Of a stretch of 64,000 nucleotides of DNA, positions 1 through 64,000 are shown piece by piece. Position 1 is the first letter of the stretch; the number at the start of each line of letters is the position of its first letter. The stretch comes from Patescibacteria group bacterium. GTDB lineage: Bacteria > Patescibacteriota > Minisyncoccia > Phycocordibacterales > UBA9973. The position numbers were made by a program, and so were the translations under genes. Location: the NCBI GenBank assembly GCA_040384805.1, contig JAZKIP010000004.1, positions 10,255 through 74,254 on the forward strand, given 5' to 3'. The notes beneath the pieces are model-generated. The model did no database searches, was not told the origin of the DNA, and was given only the letters and a program-made list of their open reading frames with translations.

Positions 1-870
1 CTCGAAGAGTGCCGGTTCGATCCCCATGTCTTCGAGCTTCACTCGGATTGATTTCGGATTAAGTATGCGCATCACGATCGATTCGCCGTAGGCTCCCGGA
101 ATAAGAGAGACGCGAAGGCTGATTTCGTCCTCATCGAGGAATATGCTGAATCGGCCGTCCTGAGCGATCGACTGCGATGTGATCTTAAGTCCCGAAAGGA
201 GCTTGATGCGGGAATTGAGAAATTTATGGATTCCGGGATTGATCTCCATGACTTCTTGGAGAATGCCATCGAGACGGAAGCGCAGGCGCACCGTGTGCTC
301 TTCGGGTTCGAAATGGAGATCCGATGCGTTGATGGCGATCGCGCCCGCAAGGGCGACCTCAAGAATATGGGACGTGGTATGAGACTTGTCGCGCTCTACT
401 TCGACAATCTTGTTTCGAATGTCGTCGATATTGTTGATGCCCTCCATTATCTTCTTGAGCGATTCACCGGAAATGGCGATTGAGCCTGCCCGCGACTCGG
501 ACGCGTACGACATTTCCTTGTATCTCTCCCATGCCTTCTTGAGGCTTGCCTGCGATGACATATAGAAGTGGGGGATATAGTTGTGCTCCTGGAAATATTT
601 TTTCAAATCTTCCAGTTTCCCGGGCTGCGGAGATCGCACTGCCACATGGATGTCCTTGCCGACGAGCTTGAAGGGAGCGATTTCCTGCTCCTCGGCATCT
701 TTCTGGTCAATTGAACGCAAGGCGTTGTTGTCGATCGGCATTCCCGAGAGATTGATCGCCGGCACTCCGTATTTTGATTCGGCGAGCGCCTCCACAAGTT
801 CCTCTTCCTCTTCTTTTCGCAGATCCGTCAGTTCCTTTTTTTCCTTGTCGTCGTCGAATGTGATGGTCAT
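1..870 (-). CDS. pilB: Type IV pilus / T2SS assembly ATPase PilB/GspE family, N-terminal part (gene runs past the window start)
   Basis: Manual minus-strand translation from the ATG at 870-868 stays open to position 1: MTITFDDDKEKKELTDL...KSHTTSHILEVALAGAIAINASDLHFEPEEHTVRLRFRLDGILQEV... This is a GspE N-terminal domain followed by the start of the ATPase core. It is absent from the ORF track because it is open at the window edge. Confidence 0.7.
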   Translation of the reverse strand, partial: MTITFDDDKEKKELTDLRKEEEEELVEALAESKYGVPAINLSGMPIDNNALRSIDQKDAEEQEIAPFKLVGKDIHVAVRSPQPGKLEDLKKYFQEHNYIPHFYMSSQASLKKAWERYKEMSYASESRAGSIAISGESLKKIMEGINNIDDIRNKIVEVERDKSHTTSHILEVALAGAIAINASDLHFEPEEHTVRLRFRLDGILQEVMEINPGIHKFLNSRIKLLSGLKITSQSIAQDGRFSIFLDEDEISLRVSLIPGAYGESIVMRILNPKSIRVKLEDMGIEPALFE

Positions 871-1020
871 TGTAGAGTTAGTATATCGCAAAAAACACAC
901 ATACCGTGACTTGACAAAGGTAGTTTTAGATGCTATCATTTTTTCAAATGTCTTAATTTAAGTGTTGTATTTGCTGCTCGCATGCCGGGCTATGAATACA
1001 ACAATTAAATTAAGAAATAT

Positions 1021-1641
1021 ATGAAAACTAAAAAACCCTTGATCTTGGCTCTCATGGTAATAAGTGCTTACCTACTCCTGATGGCGTGTAATAGAAAGAC
1101 AGCTCCGCAAATTGCTCCAATCCCGCAGTACCTGAAAGAGGCAGACGACGGCACGAAGCCGTGGACCCAAGCAGACATGGATCTCTTTAACTCTCTCCCT
1201 GATTTGTTACAAAGGCTGAAGGATTCGGGAACCTTCGTTCCCAATGTTACTATCACCATAGATCTCGGCCTAACCCAACTCCCGAAAGTATTTTTTGGAA
1301 GAGATGGGTCGATTAACAAACTTCGTGTAAACGATTTGATCTTGAGAACAGTTCCTAAGGGAACTCCCGGCAAGTTTACCGATTTAGAAACGGGAGATCA
1401 GTATGAGAACGTTATGATCGTCAAGTATTCCTTGAATGATGCGTCATATACGTTTTCGTATTGGGCCAGAGACGGTCTCTTTAAAATGAACTCAAACGCC
1501 GTGTTAAAGTTTGAAGGCGTTGATTATCCTGTTACTGCCAAAACTGACGGTGAGTCGATCCTCTACTACAGGGGATTCGAGAAGGATACAACAATTATCC
1601 ACCGAAGCCAGGCTGAAGGGGTAAGACCAGGGAAACGTTGA
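1021..1641 (+). CDS. Hypothetical secreted protein, possible lipoprotein
   Basis: N-terminal signal-like segment MKTKKPLILALMVISAYLLLMAC with Cys after the hydrophobic stretch. No recognisable catalytic motif. Confidence 0.45.
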   Translation: MKTKKPLILALMVISAYLLLMACNRKTAPQIAPIPQYLKEADDGTKPWTQADMDLFNSLPDLLQRLKDSGTFVPNVTITIDLGLTQLPKVFFGRDGSINKLRVNDLILRTVPKGTPGKFTDLETGDQYENVMIVKYSLNDASYTFSYWARDGLFKMNSNAVLKFEGVDYPVTAKTDGESILYYRGFEKDTTIIHRSQAEGVRPGKR

Positions 1642-1920
1642 TCTTTTTATTTTATTTACGCAGAACTAATTTCAGTCACATGCCCTCGCTTGTTAAAAGT
1701 GGAGGCATGTTTTTGTTTATATCTGATTGCATAGAAGCTGATTTATATCCTCTAAAGAGCAATATATACTCTCCAAATGGAGCAAGGATGAGGGGTTGAC
1801 AACTTATGCATAAGATGATATGATACGCGCAAAGGTTTTAGTTTTAAATATTGTATTTATTGCTCGAAAATGGGCAGCAAATACAATATTTAAAACTTAA
1901 AAAACCTAAACCCGTAGCAA

Positions 1921-2655
1921 ATGAAAAAAATAATAGTTTTTTTGACTGTCGTTCTAGGAGGATTACAGTCAAATGCCCAAGTAGGGCCTGTATTTCAGTA
2001 CACGACTCCGAGCAAGAGTGAGATTCTGGATTTGGCGACAAGCCAAACTCCGAAAGGAAAGGCTTTCGCCAGATATCTTATATCTCAAACGAATGTAGGA
2101 TTAAAGGATACTTCGTATCGGGTCTCTTCGGTAGAGGAGATATTTCAGAATCTGTATTGGGAAGATGTAACGCTTATCGGCGGAACATATATCAATTCAG
2201 GATATGATCCCCAAAAAGGACGAATGGTTCCCAGTATAGGGAATGCATGGAGTGGCTTTGCATGGGTATACCGTGTAGGGACATTTGTAATCCCCCTTTT
2301 AAAAGGAGATTGTGCAAATGTTCTGACTGGTCTTGGGTCAAGATTAAGAATAACATTGACATCCCCTGTGATAATTCCTTCCAAGATTCCTTCTGACAAT
2401 AGGTTGCTGCGATATGAATCTACTGAGAAGAAACAATTAGTGCCTTTTACACCGACGGCCAATACGCAAGTGCCGCAAGTTGAAAAGAAAAAATTCCCAT
2501 GGGTCTTGGTCATTGTAGGTTCTGTAGTAACGACAACCGGTATTTACTTCCTTGCAAAGGGAAGTCCTGATCGGGGTGGTCCTGCTGGAGCCCCTGCGAC
2601 AGTCTTACCCCCTGCTGGTGGTCCTGCTGGAGCCCCGCCGACAACCGGACGGTGA
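1921..2655 (+). CDS. Hypothetical secreted protein with C-terminal TM anchor and a Pro/Gly-rich tail
   Basis: Signal peptide MKKIIVFLTVVLGGLQSNAQ. TM segment WVLVIVGSVVTTTGIYFLA. Tail GGPAGAPATVLPPAGGPAGAPPTTGR encoded by an imperfect 36-bp tandem repeat at about 2575-2646. Confidence 0.5.
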   Translation: MKKIIVFLTVVLGGLQSNAQVGPVFQYTTPSKSEILDLATSQTPKGKAFARYLISQTNVGLKDTSYRVSSVEEIFQNLYWEDVTLIGGTYINSGYDPQKGRMVPSIGNAWSGFAWVYRVGTFVIPLLKGDCANVLTGLGSRLRITLTSPVIIPSKIPSDNRLLRYESTEKKQLVPFTPTANTQVPQVEKKKFPWVLVIVGSVVTTTGIYFLAKGSPDRGGPAGAPATVLPPAGGPAGAPPTTGR

Positions 2656-2882
2656 ACTAGTTATTCGGGTGGCGGTATCGGAGGTTTAATTCAGAAAGGA
2701 TTAAAGAAATTACGCCTCCAGCTATTTACTGCGAAAAGAGCTTTTTGATCTTTATTGTAAAAAATTACTGCAGGATAAAAACCTATTATCTATCGATAAT
2801 AGCTATCCTGCACTTCTTTAAGTCTTGAACGTCTTCGCGGCGTTGAAGGTTTAAAATTGTAAGTTTAATTAATTATAAGTTT

Positions 2883-5249
2883 ATGAAAAATCATATGAAA
2901 AAAATAATAGTCGGAATCTTCAGCCTTGCTTTGCTTCTTGCTTCGCACAGCGCTTTTGCTTCGTGGAACACGGAGCCGAATGACTGTAAAAGCATCAGCA
3001 TCATCAATGCAACAACAAATCAGGGGTATCAGAATCCTTGTTGGCCGCTTTCGTCTGTATCAGCACGACCGGGCGATGTCATAAACGTAAGAATTTATTA
3101 TCACAATACAGGAACCCAGGCGGCGAACACGCGCATCGTTTTGAGCGCTCCTTCGATGGCAAGTTCTTCATCGTCAAAGTCCTTCACGGGACGAATCGTG
3201 TCTGATCAGGGCAGCTTGTCCTTCGGACCGGTAACGGCGAATCTTTCTTCGTCACAGTCTTTAACTTTCATTTCAAGCAAATGGTATACGGAGAACACGA
3301 ACGAAACATTGACACCTCTTCTTGGAGGTCAGAGCGGTTCCGAAGTTCTTACTGAAAACGGTTTGGACATAGGTTCTATCGCTCCGGGATGGAGCACTCA
3401 GGGATCGGTCGTTATCGCATTCCGCGTAAGTTCTTCGAACTCAACCGTTCAAACATGTCAGGATTCAAGCGCTACGAACTTCGGCGGACCGCTTCCGTGT
3501 ACATATGGTAACCAGTCTCAGATGTCAGGTACGCTTACTGCAAATCCGTCATACTGTACTATTCCTGCCGGAAGCTCGACATGCAGCACTATCCTTGCAT
3601 GGAACACTCTTAATCCGGTAAGCACGTCGGCAGTGACCACTCCAGGTCTTGGCACGGTAGCAACGGGCAACTCGGGCTCCCAGCAAGTCAATGTTCCATA
3701 TGGCAATCAGGTATTTTATCTCTACAATAACGGACAGCTTCTGCATCAGGCGACGGTTAACGCGTCATGCGGATCCGGATCATCATGGAACGGATCATCG
3801 TGCGTATCGACCCAGGTCAATAACTGCTACATTTCTAATTTCACTGCAAGCCAGACTCAGGTTTCGCAAGGCTCTTCTGTCACGATCAACTGGAATACGC
3901 AGAACTGCACATCGGTAAACGTGTACGGACCGGGGGGCCTCAACAGCAACAGCACGAGCGGCAACCAGACGGTATATCCGAACTCGGGAACCAACACATA
4001 TACGATTACTGCGAACGGACAGAACGGCGCCGCGCAGACTCAATCGCTTTCTGTCTACGTTAATCAAACATCAAACTGTACAATTTCAAACTTCACAGCT
4101 AACGGTTCATCCTCAGCCTACATTACCTCGGGCTCGCCGGTAACCATCTCATGGAATGCAGGCAACTTTAGCTATGTTACTGTCTCGGGACCGGGACTCA
4201 ATAGTAATAGCTTAAGCGGCAGCCAAGTGATTTACCCGACATATTCAGGAACGTATACTCTGACAGCATCGGGTTCTAATTGCGGAAATCAGACTCGCTC
4301 TGTTCAAGTAAATGTAAACAACACTATTATTCCTCAGCCTCCTGTTGTTGTTGCCGCGTGCGCCGTCACGACGATCGCGACGAATGTCACTCAGACAACT
4401 GCCATCCTCAACGGCCTTGTCTCAGGAACGCCATACGGAAGCGTTACAGGATACTTCGAATACGGACCAACAGTCGCCATGGGCTTGCGAACGCCGACGC
4501 GAACGATGAATGTTGGCCCGATTACGGAAATTGTAAGCGGCCTTGCTCCCAATACGATCTATTATTTCCGATTCTCAGCTAACTGCGGCAACGGGTTCTC
4601 AAGCGGAGCTATTCAGACTTTGAGCACTCTCGGTGCTGTACGAGTTGTCACGACTACGACAAACCCGGTCGTTGTCCAAGGCACGACGGTTATCGGCACT
4701 CAGTCTCCAATCATGCTTACGATCGAGAATCGATACGAATTTCTCGGTGTCGGCGATACCGTTGACTACACTGTCACGTATCGCAACATCGGACGGTCTC
4801 TTTTGACCCGTCCGGTTCTGCAGGTCGTTGTTCCGAAGGGCGTTGTGATCACGAACGCGTCGCGAGGTACCTACTCCGTCGATACCAATACGCTTACTGT
4901 TCCCCTTGAGGATCTCCTTCCGGGCGCAGGCGGCACTGTATATCTACAGGGACGTGTTGATCTCGTCGCTCCGGGCGATGCTCAGATCGTGACGACTGCG
5001 ATCCTCGTATATACGAATCCAAACGGTGCGCAAGAAAACGCAATTGCCTATGCGCTTAACAGACCAAAGGATAATAATACCATCAACACTCTCGGAGCTT
5101 CCGCTTTCTTTGGAGGAATCTTCCCCTCGACTCTTTTGGGATGGTTGCTTCTCCTTCTCTTGATCCTGCTCTTGATCTTGGCGACACGCCGCTACTATAA
5201 CCGCAGACCGGTTGTCGTACAGCCTCCGCACGGACCAATGACGCACTAA
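2883..5249 (+). CDS. Large Ser/Thr-rich cell-surface protein with tandem Ig/FN3-like repeats, a DUF11-like repeat domain and a C-terminal TM anchor
   Basis: Signal peptide MKKIIVGIFSLALLLASHSAFA. Two about 80-aa repeats (CYISNFTASQTQVSQGSSVTINWNTQNCTSVNVYGPGGLNSNS... and CTISNFTANGSSSAYITSGSPVTISWNAGNFSYVTVSGPGLNSNS...). An FYFRFSANCGNGF FN3-like segment. A C-terminal leucine-rich TM segment (WLLLLLLILLLIL) followed by basic residues. Confidence 0.6.
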   Translation: MKNHMKKIIVGIFSLALLLASHSAFASWNTEPNDCKSISIINATTNQGYQNPCWPLSSVSARPGDVINVRIYYHNTGTQAANTRIVLSAPSMASSSSSKSFTGRIVSDQGSLSFGPVTANLSSSQSLTFISSKWYTENTNETLTPLLGGQSGSEVLTENGLDIGSIAPGWSTQGSVVIAFRVSSSNSTVQTCQDSSATNFGGPLPCTYGNQSQMSGTLTANPSYCTIPAGSSTCSTILAWNTLNPVSTSAVTTPGLGTVATGNSGSQQVNVPYGNQVFYLYNNGQLLHQATVNASCGSGSSWNGSSCVSTQVNNCYISNFTASQTQVSQGSSVTINWNTQNCTSVNVYGPGGLNSNSTSGNQTVYPNSGTNTYTITANGQNGAAQTQSLSVYVNQTSNCTISNFTANGSSSAYITSGSPVTISWNAGNFSYVTVSGPGLNSNSLSGSQVIYPTYSGTYTLTASGSNCGNQTRSVQVNVNNTIIPQPPVVVAACAVTTIATNVTQTTAILNGLVSGTPYGSVTGYFEYGPTVAMGLRTPTRTMNVGPITEIVSGLAPNTIYYFRFSANCGNGFSSGAIQTLSTLGAVRVVTTTTNPVVVQGTTVIGTQSPIMLTIENRYEFLGVGDTVDYTVTYRNIGRSLLTRPVLQVVVPKGVVITNASRGTYSVDTNTLTVPLEDLLPGAGGTVYLQGRVDLVAPGDAQIVTTAILVYTNPNGAQENAIAYALNRPKDNNTINTLGASAFFGGIFPSTLLGWLLLLLLILLLILATRRYYNRRPVVVQPPHGPMTH

Positions 5250-5265
5250 TCATACTGATTACTAA

Positions 5266-5295
5266 AACACCCCGATCATGATCGGGGTGTTTTAT
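5266..5295 (+). terminator. Rho-independent terminator hairpin (CACCCCGATCATGATCGGGGTG + T-run)
   Basis: Perfect inverted repeat followed by TTTT directly after the stop of the surface protein gene. Confidence 0.7.
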
Positions 5296-5309
5296 GTTAG
5301 GATAATGGC

Positions 5310-5744
5310 ATGAGAATCTTCACCCGTGACGAACTGCCTCTTATTGCCCGCGAAATCTTAGGAACCGCCACAGATGCGCTTGCACAAAGCGCTTCCATCA
5401 TCGCTCTTTCGGGCGATCTCGGCTCGGGCAAGACAACCCTTGTCCAAGAAATCGCCAGAAGCCTTGGCATCAGGGAACACATCATATCGCCGACATTCGT
5501 CATTATGAAGATCTATGCCATACGTGCGGATTCATATCCATGGAAAAAGCTTGTTCACATTGATGCCTACCGGCTTGCGAGCGGAGAGGAATTAATAAAG
5601 CTCGGATGGAAGGAGATCCAAGAAGATAAGGATAACCTCGTGATCATCGAATGGCCGGAACATGTCCAAAGTTCTCTCGCGGCATCAGCGCTTAAAATAT
5701 CTCTTTCTCATGATGCGGAAGAAACAAGGATAATAACCTTGTAA
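5310..5744 (+). CDS. tsaE: tRNA threonylcarbamoyladenosine biosynthesis protein TsaE (YjeE ATPase)
   Basis: P-loop SGDLGSGKTTLVQEIARSLGI plus the ISPTFVIMKIY ... HIDAYRL ... WKE segments characteristic of YjeE/TsaE. Confidence 0.8.
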   Translation: MRIFTRDELPLIAREILGTATDALAQSASIIALSGDLGSGKTTLVQEIARSLGIREHIISPTFVIMKIYAIRADSYPWKKLVHIDAYRLASGEELIKLGWKEIQEDKDNLVIIEWPEHVQSSLAASALKISLSHDAEETRIITL

Positions 5745-5768
5745 TATCGGTTCGCTAATCTTCCGTAT

Positions 5769-5800
5769 TCCATTTAAGGTGACGATCGTCACCTTAAATG
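5769..5800. repeat. 32-bp perfect palindrome CCATTTAAGGTGACGATCGTCACCTTAAATGG between tsaE and polA (terminator or operator)
   Basis: The sequence equals its own reverse complement. Central CGATCG. Confidence 0.6.
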
Positions 5801-5850
5801 GAATTTTGACGTTACTCTTTCATCTTCTCCGAAATGCTATACTTAAGAAT

Positions 5851-8268
5851 ATGGCTAAAAAGACGGCAGATAAAAAAAGACTCGTTTTGCTCGATAGCCA
5901 CGCGATTATTCATCGGGCATATCATGCGCGTCCCGAGTTCATGAATTCCAAGGGCGAGCCGACCGGGGCTATCTATGGCCTTGCAACCATGCTCTTTAAG
6001 ATCATCACCGAGCTTAAGCCCGACTATATCATCGCCTGCTACGATCTGCCGAAGAAGACCTTCCGTCATGAAGCGTATGATGACTATAAGAAAGGACGGG
6101 CGAAGACCGATGATGCTCTTGTCGCTCAGCTCATCCGTTCGCGCGAATTTTTCAATGCCTGCTCAATCCCGATTTACGAGCATGAAGGATTCGAAGCCGA
6201 TGATATTCTTGGAACGATTTCGGAATATATCGTAGCAGAGGATAAAGACTGCGATGTCATCATCGCGTCCGGCGACATGGATACTCTGCAGCTTGTCACG
6301 AATGACCGGGTCCAAGTGTATACTCTCAAGAAGGGGATCAATGACACTATTTTATACAATGAGAAAAAAGTCGTAGACCGGTTCGGCTTTATTCCCCAAT
6401 ACTTGCCAGACTATAAGGGCCTCCGCGGAGATCCGTCGGACAACATTATCGGCATTAAGGGCATCGGAGAAAAAACTGCAACGATTCTTATCGGCGAGTT
6501 CGGCACGATCGAAAAGTTGTACGAAACCCTTAAGAAGAGTCCCGAGAAGTTCAAAGCTCTCGGCATATCCGACAGAATATTCGCGTTGCTTAAGGAGGGC
6601 GAAGAGGAAGCGCTTTTCTCAAAAACCCTTGCGACTATCCGTCGCGATGCGCCGATTGATTTTAAGCTGCCGTCGAAGGCATGGAAGGAAGACGTCGACA
6701 GCAGCGCGGTTGCGTCGTTTTTCCGCGAGATGGAATTCAAGAGCCTTCAGGGAAGATTCTTGAGCGTTGTCGGAGGGGACAGTCCTGAAGTTGCGGAAAA
6801 AGGATCGGCTGCAAGCGGCACAGAAACAGTCACAGAAGAAATATCATACAGCGAAGAGGATAAGGAAAAAATAGCCAAGGCTAAGATTGCCTTTTGGCTC
6901 CTTAATTCAGAGGCAACCGATCCGGATCTCGATGACGTTATCCGCTACAAGGGAGCGGTCACTCTCGATGAAGCGCTCATAAAACTTGAGTCGGATATTG
7001 AAAAGAATAATCTCTCATATGTCTATTACAACATAGAGATACCCCTGATTCCTCTTATTGCGTCGATGGAGAAAGTCGGAATTCTGATCGATAAGAAGTA
7101 CCTTGAAAAGATTTCAAAGGAATATCATCGCGAGCTGCAAAAGATAGAAAATAGCATCTGGAAGCTTGTCGGAAGGGAATTCAATGTCAATTCGCCCAAA
7201 CAGTTGGGAGAGGTCCTTTTCGACGATCTCGGCCTTACTGTTAAGGGAATGAAGAAGTCCGCGGGAGGCGCGCGCTCGACCCGCGAAAGCGAGCTTGAAA
7301 AACTGCGTGACCTCCATCCTGTCATCTCGATGATTCTAGAGTACCGGGAACTTCAGAAATTGCTCTCTACATATATCGATACCATCCCCCATGCTATTGC
7401 TCCGGACGGACGACTTCACGCGCGATTCATTCAGGCGGGCACGACGACCGGGCGCTTCTCATCGTACAATCCGAACTTGCAGAATATACCGATCAAGAGC
7501 GAACGAGGGAAGAATATCAGGAATGCATTTATCGCGTCACCCGGATTTGTCTTGGCGTCATTCGACTATTCGCAGATTGAGCTTCGGGTAGCGGCGCTTC
7601 TGTCGCAGGATTCATATTTCATTCAGGCGTTCCGGGACAAAAAGGATATTCACGCGGCTGTTGCCATGAAAGTTTTCAATGTTGATGAGAATCACGTAAC
7701 AGCGGACATGCGTCGAAGGAGTAAGGTTATAAACTTCGGCATTCTCTACGGCATGGGAGTCAATGCTCTTCGGACCAATCTCGGCACTGACCGGAAAGAT
7801 GCTCAGATTTTTTACGACAACTATTTCTCTGAGTTCCCGACGATCGCCGCCTATCTTAAAAGCATTGCGAATTTCGCCCGAGAGAATGGCTACACAGAAA
7901 CTCTCTTCGGCCGCAAGCGCTATTTCCCCGGTATCCGATCGCCATTGCCCTTCGTGCGCGCTATGGCTGAGCGCATGGCGACAAACGCTCCTATCCAAGG
8001 GACGGCGACGGCTGACATCGTCAAGATCGGCATGAAGAAAGCGCATGACGAGCTTAAGAAAGCCGGAATTCTTGACGATACGCGCCTCGTATTACAGGTT
8101 CATGACGAGCTTATCTATGAAATACGGGAAAGTGCGGTCACGCAGGCTATGAACATCATTGAAAACGCCATGAGGGACGCGATTCCGTCCCAATTTCTAA
8201 AGGGCATAGAGCCTGTTCCTCTCGACGTATCGTCGTGTTTCGGCAAGACATGGGGCGATCTTAAATAG
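5851..8268 (+). CDS. polA: DNA polymerase I (5'-3' exonuclease + polymerase domains, Taq-like short form)
   Basis: N-terminal FEN-like domain (LLDSHAIIHRAYHA ... GIKGIGEKTA). Polymerase motifs RRRSKVINFGILYGMG and QVHDELIYE. The likely true start is the ATG at 5851 (MAKKTADKKRLVLLD). The ORF track gives 5779. Confidence 0.9.
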   Translation: MAKKTADKKRLVLLDSHAIIHRAYHARPEFMNSKGEPTGAIYGLATMLFKIITELKPDYIIACYDLPKKTFRHEAYDDYKKGRAKTDDALVAQLIRSREFFNACSIPIYEHEGFEADDILGTISEYIVAEDKDCDVIIASGDMDTLQLVTNDRVQVYTLKKGINDTILYNEKKVVDRFGFIPQYLPDYKGLRGDPSDNIIGIKGIGEKTATILIGEFGTIEKLYETLKKSPEKFKALGISDRIFALLKEGEEEALFSKTLATIRRDAPIDFKLPSKAWKEDVDSSAVASFFREMEFKSLQGRFLSVVGGDSPEVAEKGSAASGTETVTEEISYSEEDKEKIAKAKIAFWLLNSEATDPDLDDVIRYKGAVTLDEALIKLESDIEKNNLSYVYYNIEIPLIPLIASMEKVGILIDKKYLEKISKEYHRELQKIENSIWKLVGREFNVNSPKQLGEVLFDDLGLTVKGMKKSAGGARSTRESELEKLRDLHPVISMILEYRELQKLLSTYIDTIPHAIAPDGRLHARFIQAGTTTGRFSSYNPNLQNIPIKSERGKNIRNAFIASPGFVLASFDYSQIELRVAALLSQDSYFIQAFRDKKDIHAAVAMKVFNVDENHVTADMRRRSKVINFGILYGMGVNALRTNLGTDRKDAQIFYDNYFSEFPTIAAYLKSIANFARENGYTETLFGRKRYFPGIRSPLPFVRAMAERMATNAPIQGTATADIVKIGMKKAHDELKKAGILDDTRLVLQVHDELIYEIRESAVTQAMNIIENAMRDAIPSQFLKGIEPVPLDVSSCFGKTWGDLK

Positions 8269-8303
8269 TAGCGGAAAGTCGCCAGTGTGATAGGATTATA
8301 AGT

Positions 8304-8804
8304 ATGAAAACCGAAGTCTCTCTGAAAAAAGAGTATGAAAAAATAAGATCCGGCATGGTTCATATCGTCCTTTCTTATTCGTATGTCATGTTTCTTATGG
8401 CTGTCGTCGCGGGACTTGTTCTTGATCTTGTATATCATATCACTATCTTTTCCGGACCGTTTTATTCATATGCCGGATTCATCATGATCGTAGCGGGATC
8501 ATACCTTGTCTATTGGGCCCAATCGACATCCCGCTGTACGAAAGAAGAGATGAAGAAAGGACTCACTGGGCGTGATTTTGAGCGCGGGCCCTACAAATAC
8601 AGCCGTAATCCGACGCATCTCGGTCTCACGCTCATGACGCTCGGATTGGGATTGATACTGCACTCGTTTTTTTCCGTTGTGTGCATTATTGTCGCCTCTG
8701 TTATCAGCAAGTTTATCTTCCTAAAAAAGGAAGAACGTTTGCTTGAGAAAAAATATGGACAGACCTATTGTGAGTATAAGAGAAAAGTAAGAACGTGGGT
8801 ATGA
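8304..8804 (+). CDS. Membrane methyltransferase, isoprenylcysteine carboxyl methyltransferase (ICMT)/PEMT-like family
   Basis: Multi-TM protein with an RNPTHLGLTLMTLGLGL motif of the ICMT/NnrU family. Confidence 0.5.
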   Translation: MKTEVSLKKEYEKIRSGMVHIVLSYSYVMFLMAVVAGLVLDLVYHITIFSGPFYSYAGFIMIVAGSYLVYWAQSTSRCTKEEMKKGLTGRDFERGPYKYSRNPTHLGLTLMTLGLGLILHSFFSVVCIIVASVISKFIFLKKEERLLEKKYGQTYCEYKRKVRTWV

Positions 8805-9442
8805 TTCATATTCTTGTCGGCGCCGATACGAAGAAAAGAAGCGCTTTCTTGAAAACACTGATTGGTTCGCGCGAGTCTCTTCGCCTTGAAGGCGCCTCTC
8901 TTTCGGAGAGTGTCGTTGCGCAATATGCCGAGGAAACGAGCCTTTTCGGAGAATCGCCTGTCATTATTCTTGATGGGGCGTTTTCTCAATCAGGCATAGC
9001 TTTCTCAGCGAAATTTTGGGAACAACTTAAAAACTCACTAACCGTTTTTGTCTTTCTGGAAGACAATCTTCGTGCCACTGACGAAAAGAAATATGTAAAA
9101 TACGCTTCTGTCGAGCGATTTGAAGAAAAGAAATCAACGGCAAGAGAGCAGAAAAAAACCGACCCTTTTGCCCTTGCCGAGGCTTTCGGACAGCGAGACA
9201 AGATCGGAGCGTGGATGCTCTACCGCGAAGCAGTTGAGAAAGGAGCTGATCCTGAACCGATCTCGGGAATGCTCTTCTGGAAGATAAAAACGATGACCCT
9301 TACGGGAACTCGCCATTTCGAGGCTATGGAGTTGAAACGGCAATCGCGCGATCTTGTCGATTTATATCACCGGGCTCATCGGGGAGAATGCGACTTTGTC
9401 ATCGGACTTGAAGAGTTTATCCTTTCCTCTCTTTCGAAATAA
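8795..9442 (+). CDS. holA: DNA polymerase III delta subunit-like protein (short HolA)
   Basis: N-terminal MIHILVGADTKKRSAF and C-terminal PFALAEAFGQRDKIGAWMLYREAVEKGADPEPISGMLFWKIKTM resemble the HolA clamp-loader delta fold. Overlaps the upstream gene by 10 bp. Confidence 0.45.
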   Translation: MGMIHILVGADTKKRSAFLKTLIGSRESLRLEGASLSESVVAQYAEETSLFGESPVIILDGAFSQSGIAFSAKFWEQLKNSLTVFVFLEDNLRATDEKKYVKYASVERFEEKKSTAREQKKTDPFALAEAFGQRDKIGAWMLYREAVEKGADPEPISGMLFWKIKTMTLTGTRHFEAMELKRQSRDLVDLYHRAHRGECDFVIGLEEFILSSLSK

Positions 9443-9509
9443 ATGCTAAAATAGAGGAAGCTGGAGAGACCTCATCGGCGATGTAATCTCTCCAGTCGGA
9501 CCCACTTCT

Positions 9510-9767
9510 ATGGAATCTATCTTAAAATCTGACATATTCTTTTTCATTACTTCCATTTCTGTCTGCATCATAACTGTTGGTCTCATCGTCGGCTTTTATT
9601 ATTTGATTAAGATAATGAAAAACATCGCCGATATATCCGAGACGGTCAAAAAATCAGTTCATGCGGCGGAATCGGAAATTGAGGAATTGGCAGAGCGCGT
9701 TTCTGACAGTACAGTGTTTCGAATGTTCTTTGGACGAAAGAAGAAAAAGAAGAAGGAAGTTCGATAA
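9510..9767 (+). CDS. Small membrane protein with Lys-rich C-terminus
   Basis: Single TM segment (FFFITSISVCIITVGLIVGFYYLI). Tail GRKKKKKKEVR. Confidence 0.4.
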   Translation: MESILKSDIFFFITSISVCIITVGLIVGFYYLIKIMKNIADISETVKKSVHAAESEIEELAERVSDSTVFRMFFGRKKKKKKEVR

Positions 9768-9798
9768 TTATTATACATAATATAAAAGTGACAAATAC

Positions 9799-10218
9799 AT
9801 GCGTCATTTTTACACACCTATGGCAAACAATAAAAAGGGGATGAGCACGGGCGCAATGATCGGAGTTGGAGCGGGAATCGCCGCTGCAGCTGCGGCAGGA
9901 TATCTTTTATTCGGTCCTGACGGCAAGAAGAACCGCAAGGCTATCAAAGGATGGGCGGTGAAAATGAAGGGCGAGATCATCGAGAAATTCGAACAGGTCA
10001 AGGACCTGACCGAGCCGGTCTACCAGAAGATCGTTGATGAAGTACAAGCTAAATACTCAAAGATGAAGAATGTCGACCCAAAAGAGCTTCAGGCTCTTGT
10101 CGGAGAGATCCGCAAGCACTGGAAAGCGGTTTCAAAAACGACAACAAAAAAGTCTGCGCCGAAAGTAAAAAAAGCTGCATCAAAAGCAAGTTCAAAAAAG
10201 AAGAGCGTGAAGAAATAA
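9799..10218 (+). CDS. YtxH-like (DUF948) membrane-associated protein with Lys-rich tail
   Basis: N-terminal Gly/Ala zipper GAMIGVGAGIAAAAAAGYLLFGPDGKKNRKA, then an amphipathic region and a KK-rich C-terminus. Confidence 0.5.
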   Translation: MRHFYTPMANNKKGMSTGAMIGVGAGIAAAAAAGYLLFGPDGKKNRKAIKGWAVKMKGEIIEKFEQVKDLTEPVYQKIVDEVQAKYSKMKNVDPKELQALVGEIRKHWKAVSKTTTKKSAPKVKKAASKASSKKKSVKK

Positions 10219-10222
10219 TTCT

Positions 10223-10260
10223 AAAAAATCCCCCCGACCGTGCGTCGGGGGGATTTTTTA
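10223..10260 (+). terminator. Rho-independent terminator (ATCCCCCCGACC-GTGC-GTCGGGGGGAT + TTTTT)
   Basis: 11-bp GC-rich stem followed by a T-run, immediately after the stop of the YtxH-like gene. Confidence 0.75.
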
Positions 10261-10263
10261 ATT

Positions 10264-10293
10264 GCCTTTTCTTTTTGTACAAAAAGAAAAGGC
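10264..10293. repeat. 30-bp perfect palindrome GCCTTTTCTTTTTGTACAAAAAGAAAAGGC
   Basis: Self-complementary sequence directly after the terminator. It begins a 350-bp ORF-free region with further imperfect hairpins (10291-10345). Confidence 0.55.
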
Positions 10294-10612
10294 CTAGGAG
10301 TCAATTCTCAGTTTTCCGGGTGGAAGCGAGGACTGGCTCCTGGGCCTTTTGGCTTTTTAGGAACGCGCACTGTGTAGTGCTCTATGAATGAACGAATTAT
10401 TCGTCTGTAATTATTTCCCTAATGTGTGAGTCTCATATAGACCGGATATTGGAAACAATGCAGTGAAAGCAACTTGCATACATTATACAACAGGAACCCG
10501 TTAAAATCAAAGAAAGGTGGGGATAAGTCATTATATTAGAAGAATCTATTTTGACAGATCTAAGTTTTTATGTTAAAAAGGAGGAAAATCGTAATCACCT
10601 TAAAACTTTCAT

Positions 10613-11080
10613 ATGCAAATCAAGACACGTATTACCGAAAAACAGCAATTATTGAAGCAATATGCCCATAAACTGTATGAAATTATTCAAACCAAAGATC
10701 CTATCTTCCGGCTCTCTTTTGCCTCTTTTTTCAAGAAAAGAAGATTCTCGGAAAAAGAAGAAGCTCTCCGTTATGCTATCCTGTATACTTTTTGGGATAG
10801 ATTCACAGGTCATACCCTCAGAAAGGAGATGGAAAAAGTATTCGGCAAAATCTCCGATGATGTTTTAAAGAAAATATTCAACGAGCACGAATGGCGGATA
10901 ACATCTCTTCCGGGTTACAGAGTATTCCGAAATTATCTGCGAAATGATGCATCTCTGACTGAAATTAAGATGAATATTGAATCGCTGATGAATCGAATTG
11001 AAAATCCTATTCTTTTAATTACTCCCAAGATGGATAATGGATCTCCCTTTATTTTGGCCTTAAGCATTTGCTTATGGTAA
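10613..11080 (+). CDS. Hypothetical protein; possibly the N-terminal part of a frameshifted DnaA-C-like gene
   Basis: No motif recognised. Overlaps the next ORF by 13 nt in another frame. Confidence 0.3.
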   Translation: MQIKTRITEKQQLLKQYAHKLYEIIQTKDPIFRLSFASFFKKRRFSEKEEALRYAILYTFWDRFTGHTLRKEMEKVFGKISDDVLKKIFNEHEWRITSLPGYRVFRNYLRNDASLTEIKMNIESLMNRIENPILLITPKMDNGSPFILALSICLW

Positions 11081-11367
11081 TGAGAATATTTTCTATCCTT
11101 GAGAAGGAAACCGGATTTACAAAAGAGCAGATCAGGGAAAAATCAGGAGAAGGCAAATTGGTAAGAATACGTTGTCTCGTTCTTGCGGCATTTGGCGGAT
11201 TTTATCCGCAGGCGCCATTAAAAGTCCGCAGTTCTATTGTCGGCGGGCATGAGCATACGAAAGCATTATATTACCAGAAGCGCCATAAAGAGGAATTTTC
11301 AGTTTTTGATGATGAATACAAGGAAATTCTTTATATCGTAGTGAAAAGATTGAATCAGAGTTTTTAA
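11068..11367 (+). CDS. Small protein with a DnaA domain-IV-like (Bac_DnaA_C) helix-turn-helix
   Basis: EQIREKSGEGKLVRIRCLVLAAF ... SSIVGGHEHTKALYYQKRHKEE parallels the DnaA C-terminal DNA-binding domain (KSKRRTRNVARPRQIAMYLAK ... FGGRDHTTVLHA). Confidence 0.4.
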   Translation: MLMVMRIFSILEKETGFTKEQIREKSGEGKLVRIRCLVLAAFGGFYPQAPLKVRSSIVGGHEHTKALYYQKRHKEEFSVFDDEYKEILYIVVKRLNQSF

Positions 11368-11447
11368 AGCAGTTTTTTTCTAGAGTATCTCCGAAAGGGG
11401 ATGCTTTTTTGATTCTTTGGATAGTCAAAACAGTTTATTAATGCATG

Positions 11448-11560
11448 TGTGCCGAGGAGAGGACTTAATTATAAACATACTTTCCGACCGATCATATATG
11501 GAAAGTCTATACAGTAAGCTCCTCTTTATCAAGGCTATGCAGAAAGAGGAGACAATAACC
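11448..11560. repeat. Direct repeat copy A (112 bp, about 96 percent identical to 12998-13110)
   Basis: TGTGCCGAGGA(G/C)AGGACTTAATTATAAACATACTTTCCGACCGATCATATATGGAAAGTCTATACAGTAAGCTCCTCTTTATCAAGGCTATGCAGAAAGA... It lies immediately 3' of the fic stop. It contains a 7-bp hairpin ACTTTCC/GGAAAGT. Confidence 0.85.
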
Positions 11561-11572
11561 TAAACATCAAGA

Positions 11573-12721
11573 TTATCGAGAATCAGCAAAGATATCTACA
11601 TATTTCTTATAAATATAAGATTGACCATATTTCTTATCTTTATCTTTTTGAGAAAGGATACCCATTTCAATAAAGCGATCAATAACTATTTGTGCACCAA
11701 CACGGGTGAATCCGGTCCATTTCTGAATAAGAGCAATATTTACAATTGGCTGTCCATAAAGTTTTGGTAAAACAACCATAGAGCTCTCAGAAGCACGCTT
11801 GCCGAGCATCTGTACTTTTTCCATATCTTTCTCACGAAGAGTAGTAACTTTACTCACAATATCAATTGCTTCATTTGCAATCTCAATTACACCATCAAGA
11901 AAGAAATCTACCCATTCAGAGACTTCGCCCTTGTGATAGCCAAAAAGTCTCTCATAATAAAGCTCTTTGTGCTTCTTGAAGAATGAAGACAGGAATAGGA
12001 CGGGCTTTTCAAGATAACCCTCTTTCCAAAGATAGAATGTAATGAGCATTCGCCCTGTTCTTCCATTACCATCAAGGAATGGGTGAATTATCTCAAACTG
12101 TGCATGAATGAGTGCTGATTTTATGACTGTGAGTATAGCATCATTAGAATGCATGAACTTTTCAAGGTCAGTAAGTGCTTCATTCATTTCAGCTACTGGA
12201 GGAGGAACAAAGCGAGCATTATCGGGGCGCGTACCACCGATCCAGTTTTGACTTTTACGAAATTCTCCTGGATCAGAAAAGTGGGTAGCACGGGCTTCAT
12301 GCATAAGTTTCTTGTGCAATTCTCGTATGAAGCGGAGAGTCAAAGGAAAGTCATCATCAGTCACACGCTTCATTCCATAGTTTAGAGCGTTGATGTAATG
12401 TAAGATGTCGTCAACATCTTCAGGAATATTTGTATTGATTTGCACTTCTGCTTCAATGGCGTCTACCATTGTCGCCATCGTTCCTTCTATCTGACTTGAT
12501 GATGCGGCATCTTTTCTTAAGTACATCAGTAAGAAAAAATCAGCATCGGGAAGAAGTTTAGTAATACCATCAAGTTTGCCGAGAAGTCGTGTTGCTTGAT
12601 CACTTTTCTTGAGAATTATAGGGTCAAACTCAAAATAACCTTTTGGTGGGAAAGGTCCTGGAATGAAGGCTTTAAACCCCTCAGGCTGAGCTTTAATTGT
12701 TCCAATTTCAAAGGATTTCAT
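11573..12721 (-). CDS. fic: Fic family protein (AMPylator-type toxin domain; class II with intramolecular inhibitory helix)
   Basis: Canonical Fic motif HPFLDGNGRTGR (around 12040-12080). Inhibitory (S/T)xxxE(G/N) motif SSQIEGT N-terminal to it. C-terminal winged-helix-like region. Confidence 0.85.
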   Translation of the reverse strand: MKSFEIGTIKAQPEGFKAFIPGPFPPKGYFEFDPIILKKSDQATRLLGKLDGITKLLPDADFFLLMYLRKDAASSSQIEGTMATMVDAIEAEVQINTNIPEDVDDILHYINALNYGMKRVTDDDFPLTLRFIRELHKKLMHEARATHFSDPGEFRKSQNWIGGTRPDNARFVPPPVAEMNEALTDLEKFMHSNDAILTVIKSALIHAQFEIIHPFLDGNGRTGRMLITFYLWKEGYLEKPVLFLSSFFKKHKELYYERLFGYHKGEVSEWVDFFLDGVIEIANEAIDIVSKVTTLREKDMEKVQMLGKRASESSMVVLPKLYGQPIVNIALIQKWTGFTRVGAQIVIDRFIEMGILSQKDKDKKYGQSYIYKKYVDIFADSR

Positions 12722-12799
12722 AGCTTGTTTACATGTTTATTTGAATGTATACAAAGTATATCAGTTTGTATACATTGAGTCAATAGATGTAAACAAACT

Positions 12800-12925
12800 T
12801 TATATCACTTCCTGCTGATAACACTTCTCGCAATATATAATTTCAGATCTTTCAGGTGAATAAGAGGTTTCAAATTCATTTAAGCAATTTCCCTCATGGG
12901 AGATTTTGAGTTTAGAGAAGGTATT
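12800..12925 (-). pseudogene. 3'-terminal remnant of a paralog of the Cys-rich gene 13112-14839
   Basis: Minus-strand translation ...NTFSKLKISHEGNCLNEFETSYSPERSEIIYCEKCYQQEVI* aligns with the C-terminus of the neighbour (...ENCSNEFETAYSPDQPDIVYCESCYQQEVV*). About 65 percent nucleotide identity over 100 bp. An in-frame stop lies upstream. It sits in the fic promoter region. Confidence 0.6.
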
Positions 12926-12997
12926 TTACAAAAGTGTTAATCGAGAAAATCCTGCTAAATCAACGGGTTCTTCTCGATTTATAAAATCTTCTCAACT

Positions 12998-13110
12998 GTG
13001 CCGAGGACAGGACTTAATTATAAACATACTTTCCGACCGATCATATATGGAAAGTCTATACAGTAAGCTCCTCTTTATCAAGGCTATGCAGAAAGAAGAG
13101 ATAATAGGTA
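12998..13110. repeat. Direct repeat copy B (112 bp), immediately 3' of the Cys-rich gene stop
   Basis: See copy A. Differences are confined to 3 short sites. The plus-strand ORF 12906-13115 runs through it. Confidence 0.85.
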
Positions 13111-13111
13111 C

Positions 13112-14839
13112 TTAAACTACTTCTTGTTGATAACAGGATTCACAGTAGACTATATCTGGTTGGTCAGGAGAATAGGCTGTTTCAAACTCGTTCGAGCAGT
13201 TTTCCTTCATACATTTTCTCTGATAAAGATTAATACCTGTTCTTTGCTTAAGTCTTTCGAAAGTTCTACAGTTTGAACACAAGCGTGGTAATGGAACTCC
13301 AAGCTTTCGATACATCTGTAACTCATCAGGGATTATCTTAAATGCTGTCGTACAGAGTTGATTACATTCACCCCTATGAGCGCATCGGATCACTTTGTTC
13401 AGGATATCCTCATTTACATCTTTTATATGATTGGGTAAATCTTCAGACTCTATGTCTATACTATAATTTCTTTCTATATCATCTTCCCACACATACCCTG
13501 CCTTTCTAGCTTCTTCTTTAGTCAGAGGGAAATATTCTTGTGCGAGAGTAGTATGATACGAAACTGGGGAGAGTTCTGCGGGAAAAAATTCTCCGTACTT
13601 ATAGATATTTCCATTTTTATCTACATACGGCATATCATCTATGTGTTTTTTAATTTTCTCAACAAGCGTGAGGTACTCTTCCTTCGTATATTCTTTGTTC
13701 AAAATACAATATTTCTTGTTGCGAAGCCCGATACACGCAAAAAGATTCTCGGATCCTCTAGTGCAGAACATCGAGTACTCCAAGTCATGCACATTTTCTT
13801 GGCAGAGGACGCAGAACTTGATATTTTGAGTTCCCACACCGCAAGAGTGGCATTCGTATACAAGCTGATTATTATCACCCCATATAGAATAGTCCATACA
13901 ATCTTCACTTCCTGGAGATTCTTGAACATACTGACAATAGCGCATATTCCGACTATCGCGTACAAGCATAGATTTGTGTATGTCTTTGGAGTGATCTATA
14001 TAATTACCAGAAACTTTATCATTTTGGAGTCCTTCAATGAATTTATTTGGAAATTTTAGCCAAAATTCTGCAACCTGTTTTTTAATTTCTGTAAGATTTT
14101 TATAAGAGCCGATATCGAAAGATTTTATTTTCTCTTCGCATTCTTCTTTAGAGTATTCTTCATTGAAGATACAGTATGACTTCTTGCGGAGATTCACACA
14201 ACCAAAGCAATCATTACAGCCCACACAATTCTTGGAAAACATCATATTGAAAGAGTTTACGCATTGTGAGGAGAAGAGTGAGTTATTACATTGAGTAAGC
14301 CAAAATCCTTCATAGCAAAATTCACATTTAGAAATGTGAGAAATGTCTATGCAGAAGCGTGATTGATTGATTCCGTGACCGTACATACAATCCTCTGGCT
14401 CTTTTGTATTAAAAACTAGATAGCTATTCTTTGGGTTACTCGCATGATTTGCGTATGGGCTGTTAACCTCGAATGTAACTCCTCGGTCTCGAATCGGCAC
14501 TCTCTTTAAAAGCTCGAAAAATTGGACAAAGAATGGCTTGGAAAAATCATAGTCCACTCCATACTCCATAGGATCCCATTCGTCTCCTTGCCATATTTCA
14601 TTCTCATACACTTTAATTCCTGATTCTGGTGAGAACATAGCAAGAATATCTTTCCCAGTGAAATCAGTCTTTCTTTTATAAAGCACTCTCTCATTGCGAA
14701 AAGTGAATCGTCTTTGCGCTCGGCATATATAGCAAAAAGTTGGAGGAGGAACTTTTATCTTCTCATAAAATGAAAAATCGTCAGGTTCAATATTAAAGGA
14801 GTTTTTACAGTTTTGGCAATTTCGAGTCTCAGGATTCAT
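13112..14839 (-). CDS. Cysteine-rich cytoplasmic protein with many CxxC zinc-ribbon-like motifs and an internal duplication
   Basis: No signal peptide. More than 40 Cys. N-terminus CQNCKNSF ... FCYICRAQRRF. Repeated units such as CVGCNDCFGCVNLRKKSYCIFNEEYSKEE and FACIGLRNKKYCILNKEYTKEEY. C-terminus CSNCRTFERL ... CMKENCSNEF ... VYCESCYQQEVV. Family not recognised. Confidence 0.6.
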   Translation of the reverse strand: MNPETRNCQNCKNSFNIEPDDFSFYEKIKVPPPTFCYICRAQRRFTFRNERVLYKRKTDFTGKDILAMFSPESGIKVYENEIWQGDEWDPMEYGVDYDFSKPFFVQFFELLKRVPIRDRGVTFEVNSPYANHASNPKNSYLVFNTKEPEDCMYGHGINQSRFCIDISHISKCEFCYEGFWLTQCNNSLFSSQCVNSFNMMFSKNCVGCNDCFGCVNLRKKSYCIFNEEYSKEECEEKIKSFDIGSYKNLTEIKKQVAEFWLKFPNKFIEGLQNDKVSGNYIDHSKDIHKSMLVRDSRNMRYCQYVQESPGSEDCMDYSIWGDNNQLVYECHSCGVGTQNIKFCVLCQENVHDLEYSMFCTRGSENLFACIGLRNKKYCILNKEYTKEEYLTLVEKIKKHIDDMPYVDKNGNIYKYGEFFPAELSPVSYHTTLAQEYFPLTKEEARKAGYVWEDDIERNYSIDIESEDLPNHIKDVNEDILNKVIRCAHRGECNQLCTTAFKIIPDELQMYRKLGVPLPRLCSNCRTFERLKQRTGINLYQRKCMKENCSNEFETAYSPDQPDIVYCESCYQQEVV

Positions 14840-14914
14840 ACATGTATTATATCAGTTTCTATTCCAATCTAGGTCATCAAAAATGACCTTTGTAAAATAG
14901 AGATGAAATTCGTG

Positions 14915-14987
14915 TGCGCCCGGTAGGAATCGAACCTACGACCATCTCCTTAAAAGGGAGCTGCTCTACCGACTGAGCTACGGGCGC
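14915..14987 (-). tRNA. tRNA-Lys (anticodon TTT)
   Basis: Reverse complement GCGCCCGTAGCTCAGTCGGTAGAGCAGCTCCCTTTTAAGGAGATGGTCGTAGGTTCGATTCCTACCGGGCGCA folds as a cloverleaf: 7-bp acceptor, D-stem GCTC/GAGC, anticodon loop CTTTTAA, T-stem GTAGG/CCTAC with TTCGATT loop. Confidence 0.85.
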
Positions 14988-15217
14988 GTGATAAATAAGT
15001 TATATTATAAGGCTAAAATCTTATTTTGTGGGCTAGGAATGACCTATCTAAGTAGACCAACTCCCTAAATCAGATAAATACTCTGCAATCAATATTATTG
15101 ATTAATAAAACCGACTTTCCCAATATAGCAGACTTTTTGTTCAATCGCCAATGCTGTAATTGACTTTAAGTGTGGCATAGACTGATCTAAGAAGAATATA
15201 TGCTAATATATTGAAAT

Positions 15218-16264
15218 ATGGAGAATATGCAATTTAATCCTAAAATGGAAATGCAGAAAAAGCTCGGTATGGATTTTGTTTCCCTGTATACACCTACCGT
15301 AGTAAATGAAATAAAAAATATATTAGAATCATCTTTAGTTCAAGATGGAATAAAGCTTTCAGAGAAAGGGGTAAAGATAGGGGTAACGAAAGGTATTTTT
15401 AATATTAAAATAGGATTATCCAAGAAAAACATATTTAAAACTTCGATGCTTGAAGCCGAAATAATAATCGGCAATCAAAGCAACTCCATAGAGGTCAAAA
15501 GCGAATCCTATGAAGGGAACGATGCTTTGAAAGAAAAAATAAAACCTTTAATAAAGAATCTTATTTCAGAACTTAAGAAATTTATTGAGAACAAATTCAA
15601 AGAAAAACCGCTCCAAATACAAATACAAGGAGAGAGTCTTGAGATAGGATTTGAAAAAATGTTTGAAGAAAAACCTCTATACGATGGCAAGACATGGAAT
15701 TTAAAAAGTAAAAGTAAAGATGGTTCTGAAGTTACTCTGCAAGATTCTCAGGGCGAACTTAAAAAAGTTAAAGCTGAGCAAGTCGTAATTCTTCTTCCGG
15801 AAGATAGATTTAAAATGCCCGAGCATATAAAAAATAATGATCTTGAAAAAAGAAGATGGGAAGAACTTCACAAGGTTCCCTTGGAAAAAATCCCTTTTTA
15901 TTTTAGACCACTGCTGGTAGGTTTTGGGCCAGTGCCAATGTATCCAAACCAGTGGGACGATCTGGAAAAATATGTGGTAGAAGAATCTTCTGACACAGCA
16001 GACAGAACCACATTTATGAGAGGATTGTCTGATAATTATTTTATCAATGAACGCAAAGAGCTTGAAGAATTGCACAAAGGCAAAACTCTTCCTTACGATG
16101 AAGATAGTATTTGGGGGACTTTAGTTTTTAAAACTTTAACCTACTTTGGAAAAGCTAAAAAAGCTGGACTAATAAAGCAATCTTTAGAAGAATTCTTACA
16201 AGATACCCACAAAGAAATCAATCAAAAGTTTGATGATGAAGCTCGGAGCAATACTAAACTTTAG
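15218..16264 (+). CDS. Hypothetical Lys/Glu-rich protein (AT-rich codon usage, no signal peptide)
   Basis: Long ORF with no recognised motifs. Bracketed by tRNA-Lys and a near copy of the tRNA 5' end (see findings). Confidence 0.4.
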   Translation: MENMQFNPKMEMQKKLGMDFVSLYTPTVVNEIKNILESSLVQDGIKLSEKGVKIGVTKGIFNIKIGLSKKNIFKTSMLEAEIIIGNQSNSIEVKSESYEGNDALKEKIKPLIKNLISELKKFIENKFKEKPLQIQIQGESLEIGFEKMFEEKPLYDGKTWNLKSKSKDGSEVTLQDSQGELKKVKAEQVVILLPEDRFKMPEHIKNNDLEKRRWEELHKVPLEKIPFYFRPLLVGFGPVPMYPNQWDDLEKYVVEESSDTADRTTFMRGLSDNYFINERKELEELHKGKTLPYDEDSIWGTLVFKTLTYFGKAKKAGLIKQSLEEFLQDTHKEINQKFDDEARSNTKL

Positions 16265-16491
16265 CTCTTTCTCTAATCACTTTAAAGGTTATTCAAATCC
16301 ATTTGACTTCGCACAGATCCTCTATAGATAGGTCTGTGCAGTTGAAATTGATGAGCCACGGGCGCGCGATCTTGTAAAAGTTATTTCGCAAGTACACTCA
16401 AAAGTATCATATTTTATGGCAAAAAACAACCAGATAATTAAATACCCTTATGCCACTCTCTATTGACATATGATCTACAATCTGTTATATT

Positions 16492-18276
16492 GTGCGAATG
16501 ATATATAACCTTAAAAGAGGATTAGGTAAGGCTTTTAATAAAAAACAACTTTCAGCATTCATAATCGCAGTGGTTATTTTCTCTTCTTTTAACATCGCTA
16601 CAACGCAGGCATTCTCGTCCAAAGGATCATTAAGCGCGGATTTCAGGGAAAACAAGATCGAAATTACCCAAGATGCGCCTTCTCCTAAGCCGATTACAGC
16701 AGATGCCCTTATTTTTAACACAGATGCGCCCCAAGCGATAAAGGCTGATGCTATAACACCACCTGCACACCCGCTTACAACGGACCTTATTCCCACGAAA
16801 GAAGTTGCGCCAAACAAACCAATGAGTCCGTCTCTGATGGTTACGTCTCCGAATGGCAATGAAATATATACCGAAGGACAACAGATCAATGTCACATGGA
16901 TCGCGTCTTCTATATCCTCAACCGCGTCTATAATAATCTCACTTGTCGTTTCTGACCAGAATGACACTTTGCTTGGAGATATGACATTACTAGTATCGAC
17001 GCCCAATGACGGACAGCAGATGGTAACATTGCCCACGATAGATTATATTCAACGCATAGTCCCGGAATTCAACATTGTTGTCCCCGGAAGACACTTCAAG
17101 ATTCTTGTCGGAAGCGATGATGTAAATTCTCCTCTCTACGATTTTTCCGATGACCTTTTCTCAATCAGTAAGCCATCATCGACAGCTTGTACTATTAACT
17201 CTTTTATCGTACCAACACAGACGATTGCATCACAGTTAAGCGCAACAGTCTCGTGGTCTTCCGATTGCAGTAATGTAATTCTTGAAGCAAACTCCGGTTC
17301 ATATACGCTCCGCCATGCCGGGAACGGGACGGGAAGATATACGTTCTCCGCGCCGCGCGGAACCACGTTTTCAAGCGCAGATAACACCCTTGATATGACA
17401 ATCATCGGAGGAAATAATACTGTTGGTGCAGGAACTGTGTCTGTGACAAAATCCGTACCGATCATTAATATTGCCAATCCCGCTTCAAACCAATGTGATT
17501 TCCTCTCTCTTTCCGGGGAGTCGGTTCCTTTTTCTCAGGGAATGGAGGCGCATTTACAATGGCAAGCTCCTGCAGGATGCATGGTTTATGTCGAAGCATG
17601 GAGAGCGACTCCCAACGGATTAGAAAGCAAGTCCATTTTCAAACCCGTAACGTATTATTTCAATGCCGCTGACTCTGTGAACGTGCCGCTTGTGGAAGAC
17701 TCGACGACATTCTACATTTCAGCCCAAGCCGGCTCTCAAAACTCTTCCGGAAGCAGGATGGTTCTTTCCGCCAAGACGATCGATGTGAAGCAAAATGTCT
17801 CACCGCAGATGTGTCTACAATCCACACCGGGCTTTCACATTGTTGCACTCAATTCAAACTCTCCCGCGTCGGCTATGATTCGTCGCGGCGCTACTAATGT
17901 CGAATTTGGCCGATTCGATATAGTTAATACTGGCCAAATCGATATTTGCGGATTAAATAGTATCCAAATCGGCTCACATAGTAATAATAATCTGACGAAT
18001 ATTCGAATGGTCGACGCTTCTACCGGATCTCAAATCGGGCAAACTGCAGCAATGGTCAATAATAATGGATCATATTATTATGAATGGATAAATCCAGCAT
18101 CTCCCATACAACTTTCCATTGGCATGACAAAAACAATCAAGATAGTCGCCGATGTTCCTCTTTCAGTGTCGACAGGAATTGCTCGATTGGGAATTTTGGG
18201 GACTAATTTTATATTCCCTGGAGCGTATGCAAATACTTCCATGCCTGTTTTAGGGAATGTGATGATGATTCGATAA
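16492..18276 (+). CDS. Secreted Ser/Thr-rich surface protein
   Basis: Signal peptide LSAFIIAVVIFSSFNIATTQAFS. Low-complexity S/T/N-rich mature region. Confidence 0.5.
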   Translation: MRMIYNLKRGLGKAFNKKQLSAFIIAVVIFSSFNIATTQAFSSKGSLSADFRENKIEITQDAPSPKPITADALIFNTDAPQAIKADAITPPAHPLTTDLIPTKEVAPNKPMSPSLMVTSPNGNEIYTEGQQINVTWIASSISSTASIIISLVVSDQNDTLLGDMTLLVSTPNDGQQMVTLPTIDYIQRIVPEFNIVVPGRHFKILVGSDDVNSPLYDFSDDLFSISKPSSTACTINSFIVPTQTIASQLSATVSWSSDCSNVILEANSGSYTLRHAGNGTGRYTFSAPRGTTFSSADNTLDMTIIGGNNTVGAGTVSVTKSVPIINIANPASNQCDFLSLSGESVPFSQGMEAHLQWQAPAGCMVYVEAWRATPNGLESKSIFKPVTYYFNAADSVNVPLVEDSTTFYISAQAGSQNSSGSRMVLSAKTIDVKQNVSPQMCLQSTPGFHIVALNSNSPASAMIRRGATNVEFGRFDIVNTGQIDICGLNSIQIGSHSNNNLTNIRMVDASTGSQIGQTAAMVNNNGSYYYEWINPASPIQLSIGMTKTIKIVADVPLSVSTGIARLGILGTNFIFPGAYANTSMPVLGNVMMIR

Positions 18277-18280
18277 AGCA

Positions 18281-18760
18281 ATGAGAAAAACAACCCTCCC
18301 CGTTTTAATTCTGCCCGATATCCGAAGCGCTCTTAATGTCGGCGCGATATTCCGGACGGCTGACGCGGTCGGGATCTCAAAAATATACCTCGTGGGCTAT
18401 ACGCCTCGGCCGACTGATCAATTCGGCAGAGTTCAGAAAGATATCGCTAAAGCGGCTCTCGGAGCGGAAACGTGGATACCATGGGAATACAAGAAAACTC
18501 TCATTCCTGTCATACGAAGTCTCAAAAAAGATGGTTTCACTATTGTCGCAATTGAGCAGGATGCGAAATCGATCGACTATAAAAAAATTAGGAAAACAGC
18601 AAAAATGGCTTTTATTATTGGCCCCGAAGTTGAAGGCTTAAGTGCCACGATTCTCAAAGAGTGCGATAGTATTGCCGAGATTCCCATGAAAGGAAAAAAG
18701 GAATCCCTTAATGTATCGGTTGCCGCAGGCGTTGCCCTGTTCCGTATCCTTGATAATTAA
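18281..18760 (+). CDS. SpoU/TrmH-class RNA 2'-O-methyltransferase (TrmL-sized)
   Basis: LNVGAIFRTADAVGISKIYLVGYTP ... AFIIGPEVEGLS ... IPMKGKKESLNVSVAAGVALFRI are the SPOUT motifs. Confidence 0.75.
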   Translation: MRKTTLPVLILPDIRSALNVGAIFRTADAVGISKIYLVGYTPRPTDQFGRVQKDIAKAALGAETWIPWEYKKTLIPVIRSLKKDGFTIVAIEQDAKSIDYKKIRKTAKMAFIIGPEVEGLSATILKECDSIAEIPMKGKKESLNVSVAAGVALFRILDN

Positions 18761-18790
18761 AACCCCTACGATCATGATCGTAGGGGTTTT
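18759..18790. terminator. Bidirectional terminator hairpin AAAACCCCTACGATCATGATCGTAGGGGTTTT
   Basis: Perfect 12-bp stem flanked by A-run and T-run between convergent genes. It shares the CGATCATGATCG core with the terminator at 5266. Confidence 0.75.
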
Positions 18791-18977
18791 AATTATGGAT
18801 TCTGGACTTTTATCGTTCCGGTCGTGTATTCCTTTATAAACGGCTTGTCTTGGCTGTCGGTTCGCGACGGGCCGCCGGTAAAAGCCCATACAAGGAATAG
18901 TACGATCAAAAAGAAAACGATCATCATCCCAAAATTATCTCCTCCGTGCATATAAGTGAAATAGAAATTAGTAATAA

Positions 18978-19898
18978 TTATGAAAACAGTTTCTGATGCA
19001 TGCTGCAGAAATGCGCGCTTCGTCCGTTAATGACTTTTCTTAGTATAACACCTCGGCAGTTCGCTTTGCCACACGGCTCTCCCGTTCTCCGGTAGACATT
19101 ATGGTGGGACTGAAATGCGCCTCTTTTGCCGTCGATATCCCTGTAATCGGATGTCGAATCGCCTCCGAAATCAATGCCTTTTTTAAGAACGTCTTTCATT
19201 GCCGCATAGAGTTTTTTGAGTATCATAGCTGGCACTTTCGCTGATCGTGACTTCGGATGAATGCCTGAAAGCCACAGCATCTCATCGGAATAGATATTGC
19301 CGATACCCGCGATGACCGATTGATCCATCAGGACAGTCTTGATATTGCCGCTCGGCCTTTTGAGCAATCGTTGTTTGAATTTTTCAAAGGTAAAATTTTT
19401 CTCAAGTGGTTCCGGCCCAATACCTGACAGATGAATAGTTTGGTGAGCCGTATCAGTCGGCAGAATAACGACCTTGGCGAATTTGCGCATATCCGAGAGT
19501 ACTACCTGTTTGCCGTCTGAAAGTGTAAAGACGACATGGAGGAACTTATTGAACGGATCGAATAATTCTTTGCGTTCGCCCGGAGAGGGGATCCAGATGT
19601 TTTCTTTTTTCTTATAAATATATTTCCCGTAGATAATATGTCCGGTCATCTTCATATGAATGAGGATCGTCTTGTTGCCCGAGAGATTGATGAGAATATT
19701 CTTGGCGCGGCGCTCGACATTGATCACTTTCTGCCCACCAACTTGTTTCTTAAATGAAGCATACGAGGAAGAACTTTTTAGTGATTCGTGCACCCGGTCT
19801 TTCACAGGCAGATCGCTCCAGACATCGGTAATAACGAGCCCTAGCAGGACTTTCTGTAAACCTTTGACTGTGGTTGTTACTTCGGGAAGTTCGGGCAT
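18978..19898 (-). CDS. mutM: Formamidopyrimidine-DNA glycosylase (Fpg/Nei family)
   Basis: Starts MPELPEVTTT (catalytic Pro2/Glu3). C-terminal zinc finger CGKANCRGVILRKVINGRSAHFCSMHQ. The ORF track extends 26 codons further upstream to 19976. Confidence 0.85.
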   Translation of the reverse strand: MPELPEVTTTVKGLQKVLLGLVITDVWSDLPVKDRVHESLKSSSSYASFKKQVGGQKVINVERRAKNILINLSGNKTILIHMKMTGHIIYGKYIYKKKENIWIPSPGERKELFDPFNKFLHVVFTLSDGKQVVLSDMRKFAKVVILPTDTAHQTIHLSGIGPEPLEKNFTFEKFKQRLLKRPSGNIKTVLMDQSVIAGIGNIYSDEMLWLSGIHPKSRSAKVPAMILKKLYAAMKDVLKKGIDFGGDSTSDYRDIDGKRGAFQSHHNVYRRTGEPCGKANCRGVILRKVINGRSAHFCSMHQKLFS

Positions 19899-19976
19899 AT
19901 GAGTAATTATACCGTAAATAAAAAAACCCGGCGTCTTGGTAGAAACCAAAACACTGGGAAAACAAAAACTATGCAC

Positions 19977-20399
19977 TCATCTGTGCTTACCTATAAAACT
20001 GAATAAACCTGAAAGAACGACTTCCTTATCTTTTTCCCTAATAAATTCAACCCAAAAACATACTCTTTTCTTTGCTTTTGTTTTAATTTGCATTTTTAGG
20101 TCAATTGCCTGGTGGGTGAATATCTTGTTCTCGAAATCCTCATTTATGCTCATATTCCACCAACTTTCGAGTTCAACGATAGGCATTTCAGGGTCTTTAG
20201 CCGCTATTTTGGGAATTATCGATCGAAGTAATCCTAAAAAATAATGCCCAGGAATCTGATACGTGTCGTTAATCTTGAGACTCTTTAAACTTAGATCAGC
20301 ATATTCACAATAAGTTTTTAATTTAGAAACAGTTATACCTTCAATATAAAACTCGAAAGTGTGCTGATCCTCCACAAGACATGATTGAATTTTTCCCAT
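19977..20399 (-). CDS. Hypothetical protein
   Basis: 140-aa ORF upstream of mutM on the same strand. No motif recognised. Confidence 0.35.
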   Translation of the reverse strand: MGKIQSCLVEDQHTFEFYIEGITVSKLKTYCEYADLSLKSLKINDTYQIPGHYFLGLLRSIIPKIAAKDPEMPIVELESWWNMSINEDFENKIFTHQAIDLKMQIKTKAKKRVCFWVEFIREKDKEVVLSGLFSFIGKHR

Positions 20400-20500
20400 C
20401 TTTACGCATTTTAAAATTTAACAGGTTTGTTTACTTAATTAAAATTATAACAAGAAATAGGTTATAGTCAAGGAGTTCTATACTGAGATACAAAGCTATT

Positions 20501-21076
20501 TTATTTCCTGCCCAATATTTTAAGCGCCTCCTTGATGCGTGCATTGGTCCCTTCGATTTCGGACGAAATCTGCTTGAGAACATCGCGAGCCTCGTTCTGC
20601 GAGTAGCCGAGCGATTTGAGAGCTTCGACGACATCGCTTTCCCCGCGAAGGCTTGAAGAGCCCTCTTCGCCCTTGTGCGCCTGTAATTTATCGCGCAGTT
20701 CGATGACGATTTTCTCTGCGGTTTTGCGGCCGATACCGGAGACTTTCGTCAGATAGCTCGTGTCTCCCGTCGCGATCGCTTTCTTCAGAGTATCAATAGG
20801 CGCGACAGTCAGAATTGAAAGGGCCGATCGGGGGCCGATGCCTGAGACATCCAAGAGGAGCTCGAAGAACATTTCTTCATCTATTGTTCTGAATCCATAA
20901 AGATCGAGGGTATCTTCCCGTACGGCAGTATATGTCCAGAAAGACCCTACATCTCCGAGTCCATATGAAGAAATCGTATCGATACTCACGTATACTTTGT
21001 AGCCGACGCCTTTGACATCGACAATGATAAATTTCTCGGTGGTTAACACGATAGTTCCTTCTATGCGGGCAATCAT
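20501..21076 (-). CDS. ruvA: Holliday junction DNA helicase RuvA
   Basis: MIARIEGTIV ... GVGYKVYVS ... LLDVSGIGPRSALSIL ... VSGIGRKTAEKIVIELRDKL ... LGY ... AR (OB fold + 2 HhH + domain III). The ORF track starts 39 codons upstream. Confidence 0.85.
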   Translation of the reverse strand: MIARIEGTIVLTTEKFIIVDVKGVGYKVYVSIDTISSYGLGDVGSFWTYTAVREDTLDLYGFRTIDEEMFFELLLDVSGIGPRSALSILTVAPIDTLKKAIATGDTSYLTKVSGIGRKTAEKIVIELRDKLQAHKGEEGSSSLRGESDVVEALKSLGYSQNEARDVLKQISSEIEGTNARIKEALKILGRK

Positions 21077-21239
21077 TGTTCTATTATACTTGATAACCCT
21101 TGAATGCGACAGCGTATTTACAAAGCGCTTTTTCGGTGCTATTATGGATCCATTCATCCATATCAGTGTCTCGGTATATATGAATTTCCACATCTCATTT
21201 TAGTAATCATTAATTAGTAATCCGTAATTACGAAGTATC

Positions 21240-21494
21240 ATGCCAATCACAAAATCAGCAAAAAAGGCTCTCCGAGGATCAGCCCGCAAGAAGACTATGA
21301 ATGATCGCAACAAGAAGCTCGTGAAGGAATCAATCAAGAAGATCGAAAAGCTCGTCAAGGACAAGAACAAGGACGAAGCAAAGAAGCTTCTCTCGCAAGC
21401 CTACAGTGCGATCGATAAGGCCGCAAAAAAGGGAGTATATAAGAAAAATAACGCATCCCGCAAGAAGGCCCGGCTTTCCAAGATCACAAAGTAA
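21240..21494 (+). CDS. rpsT: 30S ribosomal protein S20
   Basis: MPITKSAKKALRGSARKK ... AIDKAAKKGVYKKNNASRKKARL matches the S20 consensus. Confidence 0.85.
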   Translation: MPITKSAKKALRGSARKKTMNDRNKKLVKESIKKIEKLVKDKNKDEAKKLLSQAYSAIDKAAKKGVYKKNNASRKKARLSKITK

Positions 21495-21495
21495 A

Positions 21496-21533
21496 TAAAA
21501 ATCCTCTCTGGCCCAAGTCAGAGAGGATTTTTA
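21496..21533. terminator. Bidirectional terminator (AATCCTCTCTG-GCCCAAGT-CAGAGAGGATT flanked by A/T runs)
   Basis: 11-bp stem between convergent rpsT and the minus-strand hypothetical gene. Confidence 0.75.
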
Positions 21534-21538
21534 TTTAC

Positions 21539-21883
21539 TTAATTTTGATCTTTCTTTGAAAGACGCTCTGCTAAATCGTTAAATTCTTTTTTTAATATAG
21601 AATCTATCTCTTGCACTTTTCCGTATTCCGGAATGTCATGATTCATATTTTGCATCAAGGCTGTAATTTTAGCGCTGAACTCGTAATATCCTCTCAGTTT
21701 CGGATCATCAAGGGATAGAGCCGAGCGCATTTCATTTTGGATCTCAGCAAAGGCTTCTTCTAATTGAGATGCACTCTCCTCATTGCTTTTAATAGGGAAA
21801 GTAATTGTTTCTTTCATGTATATATCGTATCGCATTTTGCCATATAACACCCTGCGGGTATAATAGGGTAATGAATTCAACAA
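21539..21883 (-). CDS. Hypothetical protein (true start probably an internal Met near 21835 or 21817)
   Basis: Acidic small protein with no motif. Confidence 0.35.
   Translation of the reverse strand: MLNSLPYYTRRVLYGKMRYDIYMKETITFPIKSNEESASQLEEAFAEIQNEMRSALSLDDPKLRGYYEFSAKITALMQNMNHDIPEYGKVQEIDSILKKEFNDLAERLSKKDQN
21859..21864 (+). promoter_or_regulatory. Candidate -10 box TATAAT 6 nt upstream of the thioredoxin-like ATG (possible leaderless transcript)
   Basis: GGGTATAATAGGGTAATG. No room for an SD sequence. Confidence 0.3.
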
Positions 21884-22146
21884 AGGACCTACTTTTCTTT
21901 TACGGACGTGAATGTCCTCATTGCAAGCGTATGGAGAAGCATGTCGACAAGCTTGCCGCCGAGGGAATCCATATCGAGAAAATCGAGATTTGGCATAATA
22001 AAGACAACGAAGAAATGATGGTCAAGCTCGACTGCGAAGACGAGCCCTGCGGCGGTGTGCCATTCTTCCTCAATCAGAAAACTCACAAGACTGTTTGCGG
22101 GGAAGTGCCATTCAGAGACCTCAAAGCCTGGGCAGAGGGGAAGTAA
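21871..22146 (+). CDS. Thioredoxin/glutaredoxin-fold protein (CPHC active site)
   Basis: FFYGRECPHCKRMEKHVDKL ... CGGVPFF. Confidence 0.65.
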   Translation: MNSTKDLLFFYGRECPHCKRMEKHVDKLAAEGIHIEKIEIWHNKDNEEMMVKLDCEDEPCGGVPFFLNQKTHKTVCGEVPFRDLKAWAEGK

Positions 22147-22177
22147 CAACCTTCTTTTTAGCTTATACCATAGTTAA

Positions 22178-22217
22178 ATCTAAACAATTATAGCGATCGC
22201 TATAATTGTTTAGATTA
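22178..22217. repeat. 40-bp perfect palindrome AATCTAAACAATTATAGCGATCGCTATAATTGTTTAGATT 70 bp upstream of tRNA-Arg
   Basis: Self-complementary. Central GCGATCGC. No T-run after it. Confidence 0.6.
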
Positions 22218-22288
22218 GATAGAGTAATAATTTCCTCCTTTTCGTTCCCTTGCTAATATGACCCTTATAGTATAGATTGGTAAAACAT

Positions 22289-22363
22289 GGTCCCGTCGTT
22301 CAATGGATAGGACGTAACTTTGCGGAAGTTATGATGCAGGTTCGATTCCTGCCGGGATCACCA
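22289..22363 (+). tRNA. tRNA-Arg (anticodon read as GCG; encoded CCA)
   Basis: GGTCCCGTCGTTCAATGGATAGGACGTAACTTTGCGGAAGTTATGATGCAGGTTCGATTCCTGCCGGGATCACCA. Acceptor GGTCCCG/CGGGATC (one G-U), D-stem GTTC/GGAC, anticodon stem TAACT/AGTTA with loop TTGCGGA, T-arm GCAGG-TTCGATT-CCTGC. Confidence 0.75.
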
Positions 22364-23973
22364 AAAACAAAACTTCGGTCTTCAAGAACCCTGAAGCCAT
22401 TTCTGCATTGATAAGCTAGGGTGTCGTGGGAAAACCTGATTTCGGAAAATACCTTCGTGATGATTTGCTGCTTTTCGCTAGGGTTTGCCAATTTATAGTA
22501 TAGATACGCATCCCTGAGGATTTCGGAAAGTTTTACAAGGTCTTTTACGACTTGGTTCAATGGGATATCCGCGCTGTCTTCTTTATTCGCTATTTCCTCT
22601 AACTTTTTTTCTAAGCGCATCTCTTCATTTATGTAATCCTGAGGAGTAAAAACACCGCTCTTCAGTAGGGTAAGTTTATTCATCTGCAGGTACTGGATTT
22701 CTTCCTGAGTTTTCCTTTTCTCCCTCTCTATTTCGACAGCTTCTTTCTTTCGGCGTTCTTCTAAGATAGATAATACTGTTTTAATCCGAGAATCAATCTC
22801 CCGGAGTTCGTCTTCGCTGTAAAAAAGCTGGGATATTTTTTCACCGATAGTATCCTCGATAAAAGCAGAGTTAATACTTCTAAGCGTGTTAGAACAACCA
22901 AAACAACAACGGCTCCCGTAATAATGAATTCCTTTCTTTTCATAGGGCGTATAAACTCTGTTGCAATGGAAACACCTTACGATACCTCGATAGGGGAAGT
23001 AAATCTTATCAGTGTAGTGTACGCTGACGTTCTTCTTCGCAAGTATGCTTTCAGCTCTATAAAAGAGTACTGGGTCAATAATCGGTGCATGGCTTTTGCT
23101 CGGAACCCATTTCCTGCCATTACCTCTTATCTCACCAATATAAAAGCGATTCCTCAGAATCCAGTGGATATGGTTGAAGGTGATAGGCCTGCATACTTTA
23201 TCGATAACTAGTTCTTTGTTTGAAAGCATTTCTTTCAAGCTCCTCTTTCGTCTTACGGCAGGCATCGTGAGACCCTGTTCGTTCGCCCACTTTGCAAGGT
23301 CTATCAGGCTCCACGTTCCCTCAACATACTTTTCAAAGATTTGCTTTATAATTGGAGCTCGTTCCGGGTCGAAGGGTTTATAATAAGGATTTCCCTGATT
23401 AAGGTAGCCGATAGGTGCACGATAGGTACAAATACCCTCATCTCTTAATTTTGTCAGTGCGAAGCGTATCTTTTCGCTTGTAACCCGTGAATGGTGTTCG
23501 GCGAATACTCCGTCAATATCCCGATAAAGCTCGCCTCCAGAATTATTCTCGTAACGAACTAAGACAAAATGCACATCGCTCCCTTGCTTCATAAGTTTAT
23601 TAAGAATACTGTTATCGCTTTTATTACGGCTTATTCTGTCCCAGCAGAGGGCTATAACGCCTCTAATAGCGCTATCATTCATTAGCTGTGTAAGCTTATG
23701 GAACTTGGGCCGCTCTGTATAGTATTGAACCGAACCGTCATCGCGAATCGTTAAGTCCTTATCTTCCTTGAAACCTGTATGCTTTTCTATGATAAATCCC
23801 GATTCGCAAAATCCTTCGATATTCATTGAGGCGATAGGGAGGTTTGCCGATTTAACGTACTTGAGAATCTCCTTCTTTTGGTACTCAATGGAATTCTGCT
23901 GACTATCGGAATCATCCGTACTACGACGAATGTAAACGAGGTACTTATCTTTGTATGGTAACTCTTGACGCAT
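22300..23973 (-). CDS. Large serine recombinase (integrase) with its 3' end reading into the tRNA-Arg gene
   Basis: Resolvase-type catalytic domain (YLVYIRRSTDDSDSQ ... IALCWDRISRN). Recombinase domain. Zinc ribbon CFHCNRVYTPYEKKGIHYYGSRCCFGC. C-terminal coiled-coil. The last 21 codons overlap the tRNA. Confidence 0.85.
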   Translation of the reverse strand: MRQELPYKDKYLVYIRRSTDDSDSQQNSIEYQKKEILKYVKSANLPIASMNIEGFCESGFIIEKHTGFKEDKDLTIRDDGSVQYYTERPKFHKLTQLMNDSAIRGVIALCWDRISRNKSDNSILNKLMKQGSDVHFVLVRYENNSGGELYRDIDGVFAEHHSRVTSEKIRFALTKLRDEGICTYRAPIGYLNQGNPYYKPFDPERAPIIKQIFEKYVEGTWSLIDLAKWANEQGLTMPAVRRKRSLKEMLSNKELVIDKVCRPITFNHIHWILRNRFYIGEIRGNGRKWVPSKSHAPIIDPVLFYRAESILAKKNVSVHYTDKIYFPYRGIVRCFHCNRVYTPYEKKGIHYYGSRCCFGCSNTLRSINSAFIEDTIGEKISQLFYSEDELREIDSRIKTVLSILEERRKKEAVEIEREKRKTQEEIQYLQMNKLTLLKSGVFTPQDYINEEMRLEKKLEEIANKEDSADIPLNQVVKDLVKLSEILRDAYLYYKLANPSEKQQIITKVFSEIRFSHDTLAYQCRNGFRVLEDRSFVFGDPGRNRTCIITSAKLRPIH

Positions 23974-23988
23974 ATAAATTATTATGTC

Positions 23989-24219
23989 TTAATTTTTAAC
24001 TTTTTGCAAAAATCTTTTCCTCTCATCATCAATTGATACTCCTTCAGCGACCAATCGGAGCCGTATTTTCTGCAAGATATCAGTAAAACCGGAGATATTT
24101 TCTATCTCCTCATCTGAAAATATATTCGGTGTTTGATTGTCTGAATCAGTATCCATAATCAAACCTCGAGTTTTAACCGCCGGCGGTTCTTGTGGGTACA
24201 ACCAGACGGTTAATCTCAA
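23989..24219 (-). CDS. Small acidic hypothetical protein (possible recombination directionality factor or regulator)
   Basis: Immediately upstream of the integrase on the same strand. No motif. Confidence 0.3.
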   Translation of the reverse strand: MRLTVWLYPQEPPAVKTRGLIMDTDSDNQTPNIFSDEEIENISGFTDILQKIRLRLVAEGVSIDDERKRFLQKVKN

Positions 24220-24282
24220 AAGGTATGATATGAGAATATCAAAAGACCACCCGAACGAGGGTTACACTAATTTCCTATTAAA

Positions 24283-25434
24283 CTATTTATCAGAAAATCG
24301 CCTTTTAATTCTATGGTTTCTTGTCTTTAGAGTTTGAGCTTTTCTTTTTAACTTATCTTTATATGTATTATCAGGAAAAATTTCTTCATTAGGGTCAAGT
24401 ATTTTGTCAGCGATGTCTTTAAAACTTTCCCCCTTGTCCGCTCTCTGTTTAATACTTAAATCAGTCGCAATGAGAGTCTTCTTGCGACGTCTCTTGTTTT
24501 TCTTTTCATTAAGATTTTTAACTAGTTGATTATATGCAGAGAGGAGATACCTCGGAATTTTCCCTTTTAATGGTAAAGAATTGGTTAGACGGAAAAATCG
24601 CTTCGCAGCATCTTTTTCTTCTGTTGTGTATGAATGCGTGAAGCCTTGAAAAGCATCTATTGCTGTAGGCATATAAAAAACATCCTTTAATTCTAAAATT
24701 TCGCCATAAAGTATATATGGCTCTATCGCTAGATTTTTCAACAAACTCTGTTTTTGTTCAAGTATAACCTTCAATGAAGCATGCTTTTCAAGCAGAAAAT
24801 TGAGATAAGTTGTATATTCCATATCGAATGCTGAACCATCAGGAACTTTATCTGTTGTGAATATTATCTGCGATGCAACGAATTTCTTATTGTATTCCAA
24901 TATCTCTATTGGTTGGATAGGTTCTTGCGTTTCGCTCAAACCAAATGTAGGTTGATGAAATACAAGATTAGCGTTAAGAAGAGAGACTGCTTTAATAAGA
25001 GTATCTTTTTCTTTTTTTAACAAAATTATATTTTCTTGAGTCTTATCGTTTAGTAAAATCCTATAGTTTTTAAGTAGAGTATCAGCACTTTTACTTAATT
25101 TTTGTTGGCAGTAAATACAGTTATCATCCGTTTCGGGATAATCTGGTTTGTTAATTATTTTTATATATTCTTCCGCTGATTTAATAAAAGAACTAAATTC
25201 TTCGGTATTATAAAATTTAATCTCATTAGTTTCTGCTATCTCTTTAATTCCGGTCTGGGCCTTACTCTCAAGAATCGCAATCTGTTTATTCAAGGTGATA
25301 ATTGTTTGCCATTTTTCGTTTGTTAGAGTTGTTTGTGCCGTTCTCATTTTACCACCCTGTACAGTAATTTCTGACATTGATGCTATCAGATTTTGAATCT
25401 CCGTTTCTAGTAAAGTTCTATTTAGGTCAGTCAA
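24283..25434 (-). CDS. Hypothetical protein (383 aa) with basic C-terminus, element cargo
   Basis: No recognisable motif. KKNKRRRKK near the C-terminus. Confidence 0.4.
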   Translation of the reverse strand: MTDLNRTLLETEIQNLIASMSEITVQGGKMRTAQTTLTNEKWQTIITLNKQIAILESKAQTGIKEIAETNEIKFYNTEEFSSFIKSAEEYIKIINKPDYPETDDNCIYCQQKLSKSADTLLKNYRILLNDKTQENIILLKKEKDTLIKAVSLLNANLVFHQPTFGLSETQEPIQPIEILEYNKKFVASQIIFTTDKVPDGSAFDMEYTTYLNFLLEKHASLKVILEQKQSLLKNLAIEPYILYGEILELKDVFYMPTAIDAFQGFTHSYTTEEKDAAKRFFRLTNSLPLKGKIPRYLLSAYNQLVKNLNEKKNKRRRKKTLIATDLSIKQRADKGESFKDIADKILDPNEEIFPDNTYKDKLKRKAQTLKTRNHRIKRRFSDK

Positions 25435-25644
25435 TTCTTTTTGAATATCTTTCAGTTCTTTGGCTTGAACGTCAGTATTGGTAGTGATAACTAGATTAAA
25501 AATTGAAAGTCCGATATGGACTGAAGGTTTATCTGCTAAATAATTTCATTTCTCCGATACTTATTTTAACTAACGGATACCATTTACTCATTTCTGAAAT
25601 CCAAGTGCTAGGCTCACACAGTCGTGCGCAGTACGAGGAGCTTA

Positions 25645-25669
25645 AAAACCACCTGTTCAAGTGGTTTTT
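25645..25669 (-). terminator. Terminator hairpin AAAAACCAC-CTGTTCAA-GTGGTTTTT downstream of the 746-aa gene
   Basis: Stem with A/T flanks directly 3' (minus strand) of the stop at 25700. Confidence 0.55.
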
Positions 25670-25699
25670 AATTTAATCTCATGTAAAACTTAATAAGTC

Positions 25700-27940
25700 T
25701 TAAGAAGACTTCTCTAATTTATTTTTTAGATCCATCCACTCTTTATGGAGTGTTTCTAAGTGTTTTGGAACTTTTTTATCGATAATTGTTTGCAATTCAT
25801 TCCTAAGATTGGCAAAAATTTCCTTTGATGTACCTTCAGTATATCGTTGATTGCCAACTAATTTACCCACTTCAGAATTTGTATTGTTAGAAGAGATATA
25901 AAATCGATTTTTCTTTTGCAACTCAGAAATTGTCTTATCTATTTCATCAATTTTTGCTTGCAGTTTTTTTATGCCTTCTAATTTTTCTAAGTCAGATTCC
26001 CATTTAGTCAAAGCACTACCCTTTCCCAAAAAACCGGCCTTTGGTTTTAGTGCATTATGTCTTGAAATTGAATAATCAATATAAGCAGGAGAAATATTTA
26101 GGTTGGAAAAATTTGATTCAAGGAGTTTTAGTTTATCTTTTTTTGTTTGTCTTTCGATGTTTTGTGTTTTTATTTCTGCATCTACCGAAGGTACTTCAAT
26201 CATATTCCCATTTAAAATGATCTTTTCTTGAGGTAGCGTTGCTTCCAAGCTCGTAAGTTCAACAAGTAAATCTTCTGCATTCTTTCTATCTTGTTCAATT
26301 TTAGCAATAGCAGATCCTATTCTGTAGACATTATCCGCAGCAAAATTTTCTTTTGTTTTTTCTTCCTGCAACTCTTTTTGTTTTAAGGCTACATCTACTG
26401 CTAGTTGTAGTTTTTCAGAAACTTTCTGTTTCATGTAATTAATTTTTTTAATTTTCTCATCAAGATACGCGATCGCATCTGAATACGATCTTGATTTATT
26501 AGCCTCTATGAGTTCATTGATCGGTTTTTTTGCTGAATCACTATAATTTCCATTTATAGCTTTACTGACAGAGAGTTTAAATGCAGTATTAGAATAATCA
26601 GGTCTGCCTATATCAAGACGAAGTTCTGATATTTGATCCTTGCCATTAGTTCCTCTAAGAAGACTTTTTATACCATCTTCTGTATTCAAAGCACGTATTA
26701 CTTCAATAAATTTCTCTAGTTTCACTTTCTGTTTTTTAATTGCTTCTTTTACAGAAACAAAGTTAAACGTCGGAGGAAAAGAAGTTACATCTTTCAGGCT
26801 TTCTTGTAGCGTTTTCACGTATTCAGGTGACATAAGACTTATATAATCCTCATAATTACCACCATAACCTGTAGCATATTCAGGATTGAAGTCTATACCT
26901 TTTGCTTTAAACATTTCAGATTTCTCTTTCATAAGATCTCTGAAATGTTGCTGTAAATTCTCGAATTCCTTCATTGCGTCTCGAGCTTCTGAACCTTCTT
27001 TAGGACTCCCAGACTGCAACTGTTCTTTTAAATCTTGGCTATACTCACGACCATCATCAAATCTTCGGAATTGTTTATTTGTCTGATTCTCGTATGCTTT
27101 TTTCAAAGCTAACTGTGCAACTTCTTTGCCATACATTGCTTCGACTTCATTGAAACTTTGGGGAAATAGTTGAATTTCAGAGGTCCGATTAAAAGTCACA
27201 GTATCATTATTTAACACAATCGCATACTCATGATAGTTGTCGTTCTTGATTGTTAGTTTGCATTCTTTATTCTGTGCGTTACCTTCAAGTGATTGTTTTG
27301 GTATTTCATTCTCGAATGTTTCGGCAATACCATCAACTACTTCAATGTTGCCCTCTGGTGTTTTTAACTTTTCTGTATTAAGCTCAATTTCTATCTCTTG
27401 CAGTTTTTTATTTAACGCTTCTTCTGCTAATTCATATGTAAAATCATTATCATTTGGCATGACTTCAAGATCAATCAGCATTTTATGCAGCTTTGTCTCC
27501 ATTTCTTCAAATTCTGATTCATCTTCTAAGGCTTTTTTATATAGAATAACATCTTGATCCTCTTTGAATTCAGGATGATCTATAAAAGAATCAACACTTT
27601 TAATACCTTTTGTTTCTTCAAGTACATCTTTAAATTCAGCAAAACTTTCCGTCACAGGTTTTTTTCCTTTCTCGACAGAATCTTTCTTACCAGCTTTATA
27701 AGATTTCATTGTTAACTTATCAGAAGTATTATCTGCGAGTGTATTCCTTATTAAAAGCAATCTATTTTTTAGTACATTTATTTCTTTAATTTTAGCTCTA
27801 GTTGGCTCAAGCACAGCATCTTCCTTTGCTTTCTGCTCTGTAATCTTATTTTCGATAGCCTCGGTTTTTAAGTTAGTTAGTTTATCTTTTAATGCCATAT
27901 AGTTTATTATATTTGTTTTATATAGTAATGTACATAACAT
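25700..27940 (-). CDS. Large coiled-coil Lys/Glu-rich hypothetical protein (746 aa; probable start MALKDKL at about 27898), element cargo
   Basis: Long heptad-like K/E/L-rich stretches. No Walker or catalytic motif recognised. Confidence 0.45.
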   Translation of the reverse strand: MLCTLLYKTNIINYMALKDKLTNLKTEAIENKITEQKAKEDAVLEPTRAKIKEINVLKNRLLLIRNTLADNTSDKLTMKSYKAGKKDSVEKGKKPVTESFAEFKDVLEETKGIKSVDSFIDHPEFKEDQDVILYKKALEDESEFEEMETKLHKMLIDLEVMPNDNDFTYELAEEALNKKLQEIEIELNTEKLKTPEGNIEVVDGIAETFENEIPKQSLEGNAQNKECKLTIKNDNYHEYAIVLNNDTVTFNRTSEIQLFPQSFNEVEAMYGKEVAQLALKKAYENQTNKQFRRFDDGREYSQDLKEQLQSGSPKEGSEARDAMKEFENLQQHFRDLMKEKSEMFKAKGIDFNPEYATGYGGNYEDYISLMSPEYVKTLQESLKDVTSFPPTFNFVSVKEAIKKQKVKLEKFIEVIRALNTEDGIKSLLRGTNGKDQISELRLDIGRPDYSNTAFKLSVSKAINGNYSDSAKKPINELIEANKSRSYSDAIAYLDEKIKKINYMKQKVSEKLQLAVDVALKQKELQEEKTKENFAADNVYRIGSAIAKIEQDRKNAEDLLVELTSLEATLPQEKIILNGNMIEVPSVDAEIKTQNIERQTKKDKLKLLESNFSNLNISPAYIDYSISRHNALKPKAGFLGKGSALTKWESDLEKLEGIKKLQAKIDEIDKTISELQKKNRFYISSNNTNSEVGKLVGNQRYTEGTSKEIFANLRNELQTIIDKKVPKHLETLHKEWMDLKNKLEKSS

Positions 27941-28419
27941 TATATAATTTATAAGTAATTTGTCAAATAAAATATTATTTCTTGGAATTTATACCCACCA
28001 GTCCAGTTTTATGTAGCTGCATGAAGGGGTTCAAAGTGATATACTGAAACCAGTAGAAATAACCTTACGTGGTAATGAACCAAGAAGTTCTATCACGATC
28101 AGCATCACCCGTTAGAAAAAGAGCTGCTCGATAAGAGTGGCCTTTTTCTTTTGGTGATTCCGAAGAAGATACCTGTGTATCTTCTGTGCAGGAATCGAAG
28201 ACCTTTTCCATATGAATTTATGAATGGAAAAGGTTTACTGGTCATGTAGTGACCGATACGCGTACTCGCGGTCCTGCCGGGATCACATTTTTGGACAAAG
28301 AGAGGTTTATTCGAACTCATTTAATGGAGAAAGCAACCAGTATCATCTTAGTTGAGGGTTAAACTCATTCTGTTAGGTAAGTCTATGTATTATAGATACT
28401 ATCTGATATTCATATATAT

Positions 28420-29115
28420 ATGAATCTTGAAAGGCAATTCAGCCTAAATAATAAGGCATCAAATCACTTAGAAAAAGGCATTAATCCTATCACGGTTTGT
28501 ATTGGCGATAATTCTAATCATGATATTGATTATTTGTTTACTAAATTCAAGGAAAATAAAAAAACTCAGAATATAAAATACGCAGCATCAAGCGATTATT
28601 ACAAGAAGGAAAATATAATAATTGATTTATCTGGTTATGCAATATCGGAAGGTAATGAAAAAAATAAGTATTCTGAAGAGTATTATAATTGTATTGGAAT
28701 GGCAATAATTGGAATTGATAAAAAAACTAATAAAAATATATCTATTTTAACTCATAAATTTCCTGCTGTTTTCTTGCAGTCGGATAGTCTTGAGAAAAAT
28801 TTTATAACGCAACTCAAAGATCTTGTGTCTCGTTGTAAGCTAGGGACACTTGATGCAGTGATTTTTGGAGGAGATAAAAGTGATGGCAATAGTTTAAAGG
28901 AATACCTAGAAGCAATAAATACTATCAATAAAATATCGAAACCAATTTTAGGATTTGAGCCTACTATTTCTGCCGCGCCAAAATATGACGGAGAAACTAG
29001 TGTTTATTTGGATACAGAAAATCGACGCCTATATGTGAATATCCCTTTCCATAAAGATTCAAAAATTTACGATGATTCGAAACCTTCCGAGATAGAAAAA
29101 GAGTTAGACAAATAA
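28420..29115 (+). CDS. Hypothetical protein (231 aa, very AT-rich codon usage)
   Basis: Lies between the 15-bp att-like copy (28272-28286) and a degenerate second copy (29395-29421). No motif. Confidence 0.35.
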   Translation: MNLERQFSLNNKASNHLEKGINPITVCIGDNSNHDIDYLFTKFKENKKTQNIKYAASSDYYKKENIIIDLSGYAISEGNEKNKYSEEYYNCIGMAIIGIDKKTNKNISILTHKFPAVFLQSDSLEKNFITQLKDLVSRCKLGTLDAVIFGGDKSDGNSLKEYLEAINTINKISKPILGFEPTISAAPKYDGETSVYLDTENRRLYVNIPFHKDSKIYDDSKPSEIEKELDK

Positions 29116-29228
29116 TATCTAACTACCTGATTAAATTACTTTCCTCCAAACTTGTATAACAATTTTCAAAATTAGTTCTCTGTATAGAAATCACCATTGA
29201 GATAGTATTTGAGTAATGTACGGTCTTG

Positions 29229-29314
29229 ATCACAAAGCGCAAAAGAGTTCTGCAGGGAGTTCTTTTGCGCTTTGTGATGATAACAGCGCGGTTTTGCGAA
29301 TACGCAAAACCGCG
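29229..29314. other. GC-rich structured element: 18-bp-stem hairpin (29229-29278) plus 12-bp-stem hairpin CGCGGTTTTGCG-AATA-CGCAAAACCGCG (29287-29314)
   Basis: Two near-perfect hairpins in an otherwise AT-rich intergenic stretch. Only short overlapping spurious ORFs cover it. Confidence 0.5.
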
Positions 29315-29450
29315 AGGGGCGGGCCGCCGAAAATTCCGTATCGACGGCGAGGAGTTATTTGTAGCCACACGTTGATCTGTAAGGATCAATATGAGTATTC
29401 GCGGTCCTAAAATCACATTTTAATACGAGATTCTAATAACCGAAAGATAT

Positions 29451-30596
29451 TTAGTTAAGATTGTTCACCTCTTTTCCTGCTGAAAAAGAATCGGCAAGAG
29501 ATTTGCCTGCCATGATCCCGTTCGTGAAGCCGAAATCGCCGTTGCCGAAAATCTCATAAAGTCCATTGCGCTTTCGTACAGAAGGCCATTCATTGGAAGT
29601 TTTCAGCGTTGCGGCAGTCCAGTGATGGGAGATAGAGATATGTTCTTCTTGCAATGAAGGAAGTCTTTGCTTGATTATTTCAAGCAGTTTTTTTCTATGC
29701 AGCTCGAGTTCTTTTTCTGTCGAATGAGGATCGATTCTGCCCGATGTAAAGAGGCGAGAGCCTATCTTCCGTATATTGTAGTAGTCTTCTCCGAGAGTCC
29801 AGAACATGCCGCCTGTTTTCCAATCAAGATCGGCATCTTGGAGGCTCGATAATGGTTCGGTGACGATCGCTTGTTCGTGCGTAATGATTGCATCATCGGA
29901 ATTAAGGGAAGGATGCTCGCTTTCCAAGGCTATCACTACTCTTTGCGCGGTAATGATGCCGCCAGGCGTAGTAACAGTATGAGCATCGAATGTTATGGCA
30001 GGACTCTGTTCGTAGATGATCGCTCCATTTTCCTCCGCGGCTTGAGCCAAGCCTCGGACAAATTTTACAGGATGCATCATGCAATCTGAAGGATTATAAA
30101 GCTCAAGACCAAAAGGACTGACTTTCAATTGATGACCTTTCTCTATGATTTCTGTCAAAATACCAGCGTTATTGCGGGCTGTCATTTCTTTGCGAAGAAA
30201 TTCTTCCTCGGATTCCGTGGAAGCAATCAACAGGCTTCCTGGTTGTTCAAAGTCACACTCTATGGCATGCTCTTGGATCAAAGACTGGACCATTTTTCGA
30301 GCCTCAACTGTTTTTCGCCAAGAATCTCTGGTAGTATTAAGGCCCATCTGTTCTATGGCTACGACGAAAGGAATCGAGAAACCCTCAACGACCATTCCGC
30401 CGTTTTTGCCCGCCGCACCTGAGGCAATAGTATTTTTTTCGATCAGAATTGTTTTAAAGCCTTGTTTGGCGCAATGATACGCGGCTGAAACTCCCGTAAT
30501 ACCTGCTCCGATTATTACAATATCAGTTTTAATGTTTTCCGATAGCGCCATGCGTGCTTTATAGGGACTGTCGAGCCAGTAAGAAATAGACTTCAT
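29451..30596 (-). CDS. FAD-dependent oxidoreductase (DAO family; glycine/D-amino-acid oxidase-like)
   Basis: Dinucleotide-binding motif VIIGAGITGVSAAYHCAKQGFKTILIEK. C-terminal G(x)GxxG region typical of DAO enzymes. Confidence 0.75.
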   Translation of the reverse strand: MKSISYWLDSPYKARMALSENIKTDIVIIGAGITGVSAAYHCAKQGFKTILIEKNTIASGAAGKNGGMVVEGFSIPFVVAIEQMGLNTTRDSWRKTVEARKMVQSLIQEHAIECDFEQPGSLLIASTESEEEFLRKEMTARNNAGILTEIIEKGHQLKVSPFGLELYNPSDCMMHPVKFVRGLAQAAEENGAIIYEQSPAITFDAHTVTTPGGIITAQRVVIALESEHPSLNSDDAIITHEQAIVTEPLSSLQDADLDWKTGGMFWTLGEDYYNIRKIGSRLFTSGRIDPHSTEKELELHRKKLLEIIKQRLPSLQEEHISISHHWTAATLKTSNEWPSVRKRNGLYEIFGNGDFGFTNGIMAGKSLADSFSAGKEVNNLN

Positions 30597-30821
30597 AATA
30601 TGGATTATAGCAGTTTCTTCATGGCGAAGTAATTAAAAAATGGCTTTACCATGAATTGTGTCAATGCATCATATTCCAGTCCTGCATAATTTTAATATTG
30701 TTTTGTCTTACTACAAGCAAGATAATTTTTGTCGTACTCAAGATAAATAAATTAGAATATCTTAATCATTTTTTTATCAAAAGTTTAACTTTTTATTTTT
30801 TCATCATGTTATGATCAAATC

Positions 30822-31196
30822 ATGACTGATGCTAAAAAAATTCTCATTGTCGAAGATGAAAAGCCGATGGCTCAGGCTCTCGAAACAAAACTCAACCGCG
30901 CGGGATTTAACGCGCGCGCGGTGTTCAACGGTTCTGAAGCGTTATCGACTCTTGAAATAGACATATTCGATCTGATCATCCTCGATCTGATCATGCCGCA
31001 GACCGACGGCTTCACCGTTCTTGAAAAACTCAAAGAAAAAGGCAACAAGACTCCCGTTATCGTTGCTTCCAATTTGCGGCAGGAGGAGGATTTCAGCCGG
31101 GCGAAGTCTCTCGGCGCGGTCGATTTCATCGTCAAATCCCGCTCATCCCTTTCTCAGATCGTTCTCTTGATCACCGAATTTTTTAATAAAAAATAA
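30822..31196 (+). CDS. Stand-alone response regulator receiver domain (CheY-like)
   Basis: ILIVEDEKPMAQAL ... DLIILDLIMPQTDGFTVLEKLK ... PVIVASN ... GAVDFIVKS with conserved Asp pocket and Lys. Confidence 0.85.
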   Translation: MTDAKKILIVEDEKPMAQALETKLNRAGFNARAVFNGSEALSTLEIDIFDLIILDLIMPQTDGFTVLEKLKEKGNKTPVIVASNLRQEEDFSRAKSLGAVDFIVKSRSSLSQIVLLITEFFNKK

Positions 31197-31204
31197 ACGC
31201 TTTC

Positions 31205-32911
31205 ATGAACGATACGGATCTTAAAAAAATTCTTTTAGAGGGGGGATACATTACCGAAGAGAACGCGGCAATCGCCGAGCGATATACGAAAGCCAATCAG
31301 ACATCTCTCTATGATGCGCTCATTGATCTTGATCTTTTGAATAAGACAGTCTTCGGCGAAGCGATCGCCGAATCGTATAATGTTCCGTTTGTCGATCTTA
31401 TACCGAACGCTCCGGTAAAGTCGATCGTCTTATCGTTGCCTGAAGATATCGCAAAGAAATACCATGTTGTTCTCTGGAATAAAGGCGATGAAAAGACATA
31501 TTCCTTCGCGACGGATAATCCGGACCAGAAAGGCCTAAGAGAAGATCTCGCAAAAGCATTTCCCGATCAAGAGATTGCCGTTTATTACGGGCTTCCGAAA
31601 GATGTTACCATGATCTTCGCTCATTATCGGTTCCCGATAAAGACGCGCCTCGATAGCATTGCTGCTTCTGGAGAGGATGTCGCATCGCGGCTCTTAAAGG
31701 AAATATATGAGGAAGCACTCGTCTATAATGCGTCCGACATCCATATCGAGCCGCAAAAAGCGGATGTCCGTATCCGGTTCCGCATCGACGGCGTTCTTCA
31801 GGAAGTGACCCGTATTGCCAGAGATCTTCATACGGCAGTGATCAACCTTATCAAGGTCGATGCTGATCTGCGCATCGATGAGCATGCCTCAAGCCAGGAT
31901 GGCGCGATCCGCTATGAGAACAACGGCACGGCGACCGATTTTCGCGTTTCGATTCTTCCGACGCTTCCCGGAGAGAAAGTGGTCATGCGCATCCTTTCAA
32001 CCTATTCCCAAACGTTGGCCCTGCGCGAGCTTGGTCTTTCGTCCGGCGACGAGATGCTGATCCGCGCAAGCATCAAGAGGCCGTACGGCATGGTCTTGGT
32101 GACCGGCCCGACGGGATCGGGAAAGACGACGACGCTCTACTCGATCATCAAGGTTCTCAATACGCCGAATGTCAACATTACGACGATCGAAGATCCTGTT
32201 GAATATGAAGTCAACGGTATCAATCAGGTACAAGTGAATCCTCATGGAAATCTGACATTCGACAAGGGATTGCGCAGCATCGTTCGTCAGGATCCGAATA
32301 TTATTCTCGTCGGCGAAATTCGCGATCTTGAAACGGCCAATGTCGCCGTCAATGCGGCATTGACGGGGCATCTCCTTCTTTCGACATTTCATGCCAATGA
32401 TGCCGCCTCGACGATCCCGCGCTTGATCGATCTCGGCATTCCTCCCTTTATGATCGCCTCGACGCTCGAGCTTATCGCGACCCAGCGCCTCGTGCGTCTT
32501 ATCTGTCCGGGATGTCGCCAGAGCGTTACGCTTACGAAAGCTCAAATCGACGAGATCGCTCCTGGCGCGAGCCGTTACTTCGATGCTGATCCTGTCATCC
32601 TCTATGTCGGGAAGAAGTGCGAGGTCTGCAGCTGGACCGGCTATTTCAGCCGCCATGCGATCTTCGAAGTGATCAAAGTGACGCCCGAGCTTCAGGATAT
32701 GATCTTAACGAGTCCCTCGGCCAAGCAACTGCGGGAGCTCTCGCGTTCGCAGGGGTTCCTCTCTCTTTTTGAGAACGGGCTCCTGCTTGTGAAGCAGGGA
32801 CAGACGACTCTCGAAGAGCTTGCTCGCGTTACTGCTACTCCTGATGCTCCGGTCGGCGAAGAAAATACGAAAAATTATGCAGCCAGAAACTCGCAAAAAA
32901 CAAAAAAATAA
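31205..32911 (+). CDS. pilB: Type IV pilus assembly ATPase PilB (GspE family), second paralog in window
   Basis: N-terminal T2SE_Nter-like domain. Walker A VTGPTGSGKTTTLYS. Asp/His boxes. Tetracysteine CPGC ... CEVC. Confidence 0.9.
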   Translation: MNDTDLKKILLEGGYITEENAAIAERYTKANQTSLYDALIDLDLLNKTVFGEAIAESYNVPFVDLIPNAPVKSIVLSLPEDIAKKYHVVLWNKGDEKTYSFATDNPDQKGLREDLAKAFPDQEIAVYYGLPKDVTMIFAHYRFPIKTRLDSIAASGEDVASRLLKEIYEEALVYNASDIHIEPQKADVRIRFRIDGVLQEVTRIARDLHTAVINLIKVDADLRIDEHASSQDGAIRYENNGTATDFRVSILPTLPGEKVVMRILSTYSQTLALRELGLSSGDEMLIRASIKRPYGMVLVTGPTGSGKTTTLYSIIKVLNTPNVNITTIEDPVEYEVNGINQVQVNPHGNLTFDKGLRSIVRQDPNIILVGEIRDLETANVAVNAALTGHLLLSTFHANDAASTIPRLIDLGIPPFMIASTLELIATQRLVRLICPGCRQSVTLTKAQIDEIAPGASRYFDADPVILYVGKKCEVCSWTGYFSRHAIFEVIKVTPELQDMILTSPSAKQLRELSRSQGFLSLFENGLLLVKQGQTTLEELARVTATPDAPVGEENTKNYAARNSQKTKK

Positions 32912-33977
32912 GAATCGCTTTTTTCTCTTCGGCATTTCAACCGAAGAGAAAAACTTTTTCATTGAAAATGTAAGCCTTCTTCTTGATTCGGACATGGGGG
33001 TTTCGTATGCACTGGAGACGCTCGGATCGGAAGCGAAAACTCCCGCCATGCGGCAAGCAATCGGAAATATGAGAGACTCCCTGCTGTCCGGTTCTTCTTT
33101 CTGGAAAGCACTTGATGCGCCGAAAATCTTCCCGGCGCGCCTTATCTCGCTCGTGAAAATCGGAGAAGAAGGCGGAACGCTTGCCGAAAGCCTTAAAAGC
33201 GGCTCTCGTGAGGCCGAGAAGGAGAAAAAATTCCATGGCAAATTGCGCTCTGCGCTTATTTACCCCGGCATGGTATTCCTTGTGGCGATCGTCGTCGTTC
33301 TTGTCGCGTCATGGACGGTTCTGCCGAAGCTTACCGCTATCTTCAAGGAGAGCAACGTCGCTTTGCCTCTTGCGACGCGCATTCTGGTCGGTTTCGGGGA
33401 TCTCATGGTTGCGCGCGGCATCTATATCGTGCCCGGAGTCATTCTTGTTCTCGGCGCTCTCTATTATTTTCTCTTTCTCTTCAAGAAAACGAAATTCACC
33501 GGCGACTTTCTGCTTTTCCATACTCCCGGCTTCAAGACGATCCTTCAGACCACGGAGATCGCGCGCATGGGATACTCATGCGGGACGCTTTTGAAAGCTG
33601 GCGTATCGGTGACGACCGTTTTCGAGTCGCTTGCCGAAGGCGCGAGCCTTACGATGTATCAGAAGCTTTATATGTATATCCGCGACCGCATCCGGCAGGG
33701 GGATACGATCCAAAAAGCGATCAACTCATACCCGCACTCCCGATCGCTTATTCCGTTTCAGGTCACGAATCTCATCGGCGTAGCTGAGAAATCGGGAAAA
33801 CTTTCCGAGACTTTTACGCGTATCGGCGGATTGTATGAAGACAAATCCGATACGTTTACCAAAAATATCGGAACGATCATAGAGCCCCTGATCGTCATCG
33901 TGGTCGGCCTTGTAGTTGCGGGCGTCGTCTTTGCGATCATTACGCCGATTTATTCATTAACGACCGCCATTGCCTGA
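32877..33977 (+). CDS. pilC: Type IV pilus inner-membrane platform protein PilC (GspF family)
   Basis: Two T2SSF-like repeats with TM helices. Start chosen at ATG 32877 (MQPETRKK), overlapping the pilB end. The ORF track starts at 32820. Confidence 0.8.
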   Translation: MQPETRKKQKNKNRFFLFGISTEEKNFFIENVSLLLDSDMGVSYALETLGSEAKTPAMRQAIGNMRDSLLSGSSFWKALDAPKIFPARLISLVKIGEEGGTLAESLKSGSREAEKEKKFHGKLRSALIYPGMVFLVAIVVVLVASWTVLPKLTAIFKESNVALPLATRILVGFGDLMVARGIYIVPGVILVLGALYYFLFLFKKTKFTGDFLLFHTPGFKTILQTTEIARMGYSCGTLLKAGVSVTTVFESLAEGASLTMYQKLYMYIRDRIRQGDTIQKAINSYPHSRSLIPFQVTNLIGVAEKSGKLSETFTRIGGLYEDKSDTFTKNIGTIIEPLIVIVVGLVVAGVVFAIITPIYSLTTAIA

Positions 33978-34410
33978 TATGACGAACCGCGGATTTACCA
34001 TGGTTGAGATGATGATATGCGTGGGCATTCTTGCTCTCGTTGGAAGCATATCTCTCGCCTCGTATTATTCCTTCCGCAATCAATCGAGCGTCTCCGTGGC
34101 TTCCCAGACAATCGCTCACGTCATGCGGCGGGCGATGATCGCATCGGAGGCCATGGATGGCGATTCATCGTGGGGTGTTTATGTCGGAGCGAATACCGTT
34201 ACCCTTTTTAAGGGCCCGACATATGCAGATCGAGCAGCAAGCGCCGATCGATCGTTCGATGTCTCGGGAGCAAGCATTACGGGATTAAGCGAGATAACGT
34301 TTGCAAAATTGACCGGGTATCCGTCGCAAACGGGAACGATGACAATAACCGGCCGGGGAAATACAAGCGCAACCCTCTCACTCAATGCAAAAGGAGCAAT
34401 TACATATTAA
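33970..34410 (+). CDS. Prepilin-type N-terminal cleavage/methylation domain protein (pilin/pseudopilin)
   Basis: TNRGFTMVEMMICVGILALVG matches the class III signal peptide (G|FT[LM][IV]E). Confidence 0.75.
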   Translation: MPDMTNRGFTMVEMMICVGILALVGSISLASYYSFRNQSSVSVASQTIAHVMRRAMIASEAMDGDSSWGVYVGANTVTLFKGPTYADRAASADRSFDVSGASITGLSEITFAKLTGYPSQTGTMTITGRGNTSATLSLNAKGAITY

Positions 34411-35095
34411 TAAAAGATCGCGAGGATTCGTTCTCATCGATGCTCTGGTCTCTGCAGGCATCCTTCTTGTGATCGTCGGGGCGTTCGTCTCGGGCATCAT
34501 ATCAAGCCAGAGGGCGGCCTTTGTCGCCGGAGATAAGAACCGGGCGCTCTTTTTAGCGGAAGAAGGGCTTGAAGCGGCACGTAATATCCGCGATGCGAAC
34601 TACTCGAATCTGGTTGACGGTACCTATGGTATTCAAACGACAGGGAATCAGTACGGTCTTTCCGGAAGCCAGGATACGAGCGATATATTCACGAGAACCG
34701 TTCAAGTGAAGACGGTCGATCCCGTCACCAAGCAGATCATCTCGACTGTCGCATGGAACAAGTATGGCGCGCGAAGCGTTACAGTAACGACCGACCTTGT
34801 TAACCCGACTCTTTTGGGCATGGCAGGCTTAGTAACGGTCGATGTGTCAGCTGCGGTGCGGACGGGCATATTGAATCTAGCCGTCACGGGAATCATGGTG
34901 ACCAATAACGGATCAAGCCCGGTCGTTATCTCCTCGATCTCGATCGGCGGACTCATAAATGTCGGAACGGTTACGATCGCACCGGGAAGCACGGCCAATC
35001 TCGGAACGCTGTCTCTGCCCCTTTTGAGCGGATTGCTGCCGACGGTTATTACCTTTACGGATCAGACAACAAAAGCTCTTAATCTTTCGCTATGA
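34385..35095 (+). CDS. Pilin-like protein (prepilin N-terminus)
   Basis: KRSRGFVLIDALVSAGILLVIVG. Confidence 0.65.
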   Translation: MQKEQLHINKRSRGFVLIDALVSAGILLVIVGAFVSGIISSQRAAFVAGDKNRALFLAEEGLEAARNIRDANYSNLVDGTYGIQTTGNQYGLSGSQDTSDIFTRTVQVKTVDPVTKQIISTVAWNKYGARSVTVTTDLVNPTLLGMAGLVTVDVSAAVRTGILNLAVTGIMVTNNGSSPVVISSISIGGLINVGTVTIAPGSTANLGTLSLPLLSGLLPTVITFTDQTTKALNLSL

Positions 35096-35613
35096 TGATG
35101 CCATCTTTACTGCAAAAAAATAAGGGATTTACTCTCATCGAAATTCTTGTCGCGATCGGCGTTTTGACGCTTATTCTTGGCGCCACTATCTCCTTGATTA
35201 TGATGCTCGTTCAAAGCAGATCTCGAAGCCAGATCGTCGGCGAAGTTGACGGGCAGGGAACAAACATCATGCAGACTCTTGCTCAAACCATCCGCAATGC
35301 CTCTTCGATTGCAGCGCCTGCAACAGGAGCCTCCGCTTCGGCCGTATCGCTCGTCATGTCCGACAGCGCGAAATCCCCGACCTCTTTTTCTCTTTCAGGC
35401 GGCATCATATCGATGACAGAAGGGAGTACGGCCGCCGTGCCGCTCTCATCGTCCCAAGTGACGGTTTCGAATCTCTCATTTCTAAATCTCTCTCGTCCAA
35501 GCACTCCCGGAGTCATCCGTATTCAATTTACCGTCTCCTATTCGACAGGCGCGTATGCGTACTCGAAGAATTTTATCGGCGCTGCAAGCCTGCGGCAGCT
35601 TGTGTTAAAATGA
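35092..35613 (+). CDS. Type IV pilin
   Basis: NKGFTLIEILVAIGVLTLILG, a textbook prepilin leader with Glu+5. Confidence 0.8.
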   Translation: MMMPSLLQKNKGFTLIEILVAIGVLTLILGATISLIMMLVQSRSRSQIVGEVDGQGTNIMQTLAQTIRNASSIAAPATGASASAVSLVMSDSAKSPTSFSLSGGIISMTEGSTAAVPLSSSQVTVSNLSFLNLSRPSTPGVIRIQFTVSYSTGAYAYSKNFIGAASLRQLVLK

Positions 35614-35619
35614 ATCAAG

Positions 35620-36036
35620 ATGAATCAGAACTCTATACAGATGAAGAGAGGGGGATATGTCGCGATCATCGCGGTTGTTATCACTGCGATCGTGGGACTT
35701 GCCATTGTGAATGCCATGAGCGCACTGGCGTTCAGCTCTCATGCGACGGCTCTCGCTCGTGAGCGATCGGAACAGGCAAAAGGATTGGCCAATGCCTGCG
35801 CAGAACTTGCCTTGCAGAAAATGATCGGCTCGGCCGCATTCGTCGGTACGGCCAACGTGCCGCTTGGAGCCGGGACATGCACATATACCGTCACTCAGCT
35901 AAGCTCTCTCTCAAGCGTCATTCAGGCAACCGGAACGGTTGCGACGGTTGTAAGAAAAGTCAAAGTCGCAATTACCGTGTCGAATATCATGCCGGTTCTT
36001 AAAATATCCTCATGGCAGGAAATATCCGATTTTTAA
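35620..36036 (+). CDS. Minor pilin-like hypothetical protein
   Basis: Hydrophobic N-terminus MKRGGYVAIIAVVITAIVGLAIVNA, but no canonical GFTLIE. Confidence 0.4.
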   Translation: MNQNSIQMKRGGYVAIIAVVITAIVGLAIVNAMSALAFSSHATALARERSEQAKGLANACAELALQKMIGSAAFVGTANVPLGAGTCTYTVTQLSSLSSVIQATGTVATVVRKVKVAITVSNIMPVLKISSWQEISDF

Positions 36037-36039
36037 TAT

Positions 36040-37947
36040 ATGAGATCATTTAAAACATCTTCCATACTCATTCTGACAGCTATCGTTTTAGTTGTTGGTA
36101 TCTTTATGACGCTTTCGATCGGGGAAAAGACCGACACGGAGCAGCGCGAAGCGCTCCAGTTGCGGGCGGAGATCGCAGCCAAAGCGATCAGAAGCGAGGA
36201 TATCTTGAACTTATCGGGAACGACTGCCGATATCGATTCTCCTGTCTATGTGAATCTCAAAAATATCATGCAGGCTCTCAAGGGTGTCCGTCCCGATATC
36301 CGGTTCGTTTATCTGATGGGATACTCTGGTGGGGAAAAGCTTTTCTTTTATATTGATTCGGAGGACCCCCGCTCTCCAGACTATTCGACGCCCGGAGATA
36401 TATATGAAGACACTACGCCTCAAGAGCTCGACGGTTTTAAAAACGGACAGGCTTTCGTGGAAGGTCCTCTTCAGGACGAGTGGGGAACATGGGTGAGCGC
36501 CTTCGCTCCTGTTAAAGACGAGAATGGCACGACGATCGCTCTTTTGGGCATGGATGTTAACGCATCCTTGTGGAATTATGTCGTTTTTGAAAAAGAAATT
36601 CCTCCCTTGCTTATAACCGCATTCTTGATCATTCTTCTTTTGTCGTATCTTTACTTTGCTCAACGTACCGATATATATATCCAGAGGATTAAAAAAAGCG
36701 AAGCGATCGCCGATATTGAGCGCAATCGGCTGCGCAGCTTGTATGAGATAGGGAATAACCAGCATGAAAGCATCGCCGAGCAGTTTCGTTCCGCATTGAA
36801 AGTCGGCAACACGACCCTTGAAACACGCATGGCGCTGATCAATCGCATTATCGGCGATGAGTTTACGGTTCTCTATGTGGTTGCGCCGTCAGATAGCATT
36901 GATGAGGGAGACCGCTTCTCGCTTAAGGAGACATACTGCGACATTACTGTCCGCAAGGACGATGTCGTTGCGATCAGCGCCATGAGCATTTCCGAATACA
37001 AGGCTCACGCTTGCTATTCGAAATTCGGACTTGAATCATATATCGGAGTGCCGATCAAGGTCAACGGGGAACTCTTCGGTACGCTCACATTCTCTGCGCC
37101 CGATCCGCACCGTCCCGAATTTTCCGAAAGCGATAAGGACTTCGTCCGCTTGATGGGCGCGTGGGTGTCCGCGACGCTCGAACGGGCCGAAGTCGACAAG
37201 ATGAAATCCGAATTCGTATCCCTTGCGTCGCATCAGCTCAATACGCCGCTCTCGACCATCAACTGGTTCGTCGATCTCCTGACAACGGATGAAAAAGAGG
37301 CATTGTCTCCCGAACAGAAAAAATACGTCACCGGCATAGGGGAGGCGAGTACTCGTATGGTCGATCTTGTGGATGCTCTTTTGAACGTATCGCGGATCGA
37401 GATGGGAACCTTCGCCGTTGCTCCCGTTCCGGTCCGACTCGACGAGGTTGCCGAGAGCTTGCTTTCAGAGCTTGATCATCAGATCAAGGAGAAAAAGCTC
37501 TTTGTAACGAAGGATTTTGATCCGGGAATCCCTCCGATTCCGGCCGATCCGAGCCTTATTCGGATCGTATTCCAGAACCTTCTGACAAATGCCATCAAGT
37601 ACAATATCGACGGAGGAAAGCTTGATATTCGAATCATTCAAAAACCGGAGTATAAAGACATGGTCTATTGCGAGATTGCCGATACGGGCCTCGGCGTTCC
37701 GAAGAAAGACCAATCACGGATTTTCCAGAAGCTTTTCCGGGCGGATAACGCCAAGATGAAGATCACCGACGGCAATGGCTTGGGCCTCTATATCGTCAAA
37801 TCAATTATAGAGTCGGCCGGCGGCAAGATCTGGTTTGCCTCCGAGGAAAACAAGGGAACAATCTTCTCATTTGTCTTGCCGCTTTCCGGAATGAAAGCCA
37901 GATCGGGTTCTAAGGCCCTCGTATCGGGAGAAAAGCACGAGATGTAG
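36040..37947 (+). CDS. Sensor histidine kinase (two TM segments, extracytoplasmic sensor domain, HisKA + HATPase_c)
   Basis: H-box FVSLASHQLNTPLSTI. N-box LLTNAIKYN. G-boxes DTGLGV and GNGLGLYIVKSIIESAGGKIW. Confidence 0.85.
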   Translation: MRSFKTSSILILTAIVLVVGIFMTLSIGEKTDTEQREALQLRAEIAAKAIRSEDILNLSGTTADIDSPVYVNLKNIMQALKGVRPDIRFVYLMGYSGGEKLFFYIDSEDPRSPDYSTPGDIYEDTTPQELDGFKNGQAFVEGPLQDEWGTWVSAFAPVKDENGTTIALLGMDVNASLWNYVVFEKEIPPLLITAFLIILLLSYLYFAQRTDIYIQRIKKSEAIADIERNRLRSLYEIGNNQHESIAEQFRSALKVGNTTLETRMALINRIIGDEFTVLYVVAPSDSIDEGDRFSLKETYCDITVRKDDVVAISAMSISEYKAHACYSKFGLESYIGVPIKVNGELFGTLTFSAPDPHRPEFSESDKDFVRLMGAWVSATLERAEVDKMKSEFVSLASHQLNTPLSTINWFVDLLTTDEKEALSPEQKKYVTGIGEASTRMVDLVDALLNVSRIEMGTFAVAPVPVRLDEVAESLLSELDHQIKEKKLFVTKDFDPGIPPIPADPSLIRIVFQNLLTNAIKYNIDGGKLDIRIIQKPEYKDMVYCEIADTGLGVPKKDQSRIFQKLFRADNAKMKITDGNGLGLYIVKSIIESAGGKIWFASEENKGTIFSFVLPLSGMKARSGSKALVSGEKHEM

Positions 37948-38133
37948 GAATGATGAATTATATCCTTGTATTTGCTATATTTAATCCATGGATAAAAATT
38001 TCAAAAACCTGCATGAAAATAAGGAAAAGCCTCTTAATGAGATAGTGAAGAAAGTAAACACTCTTCTTTGTCCAGTCTTAGAAGCTACTTTTTCCAGAAT
38101 AAATTAAAAGAGACCTCAGGGTCATAGCTCTTT

Positions 38134-38544
38134 ATGAAAAACAACACTAAAATACTTTATGGAATTATCGGTTTGCTGATTGGCGTCATTATTGGAGGAA
38201 GCGCAGTTTCTTTTCATCATCGGAGAGGGGATAGTCGGGAGTATGCATCTGAAAGCGGAACGCATCGCATGCCGGATGGAACGCTCATGAGCAATAGCGG
38301 AAGCCATATGGAGACCATGATGGGAGATATGATGGCGGAGCTTGAAGGTAAAACAGGAGATGCTTTTGATAAAGCATTCCTTGAAGAAATGATCGTCCAC
38401 CATGAAGGCGCAGTCGAGATGGCAAAAGCCGTCCTTGAAAATTCAAAACAGCCGGAGCTTATAAAATTAGCCACTAATATAATTTCTACTCAAACCAGAG
38501 AGATTGAAACCATGCGTGAATGGCAGGCAGCATGGTTTAAGTGA
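38134..38544 (+). CDS. DUF305 family protein (four-helix, metal-stress associated), signal/TM N-terminus
   Basis: FLEEMIVHHEGAVEMAKAVL ... TREIETMREW matches the DUF305 motif MIxHHxGA(I/V)xMA. Confidence 0.65.
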   Translation: MKNNTKILYGIIGLLIGVIIGGSAVSFHHRRGDSREYASESGTHRMPDGTLMSNSGSHMETMMGDMMAELEGKTGDAFDKAFLEEMIVHHEGAVEMAKAVLENSKQPELIKLATNIISTQTREIETMREWQAAWFK

Positions 38545-38582
38545 TAAGAAAGGCCTCAAGCTTGCTTGTTGGGCCCAAGCTG

Positions 38583-40265
38583 CTATGAGAGAAACACATC
38601 CTCTTCTTTTGTGGGTAAAAATTGTGATTCCTCATTTTTTTGCACTTTATAACGTATTGCATATTCAACAAGAGCCTGTTTTGTAAGCATATATGATGCA
38701 AGGGCATGCGGATCCTTCAGGTCCTCGTTCTGTATCTGGATTCCCTGGGTTTTCTTCAATTCCTCTAGAAATCTCTTTTTTGCAGAGTAGATCAGACTTT
38801 TGTTAGAATCGGGGGAATTTTCTTCTTTCATTTTTTTCTCCAGTTCTTTTAAGGTTTCCGACAGCTGTGAGAAAAAATCCGGATTTGACAGCATCCAGAA
38901 TTTCCTATGGCTTTCCATGTAGTTTATGAAATAGTCTTCAAATGTTTCATTGTCTGCATTTATCATTTCTTCGGTTATCGGCAGCAGCGCGTAGCTGTCA
39001 CTGTTGATATCCTCATTCTTATACAGGCCCAATTCGACGAATGCTTCTGCAAGCGCGCCGTATAGAGTGTCTCCATCTTTGAAAGGTTGATAATAGAAGC
39101 TTTTTTGCCGCAAGAGATTGTTATCTACCAGTGTTTCAGGAGCTGCCATTCCGGCTACGATAATTTTGGATTCTTCCAATGCCCTCTTGTAAAGATCTGC
39201 TTCTTGCGGAGTCGTATTGGCGATAGCTCTTTGCAAATTCCCCAGTTCGCTTTCCAGTATCTCCGCGTCCGTCTGCGAATTTTTTTCTTGGTTGGAACGC
39301 GCAGGTTTTTTCTGAATAGGATCTTCCATGGTTGTCGACTCTGGAGTTTCCTCCCCTGTCATTGATTCTATGATTTGTTCTCCAAGCTCCCTGTGTGATT
39401 TCGCAAAGTCTCCGTTATTCAGGGTAATGTGCTTTGCCTTCTTGAGAGTTTCAACCGCGCTTTCATATTTGTCATTGCCTTCTTTTTCTTTCGCGAACGA
39501 TTCCAGTCTTTCAAGGATTGATCCCCGATTTTCATCATCAAGAAGAACAACAATAACATTGCTTTTCTTCTCTATGGCCTTTGCTATCTCCTGCCCGCCG
39601 ACCACGTCGAATTTATCAAGTACGTCATGTGTCAAAAGAACAACCGTCTGCCCTTTTTCAGGAATGCCGGCGTTGATCGACTCTTTCCATCGGTTTCCCA
39701 ATGGCAGGCCTTTGGCAAGTTCAGCACCTCCTGAAGACGAGAATTCTTCCTCGTCGATAGTTATATTCGTTTCCTGATTATCAAACCATACGAGCATGCC
39801 TATGGAGCGAAGAGCAAGATGCAATTTTCGAGCCATCTCTTCGTTACGGCGCGAATATGAGACCATTACTTCGCGAGACGGGAGTTTTGCAAGCAAGGGA
39901 TGCATGTCCGCTATTCCTTCCGCTATCGCTTCCACTTCCTCAAGACTATCTTTTCTCTTCTTATATGTAATCGTCTTTTCCGTTCCTTTCTGGCTGGCTT
40001 CAGTGTCGAGTGTCTTTTGCAGGGATTCGACTCCTGCTTTTAGGTTCTGAAGCGACGCCCTCCTTTCAGACACATTAAGAGGCTCCATACTAACCTCTGA
40101 CTGCTCGGCCTTATTATAAACAGAACCACCGTCCTTATTATTTAAATTGAATTTTCTTCTTTCTATCATATATGTAATTATATCACGGTGATTTTTAAAA
40201 TATAGTCCGCCTGGATCTTGGGAATTGAAACCCCTAAGAGTGAAAAAAGATTTCAAACTTGCCAT
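38583..40265 (-). CDS. 560-aa hypothetical protein with a central TIR-like domain
   Basis: REVMVSYSRRNEEMARKLHLALRSIGMLVWFDNQ ... GNRWKESINAGIPEKGQTVVLLTHDVLD follows the TIR layout (betaA xxSYSxxD, alphaA A..L..L, betaB VWxD, W...I). TIR-like part at about 39515-39863. Flanks are Lys/Glu-rich with no motif. Confidence 0.5.
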   Translation of the reverse strand: MASLKSFFTLRGFNSQDPGGLYFKNHRDIITYMIERRKFNLNNKDGGSVYNKAEQSEVSMEPLNVSERRASLQNLKAGVESLQKTLDTEASQKGTEKTITYKKRKDSLEEVEAIAEGIADMHPLLAKLPSREVMVSYSRRNEEMARKLHLALRSIGMLVWFDNQETNITIDEEEFSSSGGAELAKGLPLGNRWKESINAGIPEKGQTVVLLTHDVLDKFDVVGGQEIAKAIEKKSNVIVVLLDDENRGSILERLESFAKEKEGNDKYESAVETLKKAKHITLNNGDFAKSHRELGEQIIESMTGEETPESTTMEDPIQKKPARSNQEKNSQTDAEILESELGNLQRAIANTTPQEADLYKRALEESKIIVAGMAAPETLVDNNLLRQKSFYYQPFKDGDTLYGALAEAFVELGLYKNEDINSDSYALLPITEEMINADNETFEDYFINYMESHRKFWMLSNPDFFSQLSETLKELEKKMKEENSPDSNKSLIYSAKKRFLEELKKTQGIQIQNEDLKDPHALASYMLTKQALVEYAIRYKVQKNEESQFLPTKEEDVFLS

Positions 40266-40452
40266 ATATTGAATACTTTATACTTCGTGGTATAATAATT
40301 ACGTGTTTAATATAAACTCAATTTTCAATAACCCCCCAAAATCAGCCAAAGAAGAAAAGGGGAGAACCGATACTAAAGGAAAAACGGAGAGAAAAGAAAA
40401 ATCACTGTGGTTTAAGGTCGCGGCCGGCTTTTCAAAATATCTTACCGATTGA

Positions 40453-40788
40453 ATGATGAAAGCATCAGGCAGACTCAAATATGCCCGGCCACTTTCCATT
40501 GTGCGAAATCATAAAGCTGAGATAGACCAAAATAAAGATGCGAATAAAATGCTCTTTCCTGAAAACGGAGGGCCGACACAAGAGCGTCTGCATGCTTCGG
40601 CGTTGAAACTAGCTCGGCAATTCGGCTGGCAGGAAACGAAGCCGCTCGAAGAGTATGTGCGGAATAACCCGAATCTTGGGCCGAAAATTAAGTTCTTTAT
40701 TGAAATGTCGATCCACATCAAAAAATTCCGCGCAAAAGGGAAAGAACTCCTCGGTGTTATTCAAGAGGGGAATAAAGCTGCCGCTTGA
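40453..40788 (+). CDS. Hypothetical protein
   Basis: 111-aa ORF with no motif. Confidence 0.3.
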   Translation: MMKASGRLKYARPLSIVRNHKAEIDQNKDANKMLFPENGGPTQERLHASALKLARQFGWQETKPLEEYVRNNPNLGPKIKFFIEMSIHIKKFRAKGKELLGVIQEGNKAAA

Positions 40789-40810
40789 TTATTGTGCAGA
40801 ATAAAACCCT

Positions 40811-41797
40811 ATGAAGACCGGAAATCAGATGGTTTTTTTAAATACGTTTGAGCCACCTGAATGGTACGGCGCAGACAGAAGGGAGCTTTGCGATAAGATT
40901 CTGAAATGGATACCTGATTATATATTGCAGAGGGATTTAGTGAATGAGGGGAATATTAAAATTTTCTTCCTTTCAGGAGGAGTTTCTTCGATCGTCTGCA
41001 GGATTGAAACCGATTCAGAGAAATATGTCCTGAAAATTCTGACATCGCATGATGTGACCGAAGGCGAAGCCCTGTTTCTGAGAGAATGGTCACGTATCGG
41101 CATTCGCACCCCGAGGATCGTTGACGAGGGAATTTCCCTCGGACATGCGTATCTTTTGATGGAACACATCGAGGCCAAAACGTTGTCGCAAAAGTTCACG
41201 CCGCAGGAATTGCTCGAAAAGAAAATCTTTTTCACGCTTGGCCGAACGCTTGCAATAATGCATACTCCCACAGCCCGCGGCTGCGGGGAGATAAAGGGAG
41301 GCACAGTGCAGTTCAATGATGCCCGTACGTGGTGGCAGGGTTCGAAGATTAAAGAAGAGATCGCCTATGCCATGGAAAACAAGCTTATACCGGAAACTTT
41401 GATTGATAGCCTGTCGAGCGATATAGAGGATTTTATCGGGTATATTGATACTGACAGGACGGTTTTTTGCCATAATGATTTCTCGGTTTCCCATGTCTTT
41501 GCGACTGAACCTTTGACCGTGATAGATCCGAATCCGATCATCCATCATCCGCTGTTTGATGTAGCTCGCAGCATTCTTACTATTGCCAATCTAAGCATTG
41601 ATCTATCCGATGGGACAAGAATGTTTCTTGAGGGATATAAGGAACAATCATCCTGTTCTTTGACATATTTAAAATCGGCTCTCTTGCTGCAGGCATGTCT
41701 CAAGTTCTCATATTGGCACAGGGCTGGCAAATCGAAAAGCATCGAAAAAGCCCGGAAGTTTTTAGATAATTATGAAAAGATTTTATCCCCGTTGTGA
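40811..41797 (+). CDS. Aminoglycoside phosphotransferase (APH)/choline-kinase-like small-molecule kinase
   Basis: Kinase N-lobe (IVCRIETDSEKYVLKIL). Catalytic loop CHNDFSVSHVF and DFG-equivalent VIDPN. Confidence 0.7.
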   Translation: MKTGNQMVFLNTFEPPEWYGADRRELCDKILKWIPDYILQRDLVNEGNIKIFFLSGGVSSIVCRIETDSEKYVLKILTSHDVTEGEALFLREWSRIGIRTPRIVDEGISLGHAYLLMEHIEAKTLSQKFTPQELLEKKIFFTLGRTLAIMHTPTARGCGEIKGGTVQFNDARTWWQGSKIKEEIAYAMENKLIPETLIDSLSSDIEDFIGYIDTDRTVFCHNDFSVSHVFATEPLTVIDPNPIIHHPLFDVARSILTIANLSIDLSDGTRMFLEGYKEQSSCSLTYLKSALLLQACLKFSYWHRAGKSKSIEKARKFLDNYEKILSPL

Positions 41798-41862
41798 TAA
41801 GATAAGGTTCATTTACTTTTTCCTCTTTTCATGTAGTATGAAAACAACCAAATTGTTCTACA

Positions 41863-42318
41863 ATGAAAGACTCAATACTCTCGCTTATTTATCCCGACGG
41901 GGAGATTTTTATTAAAAGCTTCTCCTTTGCCGAAAAAGAGCTCTCTGTCAGGGTTAGCTGTCTGGTTCCTGCTAAATCATATGTAAAGAATCTTATTCCA
42001 TATGTGACAGCGGAGAATTATCTCAGATGCCTTTCTCAGGCAAGTTATATTTTGGCTCATCACATTTTAAAAAATAAACTCATTCCCATTGATGTGGATG
42101 AAGAATCATTCTTAAAAGCCATGATCGATTATGAACTTTATTACAGAAATGTATCTATGACGTTTCATCAGCGCTCGCGGAGAGGAGAAGAATTTGAGAT
42201 GGAACTCTCTTTAAAGAACTTCCGCGAGATTAAAAATCTCAAGGATTACATTCTTTTTACTTTTTCCAATAAAAAGGCTGTAATCAGCGGAGATATGAGC
42301 TTTGTATTCCTGAAGTAA
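41863..42318 (+). CDS. Hypothetical protein
   Basis: 151-aa ORF with no confident motif. Confidence 0.35.
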   Translation: MKDSILSLIYPDGEIFIKSFSFAEKELSVRVSCLVPAKSYVKNLIPYVTAENYLRCLSQASYILAHHILKNKLIPIDVDEESFLKAMIDYELYYRNVSMTFHQRSRRGEEFEMELSLKNFREIKNLKDYILFTFSNKKAVISGDMSFVFLK

Positions 42319-42340
42319 AATCATGGGTTTGTACCCTGCA

Positions 42341-42380
42341 ATCAGATGAATCCCTTAGGGATTCATCTGATTTTAATTTT
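42341..42380 (+). terminator. Terminator ATCAGATGAATCCC-TTAG-GGGATTCATCTGAT + T-rich tail
   Basis: Perfect 14-bp stem after the stop at 42318. Confidence 0.7.
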
Positions 42381-42416
42381 CATTAATACCCGCTATACTG
42401 TCTTTATAAATTATAT

Positions 42417-44219
42417 ATGAGCCTTTATAGAAAACTCGCCGATACTCCCGTTCCATATCTGCTGCGACGTGTCTGGAAATACTCCCATGACCGCAGGCGG
42501 CTCTTCATCGCCCATATCGCCTTTACTGTCATCGCCAATGTCTTTACTATTCTTGAGCCGCTGGCTCTGGCCAAGGCTTTTAATGTGACTCAGCTTTCAT
42601 CGGGGGATCCGGATGTTCTTAAACATATCATCATGTATCTTCTTCTCTATCTTGCCCTCGGATTCGCTTTTCGGATCTTTTTCCATATTTCGGGAATCAT
42701 TGAGCGCAAGAATTCTTTCTTCGTTCAGATGAATTTCCGACAGGATCTGATCGATAAGACTCTCGCTCTTCCGGCATCATGGCATCGCGACCACCATTCG
42801 GCCGATACGATTCACAAGATCAATCGCGCAAGCGAAAGCCTCGAATCATTCTCCGGCAATATCTATATTTTGATAGAAAATGTCATGCGTGTCGCGGGCG
42901 CCATCATTGTTCTTGCCTACTTCGACTGGGTTGCAAGCGCGGCGGCTTTCATCATCTGCATCTGTGCCGCACTAATCATAAAATTCTTCGACGGACGCCT
43001 CAGAAAAGAGTACAGGATCGGACATGATCAGGAAAACAGCCTTGCCTCGACGATTCAGGATTCGATCTCCAATATCGTTACCGTCATCTCCTTGAATCTG
43101 GAGCGTTTGGTCGGATCAAAGATAAAGACTCAGTCTATTGATATGTATCCCTCCCATGTCAGGCAAGTCTATCTTGATGCGAACAAATGGTCTCTGGCGA
43201 AGCTCATGATAAAGACTCTGACCACCGCGACCGTTATTGTGTATGCCATAACATCCTACAAAGCAAACGGCATTGTTCTTGCCGGAACCCTCTTTATCCT
43301 CTACAGATATATGAGCGATATGGCGACGATATTCAACGATTCGGCAAGCAGATACAGCAAGCTCGTTCGGGAAGACGTGGGCGTCAGGGGAGTCGAAGAA
43401 ATAGAAAATGCTTACCAGAGCCTCGGTCCGGTAATAAACGCGCGCCTTTCTTCCGGCTGGAAAGAAGTGCAGATCAGCCGACTGTCATTCTCCTATTCTC
43501 CGCGCGGTAGCGACCAGACGGCACACGCTTTTTCTCTTTCGGATATTTCTCTGTCGATCCGCCGGGGGAAGAAAATAGCGATCATCGGCGAAAGTGGAAT
43601 CGGCAAAAGTACTCTCCTCCTTATCCTCCGAGGCCTGTATCCGGCCGAGGCGGTCGTGAAAGAAGATGGAAAGAATCTGCCGAACGGCTTATCTCATCTG
43701 CGGCCTCATATCACTTTCATACCTCAGGAACCTGAGATATTCGATACGACTCTTGAGAATAATATAACCATGGGACTTTCGTATCCGAAGGAAAAGATTC
43801 AAAGAGTGCTCCGTATGGCTCATCTTGAGCCTGTGATAGACACACTTCCCAAAGGACTTGCGACGAAGCTCATGGAGAAAGGGGTACGCTTGAGCGGCGG
43901 GCAGAAACAGCGCGTCGCTCTTGCCAGAGGATTCATTGCGTCAGACGAAAGCGATATCATCCTTCTTGACGAGCCGACAAGCAGCATGGATGTCCTGACG
44001 GAAAAGAAAATATATGATAATTTGTTTGTCATGATGCCATCGAAAACCGTTATTTCCACTATTCACCGCCTGCATCTTGCCCCTTTATTCGATGAATTTT
44101 ATTTTTTCACTGCAGACGGAATTTTCTTTACCGATTCATTTGACACGCTTCTCAAGAATAAGGCTTTTGCCGAATTATGGAAATCGTACCATCTTAGTGA
44201 CAAAAGAAACGCCATATAA
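42417..44219 (+). CDS. ABC exporter, fused permease + ATP-binding protein
   Basis: Six N-terminal TM helices. Walker A GESGIGKST. Signature LSGGQKQRVALARG. Walker B IILLDEPTSSMD. Confidence 0.85.
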   Translation: MSLYRKLADTPVPYLLRRVWKYSHDRRRLFIAHIAFTVIANVFTILEPLALAKAFNVTQLSSGDPDVLKHIIMYLLLYLALGFAFRIFFHISGIIERKNSFFVQMNFRQDLIDKTLALPASWHRDHHSADTIHKINRASESLESFSGNIYILIENVMRVAGAIIVLAYFDWVASAAAFIICICAALIIKFFDGRLRKEYRIGHDQENSLASTIQDSISNIVTVISLNLERLVGSKIKTQSIDMYPSHVRQVYLDANKWSLAKLMIKTLTTATVIVYAITSYKANGIVLAGTLFILYRYMSDMATIFNDSASRYSKLVREDVGVRGVEEIENAYQSLGPVINARLSSGWKEVQISRLSFSYSPRGSDQTAHAFSLSDISLSIRRGKKIAIIGESGIGKSTLLLILRGLYPAEAVVKEDGKNLPNGLSHLRPHITFIPQEPEIFDTTLENNITMGLSYPKEKIQRVLRMAHLEPVIDTLPKGLATKLMEKGVRLSGGQKQRVALARGFIASDESDIILLDEPTSSMDVLTEKKIYDNLFVMMPSKTVISTIHRLHLAPLFDEFYFFTADGIFFTDSFDTLLKNKAFAELWKSYHLSDKRNAI

Positions 44220-44251
44220 AAGTCCATACTCCTGAGCTATATCGCTACAGG

Positions 44252-44276
44252 GGAAATGCAAAAGCATTTCCTTTTC
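44252..44276 (+). terminator. Terminator GGAAATGC-AAAA-GCATTTCC + TTTT
   Basis: Hairpin with T-run 30 bp after the ABC gene stop. Confidence 0.6.
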
Positions 44277-44457
44277 GGGACTTGCGTGGAAAGAGAGTTT
44301 GACAAAAGAAGATAAATATGCTAATATATAAAGGAAAAATACCTTGAAATATTTATGTTTTTAGGTGGTATGTAAAGTGAGTTTCTCCGTATTGCTCGGA
44401 CGGGCGACAGGGAGAAACTCATTTATCTTATCTCTAAAAATTTAAAACAAAATCACA

Positions 44458-45087
44458 ATGGAAACATTAACCAGAGGACTTGACAATCTGTGGACTGCAG
44501 ACGGTCTGACAGATCCCGAAAAGAACCTTTTGCAGAAATTCATTGCCGAAGTGGCCCGCAAAGCAAAAGGCTTCATATCAGAACTCTTCGGCTTTGACAA
44601 AACTCGTACGGCGAAAAGCCGGCCCGAAGAATTTATCATCAGCAAGGAATCGGTTGAAGAGGATTTCTTCCAGCCGATCCGTGAACGGGAAGCAAGCGCC
44701 GGAAATATCGTTCCGTGGCTTGATGAAGATATCTGGAAATTCTGGAAAGGAAAGAAAGTTCCTGGCTTCCTCGTGGACATTATATTTTCGATCTATCGCT
44801 TTTTAAAGAACCTTACTCACAGACAGATTCTGGAGGAAGGAGAAAAGCAGGAAATTAAGAAAATATATTCCTATGCCCAGGCCAAGGAAATAATCCGCAC
44901 GGCAATATGGGCCGGCGACGTTGACCAGAAGAACACAGGCGTATTCGCTTATTTTAAGGTAGATGCAGGTGGACCTTTGTACCGCTTCAGCGCCTTCCGT
45001 CGCGGCGGCGGCCAGCTCCGTGTATTCGTGGATGGGGTGGGTCTGGACGGCGTGTGGTATGTCGGCCTTGGTGTGTGCTTCGGCTGA
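44458..45087 (+). CDS. DGR target protein (209 aa) with C-terminal variable region
   Basis: The C-terminal 35 codons (YRFSAFRRGGGQLRVFVDGVGLDGVWYVGLGVCFG) are the VR counterpart of the TR at 45408-45510. Confidence 0.8.
   Translation: METLTRGLDNLWTADGLTDPEKNLLQKFIAEVARKAKGFISELFGFDKTRTAKSRPEEFIISKESVEEDFFQPIREREASAGNIVPWLDEDIWKFWKGKKVPGFLVDIIFSIYRFLKNLTHRQILEEGEKQEIKKIYSYAQAKEIIRTAIWAGDVDQKNTGVFAYFKVDAGGPLYRFSAFRRGGGQLRVFVDGVGLDGVWYVGLGVCFG
44981..45083 (+). repeat. DGR variable repeat (VR)
   Basis: 103 bp aligning with the TR. About 20 mismatches, all but one at positions where the TR has adenine. Confidence 0.85.
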
Positions 45088-45407
45088 TTATTTTTCCCTT
45101 AACAAAAAAAGGACTCTTGAATACTTTGTATCTTGGGTCCTTTTGTTTTTTATTTTTAATATTGTAAAATATCCATGTGATGCAGCATTTCGCTTTGGCT
45201 ACGGCTCGGGCGACTGCTCATAAGATAATACTCTCGGCAGAATCCGGGTGGATACGTCTTCCCGGAGAGATCGTTTATTTTCTTCATATAAAAAGATTTT
45301 TGTAGGTGGAATCAATTCTCGGGCTTCGACGCCCGGCATGCAATTCAGCACGTTCTCAGAGAGCGCATTTAGAACGGCAGTGATCAAGATGATTGTTTTC
45401 ACAAACG

Positions 45408-45510
45408 ACCGCTTCAACGCCTTCCGTAACGACGACGGCCAGCTCAATGTCAACGTGAATAAGGTGGATCTGGACAACGAGTGGAATGTCGGCAATGGTG
45501 TGTGCTTCGG
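45408..45510 (+). repeat. DGR template repeat (TR), non-coding, rich in AAC/AAT triplets
   Basis: ACCGCTTCAACGCCTTCCGTAACGACGACGGCCAGCTCAATGTCAACGTGAATAAGGTGGATCTGGACAACGAGTGGAATGTCGGCAATGGTGTGTGCTTCGG. Same orientation as VR and RT. Confidence 0.85.
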
Positions 45511-45533
45511 AAACACGATCTTTCTCCCGCATA

Positions 45534-45923
45534 TTATCTCGCGGGAGTTTTCTTTTCCAATCCCTTCTTCCAGCCACCCAACATCCGGCCGATCTCGTCG
45601 AGCGATGTCGAGAGATCGGCGTATTTTTGATTCGAAACGCACTTGTTTTCCCAAGCAATCTGAAGGAAAAATTTGACTCCGTCGAGCTTCGATATAGCAA
45701 TCGTCAGGCGGGGAGCCTTCTGCTCGGGAGACAAATAGAGAGACACGAATATATTCTCAAGGAGTTCAAGAAAATATCCTTCAACTTTGCCGCCTAAAGT
45801 ATAGCGGTATGTTTTCGGAATATCTGCCGTAATGGTAAACCACAGCGTATAGGCCTTTTTGGCTTTGATGAGCACCGATGCCTGTGTGACAGGCTTTGCA
45901 CTATAAGAAGTGAGTGTCGTCAT
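45534..45923 (-). CDS. avd: Accessory variability determinant (Avd)-like four-helix-bundle protein, encoded on the opposite strand between TR and RT
   Basis: ...KAKKAYTLWFTITADIPKTYRYTLGGKVEGYFLELLENIFVSLYL ... SLDEIGRMLGGWKKGL resembles the Avd / TIGR02436 four-helix-bundle family (compare EVGRILGSWI of Bordetella phage Avd). Confidence 0.65.
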   Translation of the reverse strand: MTTLTSYSAKPVTQASVLIKAKKAYTLWFTITADIPKTYRYTLGGKVEGYFLELLENIFVSLYLSPEQKAPRLTIAISKLDGVKFFLQIAWENKCVSNQKYADLSTSLDEIGRMLGGWKKGLEKKTPAR

Positions 45924-45976
45924 TCGTTGTGTTGTTTACTTGTATAATAGTTTATTTATCTGTAATATATTATAAC

Positions 45977-46962
45977 ATGGAAATATTTAAAAAGCAATAC
46001 CTCAAGATTGTTACCGTCGAAAATCTTATTGAGGCATGGAACGAGTTTCTTCGCGGAAAGGGAAATCGCAGCGATGTCGCGGCTTTTCAGGCCCGTTTGT
46101 CGGACAATATCTTTGATTTGTGGCGCGAGCTTGCCGACAGGACATATATTCACAGCGGATACGAGGCGTTCAATGTCTCCGATCCGAAGCCGCGGATTAT
46201 TCACAAAGCTCTTGTTCGCGATCGTCTCCTTCATCATCTCCTCTATCGGGAACTCTATGCCTATTTCGACCGGAAATTTATCTTTGATTCGTATTCGTGC
46301 CGCATGAGCAAGGGAACCCATCGGGCAATAGACCGTTTCCGAGAATATGCCGGGAAGGTATCGAAGAATAATACGAAAACATGCTGGATCTTGAAGTGCG
46401 ATATCAGAAAATTCTTCGCAAGCATCGATCATGCTATCTTGAAGCGCATTCTTGCCGAGCATATCGCCGACCCCGATTTCCTCTCTCTTTTCGGGGTTGT
46501 GATCGACAGCTTCGAAACGAAAGGAGTGCTCGGTGTCGGGCTTCCTCTCGGCAATCTGACGAGTCAGCTTCTCGTCAATGTCTATATGAATGAATTCGAC
46601 CAGTTCGTCAAAAGAAAACTGAAAGTGAAATATATTGTATCCGCTATGCGGATGACTTTGTCTTTTTAAGCGACGATAAGACGTATCTCGAATCGCTCAT
46701 ACCGGAAATACGGGCATTCTTGGAAGAAGAACTGAAGCTCTCCATCCATGAGAAAAAGCTTTTCCTTCGGACTCTTGCCTCGGGTATGGATTTCCTCGGC
46801 TGGGTGCACTTTCCTCATCATCGGAAACTGAGAACTGCGACAAAGAAAAGAATGCTGCGCAGGCTGGCGCAGTCTCCCGAGCCTCAGGCGGTCAATTCCT
46901 ATCGGGGGATGCTTCGTCACGGAAATACATACAAGATCCAAAAGCAAGCGGGATTAACATAG
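45977..46962 (+). CDS. DGR reverse transcriptase, reading frame broken by a 1-nt frameshift near 46638-46643
   Basis: N-terminus LIEAWNEFLRGKGNRSDVAAFQARL ... KPRIIHKALVRDRLLHH and motifs GLPLGNLTSQLLVNVYMNEFD. The catalytic RYADDFVFL appears only after shifting frame at GTATCC(C)GCTATGCGGATGAC. The downstream frame continues to 46962. Confidence 0.8.
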
Positions 46963-47044
46963 TATAACCAGTGGAAATTTAATTTAACTAATCTTAATAT
47001 AACCTTTAGAAACCTTTTAGGATTCCAGATGTACAATTTGCTCC

Positions 47045-50000
47045 ATGGAGCAAATTGAATACTTGCGGAGCAGGATCTTTGCAAAGATACGCTCTTTTTC
47101 ATATCGCTTTGGTTTTATCCTCCTCTTTTTATTATTGTTTCCTTGGGCCAATCTCCATGCGGCAGACCGCAGCGCTCCCTTTCTTTTTGGAGAAACTCTT
47201 GATCCCGGAATGGAATCGGAGCCTTGCGGGCCGATGGATGAGAACTGCTTTCCGGGCCATCTTGGAACTCAAGACGAGAATAATCATCTGATCAATAATC
47301 CGACAGGTCTTAATTTCGTAGGTCCGGGAGTAACTGCTACGCAAGATAGCAACGGGTGGATCATCGTGACAGTTCCCGGAGGGCTGACATCTCTCAACGG
47401 GATCTCGGTCGGCAGCCAGACGATAAGCGCAGGGTCGTCGGGAACGGATTTCAACATCTCATCATCCGGATCGGGCCATATATTCAATATCCCGAGTGCC
47501 TCGTCACTCGGCCGCGGTCTTTTAACCCCGGCTGACTGGGCTATTTTCAATGGCAAACAGGATTCTCTCGGATTCACTCCTCTTGATCCGGCGAACAATC
47601 TTGCCGATCTTGCATCAACAGCTCTCGCAAGAACGAACCTCGGCCTCGGAAGTGCTGCGACAGTAAGCCTGACAACGCTCCTTCAATCATCAAATAATCT
47701 CTCTGATATCGCATCGACCGGCACGGCCCGCGCCAATCTGGGTCTTGGCACTATGGCGACGGAGAATTCAAGCGCGTTTCTTCGCTCGGCTAATAATCTC
47801 TCCGACCTCGGATCAGCAACAACTGCGCGTACGAATTTAGGATTAGGCACGGCAGCTCTGGCGAATCTCTCATCTCTCCTTCAAGCGTCGAATAACTTAT
47901 CAGACCTTTCCAATATCATAATCACCCGCGCAAATCTTGGATTGGGAACTGCCGCGACGGCGAACTCATCGGCATTTCTTCAAGGATCCAATAATCTTTC
48001 CGATCTCGGTTCATCATCTACCGCGCGCACGAATCTCGGTCTCGGAACTCTTGCCACCCTTTCGACTATCAACAATTCGCACTGGTCGGGAACCCCTCTG
48101 TCGGTTTCAAACGGAGGAACGGGAGCCGGAACTGCAAATGACGCTCTTAATGCATTTCTTCCGGCTCAAGGTCCGCACGCGGGAGACTACCTGACAACAG
48201 ATGGCGCGACTGCGTCATGGGGCGATCTTCCGTCGCCCGCGTGGGGATCGATCGCCGGAACCTTATCGGATCAGAGCGACATGCAGGCGGTCTTTGACGC
48301 GAAGGAGGATGTAATCATTCCCGGCTTAACGAGCCACTATTTCCGAGGCGATAAAACATGGCAGACTCTTAACAAAGCGTCTGTAGGCCTTGGTAATACT
48401 GAAAATACAGCTCTCTCGACATGGGCGGGAAGCGCGAACATAACGGCGCTCGGGACTATCGCATCAGGTACGTGGAACGCGAGCCCGATCGCTGATCTCT
48501 ATGTTTCGAGCGCTTCGTCATGGAATGCCAAGCAAAATGCGCTCGGATTCACCCCTCTTGATGCGGCGAGCAATCTCTCTGATCTTTCCGATGCAAGTGA
48601 TGCCCGTGCAAATCTTGGCCTTGGTACTATCGTGACCGAGGATTCAGACGCATTTCTTCAGGCATCAAACGATCTTTCCGATCTTGTCCACGTCCCAACC
48701 GCTCGGTCTAACTTGGGATTAGGGACGGCTGCTCTTGAAAGCGCGGATTCTTTTCTTCTTGCGGCAGGCAACCTCTCGGATCTTTCATCCCTATCGGACG
48801 CAAGGAACAATCTCGGTTTGGGATTGCTTGCGATTTTAAGTACGGTGAATGATAGCAACTGGTCGGGAACTCCTCTTGCGATCGCAAACGGCGGAACAGG
48901 AGCGGGAACCGCAGAGGATGCACGTAACGCCATCCTCCCGCTGCAAAGTTCCCATGCGGGGGAGTATCTGACGACGGATGGAACCCACGCATCATGGGAT
49001 GAGCCGCCCGCGCCCGCGTGGGGATCGATTGCCGGGACTTTGTCCGATCAAGCGGATCTTCAGGCCTCTCTTGATGAAAAAGAGGATGTGATTGACGCAG
49101 GATCGGCAAGCCAGTATTTCCGCGGGGACAAGACATGGCAGACTCTCAACAAGGCTGCCGTTGGTTTGGGGAATGTGGAAAATACAGCTCTCTCAACATG
49201 GACGGGAAGTACGAATATAACGACGCTCGGTACGGTTACCGGAGGCACATGGCACGGAAGCGCGATCGATGATGCGTATATTGGAAGCGCTGCCGCATGG
49301 AATGCCAAACAAGCTTCTCTCGGATTCACGCCGCTTAATCCTGCGAATAATTTGTCTGAAATTGTTTCAGCACCGACGGCGCGTACGAATTTAGGATTGG
49401 GTACGGCGGCAACTTTAAATACAAATGCTTTTTTGCAACCCGTCAATAATCTCTCTGAACTCTCTTCGCCATCTACTGCCCGCACAAATCTCGGTCTCGG
49501 TAGTGCAGCTACAGTTAATACAAATTCACTTTTCCAAGTTTCTAATAATTTATCTGAAATTGCGGTACCTTCAACTGCTCGTACCAACCTCGGCCTTGGC
49601 ACTGCCGCAACGGCAAATTTGACTTCTCTTCTTCTAGCATCAAACAATCTTTCTGACCTCGGATCAGCAACAACCGCGCGCACGAATCTAGGCCTCGGAT
49701 CTCTCGCCACTCTTTCATCGGTCAATAATTCGAACTGGTCGGGGACAGGGCTCTCGATTGCAAACGGGGGAACAGGGGTAACAACTGCAAATGACGCTCT
49801 TAATGCATTTCTACCTTCGCAGGGAATAAATTCCGGAAAATATCTGACAACCAACGGTACCAATGCATCATGGGCCGATATAGTTCCGGGCGGAGTTACC
49901 TCTGTCGGGCTTTCTCTTCCCTCCGTGTTCTCCGTCTCGGGTTCTCCGGTAACATCAAGCGGAGTATTATCGGCGACGCTTGCAACTCAAAGCGCGAATA

Positions 50001-51217
50001 CTGCATTCTTGGGTCCTGCGACAGGAGGCGCAGCAGCGCCCGGATTCCGCTCTCTTGTGATCGCGGATCTCCCGACAGCAATACCGAATGCCAATCTTGC
50101 CAATTCATCGCTTTCTCTTGCGATCGGCACCTCGGGAACCGATGCCGCATGGTCGGCAGGGTCGGTATCTCTCGGCGGAACGGCGACGCTTAATATCCCG
50201 GATGCCTCGGCAACGAACAGGGGACTTGTCACCACAGGAGTCCAGACGGTCGCGGGAGTCAAGACGTTCTCATCGGCGCCGAAGCTCTCATCGCTCACCG
50301 CAGGATCGGTCCTCTTCGTCGGATCGGACAAATCTATATCCGAGAATAATACGAAGCTCTTTTGGGATAATTCCACCAATCGCTTGGGGATCGGAGTGAA
50401 CAATCCCTCGGGAGTTCTTCATACGAGCGGGGCGGTTTATTTCGCCGGTCTTGCGACTGATAATTCGATCGGTCTTGCGGGAGCCTTATGCCTTGACGCT
50501 TCAAACCAGCTCAAGAAGCTCACGGGCCTCGGGTCATGCATCGTTTCGTCGCGCAAGTACAAGAAGGACATCGAGACCTTGTCATACCCTGATCGCTCGA
50601 ATCTCGACACCGTCATGGCTCTTCATCCGGTTTCCTACACGAGTATCTTCGACGAGAGCAAACGCATCGGATTCGTCGCCGAGGAGGTTCTTTCTATTGA
50701 TCCGCGCCTCATCGCGTTTGAGCCGGGAAGCACGACCGATCCGCGCGGCGTCCGCTATGAGGAGACAACGGCCCTTCTTGCGGCGGCACTCCAGGAACTT
50801 AATCTCGAGGTCAAAACGCTTTCCGAGCCGTGGACGGCTCAGGAAAGCGGAAGCTTCGCGGGGAAATTTACAACGCGCCTAAGCGAATGGCTGTCCGATG
50901 CGGGGAACGGCATACGGACAATTGCGGCCGATACGTTTCGCGCTCGCGAAGCGGTCGTCGAGCGCATCTGCGTCGGCACCGAGGAGAACAAGACATGCAT
51001 CACGAAAGACGATCTTGATCGCCTCCTTGCCAATCAGGCAGCTCCGCAGATGACACCCTTTTCAAATCCATCACCCGAATCGGACGAAGGTACCATGCCC
51101 GAAGAGCCATCACAAAATGCGCCTCCGGAAGAGGATATTCTTCCCGGGGAGAGCGAAGATCTTACCAATAACGCCCTTCCTGAAGCGGCCGATGCTATTC
51201 CCGTATCTGAAAGCTAG
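47045..51217 (+). CDS. 1390-aa secreted fibre protein built from phage-tail-fibre-like repeats with a C-terminal peptidase-S74-type intramolecular chaperone domain
   Basis: Signal peptide FGFILLFLLLFPWANLHA. More than 20 copies of NNLSDL(x)S(x)TARTNLGLGTAA and three copies of IANGGTGAGTA(x)DA(x)NA ... W(x)GSIAGTLSDQ modules (internal duplication of about 800 bp at 48.1-48.9 kb versus 48.9-49.7 kb). C-terminal SSRKYKKDIETL ... LHPVSYTS ... GFVAEEVLSIDPRLIAF at about 50540-50830 matches the tail-spike/endosialidase chaperone domain. Confidence 0.7.
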   Translation: MEQIEYLRSRIFAKIRSFSYRFGFILLFLLLFPWANLHAADRSAPFLFGETLDPGMESEPCGPMDENCFPGHLGTQDENNHLINNPTGLNFVGPGVTATQDSNGWIIVTVPGGLTSLNGISVGSQTISAGSSGTDFNISSSGSGHIFNIPSASSLGRGLLTPADWAIFNGKQDSLGFTPLDPANNLADLASTALARTNLGLGSAATVSLTTLLQSSNNLSDIASTGTARANLGLGTMATENSSAFLRSANNLSDLGSATTARTNLGLGTAALANLSSLLQASNNLSDLSNIIITRANLGLGTAATANSSAFLQGSNNLSDLGSSSTARTNLGLGTLATLSTINNSHWSGTPLSVSNGGTGAGTANDALNAFLPAQGPHAGDYLTTDGATASWGDLPSPAWGSIAGTLSDQSDMQAVFDAKEDVIIPGLTSHYFRGDKTWQTLNKASVGLGNTENTALSTWAGSANITALGTIASGTWNASPIADLYVSSASSWNAKQNALGFTPLDAASNLSDLSDASDARANLGLGTIVTEDSDAFLQASNDLSDLVHVPTARSNLGLGTAALESADSFLLAAGNLSDLSSLSDARNNLGLGLLAILSTVNDSNWSGTPLAIANGGTGAGTAEDARNAILPLQSSHAGEYLTTDGTHASWDEPPAPAWGSIAGTLSDQADLQASLDEKEDVIDAGSASQYFRGDKTWQTLNKAAVGLGNVENTALSTWTGSTNITTLGTVTGGTWHGSAIDDAYIGSAAAWNAKQASLGFTPLNPANNLSEIVSAPTARTNLGLGTAATLNTNAFLQPVNNLSELSSPSTARTNLGLGSAATVNTNSLFQVSNNLSEIAVPSTARTNLGLGTAATANLTSLLLASNNLSDLGSATTARTNLGLGSLATLSSVNNSNWSGTGLSIANGGTGVTTANDALNAFLPSQGINSGKYLTTNGTNASWADIVPGGVTSVGLSLPSVFSVSGSPVTSSGVLSATLATQSANTAFLGPATGGAAAPGFRSLVIADLPTAIPNANLANSSLSLAIGTSGTDAAWSAGSVSLGGTATLNIPDASATNRGLVTTGVQTVAGVKTFSSAPKLSSLTAGSVLFVGSDKSISENNTKLFWDNSTNRLGIGVNNPSGVLHTSGAVYFAGLATDNSIGLAGALCLDASNQLKKLTGLGSCIVSSRKYKKDIETLSYPDRSNLDTVMALHPVSYTSIFDESKRIGFVAEEVLSIDPRLIAFEPGSTTDPRGVRYEETTALLAAALQELNLEVKTLSEPWTAQESGSFAGKFTTRLSEWLSDAGNGIRTIAADTFRAREAVVERICVGTEENKTCITKDDLDRLLANQAAPQMTPFSNPSPESDEGTMPEEPSQNAPPEEDILPGESEDLTNNALPEAADAIPVSES

Positions 51218-51221
51218 AACT

Positions 51222-52574
51222 ATGACGATCCGATTTACCATCATTCTTTTCTGTTGCCTATTCCTTTCCCCGTTCGGGGCGAGGGCTTCGACCGTCACCG
51301 GAACGATCGACTCCTCTTTTGCGATGAGCCTCATCTGCCACGATGTATCATGTACCGATTACGGCATGGTGAATTTCAAGCCGTCTCTGACGGGAGAAAC
51401 GACGGGGCTTTCAGCAATCATAATCACCGAGAGCGGCATCACGGGAAACGCGTGGGGAAACGAGATCGGATGGATCAATTTCTCGCCCGCGGGCGGGGGA
51501 GTAACTGTCGATTCTTCGACGGGGGAGTTGAGCGGGCTTGCTTGGTCAAGCGTCGGTTCATGGATCAATTTCTCTCCGACGGACGTATCGGGCGGAATGG
51601 AGGTCGGCGTCTCGATCATGCCTGACGGATCATTTTCCGGATGGGCCTGGGTTTCCGGGATGCAGGGAGGGTGGATGAGATTCGACTGCGCAAATTCCAC
51701 TATGTGCGTAAAGACCGATTGGCGTCCGGTTGCATATCGCGAAGCATGCCAGAACGGGATCGATGACGACAATGACGGATCAGTCGATACGGGAGATTCA
51801 GGCTGCGCCTCGGCCGACGATACAAGCGAAACTCAATCATCTTCGGGAACGGGAAACACGACGGGAGGCTCGGGAGGATCATCGGGAGGAGGAAGCGGGC
51901 CACGGCGGCCGATCCCTCCTCTGCCTGCCTATCCTCTTGTTCCCGTATCTCTTTCACCTGCTCTGCCTCTTGCAGAGGTTCCGGCTCGGCCGCCAATCGC
52001 CCCGGCGCGATCCTGCGCGCTTCCCCTTGCCGCCTACATCCGGCTTGGACGCACCAATGTTCCGGCCGAAGTCAGAAAATTGCAGGATTTCCTGCGGACG
52101 AATCAGGGAGAAACAGGAATACGGACAACCGGTGTATACACATGGAAAGAGCATGACGCAGTCGTCCGCTTCCAGGAAAAATACGCCCGCGATATTCTTG
52201 TTCCGTGGGGCTTGTCGAAGGGAACGGGCTATGTGTACATAACGACGACGCGGAAAATAAACGAGCTTCTGTGCAGGAAAGATGCCGTCGTTTTCACGAA
52301 GGATCTGTCGGTCGGCGCGCGGCATGACGAGGTCAGGCTTCTTCAGGAATTTCTCAATAGGAACGGTTTCCCTGTCTCTCCGGCGGGGATCGGATCTTCC
52401 GGCATGGAGATAAGCCTCTTTACCTCAAAAACAAGGAGCGCCCTTGCGCGATTTCAGGAAAAATACCGACCTTATGTATACGCCCAGTCCCACATCTATC
52501 CGCGTCCGGGAGTTCTTGATGCGGTGACGCGCCATTTTATTAATACGAATCTCGAAACAAAGGGATTCAACTAG
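51222..52574 (+). CDS. Secreted protein with two C-terminal peptidoglycan-binding (PG_binding_1) domains and a Pro-rich linker
   Basis: Signal peptide MTIRFTIILFCCLFLSPFGARA. Repeats VRKLQDFLRTNQGETGIRTTGVYTWKEHDAVVRFQEKY and VRLLQEFLNRNGFPVSPAGIGSSGMEISLFTSKTRSALARFQEKY. The ORF track starts at 51117. Confidence 0.65.
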   Translation: MTIRFTIILFCCLFLSPFGARASTVTGTIDSSFAMSLICHDVSCTDYGMVNFKPSLTGETTGLSAIIITESGITGNAWGNEIGWINFSPAGGGVTVDSSTGELSGLAWSSVGSWINFSPTDVSGGMEVGVSIMPDGSFSGWAWVSGMQGGWMRFDCANSTMCVKTDWRPVAYREACQNGIDDDNDGSVDTGDSGCASADDTSETQSSSGTGNTTGGSGGSSGGGSGPRRPIPPLPAYPLVPVSLSPALPLAEVPARPPIAPARSCALPLAAYIRLGRTNVPAEVRKLQDFLRTNQGETGIRTTGVYTWKEHDAVVRFQEKYARDILVPWGLSKGTGYVYITTTRKINELLCRKDAVVFTKDLSVGARHDEVRLLQEFLNRNGFPVSPAGIGSSGMEISLFTSKTRSALARFQEKYRPYVYAQSHIYPRPGVLDAVTRHFINTNLETKGFN

Positions 52575-52589
52575 GCACACGCCGCTACT

Positions 52590-54191
52590 TTATCGCATGT
52601 CCGCGCGCGATCCGTTCTCAAGCGTAAGATCATCGATAGCTGCCAAACCGTATTGTTCTGCGCGGCTTCCGTTTGAAAGTTCTCCTGTCAGGCTATCGGT
52701 CGCATGTATTTGTGCAAATGATCCGTTGCGGAGGTCGAGTTTGAAATCACGAACAATGAAATCCTGTCCCTCGTAGCGGGAAGCGTTCTTAAGATCAAGC
52801 GATGTTGTCGCGGCTTTTCCGATAAGCGTGATCTGTGATCCGTTTTCTGCAGAAACAACCAGATCTTTTGCTGTTCCTTCGAATGAAAGATTCGAACCGT
52901 TCTCAAGCTCAATGGAAGCAAGCGATAGCGTCGGGATCGTTATGACTATGTCAGCACGCTTCATGGAGCAGAGGAAACATGACTTCGGCATATTCTTGTG
53001 GCTGATCGTAAGAGTTCCGTCCATTTCCCGCAATTCAATGTGGTTCACGGAGCGCTCGATGCCCGTTATCTGAATAGATGTTTCCCGGCCTTCAGTAATG
53101 CTCACATTCTGACCATTACGCACGTGGAGCCTTGAAAAGTCTTTTATAAGAGGGTTGATTGTAACTGTCTCACTTCCAGGAATCGAACGCGCGTACGTTT
53201 CGCGATTATTGGCTATATGAAATCCAACGACAGTACCTGCGATGCAGGCAAGTATCCAGATCAGGGCAAGAATCCCTGTCAGAGTCTTATGTGATGATTT
53301 CTTCGGATGAGACAGAAGGCCGCCCGCAAGTCCGATGAAAAGAAAAGGAATAAGCACGAGAATAAAGAGAATTCCGATGCTTCCGTAGACTAAGAGAGGC
53401 GGGATGGCAGCCGCGCCGAGAAATGATACTGGGGAGCTTGTCACGCCGATGATAAGAAGAGTAACTAAAGTGACAGTGCCGAGAAAGGCGATGATCTTAA
53501 AGCAGACGCCGATGACTTTCCCGAATGTCTTGAAAAATATCCTGAAAAAACCAAGAATCGAATGGCGGAACTTCTCGGCGCTTTTTTTTATTCCGTCTTT
53601 TCCGCCCACGTCGCCCAATTTTTCCTCAACCATTTTCTTAACCTCATTAAGAGTCACGGGAGTGCCTCCCATTTCAAGTTTCTCAGTGGCTGTTTTAGCC
53701 TCCGGAACCGCGAACCACAGAAATATGTACGCGATAACGCCGAATCCTCCGAAGAAGACGCTAATGAAGAATATCGCGCGGACAATGATCGGATCAACAC
53801 CGAAGTATAAGGCCAAGCCGGATGCCACGCCCCCGATGACGGCATTTTCCTTATCGCGATAGAGCTTCTTGCGTGATGTGCTGTCTGCATTTTCACGCGT
53901 ATTTTCCGTATTCGCTGTCTCTTCTGTTCCAAACTCATCAGGACGGCCCATTGTTTTGATCAGGATATCAATATGCGCCTCGGTAATGATCCGGTCAGTC
54001 TTGTCCTTTGTCGAGAGATCCCGCAGCTGCTCCTCGATCCGGCTCTCGATATCCTCGATAATTTCCTTGTTATCGTCATAGTGCGCGAAATACTTCCGTA
54101 CCTCGGTGAGATACTCGTCGAGTTTCTGATATGCGCCTTCTTCGACATAAAAGAGCGTGCGGGCGATACTTGTGGGGATTGTTTTTTTCAT
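52590..54191 (-). CDS. PspC-domain membrane protein with C-terminal extracytoplasmic beta-rich (DUF4097/adhesin-like) domain
   Basis: LYRDKENAVIGGVASGLALYFGVDPIIVRAIFFISVFFGGFGVIAYIFLWFAVPE is a PspC domain. Further TM helices and a repetitive C-terminal domain follow. Confidence 0.7.
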   Translation of the reverse strand: MKKTIPTSIARTLFYVEEGAYQKLDEYLTEVRKYFAHYDDNKEIIEDIESRIEEQLRDLSTKDKTDRIITEAHIDILIKTMGRPDEFGTEETANTENTRENADSTSRKKLYRDKENAVIGGVASGLALYFGVDPIIVRAIFFISVFFGGFGVIAYIFLWFAVPEAKTATEKLEMGGTPVTLNEVKKMVEEKLGDVGGKDGIKKSAEKFRHSILGFFRIFFKTFGKVIGVCFKIIAFLGTVTLVTLLIIGVTSSPVSFLGAAAIPPLLVYGSIGILFILVLIPFLFIGLAGGLLSHPKKSSHKTLTGILALIWILACIAGTVVGFHIANNRETYARSIPGSETVTINPLIKDFSRLHVRNGQNVSITEGRETSIQITGIERSVNHIELREMDGTLTISHKNMPKSCFLCSMKRADIVITIPTLSLASIELENGSNLSFEGTAKDLVVSAENGSQITLIGKAATTSLDLKNASRYEGQDFIVRDFKLDLRNGSFAQIHATDSLTGELSNGSRAEQYGLAAIDDLTLENGSRADMR

Positions 54192-54192
54192 A

Positions 54193-54525
54193 TTATTTTA
54201 ATAGATGATTAAGTGATTTGGTTAATGTCGACCATGTTTCTTTTAAGCTTGCGAGCGTCTCTTCTCCTTTCGGAGTCAGGGAATAGTATTTGCGCGGCGG
54301 TCCTGATTGCGATTCTTCCCATGTATGGGTCAAAAGTTCCGCGGCGCGGAGGCGCGACAGGAGGGGATAGAGCGTTCCTTCGACAACGATGAGATCCGCT
54401 GACTTCAATTCTGTAATGATCTCGGTCGCGTATTTTTTCTTGCGGGAGATGATGAGGAGTATGCAGAATTCGAGGATGCCCTTTCTCATTTGGGATTTTT
54501 GATTCTCTGTTTCTTGTGTCTTCAT
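54193..54525 (-). CDS. PadR family transcriptional regulator
   Basis: GILEFCILLIISRKKKYATEIITELK ... VEGTLYPLLSRLRAAELL ... YYSLTPKGEE winged-helix PadR signature. Abuts the PspC gene (1-bp spacing). Confidence 0.85.
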   Translation of the reverse strand: MKTQETENQKSQMRKGILEFCILLIISRKKKYATEIITELKSADLIVVEGTLYPLLSRLRAAELLTHTWEESQSGPPRKYYSLTPKGEETLASLKETWSTLTKSLNHLLK

Positions 54526-54636
54526 ACATTAATTATATAGCATAGTACCTTGTTATGCAAGTTAGCATGGGGAAAACAGAGCGAAAGCTTTATGATAAAA
54601 AGATTTTTCAGGAAAAATATGTAAAAATTCTTATAT

Positions 54637-54666
54637 AAAAAGGCTTCGCTTGACGAAGCCTTTTTA
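54637..54666. terminator. Bidirectional terminator AAAAAGGCTTCG-CTTGA-CGAAGCCTTTTT
   Basis: 8-bp stem with A/T runs downstream of the fasciclin gene. Confidence 0.65.
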
Positions 54667-54680
54667 TATTACAAAGCCTT

Positions 54681-55256
54681 TTATTTAGGCATGAGAACGG
54701 TGTCGATTATATGGGTGACTCCGTTTTTTGAAATGACGTTCGCCATTTCAACCATTGCGTCGTTGATCCATACTTTCCCGTCCTTCACTGTTACCTCAAG
54801 TTCCTGTCCGTTGACCGTTTTGAGCATCATGCCGTCTGACAGATCGCCTGCCATATAGCTTCCCGCGACAACGTGATAGGTGAGAATGGAGACGAGCTTC
54901 GCCTTGTTCTCGGACTTCAGAAGCATGTCCACCGTTCCTGCCGGCAATTTCGCGAAAGCGGCGTTGTCCGGGGCGAAAACCGTGAATGGTCCCGCGCTCT
55001 TGAGCGTCTCGACGAGTCCTGCCGCCTTGACCGCCGCGACAAGCGTCGTTACGTTGTTGGCAAGCATTGCGTTGTCGACGATATCGCGCGACGGAAGCAT
55101 CATCGCTCCTCCGACCATCATTCCTTCATCTTGGTTCATCATAGGCTTGTTTTTGCGCATCATCATGTTATCGCCGTCTTTGTTCATGTGAGACATCCAG
55201 ACGATAAGAACGATGACGATAATTACTATTAATACTATCCACCATTGATTTTTCAT
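54681..55256 (-). CDS. Fasciclin (FAS1) domain protein, membrane-anchored
   Basis: N-terminal [21 protein letters not shown]1 motifs [22 protein letters not shown] ... ILTYHVVAG ... [13 protein letters not shown]. Confidence 0.8.
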
Positions 55257-55433
55257 AATTCATTTTTTTCTAAAAATAATATGTCGACCGCAAACGCCGC
55301 CTCGCCTGCTGCGCATCCTTGAGCGTGTACTCTTTAGTAAGTATAGGAGAGAAACTATGAAGATAAGTTAAATGATATATGAAATATTTATAAACTCCCG
55401 TACTTTTCGGTACGGGTGATCAAGAGAAGCTCT

Positions 55434-56222
55434 TTAGAAAGAAATGAGAGTTCCGTGGACAAGAGCAAGGGCAGAGCTTGCGCTCTTGCCTTGAATGACG
55501 ATTTCGGCGAAACGCGTATCCTTATAGCCCGAGCTTCCGATGATGACTGCCTTCTTCCCCTTGGGAACATCGGAGAGCTTTTGATAAAAGGGGAATGAGT
55601 GAGTTTTGCCGGCAATTCGCAGGGAAACGGACCCGTTTTTAACCGCAGCTTTTATTTCCTTTTCGGTGATCGTCGTCTTGGCATTGCCGAAATTGTCGAT
55701 CCACCATATTTGATTATCTCCAAGCGGCACGACAGCCGAGGCGATGGTTGGGAATTTTTTCCCTTCATAAGCCCAGCGGGCGAGGCGGGGAACATACTCG
55801 AACGAACGGAACTGCGAATTGGCGATCCTGTTCGCTTCTTCGCGAGGAAGGAACTTCCTGCAGACGGTCGCCACGTCGGTTTCCTCAATGTTTTTGATGA
55901 GATTGAATTTCGATAAAAGGGTGAAGCATGTCTTTGTCGCTACGATAATCGTCTGATCTATGCGGCCGATATAAAAAGGAGCTCCGTTCTTGTGGCTCTT
56001 GTCCTGCCGCGGGGCCAGATTGCCGATGATGATATGGGGAGATTTTCCGATCCGCAGCGCGTCGAGCGTGTCGAGGATACATCCCGAGGCTCCGATATCC
56101 GAATCGATACCGACGCTATAGATCGATGAATCGGCAAAAAGCGTGCTCAATCGAGCCGTTAGCCTTGTTAAGGCATTGGGATCTTTGCAGTCGGTAAAAG
56201 CGAAAATCGTCGGCTTTTTCAT
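55434..56222 (-). CDS. SAM hydroxide adenosyltransferase family protein (DUF62, fluorinase/chlorinase-like fold)
   Basis: N-terminal IFAFTDCKD and the C-terminal hallmark WIDNFGNAKTTI (compare VIDxFGNLxTN). Confidence 0.55.
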   Translation of the reverse strand: MKKPTIFAFTDCKDPNALTRLTARLSTLFADSSIYSVGIDSDIGASGCILDTLDALRIGKSPHIIIGNLAPRQDKSHKNGAPFYIGRIDQTIIVATKTCFTLLSKFNLIKNIEETDVATVCRKFLPREEANRIANSQFRSFEYVPRLARWAYEGKKFPTIASAVVPLGDNQIWWIDNFGNAKTTITEKEIKAAVKNGSVSLRIAGKTHSFPFYQKLSDVPKGKKAVIIGSSGYKDTRFAEIVIQGKSASSALALVHGTLISF

Positions 56223-56225
56223 ATA

Positions 56226-56702
56226 TTAAAATCCAAGTTTTTCCATAAAAACCATAGAGCGCGATTCCTCAAGGTCAACTGGCGGAACAACGCGAAGGAG
56301 CGTTTCCCGGGTTTCGGGCACAAGTTCTTTGGGCAAAAGGATCGTGTAGACGGGAAGGAAATATTTATGAGTCTGAACGATGAGTTTCGCGTACGCATCA
56401 CCCTTTTTATTTTTAATGGTAAATCCTTTGATGTTCTTCCACGAATAGAGATCCTTTCCGATCCGCAATCCTTCGGTTTCGATAGCGAACTGAAACTGCT
56501 CTGGCTCGCGAAGGGTAAAAAGAATCAAGCAGCCGCCGGATATGAAGATAAATATTGCGAAAACATAACTGCCGAACACGAGCGCGACGATACATCCTGC
56601 GATTGCAGCAAGGCCAATTGTCCAATACCAGTCGGCGGAACGCGTCTTGTGAGAATATTCAGGCGCCTGCCATTCGATCGTATCGAAGGTAATATCTTCC
56701 AT
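56226..56702 (-). CDS. Hypothetical membrane protein (two TM helices)
   Basis: WYWTIGLAAIAGCIVALVFGSYVFAIFIFISGGCLILF. Confidence 0.4.
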   Translation of the reverse strand: MEDITFDTIEWQAPEYSHKTRSADWYWTIGLAAIAGCIVALVFGSYVFAIFIFISGGCLILFTLREPEQFQFAIETEGLRIGKDLYSWKNIKGFTIKNKKGDAYAKLIVQTHKYFLPVYTILLPKELVPETRETLLRVVPPVDLEESRSMVFMEKLGF

Positions 56703-56855
56703 ATGCGTATAGTATATCAGCCCGCCTTGTAAAAACCAATGAGCAAAGGTCTTTTCGGTTCATGTGGCCGCATAAGATCTGAAAATACGTTATACTATAT
56801 GCATTGTCGTATCACTGTCGATATGGCGATGGTTACTACTAACAAAATCACAATT

Positions 56856-57626
56856 ATGAAAAAATTATATGCAGGTACTCTTGTCTTTATCCTGATATGC
56901 GCCTTTTCGTCCGCATCTCTCGTTCATGCGGAGAATGATGAAGGCAAAGGGGATAGGAACGACCGCGGAGGCCTTTTCAGGAATATGGGAAAGAATGATG
57001 GCAGGAATATGCGCGGCGACATGAAAGACATGCGCGACAGGAGGGAAGATGGCCCGTTCATGTACGGCACAGTCAGCGCCGTTGCAGGATCGACGATTAC
57101 GTTTACCACGAAAAGCATGAAGGGAACGACGACCACGTATACCGTTGATGCCGCACAGGCGAAAATTGAAAAGAATGGCGCAGCGAGTTCCGTTTCGGGT
57201 ATCACTGTCGGCGATATGATCAAGGTTGAAGGCGTGCTTAATGGAACGGCAATCGCCGCGACCCAGATACGGGTAACGGACAAGGACAAGAGCGACTCAT
57301 TCTTTGAAGGGAATGGCGAGCCTATCATCGGTGGTACGGTTACCGCGGTTTCCGGATCGACTATCACGATTACCAATAAAAGCGGCGTGGCTTATGCGAT
57401 TGATGCGTCAAACGCAAAATTCCTGAAAGAAAGCAAAACAGGATCTCTCTCCGATATAGCGGTGGGCGATACTCTCCTTGTGCAGGGCAGCATCAACGGC
57501 ACGGCAGTCACAGCGTCTGCGATCAGCGACCATGGCATGATCGCACTGAAGGCAGATGACGGTAAAAATCGCGGATTTTTCTTCAAGATCCGATCCTTCT
57601 TCTCCGGACTGTTCGATTCTCGCTAA
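56856..57626 (+). CDS. Secreted protein with two DUF5666-like repeat domains
   Basis: Signal peptide MKKLYAGTLVFILICAFSSASLVHA. Repeats GTVSAVAGSTITFTTKS ... VGDMIKVEGVLNGTAIAATQIRV and GGTVTAVSGSTITITNKS ... VGDTLLVQGSINGTAVTASAIS. The ORF track starts at 56739. Confidence 0.6.
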   Translation: MKKLYAGTLVFILICAFSSASLVHAENDEGKGDRNDRGGLFRNMGKNDGRNMRGDMKDMRDRREDGPFMYGTVSAVAGSTITFTTKSMKGTTTTYTVDAAQAKIEKNGAASSVSGITVGDMIKVEGVLNGTAIAATQIRVTDKDKSDSFFEGNGEPIIGGTVTAVSGSTITITNKSGVAYAIDASNAKFLKESKTGSLSDIAVGDTLLVQGSINGTAVTASAISDHGMIALKADDGKNRGFFFKIRSFFSGLFDSR

Positions 57627-57639
57627 TAGTGTTCTTGAT

Positions 57640-57670
57640 AATAAAAGGCTGGCAATTGCCAGCCTTTTAT
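57640..57670. terminator. Bidirectional terminator AAAAGGCTGGC-AATT-GCCAGCCTTTT
   Basis: Perfect 11-bp stem between convergent genes. Confidence 0.75.
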
Positions 57671-57677
57671 TATTTCT

Positions 57678-58844
57678 TTAATGAGAATGACCGCTATCTG
57701 TTTGGGGGATGGTCTTGGAACGGGTCAGAATAAGGATGGTCACGAAAGTGGTGATAGGAACGGCGAGAATCAATCCGATGCTGCCGACAAGGGTGCGGAC
57801 GATCTCGGTCGCGAATATTTCCCGATTGATCGTAAAATGAATCGGTTCCGGAGTGCCTGTCGAGAACAGGAGAAGCAGGGGCAAGGCGACGCCGACATAG
57901 GCGATCGCAAGAGTATTGACGAGAGCGCCGATATGCTCGCGACCGATGCGGGTTGCGCGCTTGTAGAGCGTCTTCTTGGACATGGCAGGATTGGCGCGAA
58001 GAAGCTCCTCGATGGCGACAGCCTGCCCGATGGCGCTGTCGTACAATACTCCGAGAAGTCCGATCAGTATTCCTCCCAAAAGGAGTCCTGACATATTGAT
58101 GATGCCCTCTGTATTATAATTAAGATATATCGTCGCATCGTCAGAGTATCCTGAAAGGAAACTTGTCTTTACCGCGATGCTTGCCAGAATCCCCGTCAGA
58201 GTCACCGTCACGATCATGCCGATCACAGCCGAAAGGGTGGTCTTGTTGAATCCATGAGTGATGAAAGAGCCCACGATTATAATGATCGACGATGCTCCCA
58301 ATGAAACAAGAATCGGCGAATATCCGTGAAGTATTCCGGGGATCAGGACATACATGATAAGTCCAAGGCTTCCGATGAGGCTCGCAAGTCCCCGGATGCC
58401 CTGAATGCCCCCGAATATAAGAAGAATGATCAGAAAAAGAATCGCGAAGAAAAGTATCGAACCAAGGCGATTCGGCTCAAGAATCGTGTATGTGTCGTTG
58501 CCATCATCGGAGTGCGTGATCCGGTTGGCGAAGAATTTCTGACCGACATCAAGAAGAATATAATCATTCTCCATGGTTATGAGCTTGCCTTTGGCGCTGC
58601 CTGAGAGTACCGTGGCCGTGATTGTCTGCGTCGTTTCCGGAAGACCGGCAAATTCGATCTCCCCCTTTTCAACCTTGTCGATCGATATGACGATTGCCTC
58701 GACGACCTCCGTTTTATCCTGCATTATTTCCGCGGCATGAACGCTCGGGGAAAAAGAAAAAATTACAGCCGAGGTCGCCAGTGTCAAAAAGAATGCCGAG
58801 AAATGAAATGTTATTTGTGCGCGCATGTATTGCAAAGTCCCCAC
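57678..58844 (-). CDS. YibE/F family multi-pass membrane protein
   Basis: N-terminal signal plus extracytoplasmic domain, then 6-7 TM helices (GLIMYVLIPGILHGYSPILVSLGASSIIIIVGSFITHG ...). Confidence 0.6.
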   Translation of the reverse strand: MGTLQYMRAQITFHFSAFFLTLATSAVIFSFSPSVHAAEIMQDKTEVVEAIVISIDKVEKGEIEFAGLPETTQTITATVLSGSAKGKLITMENDYILLDVGQKFFANRITHSDDGNDTYTILEPNRLGSILFFAILFLIILLIFGGIQGIRGLASLIGSLGLIMYVLIPGILHGYSPILVSLGASSIIIIVGSFITHGFNKTTLSAVIGMIVTVTLTGILASIAVKTSFLSGYSDDATIYLNYNTEGIINMSGLLLGGILIGLLGVLYDSAIGQAVAIEELLRANPAMSKKTLYKRATRIGREHIGALVNTLAIAYVGVALPLLLLFSTGTPEPIHFTINREIFATEIVRTLVGSIGLILAVPITTFVTILILTRSKTIPQTDSGHSH

Positions 58845-59257
58845 AGATCGAAAGAGTGATGCGATATGGATTTAAAATTCTTGACCTGCCGGAGAGCTTT
58901 ATCGATTATAGCCTCCGACTCGCATCCCGTAAAATCCGAAACGGTTTTGCACTCAAGGCATATAATGTGGTGATGATCTTCCTTCTGATCAACGATTTCA
59001 TACTGTGCCTCACGGCTCCCGACATCGACGCGTTTCAGAATACCCTTTTTGCTCAATGCATCGGCGATCCGATATACCGTCACGCGATCGATCCCCCGCA
59101 GGGATAATGTGTTCGTCATAAACTCTATTGACAGCGGTTTTGTTGGATTATTTAATAATAAAATACAAAAGGCGATCCGGGCGTTGGTCTTTTTAAGGCC
59201 GGCTTTATCGAGCATCGTTTTTGCTCTCTGTAATTTTTCTTCTTGACTTCGGGACAT
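58811..59257 (-). CDS. zur: Fur family metalloregulator, probably Zur
   Basis: TNARIAFCILLLNNPTKPLSIEF ... VTVYRIADALSKKGIL ... HHHIICLECKTVSDF ... CNTCAHK (DNA-binding wHTH plus CxxC metal sites). Divergent from a ZIP transporter gene. The ORF track extends to 59293. Confidence 0.75.
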   Translation of the reverse strand: MSRSQEEKLQRAKTMLDKAGLKKTNARIAFCILLLNNPTKPLSIEFMTNTLSLRGIDRVTVYRIADALSKKGILKRVDVGSREAQYEIVDQKEDHHHIICLECKTVSDFTGCESEAIIDKALRQVKNFKSISHHSFDLWGLCNTCAHK

Positions 59258-59316
59258 ACTACGGATTATAATATAGATGCAACTAATTTGCAATTATTAT
59301 CTTATCACTATATACA

Positions 59317-60048
59317 ATGATCATACTTATCAGCATCCTGGCTTTTATCATGACTCTTTTGGGAGGCCTTTTCGCCCTTCGATTCAAGGATAAGCTTCAC
59401 CTTATACTCGGGTTCAGCGCGGGCGCCATTATCGCCGTTGCGTTCTTCGATCTCATACCAGAAGCTCTGGAACTTGGCGCAAGCGCGTATACGACGCATG
59501 AAATTATTTCCCTTATCGCGGTCGGCTTCTTTTTCTTTATGATCCTCGATCGCTTCGTTATCTTTCACAGCCATCATTCCGACGACGGGCACGAACACGG
59601 CCATGACCGCCCGAAACGGGGACAGCTCGGAGCGGGAAGCCTTGCCATCCACAGCTTTCTCGACGGTCTTGCGATTGGCTTGGCTTTCCAGGTTTCAAGC
59701 GCCGTCGGCGTGATCGTTACGACCGCCGTCCTTGTCCATGATTTTTCCGACGGCATCAATACGGTCAATCTGATTCTTAAAAACAAAGGAAGCGTGAAGA
59801 CGGCCCGCAAGTGGCTTGTGATCGACGCGCTTGCGCCTGTTTTAGGCGTCAGTGCCACGATGTTTTTTTCTTTACCCGCATCTGCCCTCGGGATCATCCT
59901 TGCGATGTTTGCAGGATTCTTTCTTTATATCGGCGCGAGCGACTTGCTGCCTGAAAGCCATCACGGGCATCCGCGGGCATGGACGACGATCGCGACTCTC
60001 ATCGGAGTGGCGGTACTCTATGGAGCGATCCAATTAGCAGGAGTCTAG
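59317..60048 (+). CDS. zupT: ZIP family zinc/metal transporter (ZupT-like)
   Basis: Eight TM helices. His-rich loop HSHHSDDGHEHGHD. Signature HSFLDGLAIGLAF. Confidence 0.85.
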   Translation: MIILISILAFIMTLLGGLFALRFKDKLHLILGFSAGAIIAVAFFDLIPEALELGASAYTTHEIISLIAVGFFFFMILDRFVIFHSHHSDDGHEHGHDRPKRGQLGAGSLAIHSFLDGLAIGLAFQVSSAVGVIVTTAVLVHDFSDGINTVNLILKNKGSVKTARKWLVIDALAPVLGVSATMFFSLPASALGIILAMFAGFFLYIGASDLLPESHHGHPRAWTTIATLIGVAVLYGAIQLAGV

Positions 60049-60049
60049 A

Positions 60050-60721
60050 TCAGCCTTTTATCCTGTATTCATTAACTGTATTGTGAGCCATGCGCGTCGG
60101 CTCCGGAAGCCTGTGCTTTAAGACGCACCTTTTTACGATCTCTATGGATTCCTCAAGGGTGATCAAGTGTCCGGGGGAGACGAAGATAGGCTTGACGTTT
60201 TTCTTCGTCCTGATTGCTGCGCCGATGATTTCGGTCTTATTGAATTTATCGTAGAGATACGAGATCGATCCGGGAACGTTTGCCGGTTCTGTATAGATTC
60301 CGGTCAGGACGCTTTTGGCGCAGCCGATCGTCGGTACATTCAAAACAAGCCCGAGATGGGTTGCGATGCCCAACCTGCGCGGATGAGCGATGCCCACGCC
60401 GTCAACGACGATGACATCCGGTTTCTTTTTTAATTTTTCCCAGGCTTTCAAAAGCATTGGGATCTCGCGGAATGAGAGAAGTCCGGGAATGTACGGGAAT
60501 CCGATCGTGTCTTTGATGACGCTGTGATCGACGACCGAAAGATCAGGATATGAAAGAGTAACGAATCCGGCAAAGCCGTCCGCGGCAAAGAGATTCATGC
60601 TGACATCGGCTCCGCCGATATATGAGACTTTTCGTTCAAGGGGAATAAGCCTTACTTTGTCCTTCAGCGTTTTCTGTATTTCGATCGCCTCTTTGGGCGT
60701 GACGCTCCAGATAGTTTTCAT
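60050..60721 (-). CDS. nfi: Endonuclease V (deoxyinosine 3' endonuclease)
   Basis: YIGGADVS ... GFPYIPGLLSFREIP ... VIVVDGVGIAHPRRLGIATHLGL ... PTIGCAKS. Confidence 0.85.
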   Translation of the reverse strand: MKTIWSVTPKEAIEIQKTLKDKVRLIPLERKVSYIGGADVSMNLFAADGFAGFVTLSYPDLSVVDHSVIKDTIGFPYIPGLLSFREIPMLLKAWEKLKKKPDVIVVDGVGIAHPRRLGIATHLGLVLNVPTIGCAKSVLTGIYTEPANVPGSISYLYDKFNKTEIIGAAIRTKKNVKPIFVSPGHLITLEESIEIVKRCVLKHRLPEPTRMAHNTVNEYRIKG

Positions 60722-61203
60722 TAGTTCTTGCTGAAAGTTTTGAAAGGAGGCTGAATAATCTGAGGCGGGTTATTCACCGCCTTGCTCAAGTAATCGCGAT
60801 ATGTGCCGATTTTTTCGAGAGCCTTTCTCTTGTTCTCAGGATTGTTTGCGGAGGGAACTATATGATGGTGAGTATTATAAAGAGACCGGGAGTTCTTTTT
60901 TGTAGATAAATATTCGTCAACAGCTTGACCTGTTAAAACCATTTCATCATTGGAATTTTTCTGACGTTCCAAGATCCAAGTGAAAAATCCCGCGTCAAAG
61001 TCCCCGGGAATCGCCAGAATTTCTTTCTCCACTCTCCCGAGTTTTTCTTTATATTTTCTAGCTTCTTCTAGGAAAAGCTCTGTAGCCTGCCTTTCTTTTT
61101 CGAATACGGAATCGATTCCCTTATCCATCTTCGACCTCTCTTCGCTGTTTATTTTTTCATTAAAAAATGAAAACTGTTTGTCCATAGATGAAGTATATAG
61201 CAA
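60721..61203 (-). CDS. Hypothetical protein, paralog of 63038-63592
   Basis: EILAIPGDFDAGFFTWILERQKNSNDEMVLTGQAVDEYLSTKKNSRSLYNTHHH aligns with SILEHPEDFDTEFFKKILLGNQKNDLTEEAVLSRSIEEYAEKKSGLRILHNPNF of the upstream paralog. Confidence 0.45.
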   Translation of the reverse strand: MLYTSSMDKQFSFFNEKINSEERSKMDKGIDSVFEKERQATELFLEEARKYKEKLGRVEKEILAIPGDFDAGFFTWILERQKNSNDEMVLTGQAVDEYLSTKKNSRSLYNTHHHIVPSANNPENKRKALEKIGTYRDYLSKAVNNPPQIIQPPFKTFSKN

Positions 61204-61245
61204 ATAAAGAGAATATGTAAAGACGGCGACGAGGCGCGAATCCGG

Positions 61246-63036
61246 CTAAAAGGCTTCAGTCAGTGATCTGTAAAGGTCTTTGCCCAGATGCTCTTTGAGC
61301 CGTTCTTTTGCTTTTGTGTGCAGGAGTTCCATATAGTGATTTCTCGTTTCAGGAGTGACGAAGTTGTCAAGAAAGGTGTGGAAACTCTTTATAAAAGAAG
61401 CGATATTTTGGACCAAAGCTTGTTCTTGGGTTTCAGCCTTTTCGATATGCCTGAAACCTCCCCTGCCCCCGATGAAGTGCCTAACGGAGCCGCTATCTTT
61501 ATTGCAGGTATACGAGAAAGATTCCTGCGGGCTCATTATCTGCTTTCGGTCCTCAGAGATTTTAATCATATCATCGAGGGCATACTTAAGCAGGAAAGAA
61601 ATATTAGGGATTGTATCGATCTTTTGCTTCTGAAATCGTTCCGCCTCTTTGCCGAATAAAAGAACTTCATGGGGAGATAGACTAAGATCAACCGTCGTAG
61701 TGTCTGTCTCGTTCACATCAGGCCTTTCAAAAAGAGAGAATGTCCTGACTCCAAGAATATCTTTCAGCCGGCGGTGAATCTGGCGTTCTTCAAAAGGAGT
61801 TACATCCCCCTCGGCATATCCGGCTCTTTTATAGGCATCAGCTATAATGCGAGCAGAAGCCTTTAGCGTGCCGGAATGATGAGCGGAGAAAGGTTTTTTA
61901 AAGAGAATTTTATTTTTATCGAAACTATTGATGAATGTGGAGTTGTCGGCGGAATCATATATCTCGTCCGAAAGACTGTAGAATTGCTTCGGCCGAGCGG
62001 CAAGTAGAAGGCGGGCCTGTGTATCGAGCACCAGATCCGTATCGTTATGCATTGAAGGTGAATGGGAATAGTCGGCACCTGCCATCACCACGACAGGAAC
62101 CTCGCGACCTGCTTCTTGCAAGGAAGCCCGAATCATCTCTTGCAGATGAGGGATTGCCTGTCTGTATTGTTCGGCGTTCGTTATGCTGCCTGTTAATTTT
62201 TTATTCTCGTTGTTTACCGAATCATAGTAATTGCCTCCCATTATGCCGATGTCGATCGTACCGGGTTTGGCGCGCAAAACAAGCTCTGCAAGACTGATAG
62301 CAAGATCGTTCTTGAAATTCTCTTTCTCTGTGGAAAGAAAAAAGCTCGGATTTTGGTGCGATAAGAATGATATTTGTTTTCCGGTTTCTTTATCTTCCGC
62401 GACCGCCAGAATGCTCGAGCAATTTTTATATGAATGAGATCGCTTTGGGCTTTCATCTACGCCGGAGATGACATATCCCGGAAAGCCTCCTCGCATGCCT
62501 TGTTTCTCTGTATTTTCCTTATCATCATAATAATTAACGAGAGTTCCTTCGATAAATTGCCTGCCTGCTCCTTCTCCGAGCGCAAAGCGTATATATTGCT
62601 TTGGATCGGAGGAATCGTACATGCGGAGCTTTATGCGGTCCCGCTCGGCATTTTCAAGGTGAGTGCCTTTAAGCGAATCGGGAATACTGTTCTTTTGATA
62701 GAGCCGCGTTTCTTCTTGCACATAACCTTCCTTTTTGAAGAAATTAAGGATTCTTACAATATCTGCCTTCTGATTTTTAAAAATTGCGGAAGGAGAACGT
62801 GCCTCCTTTCGTTTTAAAGATACCAGCACGTCGGTTATCTTCTCGGGATTTTCTTTTAAATAATTCTTCGCATCTTCCGGTGAGTGTATCCCGACACCAA
62901 TGTCCACTCCAAGCTCGCGGCAGATATCGTAAAGGTCTGCGAAAACCTTGTTCTTTGCTTCCGATCGGTTTTCAGGCTCAGGAGTGTTGTCCTTGCGTGG
63001 CCCGGGTTTGGGGAGATGGTTTCCTATTTTTTCCAT
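61246..63036 (-). CDS. Hypothetical 596-aa protein (no recognised domain) flanked by two small paralogs
   Basis: Long ORF with conserved-looking Gly/His/Cys patches (GGFPGYVISGVDE, CSSILAVAED, VVVMAGADYSHSPSMHND). Function unknown. Confidence 0.45.
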   Translation of the reverse strand: MEKIGNHLPKPGPRKDNTPEPENRSEAKNKVFADLYDICRELGVDIGVGIHSPEDAKNYLKENPEKITDVLVSLKRKEARSPSAIFKNQKADIVRILNFFKKEGYVQEETRLYQKNSIPDSLKGTHLENAERDRIKLRMYDSSDPKQYIRFALGEGAGRQFIEGTLVNYYDDKENTEKQGMRGGFPGYVISGVDESPKRSHSYKNCSSILAVAEDKETGKQISFLSHQNPSFFLSTEKENFKNDLAISLAELVLRAKPGTIDIGIMGGNYYDSVNNENKKLTGSITNAEQYRQAIPHLQEMIRASLQEAGREVPVVVMAGADYSHSPSMHNDTDLVLDTQARLLLAARPKQFYSLSDEIYDSADNSTFINSFDKNKILFKKPFSAHHSGTLKASARIIADAYKRAGYAEGDVTPFEERQIHRRLKDILGVRTFSLFERPDVNETDTTTVDLSLSPHEVLLFGKEAERFQKQKIDTIPNISFLLKYALDDMIKISEDRKQIMSPQESFSYTCNKDSGSVRHFIGGRGGFRHIEKAETQEQALVQNIASFIKSFHTFLDNFVTPETRNHYMELLHTKAKERLKEHLGKDLYRSLTEAF

Positions 63037-63037
63037 T

Positions 63038-63592
63038 TTAATTTTCCCTGTTATCTCTCTTGGATTTATGCATGGCGGGCAGATCGGCTATTCTGATGCG
63101 CAGGATCTCGCGATAGTCCCTGATTTTTTCGAGCATCTCTTCCGTATCGCTTAGATTGTTTTCGGGAAAAGTCGCGTAAAAATTCGGATTATGTAGAATT
63201 CGCAGCCCGGACTTTTTTTCCGCATATTCTTCGATTGAGCGGGACAGAACGGCTTCTTCGGTAAGATCATTCTTCTGGTTTCCAAGAAGGATTTTCTTGA
63301 AAAACTCCGTATCGAAATCCTCGGGATGTTCGAGGATGCTGCTCTCTGCTCTTACGATTTGCTCTTCCAGAATAGCGGTTTCTTTCTGGATGAGGGCCTG
63401 GCGTTCTTCCTCGCGAAATCGTTCCTGATCAAAAACGGCGTTGGCTGTTGTGTGTGCTTGATCTCGTTCCTTTTTATTTCCTCCTTTGAAATATAAAAAT
63501 CCTTTATTATCCATACATGACAGTATATAGGAAAATCGGCAAATAGGGGAATATGGTATTATGATCATATGCCACCTAAAAAAAGGGCACAA
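63038..63592 (-). CDS. Hypothetical protein, paralog of 60721-61203 (ORF begins at a TTG; probable true start at the internal Met near 63512)
   Basis: See paralog alignment. MDNKGFLYFKGGNKKERDQ. Confidence 0.4.
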   Translation of the reverse strand: MCPFFRWHMIIIPYSPICRFSYILSCMDNKGFLYFKGGNKKERDQAHTTANAVFDQERFREEERQALIQKETAILEEQIVRAESSILEHPEDFDTEFFKKILLGNQKNDLTEEAVLSRSIEEYAEKKSGLRILHNPNFYATFPENNLSDTEEMLEKIRDYREILRIRIADLPAMHKSKRDNREN

Positions 63593-64000
63593 CCCCAGTC
63601 AAATCTCTTTAGCCTCTTGAAGCCCTACCGGGGGCTCGTTATTCTTCTGGTGATCCTGACCGTCCTGCCGTCGGCTCTTAATCTTGCGGTGCCCCAGATC
63701 ATCGCCCGCGCTATTGATACCTTCACGGCCGGGAATTTTTCTCTGCGGACGGTCATTATCGAGTTCTCGATCGTGGCAATCCTTATATTCATCTTCACGT
63801 ATCTTCAAAATATCGTTCAGGTTTATGCGGCTGAGCGCGTAGCGCGCGATCTGCGCACGAAGCTTGCCGCGAAAATTTCTCTTCAGGACTATGCATTCGT
63901 CGAGGATAGGGGATCGGCGACGCTTCTGACGAATCTGACAAGCGATGCTGATGCGGTCAAAAACTTCGTTTCGCAGGCGATCTCTTCCATTATCTCCTCG
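63569..64000 (+). CDS. ABC transporter permease/ATP-binding protein, N-terminal TM domain (partial, runs past the window end)
   Basis: Manual translation MPPKKRAQPQSNLFSLLKPYRGLVILLVILTVLPSALNLAVPQIIARAIDT ... LQNIVQVYAAERVARDLRTKLAAKISLQDYAFVEDRGSATLLTNLTSDADAVKNF is typical of the ABC exporter TMD. Open to the window end. Confidence 0.7.
   Translation, partial: MPPKKRAQPQSNLFSLLKPYRGLVILLVILTVLPSALNLAVPQIIARAIDTFTAGNFSLRTVIIEFSIVAILIFIFTYLQNIVQVYAAERVARDLRTKLAAKISLQDYAFVEDRGSATLLTNLTSDADAVKNFVSQAISSIISS

Follow-up and report, generated by a model that had tools for sequence, protein, structure and literature searches.

SoFic has been described both as a stand-alone defence protein of the Fic family (bioRxiv 10.1101/2022.05.11.491447) and as a toxic AMPylase (PMC12249575). 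AMPylation-dependent abortive infection against phage is known from other members of the SoFic family (10.1101/2022.05.11.491447; PMC12249575). For the E. coli Sofic, a small antitoxin gene (AS1, 47 aa) has been reported downstream. The initial annotation of a 64-kb stretch of patescibacterial DNA (hereafter, the window) described a class II Fic gene between two near-identical repeats of about 112 bp, next to a remnant of the neighbouring Cys-rich gene. Our analysis indicates that the locus carries a SoFic-type defence gene, with repeat scars that recur in many genomes. Its features, in window coordinates, are as follows.

11447-11567, no strand: direct repeat U-A, distal flank of the insert; ungapped core 11448-11557, gapped extension to GTTTAG at 11562-11567
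11573-12721, minus strand: fic ORF encoding a 382-aa class II Fic, SoFic type, with Fic_N and Fic domains and a C-terminal domain that aligns to SoFic
12722-12799, minus strand: fic promoter with four-box operator (~78 nt), from a promoter scan; same architecture and spacing in 77 loci
12734-12723, minus strand: operator box 4, ATGTAAACAAGC
12755-12745, minus strand: operator box 3, TTTGTATACAT
12760-12755, minus strand: hexamer of the fic extended -10, TGaTATACT
12775-12764, minus strand: operator box 2, ATGTATACAAAC
12783-12778, minus strand: fic -35, TTGACT
12798-12787, minus strand: operator box 1, GTTTGTTTACAT
12800-12895, minus strand: 31-codon stub (EGNCLNEFETSYSPERSEIIYCEKCYQQEVI, then stop), presumably passenger DNA, from a Cys-rich family gene of a different lineage
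12896-12996, no strand: spacer of ~100 nt with an imperfect hairpin (arms 12939-12952 and 12966-12979)
12997-13119, no strand: direct repeat U-B, proximal flank; 110-nt core 12997-13106, running into the stop and last codon of the Cys-rich gene
13112-14839, minus strand: resident Cys-rich gene, 575 aa, of a conserved Patescibacteria family without a Pfam or NCBIfam match
14914-14987, minus strand: tRNA-Lys(UUU), outside the repeat and a short way upstream of the Cys-rich gene

The Fic protein matches the Pfam families Fic_N (residues 38-117) and Fic (E = 1.2e-19). Its active-site motif, HPFLDGNGRTGR at residue 213, agrees with the Fic core motif HxFx(D/E)GNGRxxR, and the inhibitory motif SSQIEG is found at residue 75, inside the Fic_N match and N-terminal to the core. 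Engel et al. (2012) define class II by the core motif and an (S/T)xxxE(G/N) motif N-terminal to it on the same polypeptide. Because SSQIEG and HPFLDGNGRTGR share one polypeptide, the protein belongs to class II, as annotated. The PADLOC SoFic model PDLC03963 was matched over almost its whole length (E = 1.6e-108), with residues 15-379 of the protein aligned to positions 5-359 of the 361 in the profile. The SoFic structures 3EQX and 3ZCN in the PDB aligned to residues 36-377, although the sequence similarity is distant (E = 1e-24), and the NCBIfam score of 136 bits is below the equivalog cut-off of 550. In the interval of ~1.43-1.44 kb between the two U copies, fic is the sole encoded gene.

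The promoter scan identified TTGACT-17-TGaTATACT ahead of fic (10/12 matches, with TG), and this promoter is overlapped by inverted repeats at 12723-12798. These had been proposed as a likely operator, which is borne out by their four-box architecture, kept in 77 of ~80 loci from other species. Variants of boxes 2 and 3 co-occur across these loci, which are not phylogenetically independent (Fisher p = 4e-8). We know of no earlier description of the four-box operator of this SoFic clade.

Homology to the loci of other species begins at 12802, in the stub stop codon, and ends at 11571, 2 nt past the fic stop. The flanks of those loci are unrelated (hsdS/hsdR in L009, different genes in L010 and L011). 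Fic and its promoter therefore form a discrete inserted cassette, as had been suggested. The clade is extraordinarily conserved: ~80 GTDB species carry the module, its protein at 75-95% identity, and most of them are labelled Patescibacteria, the remaining MAGs being labelled as different phyla. Its contexts across species are unrelated, often type I restriction loci, and the clade, which is known from uncultivated bacteria, travels as a compact promoter-operator-gene unit. Plasmid and phage collections held homologues of at most 42% identity and yielded no vehicle.

The ungapped cores of the two U copies, 11448-11557 and 12997-13106, are identical at 107 of 110 nt (~97%), with mismatches at 11459, 11548 and 11553. 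When a 3-nt indel is allowed, similarity extends to GTTTAA at 13112-13117, the end of the Cys-rich gene, and GTTTAG at 11562-11567, so that the unit is ~115-118 nt long. The copies share an 86-nt identical core, and five of their six differences sit in the 30 nt closest to the stop codon (p ~0.005 against a uniform spread). Both start 5-15 nt from a minus-strand stop codon, consistent with the annotated position directly 3' of fic and the Cys-rich gene. They are the only copies in the window, and an exact U 26-mer had no match in collections of genomes, metagenomes and viral contigs (the source MAG apparently lies outside the GTDB representative set). As far as could be tested, the unit is not a generic repeat family.

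Searches for a known identity of U were negative. Translated in four frames, it matched none of 5.8 billion proteins, and no called protein overlaps it. Rfam at gathering thresholds, run on the window and 14 fic loci, returned two tRNAs and no family for U, so a known RNA was rejected; a tRNA fragment was rejected by a tRNA/tmRNA scan. Folding of U gave no advantage over shuffles (minus strand z = -0.16, plus strand z = -1.8). A plus-strand ORF stays open through both copies, but its interpretation as the relic of a convergent gene was rejected, as nothing similar occurs at the C-termini of convergent neighbours in relatives. Neither strand of either copy contains attC core sites (RYYYAAC, GTTRRRY). 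The ends of U agree at 8 of 25 positions in inverted comparison, short of the terminal inverted repeats expected of a MITE or IS. U is also missing from the 3' flanks of Cys-rich orthologues (seven loci, L002-L008) and is thus not an old conserved element.

Logan unitigs from SRR26324625 were used as an independent check on the assembly. Two of them, L001 (window 11518-13038) and L094 (9990-11489), are 100% identical to the window. Each ends exactly 30 nt into the 86-nt identical core (L094 at 11489, L001 at 13038), as expected if both U copies, differently flanked, occur in the reads. Within one unitig, the spacer comes after U sequence bearing that copy's variant, and fic comes before U sequence bearing the variants of the other copy; the linkage of U, fic and U is therefore real in the reads. 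The assembly graph at k = 31 fits two forms equally, the integrated one and an empty site plus a 1,549-bp circle.

The resident Cys-rich gene has more than 7,500 homologues, none of which has a name. The proposal that a remnant of its C-terminus lies upstream of fic was correct as to homology (BLASTP, 20/29 identities to the 575-aa protein, E = 7e-14) but not as to extent: ~31 codons are recognizable instead of 41, and 12896-12925 has no similarity. The spacer as a whole resembles neither the Cys-rich gene, nor any fetched locus, nor the flank of L049, a locus considered below; neither the spacer nor U is significantly similar to the L049 flanks. Elsewhere in the window there is a DGR reverse transcriptase. 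A serine recombinase, 9 kb away and beside a tRNA-Arg, is the only recombinase found; none of the window ORFs scanned encodes a tyrosine recombinase.

The initial annotation derived stub and repeats from a single duplication of the 3' end of the Cys-rich gene with its tail, fic having entered at the junction. The data speak against this. The stub is identical to the 3' end of the resident gene at 62 of 93 nt (67%), that is, 31 differences, whereas the tails differ at 3 of 110 (Fisher p = 2e-9). Third codon positions hold 20 of the 31 differences, which indicates divergence between functional genes. At its C-terminus, the stub matches orthologues of other lineages (24/31) better than its neighbour (20/31) or a tandem paralogue of the type seen in the relative L002 (17/31). 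It ends in its own natural stop (ATA-TAA), abutting operator box 1, and a homologous stub-fic junction exists in an unrelated genome (L049, L092 and L093), with no Cys-rich gene within 7.5 kb upstream in L049 and L093. The junction thus predates the present locus; a pattern scan for it returned matches from the L049 organism only. U-A opens with GTT-TAG, which mirrors the GTT-TAA of the resident gene and not the ATA-TAA of the stub, so U-A was copied from the resident gene's flank. A full-length Cys-rich gene followed by fic, the arrangement expected of a donor, was seen in none of 80 fic loci, nor did fic follow P0025, the orthologue with the closest C-terminus.

Bracketing by repeats is not peculiar to the window. 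Same-strand repeats of local sequence (19-371 nt, with the downstream copy starting at most 150 nt from the fic stop) flank 14 of 67 other fic loci and 3 of 224 shifted control intervals (p = 1.4e-7), making them ~16 times more frequent at fic than at neighbouring intervals. Examples are L027 (113 nt, 98%), L086 (88 nt of the 5' end of trmD) and L049, where fic lies between copies of a ~42-nt repeat whose score was reached by 0 of 300 shuffles. The repeats at different loci are unrelated, locus-specific sequences of differing lengths. A conserved hairpin element of ~65 nt comes straight after fic in other genomes, and also after unrelated same-strand neighbour genes in the manner of a cassette array.

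The data establish the boundaries of the module, its foreign distribution, the differing ages of stub and repeats, and the recurrence of flanking repeats. We regard the locus as an ordinary insertion scar. The explanation we prefer, which we hold to be probable by a modest measure, is that a SoFic-type module, acquired horizontally together with a stub of the gene once next to it, entered the site with a target duplication of ~115 bp. The module consists of a sigma-70-like promoter within four boxes of 11-12 bp (two inverted pairs), followed by the class II Fic AMPylase. The Fic dimer may repress its own promoter through the SoFic-like C-terminal domain, and the N-terminal inhibitory helix is predicted to keep the enzyme inactive until infection. 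The module would have arrived on a segment of ~1.43-1.44 kb with the 31-codon stub and the ~100-nt spacer, the stub being what is left of the Cys-rich gene ahead of fic in a previous host. Insertion in the 3' flank of the resident Cys-rich gene would have duplicated ~115 nt of target, from that gene's last codon and stop to position 12997, so that on one side the resident gene and the flank behind it stayed intact, and on the other fic gained the same 3' flank. The duplication could have come about by the joining of foreign DNA at staggered or sister-strand breaks or by Campbell-type recombination of a U-bearing circle. The insert may be reversible, since the 86-nt identical core suffices for RecA-mediated excision. 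An empty site (Cys-rich gene, single U, downstream genes) was found in no relative, and exact-protein look-ups of the neighbouring genes returned only unitigs from the same sample, which break inside U; the target duplication is accordingly deduced, not observed. Other points, among them the two forms that the assembly graph allows, also count against this explanation. A segment with a Cys-rich stub landed beside a Cys-rich gene, a chance of ~0.1-0.2% at ~1,000 genes per genome, for which weak homology-assisted targeting or a hotspot downstream of the gene family is a candidate cause. Furthermore, five of six differences near the stop codon are not what a simple young duplication predicts.

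That coincidence disappears if the locus arose in situ from tandem Cys-rich paralogues with the same 3' tail, fic having inserted after the second, which was later cut to ~31 codons while gene conversion or selection kept the tails alike. Tandem paralogues do occur in L002 (579 aa then 574 aa, 18 nt apart), and differences confined to the edges of an 86-nt identical core fit conversion. We nevertheless consider this origin unlikely. Conversion would have to stop exactly at the stop codon to leave a 67% stub beside 97% tails; the stub is nearer to foreign orthologues than to the L002-type paralogue; its junction with fic exists in L049 and L093, where no Cys-rich gene is near; and the GTTTAG of U-A cannot end the stub's parent gene, because the stub has a natural stop. 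The tail is missing from orthologue loci, which implies that it is under no long-term constraint. We rate just as low the idea that U is itself a functional or recombination element (a post-stop terminator, REP-like or att-like), at which a 1,549-bp circle of spacer, stub, fic and U integrates by homologous recombination or a recombinase acting in trans. The sharp bounds of both copies, set in unrelated sequence and in the same orientation after a stop codon, are in its favour, as are the hairpin elements after fic elsewhere and the ambiguity of the assembly graph; the substitution at 11548 preserves pairing of hairpin 1, as G-U, on the minus-strand RNA. Promoter/stem-loop (PeSL) repeats, which shuffle genes in T4-type phages, and integron cassettes are comparable. 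Set against these are the limitation of U to two copies in the window, the absence of its 26-mer core from three public collections, the lack of protein, Rfam and folding signals, of attC cores and of terminal inverted repeats, the distance to the serine recombinase and the absence of a tyrosine recombinase among the scanned ORFs, and the unrelated repeats at other fic loci.

A mis-assembly, in which two strains or molecules sharing U were joined, we judge very improbable. Both sets of flanks do meet in the identical core, which k = 31 cannot phase; however, a single unitig links U, fic and U with the variants of each copy, assemblers at k above 90 or 150-nt reads can phase the three variants, and comparable fic inserts between repeats are seen in many independent assemblies. 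A retrotransposition-like origin (variable 5' end, variable duplication), prompted by the DGR reverse transcriptase, was rejected: the promoter is included, there is no transcript-type 3' end, and both ends vary among loci. Finally, the SoFic-type module might itself be mobile without a recombinase, its insertion regularly duplicating ~20-370 bp of local sequence by an undescribed mechanism, with the window an instance that carries a former-target stub. We give this a small chance, a little below that of an in situ origin. The pathway could be trans-acting, belong to host repair, or involve the Fic protein, through its DNA-binding boxes or through an effect on DNA transactions.

On the insertion reading that we prefer, the Cys-rich "pseudogene" and the 112-bp repeats would be by-products of gaining a defence gene and not of local gene-family duplication. 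If repeat bracketing reflects mechanism, and not selection for insertions that spare flanking genes, it would bear on the spread of recombinase-less defence genes in reduced genomes. A further prediction from the repeats is precise loss of fic by recombination, which would make defence content reversible.

Among described systems, the locus is closest to SoFic single-gene defence (Millman et al., 2022; PDLC03963; Shewanella oneidensis SoFic, PDB 3EQX/3ZCN). It shares the full-length profile match, the Fic_N, Fic and C-terminal domains, both motifs, the stand-alone gene and restriction-modification genes that often adjoin; it differs in its distance from the solved SoFic and its score below the equivalog cut-off, and its anti-phage role is predicted. 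No AS1-like 47-aa antitoxin gene was identified downstream of fic, the only candidate being a 35-aa TTG-start ORF inside U-A (11425-11532) with no obvious ribosome-binding site. With integron gene cassettes (ORF plus attC) the locus shares a single ORF followed by a ~110-nt element, a similar element behind the gene before it, oriented alike, and a conceivable 1.5-kb circle; the unit in the window lacks R''/R' core sites, a strong hairpin and an IntI in the window, and has its own promoter. In class I FicT/FicA toxin-antitoxin pairs, a Fic-domain AMPylase with toxin-like potential is also combined with a palindromic operator at the promoter. There is no separate upstream antitoxin gene here; the inhibitory helix is part of the same, much larger polypeptide, which has an extra C-terminal domain. 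As a scar, the locus resembles direct-repeat genomic islets of the att or target-duplication type: a foreign gene with its own promoter sits between near-identical repeats of resident sequence, next to a region with a tRNA gene, and brings along passenger DNA of its previous surroundings. It differs from these islets in having no integrase or transposase inside the insert and in a repeat of ~115 nt that does not overlap tRNA-Lys. An att site would be fixed, as would the length of a transposon duplication, but in other genomes the repeats at fic loci range from 19 to 371 nt and are specific to each locus.

The fic gene in the window is bracketed by two direct copies of a sequence unit, U, as the initial annotation had proposed. 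One copy (U-A) lies 3′ of fic and the other (U-B) 3′ of the neighboring gene, which encodes a 575-aa Cys-rich protein. Between 11.2 and 13.4 kb, the two copies share a 110-nt core (11448–11557 and 12997–13106) that is identical at 107/110 positions, with mismatches at 11459, 11548, and 11553; the 64-kb window holds no further copies. When a 3-nt indel is permitted, the similarity runs 8 bases further. The extension takes in, in U-B, GTT TAA (13117–13112), where the 575-aa gene has its final codon and stop, and, in U-A, GTT TAG (11567–11562). The full unit is thus ~115–118 nt, with sharp edges and dissimilar sequence outside both ends. Five of the six differences fall in the 30 nt beside the stop codon, and the identical stretch is 86 nt. 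An exact U 26-mer had no match in the three collections scanned, and a protein-space search was likewise negative. The unit was also considered as an attC site, a MITE, or an integrase att site, and it fails the tests for each. U is not present 3′ of the Cys-rich orthologues at loci L002–L008, where ordinary terminators are found instead, so the 97% identity of the copies reflects recent copying rather than long-term constraint. The following features, all on the minus strand, lie between the copies.

12996–12896, minus strand: spacer, ~100 nt
12895–12800, minus strand: stub matching the C-terminal part of the Cys-rich gene, homologous over ~31 codons at the DNA level
12799–12722, minus strand: promoter region between stub and fic, ~80 nt
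12721–11573, minus strand: fic ORF, 382 aa, with Pfam Fic_N and Fic domains

Two Logan unitigs from the same sample (run SRR26324625), L001 (11518–13038) and L094 (9990–11489), are 100% identical to the window, and each ends exactly 30 nt inside the 86-nt identical stretch. A k=31 graph would behave in this way if the reads contained both U copies, each with its particular variants and surroundings; such unitigs fit the integrated form and a combination of empty site and circle equally well.

The 575-aa Cys-rich protein has no match in Pfam, NCBIfam, or PADLOC. It has >7,500 homologues, none of them named, and the named source organisms are Patescibacteria; a homologue with 100% identity belongs to a Patescibacteria MAG in NCBI, on a 177-kb contig. 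The C-terminus of the family (...YCExCYQQEV) is strongly conserved. Related genomes carry Cys-rich paralogues in tandem or near each other, as in L002 (4290–7772; 579 and 574 aa, 18 nt apart) and L003 (8001–9719 and 11900–13552). A tRNA-Lys lies just upstream of the Cys-rich gene. The GC content falls to 0.33–0.39 at 10300–16500, versus 0.44–0.50 on either side; this interval holds two unannotated plus-strand ORFs (10613–11367), fic, the Cys-rich gene, the tRNA-Lys, and a 348-aa ORF without a family match.

A remnant of a Cys-rich gene upstream of fic had been described as 41 codons long. The homology itself is clear (20/29 identities by BLASTP, E 7e-14), although at the DNA level it is shorter than claimed. 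It had further been proposed that the 3′ end of the Cys-rich gene and its 112-bp tail were duplicated together, with fic and its promoter inserted at the junction. Copying in one piece would give equal divergence, whereas the stub shares only 62/93 nt with the neighbor's 3′ end, against 107/110 for the U copies (Fisher p 2e-9); the single-duplication model therefore fails. The stub and the repeat differ in age. Third codon positions hold 20 of the 31 stub differences, which indicates that these accumulated between functional genes. The beginning of U-A, GTT-TAG, resembles the GTT-TAA of the resident gene and not the ATA-TAA of the stub, so the source of U-A was the end and flank of the resident gene itself.

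Origin of the whole arrangement in situ is unlikely. Its strength is that a Cys-rich stub landing next to a Cys-rich gene is a coincidence without explanation if the insert is foreign. The last 31 residues of the stub match orthologues of other lineages (e.g., ...NEFETSYSPDRPEIIYCEKCYQQEVY) at 24/31 positions, the neighbor at 20/31, and the L002-type tandem paralogue at 17/31. One other genome (L049, recovered again as L092 and L093) carries a 13-codon stub (...LVYCEKCYQQEVY) with a natural stop 4 nt from operator box 1, and its DNA homology to the window reaches 42 nt into the stub. No Cys-rich gene was found within 7.5 kb upstream in that genome, so the stub–fic junction predates the window locus. 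The stub is best read, on these alignments, as passenger DNA that arrived with a foreign fic segment.

The fic gene forms a discrete module that has spread widely. There are thousands of homologues with 75–95% protein identity, and 80 GTDB species representatives were taken with their flanks. Most are Patescibacteria, with some large contigs labeled (labels as given) Actinomycetota, Gammaproteobacteria, Planctomycetota, KSB1, and others. DNA homology between the window and other loci runs from 12802, the stub stop codon, to 11571, 2 nt past the fic stop; the flanks beyond are unrelated. The L009 module (95% protein identity) is flanked by hsdS and hsdR, genes of a type I restriction system, with a HEPN/AbiV gene adjoining. 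At many other fic loci, an HsdS-like C-terminus closely precedes the module or an HsdR N-terminus closely follows it.

The inverted repeats in the fic promoter had been suggested as a likely operator, and comparison strongly supports this assignment. At 77 loci the ~78-nt upstream region reads GTTTGTATACAT, 4 nt, TTGAC, 3 nt, ATGTATACAAAC, 3 nt, TATACT, TTGTATACAT, ~9 nt, GATGTAAACAAAC, ATG; the −35 and −10 elements and the 5′ UTR are enclosed by four boxes, arranged as two inverted pairs. The window promoter scores 10/12 and has an extended −10. Variants of box 2 and box 3 go together within a locus (p 4e-8, uncorrected for phylogeny). We infer that the promoter is autorepressed by the module's own C-terminal domain. 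In one subgroup (L013, L014, L015, L017, L020, L024, L036, and L079), a DnaA-box-like TTATCCACA lies ~8 nt upstream of box 1; several of these loci have a conserved small ORF directly 3′ of fic, some with a Cys-pair, zinc-ribbon-like pattern.

For each fic locus, the 1.5-kb flanks on the two sides were compared with each other for same-strand repeats. Such a repeat, with its downstream copy beginning ≤150 nt from the fic stop, was present at 14/67 loci, versus 3/224 shifted control intervals (p 1.4e-7), some of the fic loci being non-independent events (in one clade, a partial hairpin element lies 5′ of the module and fic is followed by a complete one). When the limit was tightened to 15 nt, 7/67 loci and 2/224 control intervals remained (p 6e-4). 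The repeats span 19 to 371 nt, and their sequence is locus-specific, as in the following examples.

L027: 113 nt, 98% identity, enclosing fic and ~620 nt of passenger DNA
L019: 65 nt
L086: 88 nt, covering trmD codons 1–26; intact trmD restored 3′ of fic
L052: 371 nt, transposase-like gene
L049: ~42 nt, a score reached by 0/300 shuffles

The U pair is one case of a general pattern, in which local sequence is duplicated on either side of a foreign fic segment with its variable passenger DNA, often in a way that keeps the flanking gene whole. The ~16-fold enrichment of locus-specific repeats around a recombinase-less single-gene module may be new, as may the conserved four-box operator; both are worth a systematic survey. 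In L086 (3780–5240), fic lies within the 5′ end of trmD, and the intact trmD start codon is 2 nt past the fic stop. The truncated trmD copy is preceded by a second, degenerate copy of the fic operator, a hint that insertion and deletion have recurred at the site. A conserved ~65-nt hairpin element (TAAGGWGTCTTGGCTTTTGGGCATTCACCCC..CCCCTCTGCCCAAAAGCCAAGACAAAAA) begins at the fic stop codon in ~19 species (L025 2901–2979 and 5147–5233; L090 2386–2475 and 4458–4542; L033, L064, L068, L077, and others). The element recurs 3′ of unrelated neighboring genes of the same orientation, and the resulting layout resembles a cassette array. It has no match in Rfam; it could represent a recombination site, or else a family of REP- or terminator-like elements.

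In the window, a ~1.43-kb segment (spacer, stub, and module) would have inserted into the resident gene's 3′ flank, duplicating ~115 nt. Staggered or sister-strand breaks could have captured linear DNA between them, or the join could reflect template switching; in compact genomes, selection would favor duplications over deletions. Another route would be Campbell-type recombination of a circle already bearing U. Judged by its length, the 86-nt identical core would permit RecA-dependent excision. The insert encodes no recombinase, the window ORFs scanned include no tyrosine recombinase, and no pre-insertion empty site was recovered. A large serine recombinase adjoins a tRNA-Arg 9 kb from the insert. 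Its ORF (22300–23973, minus strand; Resolvase and Recombinase domains) overlaps the tRNA (22289–22363, plus strand) and is followed by a low-GC block (0.31–0.35, ~24–29 kb) with three long ORFs without a Pfam match; 22289–29200 is probably an element integrated at tRNA-Arg.

Elsewhere, a diversity-generating retroelement occupies 44458–46669. Its variable repeat (44981–45083) is at the 3′ end of an ORF (44458–45087), and all 28/28 mismatches with the template repeat (45408–45510) are A in the template and another base in the variable copy; the reverse-transcriptase ORF is at 45914–46669 (Pfam RVT_1, E 1e-11). A 1,390-aa ORF (47045–51217) has internal 99-nt and 777-nt repeats (61–74% identity), indicating a repetitive protein.

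The locus is a horizontally acquired defense gene with an insertion scar, its defense activity being predicted. By every sequence criterion tested, the gene belongs to the class II Fic and SoFic defense families. The protein has the Fic active-site motif HPFLDGNGRTGR (residue 213) and the inhibitory motif of class II, SSQIEG (residue 75); residues 36–377 align to Shewanella SoFic structures, including 3EQX (deposited as 'Fic domain containing transcriptional regulator'), and the PADLOC SoFic model is matched end to end (E 1.6e-108). SoFic is reported to be a stand-alone anti-phage protein with a Fic domain (bioRxiv 10.1101/2022.05.11.491447). A later study describes it as a toxic AMPylase that is active as a dimer and has a regulatory C-terminal domain, and reports for E. 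coli SoFic a downstream 47-aa antitoxin, AS1 (PMC12249575). Inside U, 3′ of fic, is a 35-aa TTG-start ORF (11425–11532, minus strand), whose equivalent in U-B stays open for 29 codons. Although no obvious ribosome-binding site precedes it, its location is reminiscent of AS1.

What the first reader, a model, noticed from the sequence alone, without database searches (positions are those of the whole stretch)
22178..29421. Integrated element at tRNA-Arg with a serine integrase, a 15-bp att-like duplication, unknown cargo and a degenerate third att copy
A 557-aa large serine recombinase gene abuts tRNA-Arg and reads 21 codons into it. The last 15 nt of the tRNA (TCCTGCCGGGATCAC) recur at 28272-28286, which is what an attL/attR pair looks like. 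The 5.9 kb between them is AT-rich, and all its genes are co-oriented. It carries a 383-aa basic-tailed protein and a 746-aa coiled-coil protein of unknown function. These are candidates for phage, defence or anti-defence cargo. A further partial copy (GTATTCGCGGTCCT...ATCACATTTT) at 29395-29421 lies after one more AT-rich orphan gene (28420-29115) and a GC-rich double hairpin, suggesting a decayed second insertion or an older element boundary. A 40-bp perfect palindrome sits 70 bp upstream of the tRNA.
Basis: partly seen in the sequence, partly recalled or inferred. Interest (0 to 1): 0.7.

Follow-up and report, generated by a model that had tools for sequence, protein, structure and literature searches.

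The report
Serine-integrase mini-element stacked at tRNA-Arg

Summary

- **Integrase:** the 557-aa protein is a large serine recombinase (LSR). It belongs to a large family in Patescibacteria/Paceibacteria. In 47 of 74 informative loci the gene's 3' end overlaps an antisense tRNA gene.
- **Short cores:** family members make only 4-11 bp of att identity. Unintegrated copies, one of them on a circular contig, read through attP into a conserved C-terminal tail.
- **True attR:** a profile of the family's P arm hits the window once, at 25538-25619 (E 5e-9). That site restores the tail in frame. The live element (E1) is therefore about 3.25 kb, 22362-25617. It holds the LSR, a conserved small ORF and an internal fragment of an ABC-ATPase defence-candidate gene.
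- **746-aa gene:** it lies outside E1, in what looks like an integrase-less older remnant (E2, 25618-28103).
- **The 15-mer and the third copy:** these are the 3' strands of two copies of a tRNA-trailing structured module. It gave 85 hits in related loci, 50 of them directly after tRNA genes, most of which have no integrase nearby. Base-pair covariation is strong and Rfam has no match.

The locus is a stack of insertions between the tRNA and its native trailer.

The parts
22289..22363 (+). tRNA-Arg(GCG), the integration target. The gene is intact. Its encoded CCA is completed by element DNA; relatives without an insertion read ...ATCACAA or ...ATCACAC instead.
22340..22400 (.). attL of E1. It consists of the tRNA T-arm and acceptor 3' strand (B arm), the shared core TCAC at 22358-22361, and the P' arm CAAAAACAAAACTTCGGTCTTC. 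The P' arm also encodes the integrase C-terminal region.
   Evidence: The P' arm is conserved in L081 and L082.
22300..23973 (-). Large serine recombinase, 557 aa in the integrated form. Its last 21 codons are antisense to the tRNA.
23989..24219 (-). Small ORF 'u76'. Its probable start is the ATG at 24156, giving about 55 aa. It is conserved immediately upstream of the LSR in at least 15 family loci. It is a candidate accessory factor, either a directionality factor or a regulator (inferred).
24283..25434 (-). Internal fragment of an AAA_13/AAA_21 ABC-ATPase. It matches PADLOC PDC-S06 profile positions 279-537 of 851, and residues 281-528 of a 654-aa homologue. It has no ATG start and lacks both ATPase head halves.
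25529..25619 (-). attR of E1 (site X). This is the family P arm ...TTCTGAAATCCAAGTGCTAGGCTCAC, with the core TCAC at 25614-25617. Read on the - strand it is in frame with the LSR and encodes the conserved free-form tail PSTWISEMSKWYPLVKISIGEMKLFSR*.
   Evidence: (nhmmer E 4.7e-9, the only significant hit in the window)
25618..25641 (.). Start of E2. A short stretch, ACAGTCGTGCGCAGTACGAGGAGC, resembles the tRNA-proximal junction of the element in locus L004.
25642..25671 (.). Bidirectional terminator-like hairpin between site X and the 732-aa gene.
25700..27940 (-). 746-aa ORF, probably a 732-aa gene starting at 27898. The protein is all-helical and of unknown function. It has about 100 distant full-length relatives and no fold match. 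It lies outside E1.
27939..27966 (-). Consensus sigma-70-type promoter (TTGACA-16-TATAAT, 12 of 12) for the 732-aa gene.
28004..28108 (.). Site Y, the distal end of E2. It ends ...AAGTTCTATCACGATCAGCATCAC, directly before the native terminator and module A. About 110 nt resemble the distal junction of the L004 element. Probably a decayed attR.
   Evidence: not detected by the family P-arm profile
28104..28288 (+). Module A, a terminator hairpin (28104-28165) followed by a structured tRNA-trailer module. Its 3' strand is the 15-mer at 28272-28286. It is ordinarily found directly after the tRNA.
28420..29115 (+). 231-aa ORF of unknown function lying between the two modules. Homologues lie next to tRNA-Arg in L015 and elsewhere in L030 and L043.
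29229..29421 (+). Module B, a variant of the same module family. It begins with ATCAC plus an 18-bp-arm hairpin, as it does directly after tRNA-Arg in L017, L019, L010 and L049.
22177..22216 (.). 40-bp perfect palindrome between the thioredoxin-like gene and the tRNA. It is not part of the element and was not found aligned in relatives.

Best explanation
The locus is a stack of insertions between tRNA-Arg(GCG) and its native downstream trailer, in a Paceibacteria-like CPR bacterium.

**The element next to the tRNA (E1, 22362-25617, about 3.25 kb)** is a miniature integrative element. It is driven by a large serine recombinase from a CPR-wide family that targets the extreme 3' end of tRNA genes.

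- *Free circular form.* The integrase gene runs across attP and ends in a conserved tail of about 30 aa.
- *Integration.* The enzyme recombines attP with the tRNA 3' end, over a very short shared core (TCAC here, 6-11 bp in relatives). The tRNA stays intact and even gains an encoded CCA.
- *Consequence for the integrase.* Its gene now ends inside the antisense tRNA, which replaces the tail with 21 unrelated residues.
- *State of E1.* attL, attR and the integrase ORF are intact. The only other content is a conserved small ORF, a possible directionality factor or regulator, and a dead fragment of an ABC-ATPase defence-candidate gene.

**Downstream of E1**
- E2 (25618-28103) carries the 732-aa helical protein gene with its own promoter. 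It looks like an integrase-less remnant of an earlier element.
- Then come two copies of a host-type, tRNA-matched structured trailer module (A and B), separated by a 231-aa ORF.
- The 15-mer and the 'third copy' are the 3' strands of these modules. They are not att sites of the integrase.

**Shown:** domain content, family-wide tRNA adjacency, att architecture by comparison, the unique P-arm hit, in-frame tail reconstruction, module distribution and covariation.

**Inferred:** recombination activity, the role of the small ORF, the order of insertion events, and the function of the module.
For: **The organism and the integrase**
1. The flanking genes SpoU-Fpg-RuvA-u84-Trx-tRNA-Arg are syntenic with Paceibacteria and Nomurabacteria MAGs.
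2. LSR identity rests on the Pfam Resolvase and Recombinase domains, PHROG 95 integrase at E 3e-52, a family profile hit to the TP901-1 integrase catalytic domain, and the invariant R16/S18 and Cys334/356/360 in alignment A1.

**Family behaviour**
3. 700 proteins score E<=1e-10 among the 8000 candidates scored. The 119 closest relatives listed are near full length (94-100% of the query) at 47-55% identity.
4. In 47 of 74 informative metagenome loci the LSR 3' end overlaps an antisense tRNA: Glu-CTC 22, Glu-TTC 15, Trp 4, Arg-GCG 2, and Arg-TCT, Arg-CCT, Leu and Ala once each. L081, L082 and L083 show the same arrangement.
5. The 27 loci without a tRNA continue through a tRNA-3'-like stretch into the conserved tail ..DPTAWLSELLKLGQ.IKISLDEL... 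One such contig, L206, has a 127-nt terminal repeat. It is therefore a circular element of about 11.7 kb, and it carries a type III restriction-modification system.
6. attR sites were found in 10 of 50 integrated loci, at 5.4-10.4 kb from the tRNA. Five of these loci were outside the profile's training set. Cores are 6-11 bp in the five pairs aligned in full.
7. No 12-16 nt copy of the tRNA end exists elsewhere in L081 or L082.

**The window itself**
8. The P-arm profile hits only 25538-25619 (E 4.7e-9; E 2.3e-7 in the larger search).
9. Joining 25617 to 22362 gives a 566-aa ORF. Its tail aligns without gaps to 21 free-form tails.

**The modules**
10. Module A gave 85 nhmmer hits in related loci. 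Fifty lie within 120 nt downstream of a same-strand tRNA.
11. In L181, L083/L173 and L210 the module lies just beyond the inserted LSR element.
12. On alignment A3, 36 base pairs give 88.7% paired cells against 63.4% in shuffles. The covariation score is 0.667 against 0.20, reached by 0 of 500 shuffles. Four helices are 98-99% paired, with compensatory changes.
13. Module B starts at the tRNA-Arg 3' end in L017, L019, L010 and L049.

**The cargo**
14. The 383-aa ORF is a fragment.
Against: - **Weak core.** The E1 core shared by attL and attR is only 4 bp (TCAC; 6 of 7 for GG[A/C]TCAC), shorter than in the other verified pairs. The crossover dinucleotide could not be pinned.
- **Unusual attB.** With E1 removed, the reconstituted attB is the tRNA followed by E2 sequence, not the native trailer. 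E1 must therefore have integrated into a site whose distal half was already foreign.
- **Smallest member.** E1 is the smallest element seen in the family, and its only cargo is a gene fragment. It could be a decaying, immobile relic.
- **No P arm in the closest cases.** No P arm was detected in the other Arg-GCG-targeting loci (L081, L211, L245). The arm may differ in this subclade.
- **Some 'free-form' copies are chromosomal-sized.** Several sit on very long contigs (L226 730 kb, L195 280 kb), so an unrecombined P-P' junction does not always mean a free circle.
- **E2 rests on one comparison.** Its status as a separate remnant depends on about 65-70% similarity of its two ends to a single locus, L004.
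- **No direct data.** There is no experimental or read-level evidence of excision.
Confidence: 0.72

Rival explanations
1. One element of about 5.9 kb runs from 22362 to 28286. It is bounded by a 15-bp attL/attR direct repeat made by the serine integrase, and the 383-aa and 746-aa proteins are its cargo.
For: - The 15-mer is exact and unique in the window.
- The DNA between the copies is AT-rich and its genes are co-oriented.
- Duplication of a tRNA 3' end is the classic island signature (PMC4383910).
Against: - Verified att pairs in this family share 6-11 bp, and L081 and L082 have no long repeat.
- The family P arm maps to 25538-25619, not next to 28272.
- The sequence left of the 15-mer is a module. 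It is conserved at 75-86% identity next to tRNAs in genomes where no integrase lies in the locus held, and it has its own covarying helices.
- In those genomes the same repeat of the tRNA end is present with only about 150 nt between the copies (L021; L010 for the module B variant).
Confidence: 0.05
2. One composite element of 5.74 kb, from 22362 to 28103. Its working attR is site Y (AAGTTC-N14-ATCAC), directly before the native terminator and module A. Site X would then be an internal relic of a nested or earlier copy.
For: - Y abuts the native trailer, exactly as attR does in L181, L083/L173 and L210.
- Y has AAGTTC at a family-like distance from ATCAC, and an inverted match GAAGTT/AACTTC to P' (sequence).
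- The tail that would be restored..DRTSWFITT*, keeps a T-x-W-[LF] motif.
Against: - The family P-arm profile does not detect Y, even at E<=10.
- X is a far better match and restores a full-length conserved tail in frame.
- Both ends of the 25618-28108 segment resemble the ends of the L004 element, which carries a much more distant LSR (24% identity).
Confidence: 0.13
3. The recombinase is not a mobile-element integrase. It is a domesticated invertase or excisase that rearranges the tRNA region.
For: - The orientation of tRNA-Arg relative to RuvA differs among related genomes, roughly 40:60.
- The tRNA end and the module's 5' part form inverted repeats.
- NCBIfam gives a weak XisF-like match, below its cutoff.
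Against: - Of the 80 RuvA-anchored loci, of either tRNA orientation, only three show a distant LSR match (23-24% identity: L004, L059, L058).
- The family occurs at at least eight different tRNA species, with variable cargo and a circular form.
Confidence: 0.03
4. The modules A and B are decayed miniature integrated elements (CIME-like), left by another integrase that uses a 15-bp or longer core. On this view they are not host RNA genes, and the 15-mer is a genuine but old att scar.
For: - Each copy ends in a direct copy of its own tRNA's 3' end.
- The outer acceptor-type helix is paired in only 66% of cells, and the repeat is often truncated, as scars are.
- Copies occur in tandem (L036 x3) and at several tRNA species.
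Against: - Four internal helices are kept at 98-99% pairing with many compensatory changes.
- The 5' part tracks the cognate tRNA as well.
- In L024 the repeat extends 31 nt past the tRNA end into the terminator. That fits tandem duplication better than site-specific recombination.
- No integrase of another type is associated with them in the loci examined.
Confidence: 0.2

Closest known systems
Large serine integrases of phages and integrative elements (phiC31, Bxb1, A118/LI, TP901-1; also CcrAB and XisF)
   Same: Both have the Resolvase catalytic domain and the Recombinase domain, conserved Cys positions of a zinc-ribbon type, and a long C-terminal region. Integration uses only a few base pairs of attP/attB identity.
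   Different: - The target is the extreme 3' end of tRNA genes rather than a protein-coding gene. [quoted passage not shown] The large LSR survey PMC10083194 never mentions tRNA.
- The integrase gene spans attP, so integration swaps its C-terminal tail.
- The sequence is very distant from solved LSRs. Single-sequence phmmer found none.
phiRSM-type filamentous phage small serine recombinase integrating at a tRNA-Ser gene (from my own knowledge; the paper is cited as ref. 22 in PMC7192596)
   Same: A serine-family recombinase that uses a tRNA 3' end as attB.
   Different: That enzyme is a small resolvase-like protein on an inovirus. Here the enzyme is a 557-aa LSR, and no inovirus genes were seen in the related elements examined. 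I did not test this comparison with sequence.
Tyrosine-integrase genomic islands in tRNA genes (Islander-type signature)
   Same: Both insert at a tRNA 3' end and restore the tRNA from element DNA. Islands stack at one tRNA.
   Different: The recombinase family differs, and the displaced tRNA fragment at attR is only 4-11 bp. The long 15-nt repeat here has another origin.
SSV1-type archaeal integrases whose attP lies inside the int gene (reviewed in PMC8371274, found but not read in detail)
   Same: The integrase ORF overlaps attP, so the integrated and free forms encode different proteins.
   Different: The SSV1 enzyme is a tyrosine recombinase and its gene is split in two. Here only the last 21-30 codons are exchanged and the catalytic protein stays whole.
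PADLOC PDC-S06 / AAA_13 (RloC-like) ABC-ATPase defence candidates
   Same: Residues 2-260 of the 383-aa ORF match the central coiled-coil part, including a CxxC motif.
   Different: Both ATPase head halves are missing, so it is a fragment and not a system member.
tRNA-like structured RNAs (tmRNA tRNA-like domain, YrlA, viral tRNA-like structures) as analogues of modules A and B
   Same: The modules have an acceptor-stem and T-stem mimic that uses the cognate tRNA's own 3' strand. They sit next to tRNA genes.
   Different: No Rfam family matches. The module has one hairpin in place of the D and anticodon arms, and about 100 nt with three hairpins in place of the T loop. Each copy is matched to a different upstream tRNA.

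Membership tests
Large serine recombinase (serine integrase) | N-terminal resolvase-type catalytic domain with the nucleophilic serine | tested here: met
   PF00239 at E 2.8e-13. R16 and S18 are invariant in the 36-member alignment. The family profile hits the TP901-1 integrase catalytic domain, 3bvp.
Large serine recombinase (serine integrase) | Recombinase domain (PF07508) following the catalytic domain | tested here: met
   PF07508 at E 3.5e-14, residues 203-313.
Large serine recombinase (serine integrase) | Zinc-ribbon domain with an embedded coiled coil | tested here: inconclusive
   Cys334, Cys356 and Cys360 are invariant and Cys337 nearly so. PF13408 appears only for some homologues (P0007; faint in L084-L087) and not for the window protein. 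No structure was predicted for it.
Large serine recombinase (serine integrase) | Short attP/attB sites with minimal identity, a 2-bp crossover, and hybrid attL/attR | tested here: inconclusive
   Cores are 4-11 bp, and hybrid P/B junctions were seen in the window and in 10 related loci. The central dinucleotide and minimal site sizes were not determined.
Large serine recombinase (serine integrase) | Catalyses unidirectional integration, with excision requiring a directionality factor | not testable with these tools
   Indirect only: both integrated and unrecombined forms exist, one of them circular. A conserved small ORF lies upstream.
Islander-type tRNA island (tyrosine integrase) | Tyrosine-family integrase on the island | tested here: not met
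   No Phage_integrase domain appears in any ORF between 22300 and 29115.
Islander-type tRNA island (tyrosine integrase) | An intact tRNA gene plus a displaced tRNA fragment marking the island ends | tested here: inconclusive
   A 15-nt fragment exists. It is part of a module that occurs next to tRNAs with no island between the tRNA and the module.
PADLOC PDC-S06 defence candidate | Full-length (~850 aa) ABC-type ATPase with N- and C-terminal head halves | tested here: not met
   Only profile positions 279-537 of 851 are matched. Homologues are 246-654 aa, most of them 460-654 aa, several with AAA_13, AAA_21 or SMC_N domains. The window ORF aligns to residues 281-528 of a 654-aa homologue.
Prophage or inovirus | Virion or morphogenesis genes, or membership in viral contig collections | tested here: not met
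   PHROGs hits only the integrase. IMG/VR holds no relative above 28% identity. Related elements carry restriction-modification, HTH-peptidase and unknown genes.
Any Rfam RNA family (for modules A and B) | Covariance-model score at or near the gathering threshold | tested here: not met
   Only the two tRNAs pass in the window. The permissive scan of 27900-29500 gave only chance-level hits.

The most novel reading that the evidence does not exclude
Two linked, apparently undescribed things may be present.

(a) Modules A and B could be a new family of tRNA-matched, tRNA-like structured RNAs of Paceibacteria. Each copy reuses the acceptor and T-stem strands of the tRNA gene it follows, and carries about 100 nt with three covarying hairpins in place of the T loop. 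Possible roles are tRNA 3'-end processing or termination, or acting as a tRNA-acceptor mimic.

(b) A CPR-wide clade of large serine integrases may have specialised on the junction between the tRNA and this module. Their genes span attP, so the free and integrated states express different C-terminal isoforms. That would be a built-in state sensor which could bias the direction of recombination.
Probability: 0.3. Interest if true: 0.75.

Novelty: new variant of a known kind. Interest (0 to 1): 0.6.

Why it matters
- **A textbook rule bends.** Serine integrases are generally described as avoiding tRNA genes, and tyrosine integrases as using them. Here a large, conserved LSR clade in ultra-small CPR bacteria consistently targets the last bases of tRNA genes.
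- **Possible tools.** The attB of these enzymes is a universally conserved type of sequence. That is of interest for integrase tool discovery.
- **CPR biology.** The elements are very small (3-10 kb), and related members carry restriction-modification and other defence-type cargo. This opens a view of how reduced CPR genomes exchange genes.
- **A testable regulatory idea.** The swap of the integrase tail on integration can be tested as a control on recombination direction.
- **A practical warning.** In this lineage a repeat of a tRNA 3' end is not evidence of an island boundary, because a common structured trailer module carries the same repeat.
- **A candidate new RNA.** The module has unusually clean covariation and no Rfam match.

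Tried and rejected
**Searches that found nothing**
- Exact-protein contig look-ups for the window's FAD oxidoreductase and for the LSR found nothing on record. No same-strain empty site could therefore be obtained.
- IMG/VR searches with the LSR, and with the family alignment, found only generic LSRs at 22-28% identity.
- Pfam, PHROGs, NCBIfam and PADLOC gave nothing for the 76-, 746- and 231-aa ORFs.
- The word-indexed protein search made the 746-aa protein look like an orphan. The exhaustive search corrected this, finding 101 relatives.
- Single-sequence phmmer of the LSR against the PDB gave nothing.

**Ideas considered and dropped**
- *Module A as tmRNA, SRP RNA, 6S RNA, RNase P RNA or a known ribozyme.* Rfam gave no support.
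- *A hammerhead-like core in module B.* Rejected by inspection.
- *Site Y as the working attR* (my first alternative). Demoted once the P-arm profile singled out site X.
- *The LSR remnant suggested by tblastn in L018.* It was tRNA-antisense plus module sequence, not an integrase relic.
- *Dyad symmetry of attP.* I could not demonstrate it convincingly and do not claim it.

**Literature.** Searches found no description of CPR tRNA-targeting serine integrases or of the trailer module.

Full report
**Observation.**
- ARAGORN and Rfam place tRNA-Arg(GCG) at 22289-22363.
- A 557-aa ORF at 22300-23973 on the minus strand carries the Resolvase and Recombinase domains. It overlaps the tRNA by 64 nt.
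- TCCTGCCGGGATCAC occurs exactly at 22347-22361 and 28272-28286 and nowhere else, even with two mismatches. Chance expectation is 0.11, and 0 of 100 shuffles gave two hits.
- The partial third copy at 29395-29421 shares both flanks with copy 2.
- The low G+C of 24-29 kb, the 40-bp palindrome at 22177-22216 and the two G+C-rich hairpins are also real.

**Organism and context.**
The left flank encodes SpoU methylase, Fpg, RuvA, a small conserved ORF and a thioredoxin-like protein.
- A scan of species-representative genomes with RuvA returned only Patescibacteria, Paceibacteria and Nomurabacteria MAGs, with 77% identity at best.
- In nearly all of them the same gene string ends with tRNA-Arg(GCG).
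- The window is therefore from a CPR bacterium. NCBI holds the identical proteins as 'Patescibacteria group bacterium', locus tags V4665_01560 and V4665_01565.

**The 15-mer is not what it seemed.**
- Nucleotide comparison showed that window 28094-28290 and 29229-29373 are conserved at 75-86% identity in many of these distant genomes. This holds although ordinary intergenic DNA is not alignable there.
- They usually lie immediately 3' of tRNA-Arg or tRNA-Lys, with no integrase present.
- An iterated nhmmer search found 85 copies of the first module ('A') in the loci held. Fifty begin within 120 nt after a same-strand tRNA: Arg-GCG 25, Lys 12, Ser-TGA 8, and a tRNA with anticodon TTA 5.
- Module 'B' starts exactly at the tRNA-Arg 3' end in L017, L019, L010 and L049.

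*Structure of the module.* Each copy has the following parts, in order.
- A terminator-like hairpin, whose stem includes the last bases of the tRNA.
- A strand equal to the tRNA's acceptor 5' strand.
- A 9-bp hairpin.
- The T-stem 5' strand.
- About 100 nt holding three further hairpins.
- The T-stem 3' strand and acceptor 3' strand of the same tRNA. In the window this last part is the 15-mer.

*Evidence that the structure is real.*
- The end segments change with the tRNA species: GTGATCCCG/CGGGATCAC for Arg, GTGCCCTCG for Lys, GCGGAGG.. for Ser. The loop-side motif is AATCGAA for Arg and Lys but ATTCGAA for Ser.
- On a 27-copy alignment RNAalifold predicts these helices, and 24 of 27 pairs show double compensatory changes.
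- My pair count gives 88.7% paired cells against 63.4% in shuffles. The covariation score is 0.667 against 0.20, reached by 0 of 500 shuffles, and against 0.13 at most when partners are slid.
- Four inner helices are 98-99% paired. The outer acceptor-type helix is paired in only 66% of cells.
- Rfam has no match.
- In L024 the repeat runs 31 nt past the tRNA end, and L036 has three tandem copies. This points to tandem duplication rather than site-specific recombination.

The 15-mer pair is thus a normal property of 'tRNA plus trailer module' in this lineage.

**The integrase family.**
- The LSR has 700 relatives at E<=1e-10 among the 8000 candidates scored. The closest are near full length at 47-55% identity, and the few that carry names come from Paceibacterota or Parcubacteria MAGs.
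- No close relative is in IMG/VR.
- Of 80 metagenome loci fetched with the family alignment, 74 have sequence beyond the gene end. In 47 of these the LSR 3' end overlaps an antisense tRNA gene, of eight different anticodon types. Three loci reached through exact-protein look-ups behave the same way.
- The junctions in the window, L081 and L082 share the element-side sequence CCAAA.A.AAAA....GGTCT. This supplies an encoded CCA that uninterrupted relatives lack.
- In the 27 loci without a tRNA, the ORF instead continues through a tRNA-3'-like stretch (..AAGTTCGGAAAGCCAGGCGGTGGGGTCAC|AAAC..). It then encodes a conserved tail..CDPTAWLSELLKLGQ.IKISLDEL...
- One such contig, L206, has a 127-nt terminal repeat. 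It is a circular molecule of about 11.7 kb carrying a type III restriction-modification pair.
- These loci are therefore unrecombined attP forms. Integration exchanges the integrase's C-terminus.
- In integrated loci I found the matching P arm (AGTTC[TG]GAAA[GT]CCA plus about 10 nt) fused to the last bases of the tRNA, 5.4-10.4 kb away. The five pairs aligned in full share 6-11 bp.
- A profile search extended this to 10 of 50 integrated loci, five of them outside the training set.
- In L181, L083/L173 and L210 module A lies just beyond that attR. These elements insert between a tRNA and its trailer.
- L081 and L082 contain no second copy of 12-16 nt of the tRNA end.

**Where the window's element ends.**
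- The P-arm profile hits the window once, at 25538-25619 on the plus strand (E 4.7e-9; still the only hit in the larger search).
- The site reads ..CATTTCTGAAATCCAAGTGCTAGGCTCAC|ACAGTCG...
- Joining 25617 to 22362 reconstitutes an attP. Across it the integrase ORF stays in frame and ends ..FVFGEPSTWISEMSKWYPLVKISIGEMKLFSR*. This aligns without gaps to 21 free-form tails.
- I therefore place attR of the present integrase at this site X. Element E1 runs from 22362 to 25617, about 3.25 kb, with TCAC as the shared core.

*Contents of E1.*
- The LSR.
- A small ORF conserved just upstream of the LSR in at least 15 family loci, in both integrated and free forms.
- The 383-aa ORF.

*The 383-aa ORF is a dead fragment.*
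- It matches PADLOC PDC-S06 at E 1e-75, but only profile positions 279-537 of 851.
- Most of its homologues are 460-654 aa, and several carry AAA_13, AAA_21 or SMC_N domains. It aligns to residues 281-528 of a 654-aa one.
- It has no ATG start.

**What lies beyond E1.**
- Directly after site X come about 24 nt resembling the tRNA-proximal junction of the element in L004. A bidirectional terminator follows at 25642-25671. Next is the 746-aa ORF, preceded by a perfect consensus promoter at 27966-27939.
- Homologues and the promoter indicate a 732-aa protein.
- It has about 100 distant full-length relatives and no Pfam domain. The alignment-based model is confident (pLDDT 87) and all-helical. No informative structural neighbour was found.
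- None of the 248 loci held encodes a relative.
- The segment ends at site Y (..AAGTTCTATCACGATCAGCATCAC|CCGTTAG.., 28085-28108). Site Y and the roughly 110 nt before it resemble the distal junction of the L004 element, which carries an LSR only 24% identical to ours.
- I read 25618-28103 (E2) as the integrase-less remnant of an earlier element of another LSR lineage. E1 would have inserted later, between the tRNA and E2. This step is inference and rests on one comparison.
- After Y comes the native arrangement: terminator hairpin and module A (28104-28288), a 231-aa ORF with homologues beside tRNA-Arg in L015, and module B (29229-29421). The decayed end of module B is the 'third copy'.

**Mechanism** (inferred from the anatomy and from established knowledge of serine integrases).
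- LSR dimers bind attP on the circular element and the tRNA 3' end, then exchange strands at a dinucleotide within or next to TCAC.
- The tRNA is preserved through C74 and completed to CCA by P'.
- The integrase gene then terminates inside the antisense tRNA. This replaces the conserved 30-aa tail by 21 unrelated residues.
- Whether the tail or the small ORF controls directionality is unknown.
- Cargo in relatives includes a MamI-type and a type III restriction-modification system, an HTH-peptidase pair and a tyrosine recombinase. No virion genes were seen. These look like small integrative, plasmid-like islands, not phages.

**Rivals.**
- *A single 5.74-kb element ending at Y.* This remains possible, at roughly 13%.
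- *A domesticated invertase.* The variable orientation of tRNA-Arg among relatives hints at this. But only three of the 80 RuvA-anchored loci show even a distant LSR match, so it is unlikely.
- *The modules as old att scars of another integrase.* The truncated repeats favour this. The strong internal covariation argues against it.

**Comparison with the literature.**
- The Islander paper states that serine-family integrases are not known to target tRNA genes (PMC4383910).
- The large LSR survey does not mention tRNA (PMC10083194).
- Searches for CPR serine recombinases returned only the inovirus survey.
- From my own knowledge, the small serine recombinase of phage phiRSM uses a tRNA-Ser gene, so there is a partial precedent.

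**Verdict.**
This is a genuine LSR integrative element of a known kind, with three unusual family-wide traits. It targets tRNA 3' ends, its integrase gene spans attP, and it is very small. The accompanying trailer module is a candidate new structured RNA.

Noticed in passing
window 28104-28288 and 29229-29421; loci L001-L080, e.g. L021:9475-9630, L036:2621-3041, L024:4211-4366: A conserved, tRNA-matched structured module follows many tRNA-Arg, tRNA-Lys and tRNA-Ser genes in Paceibacteria. It has four covarying helices and an acceptor/T-stem mimic of the upstream tRNA, is sometimes tandemly repeated, and has no Rfam match. It is a candidate new RNA class.
   Followed up: partly
L035:13659-13732, L039:13355-13428, L044:14417-14490, L047:12901-12974, L049:13655-13728, L054:13818-13891: In six related genomes ARAGORN calls a tRNA with anticodon TTA, which would read the UAA stop codon. 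It sits where other genomes have tRNA-Lys(TTT). This could be a suppressor tRNA, a sign of codon reassignment, or a mis-set anticodon call.
   Followed up: no
loci L001-L054: The orientation of tRNA-Arg(GCG) relative to the conserved RuvA-Trx block flips between related genomes, roughly 40:60. This suggests recurrent local inversions around this tRNA.
   Followed up: no
window 10000-16500: A second low-G+C stretch (0.33-0.39) contains a Fic/DOC protein gene (11573-12721), tRNA-Lys (14914-14987, - strand) and unannotated 575- and 348-aa ORFs. The 575-aa protein has homologues near tRNA genes in several relatives. This may be another island.
   Followed up: no
window 22177-22216: A perfect 40-bp palindrome centred on GCGATCGC lies between the thioredoxin-like gene and the tRNA. 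It was not found aligned in relatives and has no T-run. Its function is unknown.
   Followed up: partly
L084-L087 (e.g. L084:11839-13962): Contigs carrying the free-form LSR P0019 also hold a second, 510-aa LSR whose 3' end overlaps an antisense tRNA-Glu(CTC), plus a 133-aa resolvase fragment. Unrelated LSRs therefore share the tRNA-overlap habit within one element neighbourhood.
   Followed up: no
L206:1-11834: This contig, with a 127-nt terminal repeat, is a circular family member of about 11.7 kb. It has the LSR in attP form, a type III restriction-modification pair and four ORFs of unknown function. It would serve as a reference for the free state of these elements.
   Followed up: partly
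L226 (730-kb contig), L195 (280 kb), L237 (128 kb): Some unrecombined (attP-form) LSR copies sit on very long, chromosome-sized contigs. The P-P' junction can therefore persist inside chromosomes, through tandem integration, residence in larger elements, or another mode of insertion.
   Followed up: no

Follow-up and report, generated by a model that had tools for sequence, protein, structure and literature searches.

The 560-aa protein analyzed here is built from two copies, in one chain, of a unit in which a two-helix hairpin precedes a TIR fold; the architecture arose by internal duplication, and the two halves are homologous. The first module carries a catalytic-type TIR domain (TIR1) and the second a degenerate TIR-like domain, or pseudo-TIR (TIR2). 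On the tentative reading that we favor, with a probability of about 0.45, the protein would be a self-contained, self-regulated, single-gene tandem-TIR NAD+ hydrolase in which TIR2 would give the E-face and which would act by triggered NAD+ depletion. Its gene lies on the minus strand of the window, meaning the whole 64,000-nucleotide stretch of DNA that was analyzed, and the initial annotation had called the open reading frame correctly in its limits and length. The features of the locus are as follows.

38583..40265, minus strand: whole ORF, ATG start, 560 aa, coordinates including the stop codon
40292..40321, minus strand (read from 40321 to 40292): sigma-70-like promoter match TTGAGT-18-TATTAT directly upstream of the ATG, a consensus match only
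40086..40265, minus strand: predicted disordered N-terminus, residues 1-60, unconserved, pLDDT about 30
39909..40073, minus strand: helical hairpin 1, residues 65-119, with helices 65-93 and 99-119, pLDDT >90
39357..39875, minus strand: TIR1, catalytic-type TIR domain, residues 131-303, from betaA (132-136) to alphaE (291-303)
39693..39764, minus strand: disordered BB-loop insertion, residues 168-191, mostly acidic and of variable length
39588..39590, minus strand: codon of E226, putative catalytic glutamate in 'GGQEI', invariant in 13 of 13 members
39279..39356, minus strand: inter-module linker, residues 304-329, disordered, unconserved, 13-39 aa across the family
39144..39278, minus strand: helical hairpin 2, residues 330-374, with helices 330-346 and 353-374, homologous to hairpin 1
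38622..39113, minus strand: TIR2, degenerate TIR-like domain (pseudo-TIR), residues 385-548

A TIR domain had been proposed from the order of two peptides, VMVSYSRRNEEMARKLHLALRSIGMLVWFDNQ and RWKESINAGIPEKGQTVVLLTHDVLD, which were found at residues 133-164 and 192-217, respectively. The domain is genuine; Pfam TIR_2 (PF13676) matches residues 133-260 with an E-value of 6.7e-10, its 39.9 bits exceeding the curated gathering threshold of 28; as a profile match, this indicates more than chance similarity. A precomputed PF13676 match is also present in five of the eight other close homologues. The domain had been described as central, an impression due solely to the cryptic second TIR-like module that fills the C-terminal half. 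In the AF2 model, residues 132-303 follow the five-strand flavodoxin-like TIR order betaA-alphaA-betaB-BB loop-alphaB-betaC-alphaC-betaD-alphaD-betaE-alphaE. Foldseek with the full-length model matched the TIR domains of RPS4 (prob 0.99, TMt 0.58), SNC1, RPV1 and IL-18Rbeta, the weak E-values reflecting the use of the entire 560-aa model as query. When the TIR1 profile was trimmed of the BB-loop insertion and searched against the PDB, the closest solved proteins were the SARM1 NADase TIR (E 1.5e-4), AbTIR and TIR-1. It is the removal of the insertion that brings SARM1 and AbTIR to the 1e-4 level, as the untrimmed profile reached AbTIR only at an E-value of about 0.3. A phmmer search of the PDB with the full-length protein gave no relevant match, and NCBIfam and PHROGs gave no matches for the protein.

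The BB-loop insertion sits between the conserved motifs FDNQETN and KG(I/L)GxG, and the stretch from D162 to R192 varies from 25 to 52 aa across full-length family members. The catalytic glutamate, for which a check had been proposed, has a clear candidate in E226, one of only five residues invariant across all 13 members. Using hhalign, E226 falls opposite the catalytic Glu of SARM1 ('HKE') with a probability of 94.5; in the SARM1 sequence used, the first 67 residues and the W638/E642 numbering were independently consistent. In catalytic TIR domains this Glu sits on alphaC and corresponds to SARM1 E642 and AbTir E208. The aromatic residue of the WxxxE motif is absent, position E-4 being Val or Ile in all 13 members, and hhalign places a Val opposite SARM1 W638. 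This aromatic (AbTir W204, SARM1 W638) is required for cyclization and important for activity, and SARM1, L6 and ROQ1 mutants without it have reduced or abolished NADase activity. The NADase activity of TIR1 might thus be weak or altered. F219 (E-7), present in 8 of the 13 members, might substitute for the missing aromatic.

The Lys/Glu-rich extensions flanking TIR1, to which no function had been assigned, turn out to be structured: they contain a helical hairpin on the N-terminal side and, on the C-terminal side, a full second copy of the hairpin and TIR-like module. The conserved part of hairpin 1 is its second helix together with an 'EGI..PH..L' connector, and the two hairpins compared alone are recognized as homologous by hhalign (prob 92.6, E 4.6e-7). 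TIR2 lacks the SYSRRN motif, the BB loop with alphaB and a Glu at the catalytic position, and is therefore classed as a pseudo-TIR; its conserved patch is the betaE-alphaE segment (TQGIQ...DLKDP..LASYLLMKQAL). The module is invisible to sequence searches, with no Pfam family on the C-terminal half of any of the 13 members and no match of this half to PDB sequences even at an E-value of 10. AF2 modeled the full-length protein with pLDDT 75 and pTM 0.77, and the C-terminal half with pLDDT 86.6 and pTM 0.80.

An ordinary protein in which a TIR domain is joined to a novel sensor, the C-terminal half being an unrelated flavodoxin-like alpha/beta domain, was considered as an alternative to duplication. 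Foldseek with the C-terminal half alone gave TIRs at the head of the list, with RUN1 at prob 1.00, AtTIR, SNC1, RPP1 and Roq1 at 0.99 and L6 at 0.96; the E-values of about 0.02 (TM about 0.5) are weak, and SIS-type alpha/beta domains also score, lower in the list at prob 0.7-0.84. The profiles of the two halves were aligned by hhalign with prob 96.5, E 9.3e-10 and a score of 69 over 177 columns, the alignments behind the family profiles being shallow (8-13 sequences). This score is far beyond the controls: none of 30 column shuffles exceeded 18.3, the best of 30 block shuffles scored 37.1 and reversing the profile gave 13.4. The two halves align collinearly through the hairpin, connector, betaC, betaD, betaE and alphaE, and the invariant glycines G156 of TIR1 and G413 of TIR2 occupy equivalent positions immediately before betaB. 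The TIR bodies compared without their hairpins give a probability of just 33%, which favors the unrelated-sensor explanation; the whole-module alignment, the matching glycines and the TIR-led fold list argue against it, and we regard it as unlikely.

The two TIR domains are conserved in complementary regions, TIR1 on the NAD-pocket and BB-loop face and TIR2 on the betaE/alphaE face. In TIR1, conservation is 0.81 for YSRRN, 0.71 for FDNQETN and 0.62 for HDVLDKFDVV, against 0.21-0.25 for betaD-alphaE; in TIR2 it is 0.12 for alphaC and 0.46 for alphaE. At the level of sequence, this pattern fits a head-to-tail BE interface of the kind that builds TIR NADase active sites. In characterized TIR NADases, the active site is complete only once the BB loop of one TIR has engaged another TIR at its E-face. 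TIR1 retains the NAD+-pocket motifs and the catalytic Glu, and is therefore proposed to be the NAD+ glycohydrolase. Given the BE pairing required by known TIR NADases, and from conservation patterns alone, TIR2 would be a pseudo-enzyme that has kept only its betaE/alphaE surface and offers this E-face to the BB loop of TIR1. The pairing might be intramolecular, or it might link separate chains into head-to-tail polymers. Until a trigger arrives, the enzyme may be kept inactive by the flexible linker and by the long, disordered, acidic insertion in the BB loop. SpbK, encoded on ICEBs1 of Bacillus subtilis, is a single-gene TIR NADase that acts in abortive infection and is activated by the phage portal protein YonE, and by analogy the trigger would most likely be a phage or mobile-element protein. 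The activated enzyme would then cleave NAD+, and depletion would lead to arrest or death of the infected cell, and the tandem-TIR protein would probably act in an abortive-infection-like manner. The product is probably ADP-ribose and nicotinamide, not a cADPR-isomer signal, because every member has Val or Ile where cyclization needs an aromatic residue. We infer the NADase activity, the BE pairing of TIR1 with TIR2, the trigger and the defense role alike. A broader proposal, that one polypeptide holding both halves of the BE interface (a catalytic TIR whose BB loop is expanded and disordered, and an E-face-only pseudo-TIR) constitutes a Patescibacteria-specific asymmetric pair serving as an immune effector or as a weapon between episymbiont and host, appears doubtful.

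Other functions were weighed against this NAD+ hydrolase. A non-catalytic or housekeeping protein, such as a scaffold, a regulator or an enzyme of the TIR/deoxyribosyltransferase class in the NAD or nucleotide salvage of a reduced genome, would suit the chromosomal, housekeeping-like contexts, the missing WxxxE Trp and the weak echoes of nucleoside deoxyribosyltransferases in sequence (E about 0.09) and fold (prob 0.82). This is improbable, as conservation within the protein peaks at the Glu and the NAD-pocket motifs, its closest solved relatives are NADases, and the family is far too sporadic, with 13 representatives among 1.84 billion proteins and a member in 1 of 185,579 species genomes (profile search of genome contigs with an 8-sequence alignment). 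Patescibacteria are mostly episymbionts, and all members with a named source come from Patescibacteria/Paceibacterota MAGs, so a NADase delivered into a host or a competing bacterium to deplete its NAD+ was also considered. The long, disordered and variable N-terminus agrees with such a toxin, as do type IV pilus genes nearby in the window and in one homologue locus (L002), yet these genes are common throughout the phylum and linkage to secretion genes is inconsistent between contexts. Residues 1-60 contain no hydrophobic signal-peptide-like stretch, no known secretion or toxin-delivery domain is present, and the lack of conservation makes a targeting role for the N-terminus unlikely. The lack of a cognate immunity-like or partner gene would fit a toxin aimed at other cells, and also speaks against one, as NADase toxins normally need an adjacent immunity gene; overall we consider this quite improbable. 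Least probable is a signal-generating ThsB-like TIR that would detect infection and, through a nucleotide signal of its own making, activate an effector encoded elsewhere in the genome. In its favor are the presence of a catalytic-type TIR and the coverage of the partner survey, which extends over 64 kb of a 177-kb contig. Against it, the ThsB_TIR profile gave only E 0.23 and 12.3 bits, under its cut-off of 21.2; no SIR2, SLOG, macro or ThsA-like gene was found in the 64-kb window or in any of eight homologue contexts; and all tested cADPR-isomer-producing TIRs have the aromatic that is Val or Ile here in all 13 members.

The Thoeris/ThsB-like comparison made in the initial annotation, along with the ThsA partner scan that it called for, thus found no backing in the window, and its comparison with TIR-STING fared no better. 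The protein has no SAVED or STING Pfam domain, and no cyclase (CD-NTase) was found among its neighbors. PADLOC-DB v2 gave no full-length match to any system protein model, the only hit being a partial one of 36 aa to SAVED_TIR (residues 130-165, the TIR betaA-alphaA part of that model), and the neighbors also gave no relevant system.

Among known proteins, SARM1 and the AbTir/BtTir-type bacterial NADases are the closest solved sequences to TIR1, with which they share a betaA 'SY.RRN' motif, an 'LS/T..xLDK' motif of betaC and the CC loop, and the aligned catalytic Glu. In contrast to them, TIR1 has V/I in place of the WxxxE Trp, its BB loop carries the 25-52-aa disordered insertion, and the partner TIR is a degenerate copy fused in the same chain. 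The SAM and ARM domains of SARM1 are absent, and a short hairpin stands in place of an N-terminal coiled coil. Like SpbK, the protein is encoded by a stand-alone gene and combines a TIR NADase-type domain with a non-catalytic region, and the same operating logic is proposed; beyond the TIR fold, the two have no detectable sequence relationship (9phb, Foldseek prob 0.35). SpbK differs in its order of domains, with a sensor at the N-terminus and the TIR at the C-terminus, in residing on a mobile element and in lacking a second TIR. Thoeris ThsB is likewise a bacterial TIR protein that can be small and TIR-dominated, whereas the tandem-TIR protein does not match ThsB_TIR, has no ThsA and is missing the residue for cyclic products. 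The plant heterodimer RPS4/RRS1, whose TIR structure 4c6t is among the best fold matches of the full-length model (prob 0.99), likewise pairs a catalytic-type with a non-catalytic, regulatory TIR, the RRS1 TIR being inactive. There, two separate NLR proteins are joined by an AE interface, whereas here one bacterial chain results from internal duplication. Two TIRs per chain also occur in Dictyostelium TirE and in mollusc Toll receptors with tandem TIRs, which are eukaryotic, unrelated in sequence to the Patescibacteria protein and combined with other domains (RCC1 repeats; LRR-TM). The two diverged TIR copies of TirE were missed by Pfam HMMs too (PMC4929906). In the literature searched, no description of a bacterial tandem TIR/pseudo-TIR was found.

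The view of the gene as a stand-alone unit was borne out, as no neighbor is conserved across eight independent contexts. Partners were sought using Pfam tables at eight loci, all-versus-all BLASTP of every ORF of 50 aa or more in the 4 kb to either side at six loci, and the family HMM against large unannotated neighbors. The sole recurrence was a class-I SAM methyltransferase in homologue loci L002 and L003/L004, which was not accepted as a general partner. Chloroflexota were considered as the source of a single-module ancestor, but the candidates (L007 and L010) share only the betaA motif, being giants of the TIR-WD40 and TIR-STAND(P-loop)-WD40 type, and the idea was dropped. No relatives were found in the viral contigs searched, and the gene lies outside any recognizable defense island or mobile element.

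TIR NADases have a central role in immunity across bacteria, plants and animals, and current research asks how their composite active sites come together and are silenced. If the reading is true, the natural fusion of an active TIR to a degenerate one would provide a compact model for an asymmetric pair forming an active site and a previously undescribed way of building and gating a TIR NADase. It would also mean that 'unknown' extensions of TIR proteins can conceal TIR copies invisible at the sequence level. Patescibacteria have tiny genomes, usually obtain cofactors from their hosts and are thought to carry few classical defense systems. A lineage-restricted NAD+-destroying enzyme would therefore raise the specific, testable question of how these episymbionts deal with phage, or with their hosts.

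The immediate surroundings agree with the layout described earlier, with a convergent neighbor on one side and divergent neighbors on the other. A DUF305 gene (38134-38544, plus strand) converges on the 3' end of the TIR gene across a gap of 38 nt, and genes at 40453-40788 and 40811-41797 (both plus strand) lie upstream in divergent orientation. Surrounding genes in the window are mostly of housekeeping type, including DUF305, an APH-type kinase, an ABC transporter and a histidine kinase. The true start codon of the 560-aa ORF is uncertain, since family conservation begins only near residue 62; this has no bearing on the domains. NCBI lists a shorter, 528-aa version, MES2930462.1, which starts at M33 (40167-40169, minus strand) and is currently annotated just as 'TIR domain-containing protein'.

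The gene lies on the minus strand at 38583..40265 of the window, where the initial annotation had placed a 560-aa protein. The ORF starts with ATG, and both peptides quoted in that annotation are found in it. The convergent and divergent neighbours described for it are also present, and by this layout the gene is monocistronic.

Layout around the TIR gene
38134-38544, + strand: DUF305 gene, converging on the 3' end of the TIR gene
38583-40265, - strand: TIR gene
40321->40292, - strand: sigma-70-like match directly upstream of the TIR gene
40453-41797, + strand: 111-aa ORF and APH-type kinase gene, diverging from the 5' end of the TIR gene

The start codon is ambiguous (40167-40265): NCBI's version of 528 aa begins at M33 (ATG 40169), that of the ORF finder, 560 aa long, at the ATG of 40265, and neither candidate is preceded by an obvious Shine-Dalgarno sequence. 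The true start is uncertain but unimportant, since residues 1-60 are unconserved and disordered and family conservation starts only near residue 62. Finding a TIR here is nothing unusual, and GenBank has it already: MES2930462.1 from Patescibacteria group bacterium is annotated as a 'TIR domain-containing protein'. The new points are a hidden duplication and the restriction of the family to Patescibacteria.

The proposed TIR domain was borne out by Pfam, with TIR_2 (PF13676) covering residues 133-260 at E 6.7e-10 and 39.9 bits (curated cut-off, 28 bits). After removal of a variable BB-loop insertion, the profile of this N-half domain (TIR1) was compared with solved proteins, and the closest was the SARM1 NADase TIR domain (E 1.5e-4), followed by AbTIR (E 8e-4), C. 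elegans TIR-1 (E 4e-3) and BtTir (E 1e-2). In an hhalign comparison (prob 94.5), E226 stands opposite the Glu of SARM1 'HKE'. The first 67 residues of the SARM1 query were confirmed by the TIR1 profile match. This match numbers the SARM1 Glu as 642 and the Trp as 638, in agreement with the literature (bioRxiv 10.1101/2022.05.07.491051). TIR1 belongs to the TIR superfamily and, by its Glu, to the catalytic-type subset. Only five residues are invariant in 13/13 family members (L211, E226, G413, Q507 and Y525); among the 8 closest, SYSRRN (136-141), F161-D162, L211-T212, D214, L216-D217-K218, G224 and E226 are invariant.

TIR1 lacks the WxxxE aromatic: four residues before the Glu, each of the 13 members has Val or Ile. 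This aromatic was found in 12/12 tested cyclase TIRs and is required for cyclisation, and its mutation in SARM1, L6 and ROQ1 lowered or abolished activity (bioRxiv 10.1101/2022.05.07.491051). Because the aromatic is missing, TIR1 is predicted to be a hydrolase, yielding ADPR and nicotinamide, and not a cyclase. The predicted activity could also be weak, and F219 at E-7 might replace the missing aromatic.

The regions around TIR1 had been described as extensions of unknown function. They proved to be structured, with helix pairs and an alpha/beta domain in the full-length AF2 model (pLDDT 75, pTM 0.77).

Elements of the AF2 model, by residue
1-60: disordered N-terminus
65-93, 99-119: hairpin 1, two long helices
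131-303: TIR fold (TIR1)
173-191: disordered BB-loop insertion in TIR1
309-330: disordered linker
330-346, 353-374: hairpin 2, two further long helices
up to 548: C-terminal alpha/beta domain

The PDB entries that best match the full model by fold contain a tandem pair of alpha/beta/alpha domains (GlmS isomerase module), and TIR domains come next, e.g. RPS4 (prob 0.99). The D162-R192 stretch that holds the BB-loop insertion spans 25-52 aa in full-length members and is mostly acidic and unconserved, and the inter-module linker varies from 13 to 39 aa across the family; both are plausible gating elements.

The C-half has no Pfam match in any of the 13 members and none in a PDB sequence search. 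Modelled alone with the 13 sequences (pLDDT 86.6, pTM 0.80), its top fold matches are TIRs, namely RUN1, AtTIR, SNC1, RPP1, Roq1, L6 and RPPT (prob 0.96-1.00; TM about 0.5, E about 0.02-0.03), with SIS domains ranked under them (prob 0.7-0.84). Profiles of the N-half (60-306) and C-half (328-550) were aligned by hhalign over 177 collinear columns, with prob 96.5 and E 9.3e-10, taking in hairpin helix 2, the 'P(H/E)xxL' connector and then betaC, betaD, betaE and alphaE. The score of 69.0 compares with a maximum of 18.3 in 30 column shuffles, 37.1 in 30 shuffles of 12-column blocks, and 13.4 for the reversed profile. Hairpin and connector alone gave prob 92.6 and E 4.6e-7, and the TIR bodies alone prob 33 and E 4.6e-4. 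An unrelated alpha/beta sensor domain is an unlikely identity for the C-half, given the homology of the halves in hhalign and the TIR-dominated fold list. We conclude that the two halves of the protein stem from one [hairpin + TIR] module that was duplicated internally. The second copy (TIR2) is a pseudo-TIR, because SYSRRN and the Glu are gone, as is the FDNQ/BB-loop/alphaB segment, where the alignment has a gap of 43 columns.

Conservation by structural element (mean pairwise identity)
TIR1 betaA-alphaA loop, YSRRN: 0.81
TIR1 BB-loop start, FDNQETN: 0.71
TIR1 CC loop / alphaC start, HDVLDKFDVV: 0.62
TIR1 betaD, alphaD, betaE, alphaE: 0.21-0.25
TIR2 alphaC: 0.12 (lowest in TIR2)
TIR2 betaE and EE loop: 0.31-0.33
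TIR2 alphaE: 0.46 (highest in TIR2)

By this measure, the pocket and BB-loop face are conserved in TIR1 and the E-face in TIR2, whose conserved motif is TQGIQ...DLKDP..LASYLLMKQAL. Such complementary conservation would be expected if the TIR1 BB loop docked on the TIR2 E-face.

The family is very small. Among 5.8 billion clusters, a word-indexed search picked out 9 proteins, and HMMER, run exhaustively against 1.84 billion representatives with the C-terminal-region profile alone, found only 13 members. All of these have the whole architecture but P0012, a fragment without the N-terminal part, and in none does the C-terminal region occur apart from this TIR. Members with a named source all come from Patescibacteria/Paceibacterota MAGs, and only one of 185,579 species-representative genomes, a Paceibacterota MAG, encodes a full-length relative. 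The remaining genome matches, Chloroflexota TIR-WD40 and TIR-STAND-WD40 proteins, were set aside, having only the TIR betaA motif in common. No relative is encoded on the viral contigs searched, and PHROG gave no match. The gene is a stand-alone unit, sporadic within one phylum.

Gene surroundings were compared in eight independent contexts (the window and homologue loci L001/L006, L002, L003/L004, L005, L020, L021 and L022), and no common neighbour appears in their Pfam tables. For 6 loci, all-vs-all BLASTP of every ORF of 50 aa or longer up to 4 kb to either side returned one recurrent neighbour, a class-I SAM methyltransferase in L002 and L003/L004 (9764-10420 in L003); large unannotated neighbours showed no kinship to each other or to the TIR family. 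At L005 (8030-9625) a convergent serine recombinase abuts the homologue on its downstream side, and at L002 (3763-4668) the end of a gene with HMUDK_hel (5-hmdU DNA kinase helical domain) lies 33 nt upstream of the homologue. These suggestive neighbours are not conserved. The neighbourhoods are chromosomal, and genes for Fpg, RuvA, YibE_F and type IV pili are met repeatedly at larger distances; near the homologue, L002 also carries a T2SSE ATPase and pilus-assembly genes of the PilM/PilO type.

Taken as a whole, including TIR2 pairing and triggering, our best-supported but tentative reading (probability roughly 0.45) is an NAD+ glycohydrolase that is both self-contained and self-regulated. TIR1 would be the enzyme, and pseudo-TIR2 would give the other half of a BE interface, in which the BB loop of one TIR docks head-to-tail on the E-face of another, either in cis or between chains. 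The protein would stay silent until triggered and then deplete NAD+. SpbK, a TIR NADase activated by a phage portal protein, is a single-gene precedent. A housekeeping or non-catalytic role is improbable, as the Glu and pocket are conserved and the family is extremely rare. An episymbiont toxin aimed at a host or competitor appears slightly less probable again, since both a secretion signal and an immunity gene are absent. Least probable is a generator of a signal, like ThsB, for an effector encoded elsewhere, since the aromatic is missing and no partner lies in the window. The suggested Thoeris kinship did not hold: the ThsB_TIR profile gave E 0.23, no match, and the window contains no SIR2, SLOG, macro, SAVED or cyclase gene. 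PADLOC gave no more than a 36-residue match to a TIR-SAVED model, and NCBIfam returned nothing relevant. The protein is a component of neither Thoeris, CBASS nor any PADLOC-catalogued system.

Pairing of an active with an inactive TIR occurs between separate proteins in plant RPS4 and RRS1. Tandem TIRs are described in the literature for mollusc Tolls and for Dictyostelium TirE, the latter likewise missed by Pfam; no bacterial one-chain TIR/pseudo-TIR was found in the literature searched.

Elsewhere in the window, a diversity-generating retroelement (DGR) lies at 44458-46669.

Features of the DGR
44458-45087, + strand: candidate target gene, C-terminus ...VGLDGVWYVGLGVCFG holding the variable repeat
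44981-45083: variable repeat
45408-45510: template repeat, 81 % identical to the variable repeat
45534-45923, - strand: bAvd gene (PF22296, 3.7e-13)
from 45914, + strand: reverse transcriptase (RVT_1 1.2e-11; PADLOC RT 7.7e-34)

Nearly all repeat mismatches fall on template adenines. The reverse transcriptase may be truncated or frameshifted, because its ORF has only 251 aa and spans RVT_1 positions 8-150 of 205. Directly downstream, a 1390-aa protein (47045-51217) strongly matches phage tail-fibre profiles (phrog_2282, 6.4e-74), carries a Peptidase_S74 intramolecular-chaperone domain, and could be an episymbiont surface fibre/adhesin or a prophage remnant.

The region 22300-29000 resembles an integrated element. 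In it, the gene of a large serine recombinase (22300-23973, - strand) adjoins a markedly low-GC stretch at 24-28 kb (GC 0.31-0.35 vs 0.40-0.52 in flanking regions), whose large ORFs 24283-25434 and 25700-27940 have no Pfam match. A Fic/DOC protein gene (11573-12721, - strand) is followed, in another low-GC stretch, by three large ORFs of no Pfam family (13112-14839, 15218-16264 and 16492-18276), and 11573-18276 is a possible locus of toxin or conflict genes. Surface machinery typical of Patescibacteria is present as a type IV pilus / pseudopilin cluster. It comprises a T2SSE ATPase (31205-32911), a platform protein (32820-33977) and, as far as 36036, several N-terminally methylated pilin-like ORFs, and is followed by a GAF-histidine kinase gene (36040-37947).
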